This document shows, one piece after another, positions 1 through 64,000 of a stretch of DNA of 64,000 bases. Each line of letters opens with the position of its first letter. The stretch's first letter is position 1. The notes beneath the pieces are model-generated. The model was not told where the DNA came from, ran no database searches, and was given only the letters and a program-made list of their open reading frames with translations. Location of the stretch: positions 370,003 to 434,002 of the forward strand of contig NIVC01000845.1 in assembly GCA_002269645.1 (NCBI GenBank), read 5' to 3'. This DNA comes from Macrostomum lignano. Its lineage: Eukaryota. The position numbers were made by a program, and so were the translations under genes.

Positions 1-209
1 GAGCCGTATCTCTGCAACAATACCGAAACTGATGTCCGCCCTTTCGTTCTGTCACGTTACAAAGAAAGATCGAATCCGTATAATATTCAAATTTTCCATT
101 TGATAATGCGGGTTGGGCGATCAACTCATAAATGCTTGACAGATCTATTTTGCGTGAGTGAGTCATCCTGAGGTGCGGAGCTTTATGGATACTGGCTCAG
201 GTAAATATT

Positions 210-1145
210 CGAGGGTGCCAGTTTTGGATTTGAGAGACGCTATTTTTAGGTTCAAGAGATGCCATTTTTTAATTCGAGGGATGCCATCTTTGAATTTGAG
301 GGGTGCCATTTTATGGATTTGAGGGATGCCATTTTATGGATTTGAGGGATGCCATTTTATGGATTTGAGGGATGCCATTTTATGGATTTGAGGGATGCCA
401 TTTTATGGATTTGAGGGATGCCATTTTATGGATTTGAGGGGTGCCATTTTATGGATTTGAGGGGTGCCATTTTATGGATTTGAGGGATGCCCTGTTATGG
501 ATTTGAGGGGTGCCATTTTATGGATTTGAGGGGTGCCCTGTTATGGATTTGAGGGGTGCCATTTTATGGATTTGAGGGATGCCATTTTATGGATTTGAGG
601 GATGCCATTTTATGGATTTGAGGGATGCCATTTTATGGATTTGAGGGATGCCATTTTATGGATTTGAGGGATGCCATTTTATGGATTTGAGGGATGCCAT
701 TTTATGGATTTGAGGGATGCCATTTTATGGATTTGAGGGGTGCCATTTTATGGATTTGAGGGGTGCCCTGTTATGGATTTGAGGGGTGCCATTTTATGGA
801 TTTGAGGGGTGCCATTTTATGGATTTGAGGGATGCCCTGTTATGGATTTGAGGGGTGCCATTTTATGGATTTGAGGGATGCCATTTTATGGATTTGAGGG
901 ATGCCATTTTATGGATTTGAGGGATGCCATTTTATGGATTTGAGGGATGCCATTTTATGGATTTGAGGGATGCCATTTTATGGATTTGAGGGGTGCCATT
1001 TTATGGATTTGAGGGGTGCCCTGTTATGGATTTGAGGGGTGCCATTTTATGGATTTGAGGGGTGCCATTTTATGGATTTGAGGGATGCCCTGTTATGGAT
1101 TTGAGGGGTGCCATTTTATGGATTTGAGGGATGCTATTTTATGGA
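210..1145. repeat. 23-bp tandem array (GGATTTGAGGGATGCCATTTTAT)n
   Basis: GAGGGATGCC recurs at 321 and 344 (period 23). Units are degenerate from about 210 and regular from about 298. Confidence 0.95.
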
Positions 1146-2440
1146 ATTTATGGGCAGGTTATCTTTACTTCGAACAAGAGTGAAATTTTAGCTGCACAGG
1201 TGGTGCATACTCGTAGATACTGCATCAGTGAATCGCAATTGAAAATCTTATTTTTAATTGACACGATGGGAAGGCAGGAAGGAAGGCGGGAGCAGCTCGC
1301 AGTGTGAAGTGCATTCAATGAGAATAGAGAATTTCAATACTCTGGCTGCTTTCTCTTCGGCAAAAGCCTTCAAGTTGGGCGGGAAATTCATCTCAATGCA
1401 ACCGAGCCGGAGGCAGACTGACAGACAGAGGTGCGGACAGCGGCCGAGAGTGCAGCTTAAGTGCACCCGACCGCCCCCCCATTCACTGTCGCCTCAACTC
1501 CGTCTGGGCGATCGAGGGAGAGAATGAAAGTAAAATAGTATTGGACTGAGAATTTCTGCTTTCAGGCCAAAGCCCTCACCTACCCTCTCCTCTCCTGCAT
1601 CCGCTGCCGCTGCGGCCCGAGCTTTGAGAGAGGAGAAGAGCGTGAGGACTCTGAGCAGGCGTGAATGAGGAGGTCCCAGGCGAGACTGGCTGGGCACTTT
1701 TCCCCCCTCTCTCTCTCTCTCTCTCTCGCTTCATCCTTTTTTTTCTAGCAGAAGAGCCGCTTTCATTCCATTGACCAGTGGCGAGTTCCCTCAGCCTGAA
1801 ATCCCCCGGTTCCCCAATTTCGTGTGCACGCAAAAAACTCCCCAACCCACCCCCCTCACGGCCGCAGCTTCTCCCAAGCAACCACCGCGGGGCCGCCGAG
1901 TCCACGGGGCCCGCCAGCCAGCTTCATCGATGCCACTGAGGCAGAAACGGAGGCAAGAAAGGGGAAGCGGAGACCAAAGCCAGTCGGCTCCCCTCCCCCC
2001 CCAGCCTCTCCAATCAATCAAGACCAGATTTGAAAGCGGCGAGGCCCGGCGCGCAGCCGGCTGTGCAGGCCTTCGGCCATTGATTTTTGCTTGATAATTC
2101 TTAAGTAGCGCCGGCCAATGGTCAGGTAATTTTCGGTAGGAGAGGAAGAGAGGAGAGGAGCTCTCGTGGCTTCTTTCTGGAGCGGACTGCTCAAGGTCTG
2201 ATGGAGCTGACTCCCCCTCTCCCGGTCTGTGGGCAGCTGATGGGAACAGCATGGCGTGCCAGAAATCCCCGGAATCCCCACCGTCTGCCCTGCTGCATCC
2301 CCCCCCCAGACTGAAGCTCATGATGGAGCTCAATTATATGAATGTTGCTATGGTGCCTAGTAACAGACTTGTAACCGTGAGTCAGATTGGTAGGTAGTTT
2401 TCCTGGGTGGACATCTATGGTATTGTGGTAAAGACATTGT

Positions 2441-2937
2441 TAGACAGGCACTGAGACAGACAGTGAGACAGACAGTGAGACAGACACTGAGACAGACAGT
2501 GAGACAGACAGTGAGACAGGCACTGAGACAGACACTGAGACAGTGAGACAGACAGTGAGACAGACAGTGAGACAGACAGTGAGACAGACAGTGAGACAGA
2601 CAGTGAGACAGACAGTGAGACAGGCACTGAGACAGACACTGAGACAGACAGTGAGACAGACAGTGAGACAGACAGTGAGACAGACAGTGAGACAGACAGT
2701 GAGACAGACAGTGAGACAGACAGTGAGACAGACAGTGAGACAGACAGTGAGACAGACAGACAGACAGACAGTGAGACAGACAGTGAGACAGACACTGAGA
2801 CAGACAGTGAGACAGACAGTGAGACAGACAGTGAGACAGACACTGAGACAGACACTGAGACAGACAGTGAGACAGACAGTGAGACAGACACTGAGACAGA
2901 CACTGAGACAGACACTGAGACAGACAATGAGACATCA
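2441..2937. repeat. 12-bp tandem array (GAGACAGACAGT)n
   Basis: Directly visible. It produces the RQTV, CLSH and SVSL repeat ORFs. Confidence 0.95.
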
Positions 2938-3746
2938 GACAAATCAAGATCGCCATGCAGGCAGGTGGGCAGGTCCAGGTACTCCGAGTTTCGAATAATT
3001 TATGCCGAAAACCAGGCCGCAGATGGGGTGGTGGACAATGAGCCAGAGAGCAGTTGCCTGCATCGATTCGAAAGCTCGCCTGTCACAGAAATCTGACGAA
3101 TGCCGGAGCGATTCGTCACGCTACAGACATTTTTGCATTACGTAATCGAGAAAAAGGTAGGGAGAGAGAGAGGGTAGAAATATGTAAGCAGTAGGGAAGA
3201 AGACTCAAAACTGAAACAAAGACTTGCCAAGGGCGCATCCTGGAAGAAAATTTTAATTTGCGATTGAATTGGGAAACTGTTTTATGCCAGGCAGATCCCG
3301 ATGAGTCCTGGGGGGTCGGCGGAGAGGCGCTCTGTCATCATCAGGGGGGGGGGGGCTGGGGTGCGTCATCTAAGGGATCGGGGCTATTGGGGCTGGAGCA
3401 CTGAGACGTAAGTCAAACAATGCCTCAAGCAATCAAGGAGAGAGAGGCGGTTGAGAGTGCGAATTGAAGAGCGCGGCTTAGCCTTTGAGAACTTGGATTC
3501 GTGGGCGAAGTGAGCAGTGGTCACGTGATCCCATATTACCGGCGCAGTGGATGACGGCCGGTTGCGCAACCATTTTGCTCATCCGACCCGAGGGGTTGCT
3601 GGACTTTAAAGAACAAATTTTTATTTTATTTTATAAAAAAGGTGCATTGGTTATTTGAATTTACATATCTTTCTACTAGCAGTAGGCAGACGGAATCCCA
3701 AACTAAACATTTATCGGTTCTAATCGTACAGCTCTTTGCTTTGAGG

Positions 3747-4191
3747 TACAGATACTAAAATAACTACAGATGGACCACTAAGGCATGTATACTTAGTAAA
3801 ACAGCTTTCTACTTTCAGTTCAGTAGCAAAGAGGAATACGTAAGCTACGTAAAGGCAGCTGAAATTACTCTGTTAAGTTTAGAAGCCCAAGCTTGCAGGC
3901 GTAAACAACTTGCTAATTGGTTCAGCAATAATGTACATTAGCCAGTCCACTGAAATGTACATAGCAGTTTAGGCTGGATGTCCGAGAAAGGCAATAAAAA
4001 TTGGGGCGGGGCGGGCGGGGGGTAGTGCGGAAAGGCGCAGTTGGAGGGTTTAAGCTGGGTGTAAAGAGCCAATAAATTGAGCCTTGGCTTTAAAAGTACA
4101 TTAAAATGCTTCTGTTTAACTTACTACTGAACTGAAAGTAGTTTATACGCTAATGTGCTGAGTGGCCCATCCAGTTATTCTAGTATCTGTG
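3747..4191. mobile_element. hAT-like MITE, copy 1 (445 bp)
   Basis: Imperfect terminal inverted repeats TACAGATACTAAAATAACT...GATGGACCACT and AGTGGCCCATCCAGTTATTCTAGTATCTGTG. Sub-terminal inverted pair CTACTTTCAGTTCAGTAG / CTACTGAACTGAAAGTAG. Perfect 8-bp target-site duplication CTTTGAGG at 3739-3746 and 4192-4199. Second copy at 42212-42677. 8-bp TSDs are typical of hAT elements. Confidence 0.85.
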
Positions 4192-4699
4192 CTTTGAGGT
4201 TGGCACTCATGGGCGAAAACGGCAGGAAAAATCTCAGGCTAATTTTTGTGTACGGACGAACAAATTACTCTGTAGTGTCGCCCAGATTCGAACCCATGTG
4301 CCCTAATCGTGGAGACTCTTGGCCTCGATATTCTGAGCACCCTTATGGCTGAGTACCATTGAGAGCTGCCTGCAATGGCGTACGCTCTGTGCTCACTTAG
4401 GCTAGGAGTTAAATTTCTCTTAGGCAGAGAGTTTTGTTCTTCAACAAGGAAACTTTGTTTCCAGACAGGAAATTAAGGGAAAAAATCCTCTCATTCTCAT
4501 TCCGTGGATCGTCCTGAAGGCAGGATATTAAATTTTGTTCTGCTTGCACCTTTGTAGATTCTTATAGACCTTGTAGACTATCTAGAGATTTTCTTGGGAA
4601 TTTCAATAATTTATTAGCTTGCTAACTATTATAGAGCTTTAAACTGGAACTCTAACTTGTCTTTTTCGATTCTCAGCATTTTCTAGATTCTAAAAAGAC

Positions 4700-5272
4700 T
4701 TTCGGGACCTTCGGGACCTTCGGGACCTTCGGGACCTTCGGGACCTTCGGGACCTTCGGGACCTTCGGGACCTTCGGGACCTTCGGGACCTTCGGGACCT
4801 TCGGGACCTTCGGGACCTTCGGGACCTTCGGGACCTTCGGACCTTCGGGACCTTCGGGACCTTCGGGACCTTCGGGACCTTCGGGACCTTCGGGACCTTC
4901 GGGACCTTCGGGACCTTCGGGACCTTCGGGACCTTCGGGACCTTCGGGACCTTCGGGACCTTCGGGACCTTCGGGACCTTCGGGACCTTCGGGACCTTCG
5001 GGACCTTCGGGACCTTCGGGACCTTCGGGACCTTCGGGACCTTCGGGACCTTCGGGACCTTCGGGACCTTCGGGACCTTCGGGACCTTCGGGACCTTCGG
5101 GACCTTCGGGACCTTCGGGACCTTCGGGACCTTCGGGACCTTCGGGACCTTCGGGACCTTCGGGACCTTCGGGACCTTCGGGACCTTCGGGACCTTCGGG
5201 ACCTTCGGGACCTTCGGGACCTTCGGGACCTTCGGGACCTTCGGGACCTTCGGGACCTTCGGGATCTTCGGA
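4700..5272. repeat. 9-bp tandem array (CTTCGGGAC)n
   Basis: Directly visible, with one 1-bp deletion near 4840. Confidence 0.95.
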
Positions 5273-5687
5273 CGTTTGGCAGCACTAAACCCAAATCGCT
5301 GTCAATGGAAATGAAAATAAAACTGTTTAGGCTGAGCTGTTTAGAATGGTCCAAGAAACATCGAAACCAGTAAGCCACAGCCAATCAACAGTCAAACACT
5401 GACCAACTACTACGATTATGCCATGACAGATCGATACTGCTATGGTCTCTCTGCAATATCTGAACCTCCTTCTCCACGCCTTGCACTCACAGCGCCCTCA
5501 ATTCCTCCCTCACTCGGCCAAGAGCCACACTCTTATTAAGCAAGGGCAGGACAGCTCACAGTTTAGTCAGCTGCTCGCGCACAGTAAGACAGTGAAATCT
5601 ATTTTGCAGTAACCAACGTCTCAGCTTATGCAGCAATAGCCAGCTCTGTTGTGTGTAGTACCAGACTGCTTGCTGCTTTCAAACACT

Positions 5688-8600
5688 ATGCTGGCCCTGC
5701 TGCTTCTGCTAACAGCGGCCAGTTGCTCCACTGTAGGTGTCCATGGCTCCGCTGCGCCAAAGTACGACGAGAATTTGATGGCCAAACGGCTAAACAGGAC
5801 CATCGACTTCTGTGAGACTGGCACTGGCGTGTTCGGGTTTTTCACTGCCCTTCCCTGTCACTCCAAGCCCTGTCACTCCAAGCCCTGTCACTCCAAGCCC
5901 TGTCACTCCAAGCCCTGTCACTCCAAGCCCTGTCACTCCAAGCCCTGTCACTCCAAGCCCTGTCACTCCAAGCCCTGTCACTCCAAGCCCTGTCACTCCA
6001 AGCCCTGTCACTCCAAGCCCTGTCACTCCAAGCCCTGTCACTCCAAGCCCTGTCACTCCAAGCCCTGTCACTCCAAGCCCTGTCACTCCAAGCCCTGTCA
6101 CTCCAAGCCCTGTCACTCCAAGCCCTGTCACTCCAAGCCCTGTCACTCCAAGCCCTGTCACTCCAAGCCCTGTCACTCCAAGCCCTGTCACTCCAAGCCC
6201 TGTCACTCCAAGCCCTGTCACTCCAAGCCCTGTCACTCCAAGCCCTGTCACTCCAAGCCCTGTCACTCCAAGCCCTGTCACTCCAAGCCCTGTCACTCCA
6301 AGCCCTGTCACTCCAAGCCCTGTCACTCCAAGCCCTGTCACTCCAAGCCCTGTCACTCCAAGCCCTGTCACTCCAAGCCCTGTCACTCCAAGCCCTGTCA
6401 CTCCAAGCCCTGTCACTCCAAGCCCTGTCACTCCAAGCCCTGTCACTCCAAGCCCTGTCACTCCAAGCCCTGTCACTCCAAGCCCTGTCACTCCAAGCCC
6501 TGTCACTCCAAGCCCTGTCACTCCAAGCCCTGTCACTCCAAGCCCTGTCACTCCAAGCCCTGTCACTCCAAGCCCTGTCACTCCAAGCCCTGTCACTCCA
6601 AGCCCTGTCACTCCAAGCCCTGTCACTCCAAGCCCTGTCACTCCAAGCCCTGTCACTCCAAGCCCTGTCACTCCAAGCCCTGTCACTCCAAGCCCTGTCA
6701 CTCCAAGCCCTGTCACTCCAAGCCCTGTCACTCCAAGCCCTGTCACTCCAAGCCCTGTCACTCCAAGCCCTGTCACTCCAAGCCCTGTCACTCCAAGCCC
6801 TGTCACTCCAAGCCCTGTCACTCTACTCCCTGCCGCTTGTCTTCCCAATACCGCTGAAGCAACAAAATCAACAACGGAAACCAATACTACTGCAGGCACC
6901 AGCAACAACAATGAAACCTGTGCCACTCTTTGGATAGACAAGTTCGGCAAATCGGCTGACTACTTTGCTAACATTATCAACCGGTTCAACTTTGCCTACT
7001 CAAATCGAATGGAGGATAAACTTTCTGAACAGGTGAGCGAGAGAACAGTCTCAACAGAGTGGAGTGACAAGCAGTAGAGTGACAGGTAGTGGAGTGACAG
7101 GTAGTGGAGTGACAGGTAGTGGAGTGACAAGCAGTAGAGTGACAGGTAGTGGAGTGACAGGTAGTGGAGTGACAGGTAGTAGAGTGACAGGTACTGGAGG
7201 GACAGGTAGTGAAGTGACAAGCAGTAGAGTGACTTACAAGTGTGTGACGTGGAGTAGAGTGACATGGAGTAGAGTGACATGGAGTAGAGTGACATGGAGT
7301 AGAGTGACATGGAGTAGAGTGACATGGAGTAGAGTGACATGGAGTAGAGTGACATGGAGTAGACTGACATGGAGTAGAGTGACATGGAGTAGACTGACAT
7401 GGAGTAGAGTGACATGGAGTAGAGTGACATGGAGTAGAGTGACATGGAGTAGAGTGACATGGAGTAGAGTGACATGGAGTAGAGTGACATGGAGTAGAGT
7501 GACATGGAGTAGAGTGACATGGAGTAGAGTGACATGGAGTAGAGTGACATGGAGTAGACTGACATGGAGTAGAGTGACATGGAGTAGAGTGACATGGAGT
7601 AGAGTGACATGGAGTAGAGTGACATGGAGTAGACTGACATGGAGTAGAGTGACATGGAGTAGACTGACATGGAGTAGAGTGACATGGAGTAGAGTGACAT
7701 GGAGTAGAGTGACATGGAGTAGAGTGACATGGAGTAGAGTGACATGGAGTAGAGTGACATGGAGTAGAGTGACATGGAGTAGAGTGACATGGAGTAGAGT
7801 GACATGGAGTAGAGTGACATGGAGTAGACTGACATGGAGTAGAGTGACATGGAGTAGAGTGACAGGCAGTAGAGTGACAGGCAGTAGAGTGACAGGCAGT
7901 AGAGTGACAGGCAGTAGAGTGACAGGCAGTAGAGTGACAGGCAGTAGAGTGACAGGCAGTAGAGTGACAGGCAGTAGAGTGACAGGCAGTAGAGTGACAG
8001 GCAGTAGAGTGACAGGCAGTAGAGTGACAGGCAGTAGAGTGACAGGCAGTAGAGTGACAGGCAGTAGAGTGACAGGCAGTAGAGTGACAGGCAGTAGAGT
8101 GACAGGCAGTAGAGTGACAGGCAGTAGAGTGACAGGCAGTAGAGTGACAGGCAGTAGAGTGACAGGCAGTAGAGTGACAGGCAGTAGAGTGACAGGCAGT
8201 AGAGTGACAGGCAGTAGAGTGACAGGCAGTAGAGTGACAGGCAGTAGAGTGACAGGCAGTAGAGTGACAGGCAGTAGAGTGACAGGCAGTAGAGTGACAG
8301 GCAGTAGAGTGACAGGCAGTAGAGTGACAGGCAGTAGAGTGACAGGCAGTAGAGTGCAATGAATTGCAATGAATGAAACGCATTGGAAGCACAGAAGGAC
8401 AGAAAGCTGGTGAATCGGTTCAACGTAACAATGCCCCTAACTCTCGAAAAAAACTTTCGCATCCGCAGTTGCTGACGCTATCGAATCGAGTCGAGGTGTG
8501 GAGCCTGCGCAACCTGCGCATCGCCAGGCGTTTCCAGTGGCGCAGCTTCCACAACGCCACTCTGAAGCGTCGATTTAAAGCTTTAACGCTGGACCCTACG

Positions 8601-11600
8601 CTGGAGAACGAGACTGACCGGCTGTGAGTGGGGTTTGAGCATATCCATCTGTTTAATCAGTCTGTGTCCACCTGTCTATTCTGTCTGTGTCCACCTGTCT
8701 ATTCTCTCTGTGTCCACCTGTCTAATCTGTCTGTGTCCACCTGTCTAATCTGTCTGTGTCTACCTGTCTAATCTGTCTGTGTCCACCTGTCTATTCTGTC
8801 TGTGTCCACCTGTCTATTCTCTCTGTGTCCACCTGTCTAATCTGTCTGTGTCCACCTGTCTATTCTGTCTGTGTCCACCTGTCTAATCTGTCTGTATCCA
8901 CCTGTCTAATCTGTCTGTGTCCACCTGACTAATCTGTCTGTCATCATTAAAAATAGTGAATCTGCTTCCCAATTTCTCGACAACCTCCCACCCCATCCAA
9001 CAGCCAGCTCTCGGAGCTGCATCAGAGTCTGCAAAACTCCTACTCGCACATCGCCGCCTGTCCGAAGCTCGGCAACAACAGCGCCGCAGGCTGCCTCCCA
9101 GTCGGCGAGCAGGCCGTCTCGGACGTCCTGGCCAACGCCTCGGCCAGCTACGACTACAAGCTGAGCGTCTGGCGCTCCTGGTACGACTCCGCCGCCGGTG
9201 CCATGGCAACCAACTTCACTGCCTACGTCCGCCTGGCCAACTCGTCCGCTCGCCAGATCGGCTATGGCGACTTTGGCGAGGCCGACTGGCGCTCGGACTT
9301 CGAGTCGGACAGCTTCAACTCGGACGTGCTGGCCTGGTACGCCCAGCTGTCCGACCTGTACACTCAGCTGCATGCCTACGTGCGGCACCGGCTGTCGCGC
9401 CGGTACCCGGGGAAATTCCGGCCGGACGGCTGCCTGCCGGCGCACATCCTCGGCCACGACCAGTGGGCTCAGCAGTGGAGCCTCCAGTCCGAGGATTTCC
9501 CGCGCCGCGTGACAGCTGTGAACTACACTGACTTGCTGGTGAGAAAGTTCGGCAACTTCACCGAGTTGGTGCGAGCCGCCGAAGGCTTCTACAAGTCGCT
9601 GGGGATGCCGGCCATGACCAAGGAGTTCTGGCAGCGCAGCGACTTCTTCAAGCCAGCCAACTCGTCCATAGTCAAGGACTGCCACGCCTCTGCCTGGGAG
9701 TTCGCCAACAGAAAAGATTTCCGAATAAAAATGTGCGGCAGGGTCCGGGTTGAGGACTTCAACGTCATTCACCACGAGATGGGGCACATCGAATATTTCA
9801 TGGCCTACAGCCGCCAGCCGAGGGAGTTCAGAAACAGCGCCAATTCGGGCTTTCACGAGGCCGTTGGCGACACAATGTCGCTTTCTGTGAACACCAGGGC
9901 CCACTTTGCCACTCTGGGCATGCTGCCTAACGGCACAGAGGCTGCAGGTGGGCCACTATTTGCAGTGCAATGCGGTGTGGGTGAATAGCTAGGGCTCTCA
10001 CACTAGACCGACGTTTACATTAGACCACATTCACACTAGATACCTATCCACATTAGACCTTCATTCACAACATAGACAAACACCCACGCTAGATGCCAAT
10101 TAACACTAGGCCCCCATTCACACTACGCTTGTAGACCCACATTCACACTAGACCCGCATTCACACTAGACCCGTATTCATTACTAGACTTGCATTCACAC
10201 TAGACCCGCATTCACACTAGACTTGCATTCACACTAGACCCGCATTCACACTAGACTTGCATTCACACTAGACCCGCATTCACACTAGACTTGCATTCAC
10301 ACTAGACCCATATTCATTACTAGTGTGATTCACACTAGACATCCGCATTCGCACCAACCGCAGAGGCGGAGCTGAACCGGCTGTTCTCCATGGCTCTTGA
10401 GAAGGTGGCCTTCCTGCCCTTCGCCCTCACCACCGGGGTGTTCCGCTGGCTGGTTTTCAACGGGACGGCCGGTCCGGACACCTACAACCGGGTCTGGTGG
10501 GGCCTCCGCGCCCGCTACGGCGGCATCTGCCCGCCGGTGGACCGGCCGTCGGGAGGATTCGACGCCGGAGCCAAATACCACGTGGCCCAGGACATCAGCT
10601 ATATTCGCTATTATTTCAGCTTCATCTTGCAGTTCCAGCTGCACAGGAGGATGTGCCAGCTCAGCGGGCACAAGGGACCGGTGAACCGGTGCGACTTCTA
10701 CCGGTCCAAGAAGGCAGGAAAGAAGTTCCTGTAAGCCGTTTGCCTCTCCCTCACGTCTCCCTCTCTCATCTTGCTCTCTCATCTCCCTCTCTCATCTCCC
10801 TCTCTCATCTCCCTCTCTCATCTTGCTCTCTCATCTCCCTCTCTCATCTCCCTCTCTCATCTCCCTCTCTCATCTCCCTCTCTCATCTCCCTCTCTCATC
10901 TTGCTCTCTCATCTCCCTCTCTCATCTTGCTCTCTCATCTCCCTCTCTCATCTCCCTCTCTCATCTTGCTCTCTCATCTCCCTCTCGTATCTCCCTCTCT
11001 CATCTCCTTCTCTCATCTCCCTCTACCATCTCCCTCTCGTATCTCCCTCTCTCATCTCCCTCTCTCATCTCCTTCTCTCATCTCCCTCTCCCATCTCCCT
11101 CTCGTATCTCCCTCTCTCATCTCCCTCTCTCATCTCCTTCTCTCATCTCCCTCTCCCTTCTCCCTCTCTCATCTCCCTCTCGTATCTCCCTCTCCCGTCT
11201 CCCTCTCTCATCTCCCTCTTTCATCTCCCTCTCTCACCTCCTTCTCCCATCTCCCTCTCCCATCTCCCTCTCGTATCTCCCTCTTCCGTCTCCCTCTCTC
11301 ATCTCCTTCTCCCATCTCCCTCTCTCATCTCCCTCTCTCATCCATCTTTCCTCTCTCTCTCTCTCTCTCATCTCCCTCTCTCATCTCCCTCTCACATCTC
11401 CCTCTCTCATCTCCCTCTCTCATCTCCCTCTCTCATCCCTCTCTCATCTCCCTCTTTCATCACTTTCTCCCATCTCCTTCTCTCATTTCCTTCTCTCTCA
11501 TCTCCGACCGAGAAAACAGAGTCTCAAATTTTCACAAAAAAACTACACAAAGCCTTACTCCTCAGATTGTGTGTGTTTTAGATTAGTACTTATATTTTTA

Positions 11601-12034
11601 AGGTTTAATTATTTTTTGTTTGCTGTGAAATTTAAGGTTTGAGATGATGAATGGGACGTTCTCAGTTCTAGGATTTTCTAATGCCCAAATTCTTTGTCGT
11701 TTTATATTTTTTTAATTTTGGAACTTCGTTTTTGTGATAATCACAGACGAGATTCATGGATATGGATAGCAATCAAATACATCACAAACCATTAGCAGCA
11801 AATACTCGTAATATCGCAATTCGGCCAACTTACAGACAAATGCTAAAGTCTGGTAGCAGCCGGCCATGGCAGGAGACTCTGCGAGAATTCACTAAGGAGG
11901 ACGGCCTGCAGACGTCGGCCTTGCTGGAGTACTTTCGGCCGCTGCACGCCTGGCTTGCGGACTATAATAAGCGGCATGGGGTGCCCGTGGGCTGGAAAGT
12001 GCCTAAAGACGTTCTGAAGGGCGTGTCCAGCTGA
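5688..12034 (+). CDS. ACE: Angiotensin-converting enzyme-like peptidyl dipeptidase (peptidase M2), single domain, secreted, about 641 aa
   Basis: Exons 5688-5811, 6896-7032 (alternative same-phase acceptor at 6860), 8469-8623, 9004-9947, 10364-10730, 11836-12034. All introns are GT-AG and phase-consistent, total 1926 nt. Signal peptide [13 protein letters not shown]. Zinc motif HHEMGH with third ligand EAVGD. ACE motifs [42 protein letters not shown]. No TM helix before the stop. Confidence 0.93.
5853..6826. repeat. 15-bp tandem array (CCCTGTCACTCCAAG)n in ACE intron 1
   Basis: About 65 near-identical units. The last unit is GCCCTGTCACTCTACT. Confidence 0.95.
7058..8355. repeat. 15-bp tandem array in ACE intron 2, three blocks: (AGTGGAGTGACAGGT)n, (AGTAGAGTGACATGG)n, (AGTAGAGTGACAGGC)n
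   Basis: Directly visible. The reverse complement is related to the intron 1 array. Confidence 0.95.
8659..8942. repeat. 23-bp tandem array (CTGTCTGTGTCCACCTGTCTAAT)n in ACE intron 3
   Basis: Directly visible. Confidence 0.9.
9995..10345. repeat. 17-bp tandem array (CATTCACACTAGACCCG)n in ACE intron 4
   Basis: Directly visible, degenerate at the 5' end. Confidence 0.85.
10743..11505. repeat. CT-rich 13-bp array (CTCATCTCCCTCT)n in ACE intron 5
   Basis: Directly visible. Confidence 0.9.
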
Positions 12035-13318
12035 GGTGGACTGTGGGGTGGTTTTGGTTGGGGGTGGGGGCCTCGCGCCAGGCTGACTGAATAAGCAATC
12101 GCTGCTATGTACATTGGATAAGAAAAAGAGAAGAGGGTGTTGAGAGCTCTAAATAGATCCTGTGTACATTGTGAAGAGTGAAGAGGGGTGAGAAAGCTAT
12201 TTGCTATGTATGCTTTTTCTAAAATTAGAACCAGCCACTAATGTACATTGATCAGCCAAGAGGGTAACTGATAAGCCATGTACGCGCCATGCTGACCTAA
12301 TATGGCTTATTGTCAGTTGATTAATTTTCTTATTGATCAAGTGGACTTTAATTTGAATTCTTAATTCCTCTCTACGTGTAAGGTTGACCGGCTAAGAGTA
12401 CGTTACTCTCATTGCCAATTAATTCTGCTGTCTGATACTTCAAAGAAAATATTATTTTTCTCCTAATACGGTGTCGGAATTTCACTTTGCGATATTTATC
12501 TATTCTATGAATATGGGACAGAGGTATATTTTAGCTTTGTTTGTTATTTTTTGCAAGCTTTCGATTTCAATCACGAGTCTTAGGAGCCGCTAACTGAGTC
12601 ATTTGAGATCTATACGTAATAGAAGCAATCCAAAATGATATAGCTGGTATTCTATATGTCAAACTGTTTATCAGGAGACTCTGACTGCTTAGGTCTTATA
12701 GCTATGACAACCTAAAATATACCCGGTTGAAGACAATGCACTAACTGAAAAAATTGCAAACAATTTCTAATACTTATTTATTTATAATATTTGTTTATAT
12801 ACAGCCATGCAAACCGGAGGATTCGATGACAGAGATGTCTTGAGAGCATGTTATATCATTTTTGCGATAGCAAGCGACTTCGACTTATATATATAAGATA
12901 AATTTAACTAACTGAAAGAATGAGCATTGCATTAAACACTTATAACAAAGAGTGCCGGAGAAGGGATGGGGCAAGACAAAGAGTTCAGCTGTAGAGTGCA
13001 ACTTCTGGCGCAGAGAGGTGTTTCTTTTTTAATCATTATTCACAGCTGTCTAAATTCAACCAAATTGATAACCTGATTTTCTTGCGAAAACATAAAACAG
13101 GTGCATGTTTAGCGTATTGCACTACTAACAAAAGACAGTAAGTAGTGCAGTTGAAATTTTCGCCCAGAAAATCAATTCCAACAATGAAAAGCACGTAGCA
13201 ATATTAAAGCCAAAAATTGAGTGCCTTTTTTGAAGCCTTCTAAGTGGAGCGCAATTCAATTCTAGGTCCTCAGGTTTGCTTACAAACTGAAAATGAAAAC
13301 CTGCGCTATTGAACTCCG

Positions 13319-22682
<9,364 letters not shown>

Positions 22683-22819
22683 AGCGATGAAGCTGAATGA
22701 CAAACTTTTTACTCGTCTATGGAGTTTCTTTCGATCCGATGGCCGGAGCTTTGCTGGTGCAGAGAGTTTTATTCAGACTGCTCTCTCCGAGGCGGGTTGA
22801 AGGAGCCACCGCTACTGAC

Positions 22820-22865
22820 CGACCAATCACAGGCCGAGAAGCTCCCAGGCCAGCTGTTATTGGCT
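22820..22865 (-). promoter_or_regulatory. Candidate Nkx6 proximal promoter with CCAAT boxes
   Basis: CCAAT on + at 22823-22827 and on - at 22859-22863, 140-180 bp upstream of the ATG in unique sequence. Confidence 0.35.
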
Positions 22866-22999
22866 GGAATAAAAAATGCCGTTTTTGCCGGAGAAACTGC
22901 GGATTGACGCTTCGCTGCTTTGTTGTCGGAAATTATGCAAGTTTTTAGATGCTTGGGTGCCAGTGTCTACAAATGATTCACCGATATTCAAAGTTATAC

Positions 23000-24905
23000 A
23001 GATGATCCATAGATAGATATAGATCTTCAGATGATCCATAGATAGATATAGATTACAGGTGATCCATAGATAGATATAGATCTTCAGATGATCCATAGAT
23101 AGATATAGATTACAGGTGATCCATTGATAGATATAGATCTACAGGTGATCCATAGATAGATATAGATCTTCAGATTATCCATAGATAGATATAGATCTAT
23201 AGATGATCCATAGATAGATATAGATCTATAGATGATCCATAGATAGATATAGATCTACAGGTGATCCATAGATAGATATAGATCTACAGGTGATCCATTG
23301 ATAGATATAGATTACAGGTGATCCATTGATAGATATAGATTACAGGTGATCCATTGATATATATAGATTACAGGTGATCCATTGATAGATATAGATCTAC
23401 AGGTGATCCATAGATAGATATAGATCTTCAGATTATCCATAGATAGATATAGATCTGTAGATGATCCATAGATAGATATAGATCTATAGATGATCCATAG
23501 ATAGATATAGATCTACAGATGATCCATTGATAGATATAGATCAGTAGATGATCCATAGATAGATATAGATCTACAGGTGATCCATTGATAGACATAGATC
23601 TACAGATGATCCATAGATAGATATAGATTACAGGTGATCCATTGATAGATATAGATCTACAGGTGACCCATTGATAGATATAGATCTGTAGATGATCTAT
23701 TGATATATAGATATAGATCTATAGATGATCCATAGATAGATATAGATCTTCAGATTATCCATAGATAGATATAGATTACAGATGATCCATAGATAGATAT
23801 CTATCTATAGATGATCCATAGATAGATATAGATTACAGATGATCCATAGATAGATATAGATTACAGGTGATCCATTGATAGATATAGATTACAGGTGATC
23901 CATTGATAGATATAGATCTACAGGGATCCATTGATATATATAGATCTACAGATGATCCATAGATAGATATAGATCTACAGATGATCCATAGATAGATATA
24001 GATCTACAGGTGATCCATAGATAGATATAGATCTACAGGTGATCCATTGATAGACATAGATCTACAGATGATCCATAGATAGATATAGATTACAGGTGAT
24101 CCATTGATAGATATAGATCTACAGGTGATCCATAGATAGATATAGATCTACAGATGATCCATAGATAGATATAGATCTATAGATGATCCATAGATAGATA
24201 TAGATCTATAGATGATCCATAGATAGATATAGATCTACAGGTGATCCATTGATAGATATAGATCAGTAGATGATCCATAGATAGATATAGATCAGTAGAT
24301 GATCCATAGATAGATATAGATCTATAGATGATCCATAGATAGATATAGATCTACAGGTGATCCATTGATAGACATAGATCTACAGATGATCCATAGATAG
24401 ATATAGATTACAGGTGATCCATTGATAGATATAGATCTACAGGTGACCCATTGATAGATATAGATCTGTAGATGATCTATTGATATATAGATATAGATCT
24501 ATAGATGATCCATAGATAGATATAGATCTTCAGATTATCCATAGATAGATATAGATCTTCAGATGATCCATAGATAGATATAGATCTGTAGATGATCCAT
24601 AGATAGATATCTATCTATAGATGATCCATAGATAGATATAGATTACAGATGATCCATAGATAGATATAGATCTATAGGTGATCCATAGATAGATATAGAT
24701 TACAGATGATCCATAGATAGATATCTATCTATAGATGATCCATAGATAGATATAGATTACAGATGATCCATAGATAGATATAGATCTATAGGTGATCCAT
24801 AGATAGATATAGATCTACAGGGATCCATAGATAGATATAAATCTATAGGTGATCCATAGATAGATATAAATCTACTGATATATCTACAGACAATCTACAG
24901 ATAGA
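23000..24905. repeat. About 29-bp satellite (ATCCATAGATAGATATAGATCTACAGATG)n
   Basis: Directly visible, with higher-order duplicated blocks. Confidence 0.93.
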
Positions 24906-25614
24906 TACGCAGATGACTCTCAGCAACATCCCGGCGTCATCATGGCGCAGAGACCTGCCTCCTTCAATAACGGAGCCCAACACCCTCACAGCGGAGGTGT
25001 CGCAGAAGTTGCTTCGCACACACACGCGCTCGAAGTCAGCTGACGCCCGCACACACAGCTATTATAATAGTCAAATATGCGGCATGAATTGATCTCCAAA
25101 CTCCATCTTGAAATCCCATTTATAAATCGGGAGTTGATATACAAAAAAATGCATCCCTATCTTTACAGAGATAGAAAAAATAATTATGAAAATACCGGAC
25201 GTGCCAGCCAATGCATATTTTAACCCGAGCGGGGCGTCATCTTTGCCAACAATTGTGACCTTCCAATACAGTGATTGTGCGATGCTACACAGCAAATGAA
25301 GTACTGGAATGCGGCTGTCTGTGAGGCTTATAGATTTTAATATTGCCCCCGGTGCGGTAGGCTCCGGTATCCATATTGGTGGCACAAACAGAAAAATTCG
25401 AATGAAAGAGGAGACAGCTGCTGCCTCAGCTGTAACTGTTGCTTCTGCTTCGTGTTGCTGCTTCTGCAACAGGATGCGCTGCCGACCTTGAAGCCAGAGC
25501 GATTGTAAGAAACTTATTTAGGTCTCTTGCATTGCATAACTGCCTCATCATCCACTTTTTAGGAATGCGCTGTTTTTGCTCTAGCAGTTACAGCGTGACT
25601 TGGATTCTGAAGAA

Positions 25615-26898
25615 TGCTGTGTCTGTGTGTGCTAGATGGGGACAGAGGTGCTGTGTCTGTGTGTGCTAGATGGGGACAGGGGTGCTGTGTCTGTGTGTGC
25701 TAGATAGGGACAGAGGTGCTGTGTCTGTGTGTGCTAGATGGGGACATGGGTGCTGTGTCTGTGTGTGCTAGATGGGGACAGAGGTGCTGTGTCTGTGTGT
25801 GCTAGATGGGGACAGAGGTGCTGTGTCTTTGTGTGCTAGATGGGGACAGAGGTGCTGTGTCTGTGTGTGCTAGATGGGGACAGGGGTGCTGTGTCTGTGT
25901 GTGCTAGATGGGGACAGAGGTGCTGTGTCTGTGTGTGCTAGATGGGGACAGGGGTGCTGTGTCTGTGTGTGCTAGATGGGGACAGAGGTGCTGTGTCTGT
26001 GTGTGCTAGATGGGGACAGAGGTGCTGTGTCTGTGTGTGCTAGATGGGGACAGAGGTGCTGTGTCTGTGTGTGCTAGATGGGTACAGAGGTGCTGTGTCT
26101 GTGTGTGTGCTAGATGGGGACAGGGGTGCTGTGTCTGTGTGCTAGATGGGGACAGAGGTGCTGTGTCTGTGTGTGCTAGATGGGACATGGGTGCTGTGTC
26201 TGTGTGTGCTAGATGGGGACAGAGATGCTGTGTCTGTGTGTGCTAGATGGGACAGAGGTGCTGTGTCTGTGTGTGCTAGATGGGACAGAGGTGCTGTGTC
26301 TGCGTGTGCTAGATGGGGACAGAGGTGCTGTGTCTGTGTGTGCTAGATGGGGACAGAGGTGCTGTGTCTGTGTGTGCTAGATGGGGACAGAGGTGCTGTG
26401 TCTGTGTGTGCTAGATGGGGACAGAGGTGCTGTGTCTGTGTGTGCTAGATGGGGACAGAGGTGCTGTGTCTGTGTGTGCTAGATGGGACAGAGGTGCTGT
26501 GTCTGCGTGTGCTAGATGGGGACAGAGGTGCTGTGTCTGTGTGTGCTAGATGGGGACAGGGGTGCTGTGTCTGTGTGTGCTAGATGGGGACAGAGGTGCT
26601 GTGTCTGTGTGTGCTAGATGGGGACAGAGGTGCTGTGTCTGTGTGTGCTAGATGGGGCAGAGGTGCTGTGTCTGCGTGTGCTAGATGGGGACAGAGGTGC
26701 TGTGTCTGTGTGTGCTAGATGGGGACAGAGGTGCTGTGTCTGTGTGTGCTAGATGGGGACAGAGGTGCTGTGTCTGTGTGTGCTAGATGGGGACAGAGGT
26801 GCTGTGTCTGTGTGTGCTAGATGGGGACAGAGGTGCTGTGTCTGTGTGTGCTAGATGGGGACAGAGGTGCTGTGTCTGTGTGTGCTAGATGGGACAGG
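25615..26898. repeat. 34-bp tandem array (GCTGTGTCTGTGTGTGCTAGATGGGGACAGAGGT)n
   Basis: Directly visible. Confidence 0.95.
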
Positions 26899-27716
26899 GG
26901 AGCATGAAGAGCTGGCACGCACAACAGAATGAGGTGATAGGTTAACACGCGAGATTGCTGTTTCAGCTTTCACTCTCGCAGAAGCAAGCAAGCCGCCAAG
27001 AATGCGCCACAAGGCGCTGACGGCAGCTCCTGCTTTTAATTTTTACAGTGTTTAAGTGAGGGGGGCTGCCGCACTCCATGGAGAATTTAATGGCCAAACG
27101 CTGGGGTGAGCGTGAAAGACAATAAAATATTTGACGCCATTTGACACCCTTCTTCCCTCAATTAAGCGGCAAATTCCTTGTGGCTCCGATACTCTTCTCT
27201 TTGGCGGCTTTTTCAGAAAATTGAATGCCAACCTTTAGCAGCGAGTATATTTCTGTTGCTTTTATAGAAGAAGAGCCGGGTAAGAATGGCGGTTGACACC
27301 GAAAACACACTTATGGCGTTATATTGCCGAATTTAGTCACCGAAATGCCCCGAAGTCTAGGGATCTGTTCCCAACTTTATCGCCCGCTTCTTCCCCACTT
27401 ACTCAGATTTTTTGTCACTGATTTTTTTATAGTTGATCGCCCGCTTCTGCGGCAGATCGGCAGGATTTTGAATGTGCCGTCTGTCCGCGGGTTTGAAATA
27501 TTCTTGACAGCAAAGAGACTAACTCCCTCTGCTCCCTCGACGAATGAATTGCGTGACGTCTTGCTGCCTGAAATGATGTTGCTGACGGCAACTTAATTAT
27601 CATAACACCAACCTTAGGTGACAACTCAACACCTGAATAATGTCCTTGGCAGATGAAATGGCGTTCATTGAGTTTGAAAATAACACTTCCTGACGCACTT
27701 AATGCCATCGTGCAGT

Positions 27717-28135
27717 AAATGGCGCCTCTAACACATCTAATGGCGCCTCCAGCACATCTAATGGCGCCTCTAACACATCTAATGGCGCCTCCAACACATC
27801 TAATGGCGCCTCCAACACATCTAATGGCAATTATAACACATCTAATGGCAATTATAACCCATCTAATGGCACTTATAACACATCTAATGGCACTTATAAC
27901 ACATCTAATGGCGCCTCTAACACATCTAATGGCACTTATAACACATCTAATGGCAATTATAACACATCTAATGGCAATTATAACACATCTAATGGCAATT
28001 ATAACACATCTAATGGCAATTATAACACATCTAATGGCACTTATAACACATCTAATGGCACTTATAACACATCTAATGGCACTTATAACACATCTAATGG
28101 CACTTATAACACATCTAATGGCACTTATAACACAT
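27717..28135. repeat. 21-bp tandem array (ACACATCTAATGGCA/GC..TATA)n
   Basis: Directly visible. Confidence 0.93.
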
Positions 28136-28711
28136 GAAATGACTGAATGCACCCTATGCGCACACCTTGGCATGTGTTCCAGTTTCGAATTGAATATCAA
28201 AAGCATCGAAGCCAGCCAGCATCGACCGACAGTTGGGCTGTGAAATTCTGCAAATTTATTGATGACTTCGGATTGCCAAACAATGGGAGTTTTATTGGGA
28301 ATCTGTCAAAGCGCCATTGTTCCAATGCTTTGGCCCTTGCCGGTGTCCCAGAGGGCCAATAAGCAGCGAGGCGTGCTTGATAAAAATTGGTCAAACTTCG
28401 TTCCACAGTTCACCTGTCCATCCGTGTTGAATGTTTGGGCGCAGTTGGCTTGGGATGCACAAACAATGGGGGGGGGATCACAGTCAATCCTAACCGTATC
28501 CTTCCTGCATCTCTGATTATGCCCGTCAGTCATGCCAGTGGAGCTCAACTGCAAGAATGGCAATATTTGATTGAAGCGGGCGGCCTGCCGGTGCCAATAA
28601 TTAAAATATAAATTTCAAATCGGAACTCGCTTTTGTGTTTAAAAAAATAATACAAATTATTTTACCTAAACATTGACTCCATTGGGTAGGAAACCATTTG
28701 AAACATTTCAT

Positions 28712-29275
28712 GCATCCCAGACCTTTTCTAGCGCGCCCTCAGGCACCCCAGCCCTCTTCTAGCACGCCTTCATGCACCCCAGCCCTCTTCTAGCACACCT
28801 TCATGCACCCCAGCCCTCTTCTAGCACGCCTTCAGGCACCCCAGCCCTCTTCTAGCACGCCTTCAGGCACCCCAGCCCTCTTCTAGCACACCTTCATGCA
28901 CCCCAGCCCTCTTCTAGCACGCCTTCAGGCACCCCAGCCCTCTTCTAGCACGCCTTCAGGCACCCCAGCCCTCTTCTAGCACGCCTTCATGCACCCCAGC
29001 CCTCTTCTAGCACGCCTTCAGGCACCCCAGCCCTCTTCTAGCACGCCTTCATGCACCCCAGCCCTCTTCTAGCACGCCTTCAGGCACCCCAGCCCTCTTC
29101 TAGCACGCCTTCATGCACCCCAGCCCTCTTCTAGCACGCCTTCATGCACCCCAGCCCTCTTCTAGCACGCCTTCAGGCACCCCAGCCCTCTTCTAGCACG
29201 CCTTCAGGCACCCCAGCCCTCTTCTAGCACGCCTTCATGCACCCCAGCCCTCTTCCAGCACGCCTTCATGCACCC
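28712..29275. repeat. 31-bp tandem array (GCACCCCAGCCCTCTTCTAGCACGCCTTCAK)n
   Basis: Directly visible. Confidence 0.95.
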
Positions 29276-29719
29276 CTTGTCACCTCTAGCAACTCTTGTC
29301 CCATCTAAAATCTTGAAAGGAATTGCAACTTCAACAAATCAAGAAGAACAGCTCAATTTTATAGCTCTCGTATGAGCTGTCCCACATGCAGTCAAGGCCA
29401 TAGACTATTGCCATGTAGCAGGCCTCTTTCTCGGCTGAACACAAAAATCATGACAAAAATGCGAACTCGCAGAATTCCGCGCTCCTTCATAGCGCATAGC
29501 AACTATTTAAAGCTTGAGTTTTTATTACTCGAGTCTAGCGACAATTTGATTGCCAGCTTGTCATTGAGCCTGGACTTCGTTTTTTAATGGGGCAAATTTT
29601 TACGATTCAGGAACAACCACAACAGCATATGTGAAGATGAAGGGGGCAGCTGTGTAAGAGGCAAAGATAGAGACTGAAATGGCCGAACACAAAGGTTTAG
29701 GGGAAAGGGAGACAGAGGG

Positions 29720-30870
29720 GGAGTGAGACATGGGAGAGAGTGAGACACCAGTTGAGAGAGTGAGACACCAGTCGAGAGAGTGAGACACTAATTGAGAGAG
29801 TGAGACACCAGTCGAGAGAGTGAGACACCAGTCGAGAGAGTGAGACACTAGTCGAGAGAGTGAGACACTAGTTGAGAGAGTAAGACACCAGTTGAGAGAG
29901 TGAGACACTAATTGAGAGAGTGAGACACCAGTTGAGAGAGTGAGACACTAATTGAGAGAGTGAGACATCAGTCGAGAGAGTGAGACACCAGTCGAGAGAG
30001 TGAGACACCAGTCGAGAGAGTGAGACACCAGTCGAGAGAGTGAGACACCAGTCGAGAGAGTGAGACACCAGTCGAGAGAGTGAGACACCAGTCGAGAGAG
30101 TAAGACACCAGTTGAGAGAGTGAGACACTAATTGAGAGAGTGAGACACCAGTTGAGAGAGTGAGACACTAATTGAGAGAGTGAGACATCAGTCGAGAGAG
30201 TGAGACACCAGTCGAGAGAGTGAGACACCAGTCGAGAGAGTGAGACACCAGTCGAGAGAGTGAGACACCAGTTGAGAGAGTGAGACACTAATTGAGAGAG
30301 TGAGACACCAGTCGAGAGAGTGAGACACCAGTCGAGAGAGTGAGACACCAGTCGAGAGAGTGAGACACCAGTCGAGAGAGTGAGACACCAGTCGAGAGAG
30401 TGAGACACCAGTCGAGAGAGTGAGACACCAGTCGAGAGAGTGAGACACCAGTCGAGAGAGTGAGACACTAATTGAGAGAGTGAGACACCAGTTGAGAGAG
30501 TGAGACACTAATTGAGAGAGTGAGACACCAGTCGAGAGAGTGAGACACCAGTCGAGAGAGTGAAACACCAGTCGAGAGAGTGAGACACCAGTCGAGAGAG
30601 TGAGACACCAGTCGAGAGAGTGAGACACCAGTCGAGAGAGTGAGACACCAGTCGAGAGAGTGAGACACCAGTTGGGAGAGTGAGACACCAGTTGAGAGAG
30701 TGAGACACCAGTCGAGAGAGTGAGACACCAGTCGAGAGAGTGAGACACCAGTCGAGAGAGTGAGACACCAGTTGAGAGAGTGAGACACTAGTTGAGAGAG
30801 TGAGACACTAGTTGGGAGAGTGAGACACCAGTTGAGAGAGTGAGACACCAGTTGAGAGAGTGAGACACCA
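29720..30870. repeat. 20-bp tandem array (GAGAGAGTGAGACACCAGTC)n
   Basis: Directly visible. Confidence 0.95.
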
Positions 30871-31439
30871 AGGCCCAATCTGAGCAGCCGGACTCAATGC
30901 CGGCACTAAGAGGCCAAGTTACACAGGCAGAATTGTCACGGTTGCCACGATTCGGTCCCTGACGCGGCGGTGGCAAGATGGAAATAAAGATTGAGCCTGC
31001 AGAAGGCGGCATGGGGCGGCTGGTGTCATTGTGAGCCCTAACACCCGGGCCCAAATAGGCAGCAAATAGTTAAGCGATAAGCCTGATTTGAATGAGGCTG
31101 GGACCAGGGCCTCATCATAATCGATTCGCTAAAGAGAGCGGAGGGTTGCGGATAAATTGAAGCGAATTCTTGGCCGAGATAAGGGCGCCAATAAGATCAA
31201 TTGCAGCGCCGATGGCTTCTCGTCTGGGTGGGGATAACAAGGCAATATTTCCCAGCCTCGATTAGCACAAACGATAACAAACTGCCTGCTCAGGGGTCCA
31301 CGGCCGGTCTCTCCATCAATGCCTTTCTCTCTTATCTCTCCATTTATTTGTCGCGAGCCGAAATCCTTTGTGAATGTCGATTTTTTATGTCGCTTGGCGC
31401 TTGGCGCACCAGTCTCGGTAGCTGCCGTCTGGGCTCCCC

Positions 31440-32145
<706 letters not shown>

Positions 32146-33237
32146 TCCCTCTGCTTATCGAACTTGAACTCGAACATGCTCGAAAGAGTTGTTGTTATCT
32201 AAAATTGTAACAGCAACTTGACTCTTTATAAAATTGCATTGAAACAAATGAAAATTAGCGACCCCAACGCTTGCGAACCCATAGGGGAATCACTGGGATG
32301 AGCTGGGAGCGATCGGAAACAAGCGCCACTCAATTGGCATGCCAGAGCGTTGAGTTTTAATCAGGCGAACCCCGCGTCCATTCGATTAATGGGCTGCTGC
32401 TGCTCGCTCAGATGAAATCGAGGGGGGCGATTCTCCCACGTGAATATGGGGCGGAGGGTAGGGGAGGGAGGGACCCCGGATGATGATGATGAGGCTGCGC
32501 GGATGCTGGGAGGAGGAGCTGGGGCGCCACCCCGCCCCTGATGGATGGCGCTTTGGTGTCCTCATCGACTCCGCATCTCTCGCTGCTCCTTCGCCGCACC
32601 GAATCCCCAAAGGATTTATGATTGCTTTTTCTCCCTCCCGACCGCCTCTTTCGGGCAAACATCTCCCGCTTCTACAAATTGGAAGCGGCCAGCAGACAAA
32701 TTTCCCGGCTGCTGCGAAAATAGCTCAAGGAAATCGAGCGCAATATTCAGCCAAGAATATTGGCGGGAATAAAGAGCGATGCGGACTGAGGATTTTCAGC
32801 GGAGTTGCCAAATGCCGGGGGTGAAGCGGCCGGTTGGCTAATTTGCCCCCCCCTCTAGTAGAAGCTCGTTCATCAAATTTTATGACCTGTTCAATCAAAT
32901 GAAAGCAAATGAAATGAAATTAAATTCTTTGGTGCGCGGAAGAGATTGTCCGTGAATTTATGACCCCGCGAGGAGCTGAGAAGCCCTGACTTTGAGGGCC
33001 GCGGGAGCTCAGCGAATCAATCAGACAGTTGCCCTCCGAATTCGCGGGGAACCTCAGGCTCGGGAGTCAAGGGCCCCTGACTCTGGCTCATCTTTTACAC
33101 TTATGCAGCTTAAGGGAGGCGCACTGGAGTCTCTTTATTCGCAGACTTGAGGTGCAAATTAATGTAGAATGGCATCTGAACTGCTTTCTCAGAAATGTAG
33201 AGTCTAGTTATCCTACTCATAGTAATCCATGTATCCG

Positions 33238-33889
<652 letters not shown>

Positions 33890-34277
33890 TAAGAAATAAG
33901 GCTAAAATGATATGACGCAATAACCAGCGGCATCGCTAACTATGAGAACTCATGCAAATGTATTGTACATTAGTTATTGCAGGGGTGCAGGTCATAAAGT
34001 CCAGCGAAAATCAGTGTAAAAAGTACATAAGGCTTTAAGCTAAACTAACGAAGTACGAATTCCCGATCGTAAACAATGATTGCTGCATTCGGTATGGCTC
34101 AAGCGCTTTAATGAATAAATAATGGGCACAGCAAACCAGCAAACACACTGTTTCTGAAAGAGAAATACACGTATTGCGACTAATAAAATGACTAAGAAAA
34201 GCTAAAGCTGCGTCTGCATGCAAGCAGGTGTGGAAACAGTGCCGTACGCGTGGTGCTTATGGTTCTTCAAATCCTGC

Positions 34278-37200
34278 TCAAGCCTCAGCCTCCGCTTTCT
34301 CGCCATCCGCCGCCGCCGGTGGAGCGGAGGACAGCGGGACGGAGCGGAACTTCCGGTAGAAGGACTGCACGTAGGTGAAGACGCATTTCCAGTCCGGATT
34401 CTTCATCTTCATCATGTCCTCCACGTCTAGCAGGGGGGCAATGTCTGCCACTTTCCTGTGGGAGGTAAAATTCTCAGTCATGTTCTCACAGTCTCACAGT
34501 TTCACAGTCTCACAGTCTCATAGTCTCACAGTCTCACAGTCTCACAGTCTCATAGTCTCACAGTTCCAGTCTCACAGTCTCATAGTCTCACAGTTCCAGT
34601 CTCACAGTCTCATAGTCTCACAGTTCCAGTCTCACAGTCTCACAGTCTCACAGTCTCACAGTCTCACAGTCTCACAGTCTCACAGTCTCACAGTCCCAGT
34701 CTCATAGTCTCACAGTTCCAGTCTCACAGTCTCACAGTCTCACAGTCTCACAGTCTCACAGTCTCACAGTCTCACAGTCAAAGTCTCACAGTTTCACAGT
34801 CCCAGTCTCACAGTCTCACAGTCTCACAGTCTCACAGTCTCACAGTCTCACAGTCTCACAGTCTCACAGTCTCACAGTCTCACAGTCTCACAGTCTCAGA
34901 GTCTCAGTCTCAGAGTCTCAGAGTCTCACAGTCCCAATCTCACAATCCCAGTCTCACAGTCCCAGTCTCACAGTCTCACAGTCTCACAGTCCCAGTCTCA
35001 CAGTCTCACAGTCTCACAATCCCAGTCTCACAGTCCCAGTCTCACAGTCTCACAGTCTCACAGTCCCAGTCTCACAGTCCCAGTCTCACAGTCTCACAGT
35101 CCCAGTCTCACAGTCTCACAGTCTCACAGTCCCAGTCTCACAGTCTCACAGTCTCACAGTCCCAGTCTCACAGTCTCACAGTCTCACAGTCCCAGTCTCA
35201 CAGTCTCACAGTCTCACAGTCCCAGTCTCACAGTCTCACAGTCTCACAGTCCCAGTCTCACAGTCTCACAGTCTCACAGTCCCAGTCTCACAGTCTCACA
35301 GTCCCAGTCTCACAGTCTCACAGTCTCACAGTCTCACAGTCTCACAGTCTCACAGTCTCACAGTCTCACAGTCTCACAGTCTCATAGTCTCACAGTTCCA
35401 GTCTCACAGTCTCATAGTCTCACAGTTCCAGTCTAACAGTCTCATAGTCTCACAGTTCCAGTCTCAGAGTCTCACAGTTCCAGTCTCACAGTCTCACAGT
35501 CTCACAGTCTCACAGTCTCACAGTCTCACAGTCTCACAGTCTCACAGTCTCACAGTCTCACAGTCTCACAGTCTCACAGTCTCACAGTCTCACAGTCTCA
35601 GAGTCTCACAGTCTCAGAGTCTCAGTCTCAGAGTCTCAGAGTCTCACAGTCTCACAGTCTCACAGTCTCACAGTCTCACAGTCTCACAGTCTCACAGTCT
35701 CACAGTCTCACAGTCTCACAGTCTCATAGTCTCACAGTCTCACAATCCCAGTCTCACAGTCCCAGTCTCACAGTCTCACAGTCTCACAGTCCCAGTCTCA
35801 CAGTCCCAGTCTCACAGTCTCACAGTCCCAGTCTCACAGTCTCACAGTCTCACAGTCCCAGTCTCACAGTCTCACAGTCTCACAGTCCCAGTCTCACAGT
35901 CTCACAGTCTCACAGTCCCAGTCTCACAGTCTCACAGTCTCACAGTCCCAGTCTCACAGTCTCACAGTCTCACAGTCCCAGTCTCACAGTCTCACAGTCT
36001 CACAGTCCCAGTCTCACAGTCTCACAGTCCCAGTCTCACAGTCTCACAGTCTCACAGTCCCAGTCTCACAGTCTCACAGTCTCACAATCCCAGTCTCACA
36101 GTCCCAGTCTCACAGTCTCACAGTCTCACAGTCCCAGTCTCACAGTCCCAGTCTCACAGTCTCACAGTCCCAGTCTCACAGTCTCACAGTCTCACAGTCC
36201 CAGTCTCACAGTCTCACAGTCCCAGTCTCACAGTCTCACAGTCTCACAGTCCCAGTCTCACAGTCTCACAGTCTCAAAGTCCCAGTCTCACAGTCTCAGT
36301 CCCCCACTCACTCCGCCGTGTCGAAGGCGAGCTGGAAATTCTTCCGCCTCTCGCTGGCTTTGAGCTCGTCGAAGTTGAACGAATCCGGGTGGAAATTGTG
36401 GATGAGCGCGCAGAAGGCCAGACCGTCAGACCAGGAGCTGCTGAAGTTGGTCACGCAGACGCCCTGAAATCATTCACAAACAGTTGTGAAAAATCAGCAT
36501 TTGAAAACAAACGTTTACAAGCGATAGTTATGAAACCTTGTCTTTGTAGTTTTTAGTGGCGGCCTGGCACCACTCCAGCAGCATCTGCTTGATCTGGCTG
36601 GGGTTTCTGGTGACTCCGCCTCTGGCCGCAGGCTGGCGACTTCCGGCCTGCAGGTAGCTGAAAGAATCAGCAATATGGGGATTCGCGAGGCACCGAAATA
36701 CGGCGTACCAGCAGCCCCTACTTACTTATACATTCGCTCAAGTTGACAAGCCCCTCACCTCACTCCAAGAATGTACATTCACTCCAGTTGACAGCCACTC
36801 ACATCACCCCAAGAATGTACATTCACTCCAGTTGACAAGCCACCCACCTCACTCCAAGAATGTACATTCGTTCCAGTTGACAAGCCACCCACATCACCCC
36901 AAGAATGTTACATTCGCTTCAGTTAAGAAACCACCCACCTCACTCCAAGAATGTACATTCACTCCAGTTGACAAGCCACCCCACTCTGTACACCATGAAT
37001 GTACACCAACTGTACTCACGCTGGCGCAGCCTTAGCCGCCTCGGGATTATTGGCATTGTCCATCGCCTTGAAGGCGCTCATAGCCGACTTGGGCCGGCCC
37101 CCTCCCGGTTGGCTGCCCACGGCTCTCGGGCGGCCTGGGTGTTTCGGGTTAGTGCAGAACGTGATTTGCGGCTCTCTCGGATAATTTTTTCCAGGGCAGG

Positions 37201-40200
37201 CCATGCTTGTGAATGTTAACTGAAACTTTTATACACCTTTCGATACTTTTATTATTTCTGTACCGCTCCAACAGACATGCGCAGATTATTGTTTTAATTT
37301 GTTAACTTCGCCACTCCGGTCACAGCAGTGGAATTCATGCACAGGTATTAACCGATTTGAGGTAAGATAAGAGAGTTATGCAGGTAGGTAAGAGCTGATT
37401 CAGTATTTCAAATTCTTTGGATAATGCAAACATTCCAATGATTCCTCACCAGCTGGAGCTCCTCCAGGTGAGGTCTTAGCGACTGTGTGCTCAAATACTT
37501 TCTGACTATGACTCTCTGGAAGTTTGTAAGGTTTCAATTGCATTTGTGTCGGCTTGGGGGAGACAAAAAAAGCGGCTTGAAGCAAAACAGAAATTTTGCG
37601 GCCGATTAGCGCGAAGCCAATAGAATAAATTTGTCCAAAAAATGCAACAAAAATGGCATCATGCTTTGAGTTGCCACTGTGAACTTGGAGCTCGTTTGAA
37701 GTGCCGATGGCACAGCTTTGCCCTGAGTCTTTGATGCGATTGCAAGGATTTCAGAGAATCTCACCCAATCTCAATCTCAATAGATCACATCTATTCTCAT
37801 CCACTGTCTTCCTTTCTCACCCAGTCGCATCCAGTCTCAGTTAATGTCAGCCATCTTCTTATTTCACCCTAATCTCACCCAAAATCTGACCCTAATCTCA
37901 CCCCAATCTCACCCCATCTCACCAAATCTCATCCAATCTCACCCAATCTCACCCAATCTCACCCAATCTCACCCAATCTCACCCAATCTCACCCAATCTC
38001 ACCCAATCTCACCCAATCTCACCCAATCTCACCCAATCTCATCTAAATCTCACCCCAATCTCATCCTTCTCTCACCCAATCTCATCTAAATCTCACCACA
38101 ATCTCAACAAGTCCCACCCAATCTCTCTCTATCTCAACCCGATCTCACTAAATCTCACCTAAATCTCACCCAATCTCACCCAAATCTTACCCAAATCTCA
38201 CAAAATCTCAATAAATCTCATCTAATCTCACCCAATCTCAATCAATCTCAATAAATCTTAGCCAATCCACAAAATCTCACAAAATCTTAGCCAATCCACA
38301 AAATCTCACAAAATCTCAGCAAATCTCACCCAATCTCACCTAGTCCCTCCCAATATCATCCGATATACCAGAAAATCGCAACCAAGCTCACAATCTAACT
38401 CTCTCTCAGTCAAATCTCACCCTCGTTGGCCACAATAGTGCCGGGCGAGTCCACGTGCTTAGCCATCTGGTCGAACTGGCGCAGCTGGCGCGCCTTGGAC
38501 TCGGCGGCCGCCTCGGTCTCCATGCGGCGGACTCGCTCCGAGCCGCCCTGCACTGCGCCGGCGCCCGGCGTCTTGGCCTGCAAAGGTGATCAGGGCGACT
38601 GCGGCAGTTGCATCGGAACAGCCTCACTCAGTGATGCCTGCAAGCTGGGCCTGCCTTCTCACGATGTCCAAGGCCTTCACCATCACTGCGAACTGATATC
38701 CTCATTGATTGCTCAGGAAGGTGTACAGAGTACAACTGATTAAATCTCACCTAATCTCACCTAATCTCACCCAATCTCACCCAATCTCACCCAATCTCAC
38801 CCAATCTCATCCAATCTCACTCAATCTCACCCAATCTCATCCAATCTCACCTAATCTCAACCAATCTCACCCAATCTCACCCAATCTCACCCAATCTCAT
38901 CCAATCTCACCCAATCTCACCTAATCTCACCCAATCTCACCAAATCTCACCAAAACTCACAAAATCCACCCAATCTCACCCAATCTCACCCAATATCACC
39001 TAAATCTCACCAGATCTCACCAAATCCACCCAATCTTAACCAATCTCACTCAATCCATATTCTAAAAATGGTCTATCGGTATCTATCTATCTATCTAGTC
39101 TCACCTAAATCTCACTCAATCTCACCAAATCTCACCAAATCTCACCAAATCTCACCAAATCTCACCAAATCTCACCAAATATCACTCAACCTCATCCAGT
39201 CTCACCCAATTTCACTAATTATCACCTAATCTTAATCAATGTCATAAATCTCCTCAAATTTCACTCAATCTCACCAACTATCACTAAGTCTCACCCAATC
39301 CCATGAAATCTCACCAAATTTCACCCAATCTTCGCGCTCGCCTCTATCTTTCTGCCTCCAATCTCACCCACCCTCACTCACCAGCTCCTGGTAGTTCCTC
39401 AGCTCAGCCTCCTTGTCCTTCTGCGCCTGCTCCGCCCTGGCCTTCACAGAGTCGTCCTTGTGCACCGCGCCAGCCGACTGCTTGGCCATTTCCTGGAAAC
39501 CCTTCATCTGGCGAGCCTTCGCCTCCTCCGCCTGCTTGGCCCGCATAGCAACCGGGTCCACAGTCGCGTGCGACTTCTTCTTCTCCTCGTAGGCTTCTAG
39601 AAGAGGTGGATTTGGCTGAAGCTGGGTGAGACTGGGCGACAAGTTGGAGTGAGATTTGGTGAGATTGGATTCGATTGGTTGAGATTTGATTCGATTGGTT
39701 GAGATTGGATTCGATTGGGTGAGATTTGCTTCGATTGGGTGAGATTAGATTCGATTTAAGTGAGATTGGATTCGATTGGGTGAGATTGGGTCGATTGGGT
39801 GAGATTGGATTCCATTGGGTGAGATTGGATTCCATTGGGTGAGATTGGGTGAGATTGGGTGATTGGATTCCATTTGGTGAGATTGGATTCGATTGGGTGA
39901 GATTGAGTCGATTGGGGGGATTGGATTTTATTGGATTCAATTGGATGAGTTTGGGTAGATTGGATGGGATTGGATTCCATTGGGTGAGATTGGATTCCAT
40001 TGGGTGAGATTGGATTCCATTGGGTGAGATTAGATTCGATTTAAGTGAGATTGGATTCGATTGGGTGAGATTGGGTCGATTGGGTGAGATTGGATTTGAT
40101 TGGATTCAATTGGATTCCATTGAGTGAGATTGGGTGAGATTGGGTGATTGGATTCCATTTGGTGAGATTGGATTCGATTGGGTGAGATTGAGTCGATTGG

Positions 40201-40683
40201 GGGGGATTGGATTTTATTGGATTCAATTGGATGAGTTTGGGTAGATTGGATGGGATTGGATTCCATTGGGTGAGATTGGATTCTATTGGGTGAGATTGGA
40301 TTCTATTAGGTGAGATTGGATTCCATTGGGTGAGATTGGATTCCATTGGGTGAGGATTCCATTGGGTGAGATTGGATGAGATTGGATGAGATTGGAGCAT
40401 GAGAGCTGGGGATAGTGCAGCTTCACCAGCCAGCACTCCAATGAACTCACTCGCGTGCTCCTCGTGCAGCACTTTCAGCCTGGCTCGGATCAGCTTCTTC
40501 TTGTCAAAGTCGTCAGTCTGAGTCAGCTGGCGATCCGGCAGTGGTAGAGGAGAGCTTTTTGTCACATCAGGTTAGGAAAAGCTACACGAAAGTCCCCATT
40601 GCCAGCCAACTCACCAGCTTGGACAGGACCTCCTCATCTCGACAGCTTTTAATGTCAACTTCTCCAGACGTTGGGTCGGTCAT
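34278..40683 (-). CDS. Smoothelin-like protein (N-terminal smoothelin motif, C-terminal calponin-homology domain), about 360 aa
   Basis: Exons 40683-40615, 40526-40451, 39596-39382, 38577-38421, 37134-37020, 36657-36537, 36463-36312, 34455-34278. All GT-AG and phase-consistent, 1083 nt. N-terminus DEEVLSKLLTQTDDFDKKKLIRARLKVL matches the smoothelin motif. CH domain IKQMLLEWCQ...[23 protein letters not shown]...NFQLAFDTAE...LLDVEDMM...PDWKCVFTYVQSFYRKF matches smoothelin-type CH. A perfect TACTAAC branch point precedes exon 5. Confidence 0.9.
34483..36300. repeat. 8-bp tandem array (CAGTCTCA)n in smoothelin intron 7
   Basis: Directly visible, with CCCAGT and TTCCAGT variants. Confidence 0.95.
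36740..37000. repeat. Degenerate about 43-bp array (AAGAATGTACATTCACTCCAGTTGACAAGCCACC..)n in smoothelin intron 5
   Basis: About 6 imperfect units. Confidence 0.75.
37755..38400. repeat. 10-bp array (CCAATCTCAC)n in smoothelin intron 4
   Basis: Directly visible. Confidence 0.9.
38742..39372. repeat. 10-bp array (CCAATCTCAC)n in smoothelin intron 3
   Basis: Directly visible. Confidence 0.9.
39645..40395. repeat. Array of ATTGGGTGAG / ATTGGATTC units in smoothelin intron 2 (reverse complement of the intron 3 and 4 family)
   Basis: ATTGGGTGAG is the reverse complement of CTCACCCAAT. Confidence 0.9.
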
Positions 40684-40913
40684 TTCTTACTGGTTTTCTT
40701 TTAATTTCGGAGTCTGAACATCGAGGAAAGTTTGGGATAGCCGTCGCAGATGTTGGTTTCAACGCTAAGCGAAAGGGGATTTTTATGCCATCCCATGCCC
40801 TGCACTGTTGCCGTCCCTTCGTCCCTCGGTGGCTTCTTGCTAAGCCTCCCAGATTCGGCGAAACCCCATTCGTCCACCCCCGTCCGTCCTCTCTGCCCCC
40901 GCCAACCCCAATC

Positions 40914-40925
40914 TGTCACGTGACA
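40914..40925. promoter_or_regulatory. Palindromic E-box TGTCACGTGACA (CLEAR/USF/MiT-type) upstream of the smoothelin-like ATG
   Basis: 12-bp perfect palindrome about 230 bp upstream of the ATG. Function is inferred only. Confidence 0.3.
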
Positions 40926-42211
40926 GCGCAGATCGCAGCAGCAGCCGCATCTGCGCGCAGTTGATGCAGAAGCAGCTGAACGCCGGTTTTTGTTTTGTTG
41001 CTAACGAAACTGACTGGACCTCCCACACAGGAGGCTGGGCTAGCGGAATCCTAGATGAAGCGGGTTCCTTCTTTCCCCACCTACTGATTTAGTCAATCGA
41101 GGCATTCTAAAATTCTGATCTGGAGCAGGAAATCTTCATCTAAATGCTAATTTTGAGTTTGAAAGCAGCCAACTCACCCAATCTCACAATCAGCAGGAGT
41201 TGATTTTAACAAAAACGTGTTCTTAACAGAACAGTTGTTGTTTGACACCGTTCAATTCGTTCATAGTCTAATAAGAAAGTTAACTCCAAGTTCTTCTTCA
41301 GGATCTCCTTGGCTCATCCCTTTCAACTTGTTTATGCCGTTTCTCTTCTCCTGTCTTCTGCCCTTCTAAAAATACACCGCTGAAAGCGCAGCTCGACAGT
41401 CGGCCTCTTAATTCTTTTATTCGTACGAAAATTGGTAGCGCGAAGATAGCAGACTTTCATTACTGTTGAACGTGGCCAGAAATTTCTTCATTGCTTTCTG
41501 AGGAGCGACTGTTGGGCTTGCGCAGTGCAGATTCCATTTACCTTGGAAGATCAGATATTCAAAAGGTGGCGAGGCTGCTAAGAGCTTCGTCGATAATTTC
41601 TCTTATTTCGCAGATTTGTCTTTTGCGCAGTGCGAACGCATTTTAGGTGTACTCGTAAACGGCTGAGTGATCATTGACAAAGATTTATTACTTATGAAAG
41701 TAACGTAAAATTTCATTGAGCAGTACTGCACTACTTACAGCAGTAGCAAAAAAGGGCATTGCTTTATTATTGAGCAACGGACAATTAATTGTTTAAATGA
41801 AACCAAAAAACAACAAATTCAATTAAACAAAACAAACGCATCATAAGTGAAAAGGGCGTCAAATTTTTAGTGCCTTATAAATAAATTCGATGAAACAGTT
41901 TTCAAAATGATTTTGATTCAAAATTCCAAAAACATTCAGCGTTAGCTTTATACAAGTATTTCCTAGAATACACTGAACCAGATTTCTTAGAAATCGTCGT
42001 AGGTAAAAAATTCAAAATTGTAAGCATTTACGGGTATATCTCAAAAGAACGCGAATCTGCAAAAATGCATTTGCGAGACGGGAAGTTTACAGGTCTTCAA
42101 TTTACCTTCTGTACTTTCGGGAAGAATTTTTTTGCATAGCTTCAGCATGGTTTCGCCATAGACTTTAAAATACACTAAAGATAAAGGAACAACTGGCACA
42201 GATGCCTCTTG

Positions 42212-42677
42212 CACAGATACTAAAATACTCGTAACTACTAAGGTAGATGGGCCACTCAGGCATATATACTTAGTAAAACAGCTTTCTACTTCCAGTTCAG
42301 TAGCAAAGAAGAAAACAAAAGCTATTTTATAAAAATATAGTCAGCTGAAATTATTTTGATAAGATTAGAAGCCGAAGCTTGCAGGCGTAAACAACTTGCT
42401 AATTAGTTCAGCAATAATGTACATTAGCCAGTCTATTGAATGTACATGGCAGCTTTAGGCTGGAAGTCCGAGAAAGGCAATAAAAATTGGGGAGGGGCGG
42501 CGGGGGGGTAGTGCGGAAAGGCGCAGTTGGAGGGTTTAAGCTGGATGTAAAGAGCCAATAAATTGAGCCTTGGCTTTAAAAATACATTAAAATGCCTTTA
42601 TTTAACTCACTACTGAACTGAAGTAGCTTACACGCAAATGAGCTGAGTGGGCCAATCCAGTTATTCTGGTATCCGTG
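42212..42677. mobile_element. hAT-like MITE, copy 2 (466 bp)
   Basis: Starts CACAGATACTAAAATA and ends TTATTCTGGTATCCGTG. Internal sequence is collinear with 3747-4191. Flanks GCCTCTTG (42204-42211) and GTCTCTTG (42678-42685) are a 7/8 match to an 8-bp TSD. Confidence 0.85.
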
Positions 42678-42858
42678 GTCTCTTGTAGCCGTTCATGCAA
42701 ACCCATCAGATTGATAAACTTGTCAATCAACCATTTTGTCTTCGGAACTCCGGAAGCTGAGATACTGGGAAGCTACAAACGTAGTGCTAAAAAACTGAAT
42801 GCTCCCCATCTCGCCAATGCATCCTGCAGCGTCATTCTGCTTCAGCTGTTCATGGACT

Positions 42859-45800
42859 TCAGCAGTCGCCCAGCCATCCGGTCTCCGGGTTTGCAGTCAG
42901 CCGCAGGACCTGCCGCGCGAGCGCCGGCGCCACCGGCCAGGTTTGGCGCGGGCCGACAGCCTCTCGGCGCAGGCTACCATCGGGCTCGACAACCAGTAGG
43001 CAGGCCTGTCGATGCTTCTCGCAGGCCAGCAGGCTGGCGAGCAGGCGGCGGTGCCGGTTGGCGGCGGCTCGGTCCAGTAGCAGCACCAGCGGGCCGCGCG
43101 CGGTCCGAGCTCTGCTGGGCGTGAACTGGCGCGCGCGCCGGATCAGTCGCAGGCCTTTGGCGCCGGCGCGCAACAAGCGCGGCAGTTGAATGCGTAGCGC
43201 CCGCCCGGACACCAGGAGGCTGCCGGACGCTGAAAGATCGCCGATAGCGCTGTCTGGGTTCAAGGCACCGACCTCGGCGTCGCCGGCTTCTACAGCTGCT
43301 ACTGCCTCATCTCTCCTCAATCGTCGAGGAACGGCTGCGGGAGTCAGTTTTGATGAAGCGGCTCTCGGCATCTGCATTGATTCTAGCGATCAAGTTCATT
43401 GACCCCCAGAATCTCTGGACTGGATACGAGCTGTCTGCATTGATCCTAGCGATCAAGTTCATGGACCCCCAGAATCTCTGGACTGGATACGAGCTGTCTG
43501 CATTGATACTAGCGATCAAGTTCATGGACCCTCAGAATCTCTGGACTGGATACGAGCTGTCTGCATTGATTCTAGCGATCAAGTTCATGGACCCTCAGAA
43601 TCTCTGGACTGGAAACGAGTTCTGGTAGAACAGCACGCTTGATAATGAGAAGTAAAAGAAAGGAGATTGCGAGCATTTTCATTAGAACGACATGTTTCGC
43701 CTAACTTTAGGCATCATCGGGCAGATTGGAATTTATTTAATTTAAGTCAAAACGTTACTCTACGTTTACTCTACGTTTTGACTTAAATTAAATAAATTCC
43801 AATCTGCCCGATGATGCCTAAAGTTAGGCGAAACATGTCGTTCTAATGAAAATGCTCGCAATCTCCTTTCTTTTGGAAACGAGTTGTCTGAGGTGTCTTT
43901 GAGTACCGTCGCAGAGGATAATCAAGGTCTCAAAGGTGGAAAATTCGACGACTAACAAGCATCCTAAGACGTCGGAACCGTCTTAGGAAGGAGATGATTG
44001 GATAAGAAATAATTATTGGCAACAAATGAATTCCAAACTCACCCGACACTGCCAGGACCAAGGTGGCGCACACGACGCCAACCACTGCGAGAATGGGTGC
44101 CCGGTACGAGTTGCTGCCGTCCGCTTTTGGACTTGGTTGGACAGCAGCGGCGACGGGCGAGTTTTCTATTGAGGAACAAACGAGGGGGGGGGGGCACAGA
44201 TAAAAGGGACCGCATCGGAATATTGGAATGTTTTGCCTTCACCAACTTGACTTACCGTTCACCCGCCATGGCAAAAATCTCGATCGGATGTAACTGGCCG
44301 GGAATTTGTACTGCAAGCATAGGAGAAGCATCTTGAGCATAATCTTTATTAATGCGGAAAACTTATTTAAAATTAATACTTACAGCAAACCTTGCCCGGA
44401 GAAGTCTATCCACCTCTGAGCTGCCACCATCACTGTTGAATACTGATCCGACTAGGGCAAAACGGCACCAGCCATCCGTGCAACTCGGCTCAATCTGCAA
44501 TAAATAAACATCACATCTCTGTCTGATTGTAGCCGTTGGTGCTCACTTTCCACTCACAGAAGAAAGTCGGTCACGCAGCCTCACGCTCCTCATCGCCTCG
44601 ATGGCCACACAACCTCACACTCCTTTCACCACCTCGATAGCCACACCGCCTCATAATAAAAAGGCCTTTCCAGTCGAACTGGTCAGCAGGGCTGGCCATA
44701 GACTATCGCTTTTAATTCAACACCCCTCTTTGCCCAGCCTTTCTACAGCCGGGATTTTTTGCTGTACATTATACTGTACTGTTCATTGAATTCAAGCTAG
44801 ATTGACAAGCTGTAGCAGAAATTGTACGGAAATGTTGTACATCCACATGAGAGGTCATCGTCTATACTTCACTGTTACTTATAAAAGGCAGCCTTCATTG
44901 TAACATCCACGACATGAACTCACCGTTTCTTTCTGATTTCCCAGAATCACTTTCAGCTCGACCCTTTTTCTACTTCGATCGTCTCCAGAATCTGTGAAAA
45001 AGGCGGTGAACTCGTCTAGCTGTTGCTTGCGTGCCTTGCTGGCATTCTGCTGCCGCCAGCTTGTCCGCATCTTGTAGCCAGTCCACCCCATCCACGGTCG
45101 CTCTTCCATCCGGGACGGATCTGCAGTTAGACAGGCGTGAACAGGTCGCTTCAAAAGTGAAATACAATCGAGATTAGTTCATTCGTTTTCACAGGGGTAA
45201 GGGGCTTTAGACACCATCGAACGAGCGACAGCCATCAAGAAGGCAAGCAGTCTTGCCCATTCCATGAGTGCGAGAATGATAGTTGGCCCTAAAAGCCAAT
45301 TTTATTTCACGGAATCTAACCTGCATACTGCGCTCGCGTAGCGAGAGTCAGACTTTCAGAGGATGTTCTGATGCAAATTTTCAGTTTTAAGTCAAGAGCA
45401 GGACTTCGATCTTCTTCAGTATTGTCATTCCTATTGACAAACGTTCAAAAGTCACAAGTTTTCGAATTTGAAAAGTTTTTTTAAAGCTTTAATTTGTCAA
45501 TTCGTGGGTTTCAGAAAATAATTGAACGAAATATGCATCTGCCCGCACGTGAACTTACACCAGTTCTTGCACGGAGGCTTGCACTGCGCGTCGATTCTGT
45601 ACATGGTGCTAGCTTTATTAGAGTACATCAGATGAATGTACATCGTTTTCGATAGATACACCCTACGAGGAAGCGGTATGACGGCGCGCAGCATCCGCAC
45701 TGAGCAGTTGCTCGCCACGCCGCGCCACGTCACGAACTCTTGCTCAACATTAGCGAGCGGATTTTGATTGCTTGAGAACACGTTGACCTCTTCCGGCATT

Positions 45801-46591
45801 ACGGAACCAACTGGCACGAACAGGAGCAGAGTGTACGAGTCGGGACGGGCTTCCGGGCAAATCCAGTAATAGGGTAGTTCCGGTTGGCAACTGGACGACT
45901 GATAGTTCAGCTGCTGTTGAGTCTGCGAATTAGCGTTAAGACAAACATGACAGAAGGGAACAGACAGACGGACATAGCAGGACAGGCAGGGCAGAACAGT
46001 GTAGACAGGATCAAGAGATAAAATTCTCAGTATTTCATTTGAACTATGAGTAGGAAAGATGGGTGGTTTCACTAGAAGTTTCGGCCTAGTGAAGTTTCGG
46101 CCTAGTGAAATTTCGGCCTAGTGAAGTTTCGGCCTAGTGAAGTTTCGGCCTAGTGAAGTTTCGGCCTAGTGAAGTTTCGGCCTAGTGAAGTTTCGGCCTA
46201 GTGAAGTTTCGGCCTAGTGAAGTTTCGGCCTAGTGAAGTTTCGGCCTAGTGAAGTTTCGGCCTAGTGAAGTTTCGACCTAGTGAAGTTTCGGCTTAGTGA
46301 AGTTTCGACCTAGTGAAGTTTCGGCTTAGTGAAGTTTCGACCTAGTGAAGTTTCGGCCTAGTGAAGTTTCGGCCTAGTGAAGTTTCGGCCTAGTGAAGTT
46401 TCGGCCTAGTGAAAGCGCTCCGGAAATATTATGCTCTGTTTTTACTTCCTCACCAGCTTGGCATAGTTGGCTGCTCGACAGGCGGTCAGGTTCCAGCGAT
46501 GCAGACGAGCCGGATGAGCTGAAGCAGAGCTGATGGCCAACAACAGCAGCAGAAGAAAGTAGGTAGGGCAGTCACATGCAGTTCGGAGCAT
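42859..46591 (-). CDS. Uncharacterised single-pass type I membrane protein (signal peptide, Cys-containing beta-rich ectodomain, TM, probable cytoplasmic domain)
   Basis: Phase-consistent exons 46591-46454 (MLRTACDCPTYFLLLLLLAISSASA signal peptide), 45922-45559, 45120-44924, 44494-44414 (weaker donor), 44310-44256, 44165-44043 (TM ILAVVGVVCATLVLAVS). The GC-rich ORF 43377-42859 is the likely last exon, but I could not resolve the splice joining it to the TM exon. Confidence 0.65.
43370..43621. repeat. 63-bp tandem repeat, about 4 copies
   Basis: CTGCATTGATTCTAGCGATCAAGTTCATGGACCCCCAGAATCTCTGGACTGGATACGAGCTGT units are directly adjacent, with no spacers. Confidence 0.9.
43622..43874. mobile_element. 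253-bp foldback insertion: 102-bp perfect inverted repeat with apparent 11-bp target-site duplication
   Basis: Arms 43654-43755 and 43773-43874 are exact reverse complements with a 17-nt loop. GGAAACGAGTT flanks the insert at 43611-43621 and 43875-43885. Confidence 0.75.
46072..46412. repeat. 16-bp tandem array (CCTAGTGAAGTTTCGG)n in intron 1 of the membrane-protein gene
   Basis: Directly visible. Confidence 0.95.
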
Positions 46592-46812
46592 TGTCAGATA
46601 CCTTAGCTGTCTACGGCTGAAGAATCAAACGGAGTTATTAGTAGGAACGCAGTTATCTGCTAATTGTCACAGCTATATACTCTGCTGTCCGCCAGCCCTC
46701 ATCTGAATGAGGATGGCAATAAATTTTTGTAGATAAGAGCAGACAGCCGCATTAGCACCGCAGCTTCTAATTGAAGCGGTGCAGCCGGCAGCTGCAGACT
46801 GAATTCCGGTAG

Positions 46813-47330
46813 TTAACAGGGCGTTCTGGACAAAACATCTAGATTGGCTTTGGTGTAAAGTTCCTCGATAAATCTGATTGTATCGATATAAAACTTAATT
46901 ATCAAATTCTCATAAAGCTTAGGCCAGGGGTCGGTATACTCCAGCCCTCGGGTCTTTTGAAACTTGAAGTTTTGAAAATAGCAATCCGGCCCGCTCAAGG
47001 CTGATGTCTCTTCTTCTCTCCTCTCTCCTCTCCTCTCCTCTCCTTTCTTCTCTCCTCACATATCTCCTCTCTTCTCTTTCTTATCTTATATCTCATCTCG
47101 CCTCTCATTTTCTCCTCTATTTCGTCATCTCGCATCTCCTCTTTCTTCTCTCTCCCCCATTCCATCACCTTTCCACCCTCACCTGGCCCGCAGCAATGAT
47201 TACAATCCATGCGCTCTATTCTGTACGCCATGGCTTCAAATCTCCGATATATCAGATCCGCGTATGTGATATTTTTGTGTCCAACCCCAGCACTGATAAC
47301 GGAACGGTAGCAACATAAACAACAATATGA
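46813..47330 (-). CDS. Candidate small Cys-containing protein, 5' end unresolved
   Basis: An exon ending at 47183 (..YADLIYRRFEAMAYRIERMDCNHCCGP, GTGAGG donor) joins in phase to 47000-46813 (ALSGPDCYFQNF...PWPKLYENLIIKFYIDTIRFIEELYTKANLDVLSRTPC*). The acceptor has a poor pyrimidine tract and there is no clean in-frame ATG. Confidence 0.35.
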
Positions 47331-47629
47331 TATCCATATTAACCAGGCAGAGAGCGTATTTACTCCTTACAAGCTTATCAAAGTTCCCTGGCCACTGTCT
47401 GTGCTATTTATTCCCATTTGGTCAGCTACATAAACTAATAGCCAAGGGTCTGAGAAGTGAATTAAATTAATAGTTTTATAGTCATTCACAACTCCCTTCA
47501 CAGCACCCTCCCTTTACAGCACCCTCCTTTCACAGCACCCTCCTTTCACAGCACTCTCCCTTCACAACACCTCCTTTCACAGCAACCTTCACATCACAGC
47601 AATCCTTCAGAGCATCCTTCCCTTAAAAA

Positions 47630-50360
47630 CATCTACTCTCACAGAGTGATCTACTCTCCCAAAGTGTGATCTACTCTCACAGTGTGATCTACTCTCACAG
47701 TGTGATCTACTCTCACAGTGTGATCTACTCTCATAGTGTGATCTACTCTCATAGTGTGATCTACTCTCACAGTGTGATCTACTCTCACAGTGTGATCTAC
47801 TCTCATAGTGTTATCTACTCTCACAGTGTGATCTACTCTCATAGTGTGATCTACTCTAATAGTGTGATCTACTCTCACAGTGTGATCTACTCTCATAGTG
47901 TAATCTACTCTCATAGTGTGATCTACTCTCACAGTGTGATCTACTCTCACAGTGTGATCTACTCTCATAGTGTTATCTACTCTCACAGTGTGATCTACTC
48001 TCATAGTGTAATCTACTCTCATAGTGTGATCTACTCTCATAGTGTGATCTACTCTCACAGTGTGATCTACTCTCATAGTGTGATCTACTCTCACAGTGTG
48101 ATCTACTCACACAGTGTGATCTACTCTCATAGTGTGATCTACTCTCATAGTGTGATCTACTCTCATAGTGTGATCTACTCACACAGTGTGATCTACTCTC
48201 ACAGTGTGATCTACTCTCAGTGTGATCTACTCTCACAGTGTGATCTACTCTCATAGTGTGATCTACTCTCACAGTGTGATCTACTCACACAGTGTGATCT
48301 ACTCTCATAGTGTGATCTACTCTCATAGTGTGATCTACTCTCATAGTGTGATCTACTCACACAGTGTGATCTACTCTCACAGTGTGATCTACTCTCAGTG
48401 TGATCTACTCTCTCACAGTGTGATCTACTCTCTCACAGTGTGATCTACTCTCTCACAGTGTGATCTACTCTCTCACAGTGTGATCTACTCTCTCACAGTG
48501 TGATCTACTCACACAGTGTGATCTACTCCCACAGTGTGATCTACTCTCACAGTGTGATCTACTCTCACAGTGTGATCTACTCTCTCACAGTGTGATCTAC
48601 TCTCACAGTGTGATCTACTCTCACAGTGTGATCTACTCTCACAGTGTGATCTACTCTCACAGTGTGATCTACTCTCACAGTGTGATCTACTCTCACAGTG
48701 TGATCTACTCTCAGTGTGATCTACTCTCAGTGTGATCTACTCTCACAGTGTAATCTACTCTCATAGTGTGATCTACTCTCACAGTGTGATCTACTCTCAC
48801 AGTGTGATCTACTCTCATAGTGTGATCTACTCTCACAGTGTGATCTACTCACACAGTGTGATCTACTCTCATAGTGTGATCTACTCTCATAGTGTGATCT
48901 ACTCTCATAGTGTGATCTACTCACACAGTGTGATCTACTCTCACAGTGTGATCTACTCTCAGTGTGATCTACTCTCATAGTGTGATCTACTCACACAGTG
49001 TGATCTACTCTCACAGTGTGATCTACTCTCAGTGTGATCTACTCTCTCACAGTGTGATCTACTCTCTCACAGTGTGATCTACTCTCTCACAGTGTGATCT
49101 ACTCTCTCACAGTGTGATCTACTCTCTCACAGTGTGATCTACTCACACAGTGTGATCTACTCTCTCACAGTGTGATCTACTCTCACAGTGTGATCTACTC
49201 TCACAGTGTGATCTACTCTCTCACAGTGTGATCTACTCTCACAGTGTGATCTACTCTCATAGTGTGATCTACTCTCACAGTGTGATCTACTCTCACAGTG
49301 TGATCTACTCTCACAGTGTGATCTACTCTCACAGTGTGATCTACTCTCACAGTGTGATCTACTCTCACAGTGTGATCTACTCTCAGTGTGATCTACTCTC
49401 ACAGTGTGATCTACTCTCACAGTGTGATCTACTCTCACAGTGTGATCTACTCTCACAGTGTGATCTACTCTCACAGTGTGATCTACTCTCTCACAGTGTG
49501 ATCTACTCTCACAGTGTGATCTACTCTCAGTGTGATCTACTCTCTCACAGTGTGATCTACTCTCTCACAGTGTGATCTACTCTCTCACAGTGTGATCTAC
49601 TCTCTCACAGTGTGATCTACTCTCTCACAGTGTGATCTACTCACACAGTGTGATCTACTCCCACAGTGTGATCTACTCTCACAGTGTGATCTACTCTCAC
49701 AGTGTGATCTACTCTCTCACAGTGTGATCTACTCTCACAGTGTGATCTACTCTCATAGTGTGATCTACTCTCACAGTGTGATCTACTCTCACAGTGTGAT
49801 CTACTCTCACAGTGTGATCTACTCTCACAGTGTGATCTACTCTCTCACAGTGTGATCTACTCTCACAGTGTGATCTACTCTCAGTGTGATCTACTCTCAG
49901 TGTGATCTACTTCCACAGTGTGATCTACTCTCACAGTGTGATCTACTTCCACAGTGTGATCTACTCTCATAGTGTGATCTACTCTCTCACAGTGTGATCT
50001 ACTCCCACAGTGTGATCTACTCTCACAGTGTGATCTACTCTCATAGTGTGATCTACTCTCACAGTGTGATCTACTTCCACAGTGTGATCTACTCTCACAG
50101 TGTGATCTACTTCCACAGTGTGATCTACTCTCATAGTGTGATCTACTCTCTCACAGTGTGATCTACTCCCACAGTGTGATCTACTCTCACAGTGTGATCT
50201 ACTCTCATAGTGTGATCTACTCTCACAGTGTGATCTACTTCCACAGTGTGATCTACTCTCACAGTGTGATCTACTTCCACAGTGTGATCTACTCTCATAG
50301 TGTGATCTACTCTCTCACAGTGTGATCTACTCCCACAGTGTGATCTACTCTCAGTGTGAT
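47630..50360. repeat. 18/20-bp satellite (CACAGTGTGATCTACTCT[CT])n, 2.7 kb
   Basis: Directly visible. Confidence 0.96.
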
Positions 50361-50974
50361 CTTTTGTAAGTTTTTAGTGGCCGCAAACTAAAATGATTAA
50401 TAATTGCTAACACTCAGCCTTCGCTGATCATCATTTTCATTAAGACAAGCACATTGCCAATTAGATGCTTAATAATGAAATGGCTCCATATTAATTAACT
50501 TAATTCCTATTTTTAATGGTCCCTAAATTACATTAGATTAAATATGAACCTTATACTTGTAGTACTACTTTCACAAAGCCGTCTACTCTCAAGATCAGGG
50601 TTCTCAGTTGGTCTGGAAATATTTGCTCCGAATTTTTTGCATGAAGAGCATGAAAATTTAACTCAGAAATAACGCTCACTTTGAAATTCAGGTTCTGCTA
50701 TTTGTTCCATCTCGGTAATTTATCTAACAGCGAACCCTGAGGCATTCAGAGAAACTGCAAGATTGCCAATTGTAGCGTCCTAAATACCTGAGTTGTCAAC
50801 GAGTCTGCAGATGCAGTCACACCTGGTTGTTGATTTTATTTGGCTACATGTGTTTGGCTACATGTGTAAGTCGCGCTTATTGTTACAAGCGGAGAGCGTC
50901 GGCTTTGAACTGTGCTATAAGTTTCAGTAGAAATTGCATTCACCTAGCCGGGGCACCATTGCCACCAATTTGAA

Positions 50975-53900
50975 ATGGGAATGCCACGGCACTGCATCAA
51001 GCTTATCGCCATCATATTGCTGGGTCAGTTGGTAAGCGATTCTTAATGTTTCCCAAATGTTTACCTGCAGTGTTGTCATGCCCAATGAATCAAATCAATT
51101 ATTTCAGCTGATTCAAGCTGTGACTTCAGTTGCCGTTATCAAAATTCGATTCCTGTACTACAGCAACCAGAGAGGTTGGCTTTATAACGGGCACAGATGC
51201 GATAACCGGTTCTTCTTCGGCAGACACTGCGATCCGTTTTTTACCATTAAGCTCACAGTTAGTGGGTAAGTTCCTAGCCAGCCAAATATGGCGATTTTGA
51301 GACACTCTGCGTCCAGTGTGTCTCAGATGTCTGTCTAGTCTGCGTCCAGTGTGTCTCAGGTGTGCCTAGTCTGCGTCCAGTGTGTCTCAGGTGTGTGTCT
51401 AGTCTGCGTCCAGTGTGTCTCAGGTGTGTGTCTAGTCTGCGTCCGGTGTGTCTCAGGTGCCTGTCTAGTCTGCGTCCAGTGTGTCTCAGGTGTGTGTCTA
51501 GTCTGCGTCCAGTGTGTCTCAGGTGTGTGTCTAGTCTGCGTCCAGTGTGTCTCAGATGTGTCTAGTCTGCGTCCAGTGTGTCTCAGATGTCTGTCTAGTC
51601 TGCGTCCAGTGTGTCTCAGGTGTGCCTAGTCTGCGTCCGGTGTGTCTCAGGTGTGCCTAGTCTGCGTCCAGTGTGTCTCAGGTGTGTCTAGTCTGCGTCC
51701 GGTGTGTCTCAGGTGCCTGTCTAGTCTGCGTCCAGTGTGTCTCAGGTGTGTGTCTAGTCTGCGTCCAGTGTGTCTCAGATGTGTCTAGTCTGCGTCCAGT
51801 GTGTCTCAGATGTGTCTAGTCTGCGTCCAGTGTGTCTCAGATGTGTCTAGTCTGCGTCCGGTGTGTCTCAGATGTGTCTAGTCTGCGTCCAGTGTGTCTC
51901 AGTGTGCCTGTCTAGTCTGCATCCAGTGTGTCTCAGGTGTGTCTAGTCTGCGTCCAGTGTGTCTCAGATGTGTCTAGTCTGCGTCCGGTGTGTCTCAGAT
52001 GTGTCTAGTCTGCGTCCAGTGTGTCTCAGTGTGCCTGTCTAGTCTGCATCCAGTGTGTCTCAGGTGTGTCTAGTCTGCGTCCAGTGTGTCTCAGATGTGT
52101 CTAGTCTGCGTCCAGTGTGTCTCAGATGTGTCTAGTCTGCGTCCAGTGTGTCTCAGATGTGTCTAGTCTGCGTCCAGTGTGTCTCAGATGTGTCTAGTCT
52201 GCGTCCAGTGTGTCTCAGGTGTCTGTCTAGTCTGCGTCCAGTGTGTCTCAGATGTCTGTCTAGTCTGCGTCCGGTGTGTCTCAGGTGTGTCCGTTCTGCG
52301 TCCAGTGTGTCTCAGGTGTGTCTAGTCTGCGTCCAGTGTGTCCCAGATGTGTCTAGTCTGCGTCCAGTGTGTCTCGGGTGTGTCTATTCTCCGTCCAGTG
52401 TGTCTCAGGTGTGTTTACTCTGCGTCCAGTGTGTCTCGGGTGTGTCTATTCTCCGTCCTGTGTGTCTCGGGTGTGTCTATTCTCCGTCCTGTGTGTCTCG
52501 GATGTGTCTATTCTGCGTCCAGTAGATGTAGATAAATCAGCGTCGAGTGTCTATCAGATGTGTCTATTATCTAAACGACGTATCTTGACGCAGGGAAACG
52601 TTTCGCTACGAGACGGACAGGGAGAAAGGCGCAAACACCGTATATTTCGGCAGCAAGATTGTGAACATTGACAATCCGATAGTGAATCGAATCGAAAACT
52701 ATCAAGTAAGTGTTGGCGCTGATGGGTAAGCATCGCCCCTCGCATTGGTCCCCGTTTTTAGAACTATGATATTAAATTTTATTGTAGGGCCACTTAGACA
52801 TCAGCGTGAGAGTTGATGACTTTGACTCTGTGACATCCAATGACTACATGGGGTCTTTCCACCACCGCTTCTCTGCTACCGCCAAACCGTTTGGAGACCT
52901 CAGCGCGCCAACGGAAGTTCATCTGGTGGACAACGGCATGGCGGCTGCCAAGTGAGTCATGTTGACGTGGCAACTGTTTTGCTACAAAGTGCATGCTCTG
53001 GTTGGTATTAGGATCATGATTTAACGAGAAGCATGCAACGATTTCAGTCTAGCATTGCAGATATCAGTCCAGTGTGAAGTGCACTACTACGGATCGGATT
53101 GCAGCAAATTCTGCCAACCCAGAAGCGACTACAATGGCGGTCACTACTATTGTGACATGGACGGCAACAAGATCTGCAAGCCAAGTACTTTAACTAGACA
53201 AACTATTTTTCATGAGTAAAGTTGTGTCCGTAAAACATGAGCAATCATTTAATTTCCAGCATATAACCTGGCTACCGGCTGTCGAGAAAAGTTTTGCTCC
53301 AGTGAGCCGTGTAAAAATGGTGGCAGGTGTATTGATCTGCCAGATAAATTTGTCTGCAAATGTAGGCCGAGTTTTGGAGGTGAGAGAGTCCTGCAGTGAC
53401 ATCGATGCTTAGTCCAGATTCAGTTCAGTTTAACTGCTCATAAATCACGTATCACACAGGAGCCACGTGCATAAGGGAACTCCAACCCTGCCAGTACAGC
53501 AGACCCTGCCAAAATGGTGGTACCTGCATCGCCCGTGTCGGCTGCGCCTGCCCCGCTGGTTTCCATGGCGACGCCTGTCAGCTCGACGTCGACGAGTGCC
53601 GATCGATCTCGCCGTGTCGGGGAAAGGGCAGCGTCTGCGAGAACTGGTTCGGCACCTACAGCTGCCACTGCGGACCGGGCTGGCGCGGCCGGAACTGTAC
53701 AGAGGACATCGACGAGTGCAGAATAATGGGCTATCCGACCTGCTTCAACGGCGGCAACTGCGAGAACACGCCAGGCAGCTTTACCTGCCGCTGCCCGTCC
53801 GGGTTTTCCGGCCGGCAGTGCCAAGAGGACGTCGACGAGTGCCGCCTGGACAGCGGGCCTTGCTCAAACGAGACAGAGGTGTGCCAGAACCTGTTGGGCG

Positions 53901-54358
53901 GCTTTGTCTGCATGTGCCGCGATGGCTTTCAGGCTCCAAACTGCACGCAGAAGTGGCCAGAGCTGCTGGAGTCCCTCAGTGCCAGCATTCCACTGTGGCC
54001 GCCAGTTCTAGTGGCCGCGCTCGCCGTTTCTGCCTTGACAGCGATTCTGGCGGTGTTCCGATGCTCGCGCAGGCGACTCCGAGCTGCTTTTTCAGGGCCG
54101 TCCAAGGACAGCAAGGAATATTCAACAACGGACAACCCGGTGTACAGTCCGGATGAGCGTGGCGATGCTCCAGATGAATTGTATTCCTACAACGAGCCGC
54201 AGGAGGCTGCCGACGTCAGGAGGCCTGTGGAGAATACTGGACAGGAGCTGCCGCCGCCTCTACCGCCGAGGCCGCTGAATTTCGCGGCGATTCGAACTCG
54301 GCAACAGATGGGATGTGAGGCGGAGGCGGGGTGGGGCAGGCAATGTCCCCGCACGTGA
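50975..54358 (+). CDS. Delta-like Notch-ligand-family protein, paralog 1 (SP-C2-DSL-5xEGF-TM-tail), about 548 aa
   Basis: Exons 50975-51031, 51108-51265, 52594-52705, 52788-52951, 53048-53184, 53260-53379, 53460-54358, phase-consistent, 1647 nt. C2 loop VRVDDFDSVTSNDYMG. DSL CEVHYYGSDCSKFCQPRSDYNGGHYYCDMDGNKIC. Five EGF repeats. TM LWPPVLVAALAVSALTAILAVF. AATAAA at 54623. Confidence 0.88.
51300..52520. repeat. 26-30-bp array (GTGTCTAGTCTGCGTCCAGTGTGTCTCAG)n in Delta-like 1 intron 2
   Basis: Directly visible. Confidence 0.93.
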
Positions 54359-54689
54359 GCCTCTACAACTATCAACATTAAGTCTTAGCTTTGAACACTT
54401 GCTTCGAAGGTCAAGGACACTCATCCCGGATCCTGACAATTCATATTTATAAATCAAGAGATTTATAAGCTCTTGGTGTTTTTTTTGTAGAAAAATTACT
54501 ATTGACTTTCCTGTCATAATCACTTTATATAAATTTTCCTAAAACAGGGATATACTTCAATGATAAATTATTTCCCCAGTCGTGTATTTGCAAGTTTTTT
54601 TTCTAAATTCTCATAAATCTACAATAAATGCTGCATCGAAAACAGCATATTTGTTTTTATTTTTACTTTAAAATGAGACTGAGAGTACC

Positions 54690-56250
54690 ATGTGAGAGGT
54701 GATCACACCTTGAGAGAGTTTATTACACCGTGGGAGAGTAGATTACACCATGAGAGAGTAGATCACACGGCGAGACAGTGGATCGCACTGTGAGATTGTG
54801 GATCGCACTGTGAGATTGTGGATTGCACTGTGAGATATTAGATTGCACTGTGAGATAGTAGATCACACTGTAAGATAGTGAATCACACGGCGAGACAGTG
54901 GATCACACTGTGAGATATTAGATCACACTGTGAGATATTAGATCACACTGTGAGATAGTAGATCACACTGTGAGATTTTAGATCACAATGTGAGATAGTA
55001 GATCACACTGTGAGATAGTAGATCACACTGTGAGATAGTAGATCACACTGTGAGATAGTAGATCACACTGTGAGATATTAAATCACACAGTGAGATAGTG
55101 GATCGCACTGTGAGATAGTAGATCACACGGTGAGATATCAGAGCACACTGTGAGATATTACATCACACTGTGATATAGTAGATCACACTGTGAGATAGTA
55201 GATCACACAGTGAGATAGTGGATCGCACTGTGAGATAGTAGATCACACGGTGAGATATCAGAGCACACTGTGAGATATTACATCACACTGTGATATAGTA
55301 GATCACACTGTGAGATAGTAGATCACACTGTGAGATAGTGGATCACACTGTGAGACAGTGGATCACACTGTGAGATAGTAGATCACACGGTGAGATATCA
55401 GAGCACACTGTGAGATATTACATCACACTGTGATATAGTAGATCACACTGTGAGATAGTAGATCACACTGTGAGATAGTGGATCGCACTGTGAGATAGTA
55501 GATCACACGGTGAGATATCAGAGCACACTGTGAGATATAACATCACACTGTGATATATTAGATCACACTGTGAGATAGTGGATCACACTGTGAGACAGTG
55601 GATCACACTGTGAGATAGTAGATCACACTGTGATATATTAGATCACACTGTGAGATAGTGGATCACACTGTGAGATAGTGGATCACACTGTGAGACAGTG
55701 GATCACACTGTGAGATAGTAGATCACACGGTGAGATATCAGAGCACACTGTGAGATATTACATCACACTGTGATATAGTAGATCACACTGTGAGATAGTA
55801 GATCACACTGTGAGATAGTGGATCGCACTGTGAGATAGTAGATCACACGGTGAGATATCAGAGCACACTATGAGATATAACATCACACTGTGATATATTA
55901 GATCACACTGTGAGATAGTGGATCACACTGTGAGACAGTGGATCACACTGTGAGATAGTAGATCACACTGTGATATATTAGATCACACTGTGAGATAGTG
56001 GATCACACTGTGAGATAGTGGATCACACTGTGAGATATTACATCACACTGTGATATATTAGATCACACTGTGAGATATCAGAGCACACTGTGAGATATTA
56101 CATCACACTGTGATATATTAGATCACACTGTGAGATAGTGGATCACACTGTGAGATAGTGGATCACACTGTGAGACAGTGGATCACACTGTGAGACAGTG
56201 GATCACACTGTGAGACAGTGGATCACACTGTGAGACATTGGATCACAGCA
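54690..56250. repeat. 20-bp satellite (GATCACACTGTGAGATAGTA)n, inverted relative of 47630-50360
   Basis: Reverse complement CACAGTGTGATCTACTATCT differs by one base from the 20-bp unit of the upstream array. Confidence 0.95.
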
Positions 56251-56749
56251 TGTTATCAGGAGTCATTACTAAATATCATCCATTAGAAACCGTCACGCAG
56301 CTGGTCCAGTGCGTCAAGAAAAGTGGCTCGTAAAATTTAGCATTCATTTTAGAATCTTCGCAATTCAATGCATAAAAAAGTAATTAAAAGCAATCGGTAA
56401 TGTTGACAATAAAATAGTTAATTGATTTCCTTCCAAACAGCTCACAAGATTCGTGAGAATCGGAAGCTTATCTCATGGCATTCCTTTACAGTAACGCTTG
56501 TTCAGAGTCGAAAGGCTCTGTAAAGATGCAGGGTGCGGGGGTTCAGTGTGGAGTAATTATTAATGTAGCCAGCCAATTTGGCAGCGCAAACTTTAATTAG
56601 GTGCGAACAGTCACGTGTTATTGCTACCAGATCTCCTGGCGAAGGCGAAGGCGAAGCAGAGTAATATATATGAGTACCTGAAAAGTGTGGACAAATCAAG
56701 TCTGCAGTGTCAAATTTATCCTGACTGATCCAACTATCAGCTTTCAGCA

Positions 56750-59700
56750 ATGCATTGGTGCTGCAAGCTTGCACTGGCAACTTTTATGAGCTTGCTGGTG
56801 AGTGGATTGGTGCTGCCTGAGATGCCCAATGTCTCCCATCAGGCTATTAATGTCTTACCGAATTCTGTGTTCCAGATATTGAACTCAGCCAACTCTGCCG
56901 CCGTGGTCAAGGTTCGATTCCTGAGTTACATCAACCGTCGTGGTCTGGCGTACAATGGGCACAAATGCGATCCATCAATTTTTGTATTCCACAGACCTTG
57001 CGATCCATTTTTTAAAATAAAAATTTCAGTGGAAGGGTAAGTAGTGACAGTGGGAGTAGTGACAGTTGGAGTAGTTACAGTTGGAGTAGTGACAGTGGGA
57101 GTAGTGACAGTTGGAGTAGTTACAGTTGGAGTAGTGACAGTTGGAGTAGTGACAGTTGGAGTAGTGACAGTTGGAGTAGTGACAGTTGGAGTAGTGACAT
57201 TTGGAGTAGTTACATTTGGAGTAGTTACAGTTGGAGTAGTTACAGTTGGAGTAGTTTCAGTTGATTTGGAGTAGTTTCAGCTGCAGTAGCTACAGTCGTG
57301 CTACAGTATTTGCAATGCAGGTGTTCAGACAGTATCGGATGCCACAGCAAATATTAATTCTGAGCTGTCAGACTTGCATCATCAAGCCTACGTATGTTCA
57401 CTCGTGTTTGGAATAGTTAAATCGGAAATAGGAAAGCAATCCCTGCCTCTATTGCACAGGTATGAGTGCCGCACCCAAACGGATCGAGTGAGAAACAAGA
57501 ACTCGCTAGATTTTGGCAGCCGAATAGTGAACATCAGAAACCCGATCGTGTGCAGAGTCACCAACTATGCGGTAAAATGCACATCGCTAATGTACTCAGA
57601 TATTCGCAAGCTGTCAAGCAGATTTCAGATTTGCTTTCAATTTACTTGCTCGCAACTTTTCAGCGCTGGGTAAAAGTCACGGTTCGAGTCTACGACTACG
57701 ACTCCGTGTTTGATCACGACCTGATGGGTACTTTCAGTCATAAATATTCTGCGGATGCGCGCCCGTTCGATGACAACTCGCCTGAGTCGGCACAGATTCG
57801 ACTCACTGACGAAGGCAAATCGAAGGCTGAGTGAGTTGAATGCAATGTTAAATTTAACCACCGAAATACAAACGCAACACGCACACGAAAGGGGCGACGC
57901 CGCAGTGAATAAATGCATGTGAAAGCTGTTTTGCTTCATTATGAAAAGCTGCCTCAATGTTCGTTAATGTAGGGGTTAACCCAGACAGCCCGGTACTTGA
58001 CATGTACTCTGCCTTCTTGCATGCCTTACAGGCTTATGCTAAACGTACACGCCTGCGGAGGGTTTAAATCTAATTTGATTCAATGATCTGACTCCAACTA
58101 AAGTATGAATCAAATTGTTTCTGCAACTTTGCATTTTAACATCACCTTTATCTTCACACGCCGTGTCTTCCAGACTGTGGCTGAAAATCTCTGTTCGGTG
58201 CAAGGTCAACTACTACGGTTCCGAGTGCAAGAAGTTCTGCCAGCCGACGAGATCTCCTGAGCTCGGTTACTACGGCTGCACCAGTGACGGAAACAAAGCT
58301 TGCGAGTCCAGTATGGCGAAAATCAGTTTTATCACTTTCTCCGTGTGATTTCAAGTTGAGAAAATGATAAGTAAACAAGAAATACGAGTAGTTTATTAAT
58401 TTCCTTTTCCTATGCAGCCTACGATCCCAACAGAGATTGCCGAAGGACTTTCTGCGCCAGCAGTCCATGCCAGAACGGTGGAACGTGCGAAGATTTACCT
58501 GGAAGTTTTGTTTGCGCCTGCCCTCTTCAGTTCGGAGGTAGGTGGGAAAAATTCCGTTGAGCATGGATTGACATAGGAATCGGATCGAACAAATTTATAA
58601 TGTGGTAATCAAACTCCTTGTAGGTAATGATTGCACTGTACCTATAGCGCTCTGCCAGCACAGCAGACCCTGCCAAAATGGTGGTACCTGCATCGCCGGT
58701 GTCGGCTGCGCCTGCCCCGCTGGTTTCCATGGCGACGCCTGCCAGTTCGACGTCGACGAGTGCCGATCGATCTCGCCGTGTCGGGGAAAGGGCAGCGTCT
58801 GCGAGAACTGGTTCGGCACCTACAGCTGCCACTGCGGGCCAGGCTGGCGCGGCCAGAACTGTACAGAGGACATCGACGAGTGCTCGCAGTCAAGCTTAGC
58901 TGCCTGCTTCAATGGCGGAAAATGTGAGAACACGCCAGGCAGCTTTACCTGCCACTGTCCATTGGGTTATAGGGGCGAAAAATGCGAAGAGGACATAAAT
59001 GAGTGCGCGGTTCAAACCATTGATGACGGTCAGTTGAGTTCGCCGTGCAACGGAAATGGCAGCATCTGTGAAGACTTGATCGGAGACTACAAGTGCGTCT
59101 GCGGTCCGGGCTGGCGAGGTCAAAACTGCACCGAGGACATCGACGAATGCGCATTGGAAAGTGGATTTGACTCATCACTATGTCTAAACGGTGGCACATG
59201 CCGTAATATCCTTGGTGGATTCGTCTGCCTCTGCCCGACTGGGTTTAGCGGTGAGCAATGCCAAGACGATGTAGACGAGTGCGCTAACCAAGCTGCCGAT
59301 GGCGACAACCACAACCTACTTTGCCATGGCAACGGCAGTTTTTGCAAGAATTTGCCAGGAAACTACAGCTGCATCTGTGGTCCAGGTTGGACAGGACGGC
59401 ACTGCACAGAGGACATCAACGAGTGCGAATTGAACGATTCCAGTGCAATTTGTCTTAACGACGGCGTTTGTGTAAATCTACCGGGGAGCTTTAAATGCCA
59501 ATGCAAACTCGGATTTCGTGGGGATCACTGTCAAGTAGATGTCGACGAGTGCACTAATCAATTTGATCACCAGAGCCTATTGTGCAATGGCAACGGAAGC
59601 TATTGTAAGAACTTACCAGGTAACTATAGCTGCATCTGCGGTCCAGGCTGGACAGGAAGGCACTGCGCAGAGGACATCGACGAGTGCAAATTGAACAATT

Positions 59701-60431
59701 ACACAACGATGTGTCTTAATGGCGGTGTTTGCGCAAATCTGCCAGGGAGCTTTGAATGTCATTGTAAAACAGGCTTTCGAGGGGATCGTTGCCAGGAGGA
59801 TATTGAGGAGTGCCTGGAAGGAGACGGACCTTGCAATAACGAGACCCATGTATGCAAAAACCTGATTGGTAGCTTTAGTTGTCTTTGCCGCGATGGCCAG
59901 GTGAGTCCCAACTGCACTGCACCGATAGACCCAACATTGCAGCTAAGCAAAGATGACAGCACTTGGTGGACGCCAGTGATCGCCTTTGTGATCGCTTTCG
60001 TGATCACAATTACTATTTTATCTTCAGCGCTACTGATTCTGTTATATTTGAGACCGTCATTTTGCCATTTTTTGCCGTTCTGGCGGTTCCGTCGCTTGTC
60101 TGACACAACCGCAGTCTTTAAGGGTTGCGATTCGACCGAGGCTGAAAACCCAGTGTACGACGTTGGCGATGAAGCGACACTAGATGTCGGCGATGTTTCA
60201 TCCGCAGCTGTCTACGAAGTGCCCGGGCCGGCAAATCGCTCAAATCAGAGCGAGAATCGGAATTCGGTGATTCCGCCTCAGCTGCCGCCACGGCCGCAGG
60301 TTGCGCTGATTGGCGGTTTGCCCTACCAGCAGATGTCGAACTTATCGTCAGCTGCCGACTCTACCTGCAGCTACGAGGAGCCCAACAGCGTTATTCGGAG
60401 CAGCGCTGGTTTTTCTGCTTACCTGGGCTAA
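56750..60431 (+). CDS. Delta-like Notch-ligand-family protein, paralog 2 (SP-C2-DSL-11xEGF-TM-tail), about 850 aa
   Basis: Exons 56750-56797, 56876-57036, 57460-57571, 57664-57830, 58174-58310, 58418-58537, 58624-60431, 2553 nt. Intron positions and phases match paralog 1. C2 loop [35 protein letters not shown]...[13 protein letters not shown]. Eleven EGF repeats, most of the calcium-binding DIDEC type. [33 protein letters not shown] at 60578. Confidence 0.9.
57042..57280. repeat. 15-bp array (GTAGTGACAGTTGGA)n in Delta-like 2 intron 2
   Basis: Directly visible. It starts immediately after the GTAAGT donor. Confidence 0.92.
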
Positions 60432-61384
60432 GAACTGTCGAAGCTTTGCCTTCCAGTTCTTAGGAAGGATCAAGGAATCATCAAGGAAATCATCAATCAA
60501 GGAAAATTCATAATTAACTGGAACCAGATACAATCTTCTTCGCTCTATTTTTTCACGTGTTCGTGAAACAATTTTTTAATAAATCATCTCACATGTAAAG
60601 CTTCAGTGTGCACAAAGGTAACATTAGCAGCACAACCACTGGCTAATAAGTATTCGAATCATCTTAATTTAGCTGATTGAATTCTCAGAAACTAATTCAG
60701 TAGTAGCTAGTGGTGATGAATGTACGACAACCCATGAAAATTTTGACACCCCATCAACTTGTACTCGATCTAAGGTTTGTTTTGTTAATTGTAAATTGAT
60801 CTTGTTAATTTAGTAGCGCAATGTACCGCTTCCATGTTAATTCAAATTCAAACTTAATTTAAACATTTTTCAAACGATTCTTATTAACGCAATAACAAGG
60901 CTTTCCAAGTTGAACAGCCTAAACTAAGAATTTATCGTTTAATAAAACCTTATGCGCAGTGATTCATTTATACGATAGTATCTTGATATGTGACCTGATA
61001 TGCTTATTCAATGAAAAACGAGTACAAAAGATATAACAACTAATTTAGGTAGAAACGAGAGTGCGAGCTAAAGAAGCGAAGAAAAAATTTCTTGAAAGGA
61101 AAATAAATATAAACTGTTAAGATTTTAAAAGTCCCTATACGAGATCGCCCACTGAAAAGTAGCATCAAAAGGATAGTTTAAATGGAACTGCGAGCGTGAG
61201 TGCCCAAAGGTGAGATCTGGCCCAAGGTTAAGAGCAGTTGACAACAAATGGGAACTTAGAAATCGGTTCTGATTCTCATTTAAGACATGCATTTAGTGTC
61301 CCAGTCACAGTCAGTCCTTGGCTGGAGGGATGCTGCTGTTTTAAACCTTGGCAGCGATTTTGCTATTTTGCAGCTATCCAGCAG

Positions 61385-62025
61385 CTATTTTGCGCGCTGA
61401 GTCAAACCCTTTTCATGTCTGCAAGTCGCTGCAGCTTTCTCGCGGCTTTTCCAGGGGTCCACGTCCTCGAAGGGGTCGCGACCCACAGGAGCCCCCGCTT
61501 GCCCGCTTACGCTTCTCCAGGGGCGGCAGATGAGTGGTGTCGGATTCAAAGTTGAAAATTTGGATCCCAACAGAGATATTGCAGAGATATCTCCAGCAGA
61601 GATATTGGATATGTCCGGGCAGCGGAGCATCCAGCTATCAGACAGTCCGAGGATGGTCGTGAAACCGTATCCGGCCGGCTTGAAGATGGTCTCATGAACC
61701 ACGAATTCATTTGCCGGCAGGTCCGGATTGGTTTCCCAGCAGCAGGCGGTGCATCTCGTCAGCGTTAGTGATGACGTTTTGAGCCGGAATCCAGGCACGG
61801 TTCTGGTGTGTCCGGGGTCGCTCGTCCTCCCTGTAGATGAACAGGTTACCCAATTCTACACGCCAGTCGAAGGCTTTTAGCATCTCAAAGAGTTGCTGCC
61901 CAGACTAGCCGTCGGCGGGTTGGATGTGGAGGTCCTGGTCCTCGACGCTTGTCTTCAGGACTTGAATCACAGTACCGTTCAGGGCATCTTGACCAGGTGG
62001 GAAGCCGACTGCGCCTACCATGGAG
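61385..62025 (-). pseudogene. Degraded coding fragment, tentatively an ANF-receptor / periplasmic-binding type I ligand-binding domain
   Basis: Frame MVGAVGFPPGQDALNGTVIQVLKTSVEDQDLHIQPADG*SGQQLFEMLKAFDWRVELGNLFIYREDE has strongly coding-like codon use. In-frame TAG at 61905-61907 and a frameshift near 61708. Resembles the aiiGP...P.d...lv.ll..f.W..v.iiy.dd pattern by eye only. Confidence 0.35.
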
Positions 62026-62029
62026 CTGG

Positions 62030-63209
62030 CGGGACTGTTTACCAATTGAAACCAGGCTTGCGTCTGGTCTACCGTCAGATTTCTCCGGTTATTTCACACA
62101 ATTATAAGATCTATTCATATAAGGTCACATTGGATAGTTGTTTCATTCATCAATAGATCTTGCTTTTTATGGCCTGATCTTTCGGATTCCAGTCTACCGT
62201 TGGCAAAATTCGATTGGGCTGTGTGCAATGACTTTTTGCTTTCAGAATGGAGACAGTACTCGAAAGGGACTCTCATCTGGCGATGTTGCTTCCGGCAGTC
62301 TTATTCACCAGGTATTCGGCAATGACGTGCCATGCAACTACGGAATCATCGTGAGCATCATCGATACTACTATCAGCGAATCTAACACATCAGCTAAAGT
62401 ATGACAACTTTTCTCTATCGAGTGTTTGTTCGATTAGAAGCTCTACGTTCTTGGATGTACCTGTATTTTATTTTTAGCACTTTAATATTAGATATTTAAT
62501 GCAGATGTATGTGGATTAATCAAGTATTTCATTCTATGGAGCACTAGCTGAGTGTACTTGTATTTTATTATGGCCGCTTTGTAAAAACTTTAGTTTGATA
62601 ATACGTACATTTTTACTGTGACTATGATCATCGTCAATTAACGTCATGATGAGTTGGCACAGAATTTTAACAAAATGCGAACGGCGAAATGTCCATCCGG
62701 TCCGGTCCCTACTTTGTAGATGCGTCTACTTACATGTAGTTAGAGGGAAAAATAAAACTTTACTCGCTCTAACTTTGCTCACATCAGTGACTCTGTGGTC
62801 CGAGTTTAAACCGAAGTCCGACCGCCGAGCAGCTGCCGACCTTTTGGCGCAGCCTCTATCAAACTGGCGGCCTTCGACCACCTGCCGAAGTCTGCTGCAG
62901 GCGCATCCCTGGCAGCAGCGCATCGACCAGTGGCAGGCGGTCATAATCGGCGATGATTCCGCCAGCCTGCCCGCCTGGCTGTAGTCGGCCCTGCTCAACG
63001 AGGCCTGCTACCTGAGCGACTCGGGCAGCGTCTGGCTGGACAACATCAACCACAACCAAAAAGCATAGCGCTGTGCGAGGAGCATCCTCGAGGAGATAGG
63101 AATCTTTGCCTACCAGGACAGACACGAATAGCACCAATGTTTACCACCTATGATGTACATGTAATTGCCAACTTTTCTAAGTTACAGGTGGCGGTGCAGT
63201 ACGACTTCG
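62030..63209 (+). pseudogene. GBA2: GBA2-like (GH116 non-lysosomal glucosylceramidase) unprocessed pseudogene fragment
   Basis: Collinear GBA2 motifs: TVYQL..RQISPVISHNYK, MTFCFQNG, LIHQVFGNDVPCNYGI, WQQRIDQWQAVI..LPAWL*SALLNEACYLSDSGSVW, ILEEIGIFAY, MFTTYDVH (frameshifted), and exon remnant VAVQYDF at 63188-63209. In-frame TAG at 62982, 63066 and 63129. Confidence 0.8.
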
Positions 63210-64000
63210 GTGAGCAGGAGTTAGTGAAAACTCACTCGTAAAGTTGCCTTCTTAAATTTAGTTTCATTTTTCGGCGAGAAGTCTTCAAAAGGGTGTTTCT
63301 AAGATGGTTCTTGGAAACTTTGGTGCTTTTGATAGCATTGTAATTTATACGAAACCATCAAGATAAATATATTTGGCAAAGGCATCCATACCTTAACCTA
63401 AACCTAACAGCTAAATCGGCAATGGAGGAAAACCCTTCTGGTTGATTACCGGCGAAATTGCAAAATGGCTACGCCACACGATCTGGACGATCCGGGTAAG
63501 TTCTGACTTCCAATTTGCTTTTTCTTAGATACGAGCTATTTTACAAATCTGTAGAAGAAACGTTAAATTTTTACACCGAAAAAGTTTATAGGAACAGAGC
63601 GCAAGTATATTTTGTGCAACAGGAAATTTCTGGATTGAAACATTGAAAACAGGTCTAATTAGCAAAATGCAAAGATTTTAAAGAACAGATTTATACACGC
63701 TTTTAAAGTGAACAATCAAACTAACAACACTGATTTCTGTTTCTATGACCGACATATTTTTTTGTTTAAATACTCGTAGCCTAATTTTTACCAGGAAAGC
63801 TTACGCGATACAAAGGTTAGCACTTACATTCTCACAGGACATACAAAACGTAGGAAAAGGTACTGCAGATTAGAAACCAAGAAAGAGAACATAGTAAAGG
63901 AAGATGGCATTCTGTCTGTCAGACCATACTATACAAGCTACTCACTGTTGTTGTAGCAACGGCCAGAATCTGGTTAAGCTTGGTCTCTCATGTTGTACAT

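What the first reader, a model, noticed from the sequence alone, without database searches (positions are those of the whole stretch)
54060..60431. Notch-ligand-like proteins with NPxY, YxxP and PxxPxR signalling tails and almost no lysines
Both tails keep NPVY (TDNPVY; AENPVY), YxxP sites (YNEP; YEVP and YEEP) and a proline motif (PPPLPPRP; PPQLPPRP) despite divergence elsewhere. They contain only 2 and 1 lysines. Canonical DSL ligands depend on lysine ubiquitylation by Mind bomb/Neuralized for endocytosis. NPxY binds PTB adaptors, pYxxP binds Crk/Nck-type SH2 domains, and PxxPxR binds SH3 domains. These proteins may act as receptors or use ubiquitin-independent endocytosis (inference).
Basis: partly seen in the sequence, partly recalled or inferred. 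Interest (0 to 1): 0.7.

Follow-up and report, generated by a model that had tools for sequence, protein, structure and literature searches.

The report
Flatworm Delta-like proteins with NPxY tails
Two neighbouring genes of the flatworm Macrostomum lignano encode Notch-ligand-like membrane proteins whose lysine-poor cytoplasmic tails carry an NPxY-type sorting motif that recurs in related mollusc, annelid and nemertean proteins, suggesting a little-studied ligand class that may be internalised without ubiquitin.

Summary
The window is Macrostomum lignano DNA. It holds two tandem + strand genes for type I membrane proteins with a signal peptide, a C2/MNNL-like domain, a DSL domain, 5 or 11 EGF repeats, a transmembrane helix and a disordered tail.

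The tails have 2 lysines in 99 residues and 1 in 128. Both contain NPVY and PPxLPPRP in the same order, plus YxxP sites.

- NPxY and the proline block exceed chance.
- YxxP alone does not: 43-45% of shuffles contain one.
- Lysine poverty is modest against the proteins' own ectodomains (P = 0.03).

The tail as a whole has no detectable homologue outside M. lignano among 1.84 billion representative proteins. However, the 12 closest DSL proteins with readable tails (gastropods, a bivalve, an annelid, two nemerteans, two unidentified transcripts) all carry NPx[YF] or [FY]xNxxY. In 11 of them the motif lies 23-63 residues after the membrane. Only 1 of 12 canonical Delta/Jagged tails has such a motif. 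Pooled lysine is 3.3% versus 8.6%.

The best reading is a divergent spiralian DSL subgroup that uses PTB-adaptor docking, and possibly SH2/SH3 docking, instead of lysine-rich Mib/Neuralized targets. That function is inferred, not shown. I found no prior description.

The parts
50975..54358 (+). Gene 1, Delta-like, 548 aa. Exons: 50975-51031, 51108-51265, 52594-52705, 52788-52951, 53048-53184, 53260-53379, 53460-54358. Order of parts: signal peptide, C2/MNNL-like domain, DSL, 5 EGF repeats, transmembrane helix, 99-aa tail.
   Evidence: The model has GT-AG introns throughout. It has the same length as NCBI PAA91973.1 (BOX15_Mlig028312g1, 548 aa) and differs from it at 3 residues. Pfam DSL scores 38.3 bits against a 24.2 cut-off.
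56750..60431 (+). Gene 2, Delta-like, 850 aa, or 876 aa if the in-frame 78-nt stretch 56798-56875 is retained. Exons: 56750-56797, 56876-57036, 57460-57571, 57664-57830, 58174-58310, 58418-58537, 58624-60431. Order of parts: signal peptide, C2/MNNL-like domain, DSL, 11 EGF repeats, transmembrane helix, 128-aa tail.
   Evidence: GT-AG introns with the same phases as gene 1. Pfam DSL scores 26.0 bits against a 24.2 cut-off. The C-terminal 534 aa differ at 3 residues from the corresponding part of UniProt model A0A1I8JHX7.
53987..54058 (+). Gene 1 transmembrane helix (IPLWPPVLVAALAVSALTAILAVF)
   Evidence: Hydropathy scan; coordinates.
54059..54355 (+). Gene 1 cytoplasmic tail: 99 aa, 2 K, 13 R, predicted disordered
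   Evidence: AlphaFold pLDDT is 25-40 over residues 447-540 of P0098.
54134..54145 (+). Gene 1 NPVY (NPxY-type PTB-adaptor motif)
54188..54199 (+). Gene 1 YNEP (YxxP), within LYSYNEPQ
   Evidence: It aligns locally with gene 2's SYEEP.
54251..54274 (+). Gene 1 PPPLPPRP (PxΦPxR class II SH3-type motif; also contains PPLP)
59964..60044 (+). Gene 2 transmembrane helix ([27 protein letters not shown])
   Evidence: Modelled as a helix at residues 921-946 of P0098.
60045..60428 (+). Gene 2 cytoplasmic tail: 128 aa, 1 K, 8 R, predicted disordered
   Evidence: pLDDT is 25-33 over residues 948-1073 of P0098.
60093..60158 (+). Gene 2 juxtamembrane block [11 protein letters not shown]...AENPVY, with NPVY at 60147-60158. 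It holds the tail's only lysine.
   Evidence: It aligns with 'KRSDTAMMFKNGARNPAYNV' of relative P0130 (BLASTP E = 0.003 for that single comparison).
60213..60224 (+). Gene 2 YEVP (YxxP)
60273..60296 (+). Gene 2 PPQLPPRP (PxΦPxR class II SH3-type motif)
60372..60383 (+). Gene 2 YEEP (YxxP), within CSYEEPN

Best explanation
The locus holds two tandem paralogous genes of Macrostomum lignano. [quoted passage not shown]

**Shown.** Both are type I membrane proteins with a ligand-type C2-DSL-EGF head. The tail is intrinsically disordered, lacks the lysine enrichment of canonical ligand tails, and has neither the Mib1-type NNL/KNxN motifs of canonical ligands nor a C-terminal PDZ ligand. Instead it carries short linear motifs. 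The NPxY-type motif is the best-conserved tail feature among the nearest DSL relatives in molluscs, an annelid and nemerteans.

**Inferred.** The NPxY/[FY]xNxxY motif docks a PTB-domain clathrin adaptor of the Numb, Dab or ARH/Ced-6 type. The protein would then be internalised or recycled without needing Mib1- or Neuralized-dependent lysine ubiquitylation. That makes it a natural counterpart of the engineered Delta-LDL-receptor chimera. The proline block (PxΦPxR) and the Tyr-x-x-Pro sites would be secondary docking sites for SH3 and, after tyrosine phosphorylation, SH2 proteins. Those sites could link the ligand to the actin or endocytic machinery, or carry a signal back into the ligand-bearing cell.
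For: **Identity and architecture**
- The top hit is M. lignano 'Delta-like protein' at 99% identity.
- An independent NCBI model of gene 1 has the same 548-aa length.
- The DSL domain is above Pfam's cut-off in both proteins.
- The DSL region matches solved Jagged-1 (5UK5, E = 1.6e-11), Jagged-2, Serrate, DLL4, DLL1 and Delta.
- In the AlphaFold model the N-terminal all-beta domain has pLDDT 82-93 and the tails 25-40.
- Foldseek's best matches are DLL1 4XBM (3.8e-26), Jagged-1 4CC0 and DLL4.

**Motifs beyond chance**: shuffle tests.

**Conservation across relatives**
- 14 of 14 tails in the group carry NPx[YF] or [FY]xNxxY. In 13 of them the motif lies 23-63 residues after the membrane; Littorina's only exact match (YINTVY) is distal. 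Per-tail chance is 0-10%.
- 1 of 12 canonical Delta/Jagged tails has such a motif.
- Pooled tail lysine is 3.3% against 8.6%.
- Relatives' tails have 3.6% K against 3.2% in their ectodomains. Canonical ligands have 8.6% against 4.7%.
- The juxtamembrane-to-NPxY block of gene 2 aligns with a gastropod-type relative.
- Capitella's tail has ELPPPLPLP and three YD[VI]P sites. Aplysia has two NPxYEP sites plus LPPSPTR and YKVPPSPHR.
- No NNL or KNxN motif and no PDZ C-terminus is present.

**Literature**
- Canonical ligands need ICD lysines and Mib1 or Neuralized.
- DLL3 has a lysine-free ICD, still internalises, and signals poorly.
- A lysine-free Delta carrying the LDL-receptor NPxY signal is active at the wing margin but not in lateral inhibition (PMC3241720).
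- Delta with all ICD lysines changed to arginine keeps partial activity (PMC5675594).
- NPxY binds ARH, Dab2 and Numb (PMC6912373).
Against: - No functional data exist for these proteins. Binding to Notch, endocytosis, adaptor binding and tyrosine phosphorylation are all untested.
- The M. lignano NPVY lacks the aromatic residue at -5 (Thr in gene 1, Ala in gene 2) that Dab/ARH-type PTB domains prefer.
- One or two lysines remain. Neuralized is known to use mainly a single lysine in Drosophila Delta (PMC3241720). Gene 2's lysine sits in an F-K-x-G context shared with P0130 and P0218.
- Orthology with the spiralian group is not resolved. In an NJ tree of the C2+DSL region the two flatworm genes form a long branch outside the spiralian clade.
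- No homologue of the tail as a whole was found outside M. lignano among 1.84 billion representatives.
- The DSL domain is atypical. Only profile positions 1-37 of 46 match, TY[DN] replaces GWxG, and several conserved C2 cysteines are lost. Notch binding itself may therefore be altered.
- YxxP is expected by chance.
Confidence: 0.5

Rival explanations
1. They are ordinary ubiquitin-dependent Notch ligands. The one or two remaining lysines suffice as Mib1 or Neuralized acceptors. The NPxY-type motif serves another purpose, such as polarised sorting, recycling or turnover.
For: Neuralized relies mainly on a single lysine (K742) in Drosophila Delta (PMC3241720). Gene 2's only lysine lies in 'VFKG', matched by 'MFKNG' in P0130 and 'FAKNG' in P0218. 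Gene 1's two lysines lie 7-10 residues before the NPVY.
Against: The lysine position is not conserved across the group. Haliotis P0284 has no tail lysine, and Potamilus P0227 has one, in the stop-transfer RRRK. No NNL or KNxN docking motif is present. Tail lysine is not enriched over the ectodomain, unlike canonical ligands.
Confidence: 0.2
2. They are DLL3-like non-activating ligands. They would act as cis-inhibitors or decoys that cycle without ubiquitin and do not trans-activate Notch.
For: DLL3 has no ICD lysines, internalises and recycles, but signals poorly (PMC3241720; PMC2064846 listed). As I recall it, DLL3 is also described as having a degenerate DSL and no DOS-type EGF1-2. Genes 1 and 2 have an atypical DSL without GWxG and ordinary EGFs after it.
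Against: Nothing here distinguishes cis from trans action. I recall no NPxY motif in DLL3, and it was not compared here. DLL3 is a vertebrate Delta paralogue, not an orthologue. The engineered NPxY-bearing Delta can signal in one context (PMC3241720).
Confidence: 0.15
3. They are not Notch ligands in practice. They would be adhesion or receptor molecules whose DSL-EGF ectodomain binds another partner, and whose tail signals through phosphotyrosine and SH3 adaptors (ephrin-B-like reverse signalling, or CED-1/Draper-like).
For: The tail combines a PTB motif, YxxP sites and a PxΦPxR block. Capitella's relative has three Cas-like YD[VI]P sites. The C2 and DSL domains are derived.
Against: The whole head is ligand-like by sequence and by fold. 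There is no EMI or other receptor-type domain. No YxxL or ITAM-like motif is present, and gene 1 has no YxxΦ at all.
Confidence: 0.12
4. The motifs are chance matches in proline-, serine- and acid-rich disordered tails, and low lysine reflects overall composition.
For: YxxP occurs in 43-45% of shuffles and PxxPxR in 6-19%. Ectodomain lysine is also low at 3.5-3.9%.
Against: The joint chance of the three motifs is about 0.1% per tail, and PPxLPPRP is below 1e-5. An NPxY-type motif recurs in 14 of 14 related tails from four phyla against 1 of 12 controls. The motifs are unchanged in the allelic or homeologous M. lignano copies, while three nearby tail residues differ.
Confidence: 0.03

Closest known systems
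Canonical Delta and Jagged/Serrate ligands (e.g. Drosophila Delta, human DLL1/DLL4/JAG1)
   Same: Type I membrane protein with an N-terminal C2/MNNL domain, a DSL domain and EGF repeats. Sequence and fold matches are to exactly these structures.
   Different: - No DOS-type EGF1-2 after the DSL.
- The DSL lacks GWxG.
- Tail lysine is 0.8-2% against 7-12%.
- No NNL or KNxN motif and no PDZ C-terminus such as ATEV.
- No VWC domain.
- The tail has NPxY, PxΦPxR and YxxP motifs instead.
Mammalian DLL3
   Same: A divergent DSL ligand with a lysine-free ICD that internalises without ubiquitin (PMC3241720).
   Different: It is a vertebrate-specific Delta paralogue, and I recall no NPxY-type motif in it (not compared here). 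Genes 1 and 2 keep 1-2 lysines and belong to a different, spiralian-type lineage.
Engineered Dl-LDL+ chimera (Wang and Struhl 2004, as described in PMC3241720)
   Same: A Delta ectodomain joined to a lysine-free tail whose only signal is an NPxY endocytic motif. This is the same design principle as inferred here.
   Different: It is artificial and carries the LDL-receptor FDNPVY context. The natural proteins lack the -5 aromatic residue in M. lignano and add proline-rich and YxxP motifs.
Spiralian 'Delta-like' expansion (PMC8166818) and the planarian delta-1 to delta-6 genes (PMC11801701)
   Same: Lineage-specific multiplication of DSL/EGF genes in lophotrochozoans and flatworms. The closest relatives found here are gastropod, bivalve, annelid and nemertean DSL proteins.
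   Different: In the passages retrieved here those papers do not describe the cytoplasmic tails. The shared NPxY/[FY]xNxxY motif and low lysine are not mentioned there.
NPxY-bearing receptors: LDLR family, integrin beta tails, CED-1/Draper/MEGF10
   Same: An NPxY or NxxY motif in a short disordered tail, read by the PTB adaptors ARH, Dab2, Numb and Ced-6 (PMC6912373, PMC3338440).
   Different: The ectodomains are unrelated. There are no LDL-A, EMI or integrin domains.

Membership tests
DSL (Delta/Serrate/LAG-2) ligand superfamily | DSL domain | tested here: met
   Pfam PF01414 scores 26.0 bits (gene 2) and 38.3 bits (gene 1) against a 24.2 cut-off, but only profile positions 1-37 of 46 match. 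phmmer hits the DSL of Jagged-1, Jagged-2, Serrate, DLL4, DLL1 and Delta structures at E = 1.6e-11 to 1.8e-5.
DSL (Delta/Serrate/LAG-2) ligand superfamily | N-terminal C2/MNNL domain immediately before the DSL | tested here: met
   Pfam MNNL was not hit. The region aligns with the family consensus. For gene 1 it is modelled as an all-beta domain with pLDDT 82-93, and the best structural matches are C2-DSL-EGF ligand heads. Several conserved cysteines are lost. Gene 2 was not modelled.
DSL (Delta/Serrate/LAG-2) ligand superfamily | EGF repeats, a single transmembrane helix, type I topology | tested here: met
   EGF and EGF_CA hits; signal peptide and one hydrophobic helix.
DSL (Delta/Serrate/LAG-2) ligand superfamily | Binds and activates Notch | not testable with these tools
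   This needs binding and co-culture reporter assays.
Canonical Delta/Jagged subfamilies | Atypical DOS-type EGF1-2 directly after the DSL, and GWxG at the end of the DSL | tested here: not met
   In the alignment, Jagged-2 has the extra DOS-type EGFs. Genes 1 and 2 and the spiralian group pass straight into ordinary EGFs, and TY[DN] replaces GWxG. The definition of DOS is from my own knowledge.
Canonical Delta/Jagged subfamilies | Lysine-rich ICD with Mib1/Neuralized docking motifs (NNL, KNxN-like) | tested here: not met
   Lysine is 2.0% and 0.8% against 6.7-11.7% in 11 of 12 control tails. No NNL or KNxN motif is present. Motif definitions are from PMC3241720.
Canonical Delta/Jagged subfamilies | C-terminal PDZ ligand (Delta: ATEV-type); VWC/cysteine-rich region (Jagged) | tested here: not met
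   The C-termini are CPRT and AYLG. Scallop Delta P0317 ends in ATEV. There is no VWC hit.
DLL3-type divergent ligands | Lysine-free ICD; orthology to vertebrate DLL3 | tested here: inconclusive
   The tails keep 1-2 lysines. Orthology is implausible because the nearest relatives are spiralian.
LDLR-type FxNPxY internalisation signal | NPxY with an aromatic residue at -5 relative to Tyr | tested here: inconclusive
   NPVY is present in both tails, but position -5 is Thr (gene 1) or Ala (gene 2). Seven short-form relatives have [FY]xNxxY with the aromatic residue but no Pro.
CED-1/Draper/MEGF10 engulfment receptors | EMI domain, laminin-type EGFs, and a tail with NPxY plus YxxL | tested here: not met
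   No EMI hit. No YxxL is present; gene 2 has only YQQM and gene 1 has no YxxΦ.
Spiralian DSL subgroup with NPxY-type tail (defined here, provisional) | C2+DSL head followed by ordinary EGFs; tail without lysine enrichment; NPx[YF] or [FY]xNxxY 23-63 residues after the membrane | tested here: met
   All features are present in genes 1 and 2. Phylogenetic nesting within the group is unresolved.

The most novel reading that the evidence does not exclude
Spiralian animals have a third, previously uncharacterised class of DSL proteins besides Delta and Jagged. Its tails have exchanged the lysine/Mib1/Neuralized/epsin route for a PTB-adaptor (NPxY-type) route, with added SH3 and phospho-Tyr docking sites. 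These would be natural ubiquitin-independent Notch ligands, or ligands that also signal backwards into their own cell.
Probability: 0.3. Interest if true: 0.7.

Novelty: new variant of a known kind. Interest (0 to 1): 0.55.

Why it matters
How ligand endocytosis activates Notch, and whether ubiquitin is strictly required, is still debated. So far it has been probed with artificial tails: lysine-free Delta and the Delta-LDL-receptor chimera. A natural, cross-phylum group of DSL proteins with lysine-poor, NPxY-bearing tails would give an evolutionary test case.

M. lignano is open to RNAi and transgenesis (from my own knowledge, not checked here). The finding also corrects database records, because three UniProt models fuse these two genes. 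It adds tail-motif information to the lophotrochozoan 'Delta-like' expansions described in the literature.

Tried and rejected
- **Tail search.** phmmer of gene 2's TM+tail against 1.84 billion representatives found only the M. lignano model itself. Tail conservation could therefore only be judged through relatives found by their ectodomain.
- **Exact look-ups.** Four model variants were not found. The cluster of P0098 did yield the independent 548-aa NCBI model.
- **First homologue search.** Using only the N-terminal 315 aa returned mostly EGF fragments, because hits appear limited to about 0.57-1.75 times the query length.
- **Masked profile.** Masking the EGF region with X in a profile (A1) still drew many crumbs/SNED1 EGF proteins, but it added eight DSL relatives.
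- **Automatic tail alignment.** Aligning trimmed tails to full-length gene 2 scattered them over the EGF region, so it was not used.
- **NJ tree.** A tree of the C2+DSL region did not resolve where the flatworm pair belongs.
- **Pfam MNNL.** The model did not hit, so the fold was tested by structure instead.
- **Literature.** Searches for a prior description of NPxY in natural DSL ligands found none.
- **Unidentified transcripts.** The source organisms of Logan transcripts P0130 and P0132 could not be named from their run accessions.
- **Gene 1 signal peptide.** An apparent frameshift suggested a pseudogene, but a 76-nt intron (51032-51107) explains it.

Full report
**What the window is.** The sequence is animal genomic DNA rich in minisatellites. 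A full-length search with my gene 2 model gave a 99%-identical top hit, 'Delta-like protein', Macrostomum lignano, UniProt A0A1I8H8I3 (P0098). The organism is therefore the free-living flatworm M. lignano.

**Gene models.**
- Open frames, self-comparison and tblastn of exon peptides show two tandem + strand genes with the same exon plan and intron phases.
- All introns are GT-AG.
- Gene 1 (50975-54358) encodes 548 aa.
- Gene 2 (56750-60431) encodes 850 aa, or 876 aa if an in-frame 78-nt stretch is not spliced.
- Gene 1's signal peptide first looked frameshifted. A 76-nt intron (51032-51107), used in database models, resolves this.
- NCBI's independent model PAA91973.1 (BOX15_Mlig028312g1) is also 548 aa and differs from my model at three residues. 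This supports the exon structure.
- Three UniProt models (A0A1I8H8I3, A0A1I8JHX7, A0A1I8FTZ8) are chimeras that fuse gene 1 to part of gene 2.

**Check of the observation.**
- In composition-preserving shuffles, NPxY occurs in 2-3% of tails and exact NPVY in 0.07-0.26%.
- PxxPxR occurs in 6-19%, the shared 8-mer PPxLPPRP in fewer than 1 in 100,000, and all three motif types together in about 0.1%.
- YxxP alone occurs in 43-45% and is uninformative.
- Lysine poverty is modest against the proteins' own ectodomains (3.5-3.9% K; pooled P = 0.03). It is clear against a 5.5% or 9% background.
- The two tails are too diverged for BLAST. A global alignment places the same anchors in the same order: RRL, F[SK]G, NPVY, GD, Y, EN, PPxLPPRP.
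- By region, the paralogues are 48% identical in the N-terminal domain, 53% in DSL+EGF1, 79% in EGF2-4, 62% in the last EGF, 26% around the membrane and 35% in the tail.

**Are they Notch-ligand-like?** Yes, in the ectodomain.
- Both pass Pfam's DSL cut-off, although only positions 1-37 of 46 match and TY[DN] replaces the usual GWxG.
- Gene 1's DSL region matches the solved structures of Jagged-1, Jagged-2, Serrate, DLL4, DLL1 and Delta.
- Pfam's MNNL model is not hit.
- An AlphaFold model was built on P0098, whose first 539 residues are gene 1, using a 17-sequence alignment. It gives a confident all-beta N-terminal domain (pLDDT 82-93).
- Foldseek ranks the C2-DSL-EGF heads of DLL1 (3.8e-26), Jagged-1 and DLL4 first.
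- The same model gives pLDDT 25-40 for both tails, as expected for disordered regions that work through short motifs.
- Differences from canonical ligands are ordinary EGFs directly after the DSL (no DOS-type EGF1-2), loss of several conserved C2 cysteines, and no VWC domain.

**Is the tail conserved elsewhere?**
- As a whole, it is not. phmmer of gene 2's TM+tail against 1.84 billion representative proteins found only the M. lignano model.
- I therefore looked for relatives by ectodomain and read their tails.
- The DSL proteins most similar in the head fall into two sets:
  - 'Long' gastropod forms: Aplysia, Bradybaena, Littorina, Batillaria, Elysia and one unidentified transcript. The Elysia model (P0100) has no transmembrane helix or tail and is left out of the tail counts.
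  - 'Short' forms: Gigantopelta, Haliotis, the bivalve Potamilus, the annelid Capitella, the nemerteans Lineus and Tubulanus, and one unidentified transcript.
- All 12 with a readable tail, plus genes 1 and 2, carry NPx[YF] or [FY]xNxxY. In 13 of the 14 the motif lies 23-63 residues after the membrane. The exception is Littorina, whose proximal site is degenerate (YVNALPY) and whose only exact match, YINTVY, lies near the C-terminus.
- Examples: ENPLYEP and TNPMYEP (Aplysia), LNPLYIP (Bradybaena), RNPAYNV (P0130), RNPAFNA (Batillaria), FENILY, FENIVY, FENVTY, FENQMY, FGNALY, FSNAIY and YNNAIY.
- Per-tail chance of the motif each carries is 0-10%.
- Only 1 of 12 canonical Delta/Jagged control tails has such a motif (P0132, FINPIY).
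- Gene 2's block '[23 protein letters not shown]' aligns with 'WWPGSKRSDTAMMFKNGARNPAYNV' of P0130 (E = 0.003 for that single comparison).
- Proline-rich blocks recur but are looser: LPPDPNR (Littorina, P0130), LPPSPTR and YKVPPSPHR (Aplysia), ELPPPLPLPGPP (Capitella).
- Capitella also has three YD[VI]P sites.
- Pooled tail lysine is 3.3% in this group against 8.6% in controls.
- In the relatives the tail (3.6%) equals the ectodomain (3.2%). In canonical ligands the tail (8.6%) is nearly twice the ectodomain (4.7%). What distinguishes the group is the missing lysine enrichment.
- No NNL or KNxN motif and no PDZ C-terminus is present. Scallop Delta ends in ATEV.
- Within M. lignano, other allelic or homeologous copies differ at one tail residue in gene 1 and two in gene 2. 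All of these lie outside the motifs.

**Caveats on relationship.**
- In an NJ tree of the C2+DSL region the two flatworm genes are sisters (100% bootstrap). They sit on a long branch beside, not inside, the spiralian clade, and canonical Delta/Jagged form a separate clade.
- Orthology to the spiralian group therefore rests on best-hit similarity and tail motifs, not on a resolved tree.

**How it probably works.**
- Canonical DSL ligands must be ubiquitylated on ICD lysines by Mib1 or Neuralized and taken up through epsin to activate Notch (PMC3241720, PMC5675594, PMC6912373).
- Known exceptions frame this case:
  - DLL3 has no ICD lysines, still internalises and recycles, but signals poorly.
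  - A lysine-free Delta carrying the LDL-receptor NPxY signal is active at the wing margin but not in lateral inhibition (PMC3241720).
  - Delta with all ICD lysines changed to arginine keeps partial activity (PMC5675594).
- NPxY motifs are read by the PTB-domain clathrin adaptors ARH, Dab2 and Numb (PMC6912373).
- I infer that this group uses the NPxY-type motif for adaptor-mediated, ubiquitin-independent internalisation or recycling.
- I also infer that the PxΦPxR block and Tyr-x-x-Pro sites are secondary SH3 and SH2 docking sites. None of this is shown.
- The M. lignano motif lacks the -5 aromatic residue.
- One or two lysines remain, and gene 2's lysine is in a partly conserved F-K-x-G context.
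- Rival readings stay open: an ordinary ubiquitin route through a single acceptor lysine, a DLL3-like cis-inhibitor, or a non-Notch receptor.

**Comparison with the literature.**
- Expansion of DSL/EGF 'Delta-like' genes in lophotrochozoans has been reported (PMC8166818).
- Seven Delta/Jagged homologues have been reported in planarians (PMC11801701).
- The retrieved passages of those papers do not discuss the tails.
- Full-text searches combining DSL, Notch ligand and NPxY returned no natural example.

**Verdict.** I class it as a new variant of a known kind (DSL ligands), of moderate interest.

Noticed in passing
window 50975-60431; P0098, P0106, P0328: Three UniProt/WormBase-type M. lignano models (A0A1I8H8I3, A0A1I8FTZ8, A0A1I8JHX7) are chimeras. 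They join gene 1, tail included, to part of gene 2. The junction falls inside the tract that the two genes share at 88% nucleotide identity.
   Followed up: partly
window 53488-53842 vs 58652-59006: This 355-bp tract (EGF2-4) is 88% identical between the two genes, with 9 synonymous and 21 non-synonymous codon differences. The rest of the proteins is about 50% identical or less. This suggests gene conversion or a mosaic duplication history.
   Followed up: partly
window 47637-50362 and 54701-56247: Gene 1 is flanked by long arrays of one 18-20 bp minisatellite family (unit GATCACACTGTGAGATAGTA) in opposite orientations. Further arrays lie in introns: 51306-52523 (31 bp x 38) and 57040-57263 (15 bp x 15).
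   Followed up: partly
window 9203-9988 and 10390-10734, + strand: Two exons of an angiotensin-converting-enzyme-like gene (Pfam Peptidase_M2, E = 2.4e-81 and 8.8e-47).
   Followed up: partly
genes 1 and 2, N-terminal domain (exons at 51108-51265 and 56876-57036): Both flatworm proteins have lost several cysteines that are conserved in the C2/MNNL domain of all other aligned DSL proteins. For example, CCD becomes RCD or KCD, and the C of 'xICxD' becomes K. The effect on folding or on Notch or lipid binding is unknown.
   Followed up: no
L001 (Logan SRR15421486 transcript), protein P0132: This canonical-type DSL ligand has DOS-like EGF1-2 and comes from an unidentified organism. Its tail carries a textbook FxNPxY (FINPIY). 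NPxY in DSL tails may therefore not be limited to the spiralian subgroup.
   Followed up: partly
window 22344-22703, - strand: ORF beginning [20 protein letters not shown], followed by Gln/Pro-rich sequence. It resembles an eh1/TN-type repressor motif of NK-class homeobox genes, but there is no Pfam hit on this exon.
   Followed up: no
window 2357-8462, 10497-11642, 13489-14457, 16048-17181, 27427-28243, 29968-32202, 33029-33915: Many long 'ORFs' here are read-through of minisatellite arrays in several frames. They are not genes.
   Followed up: no
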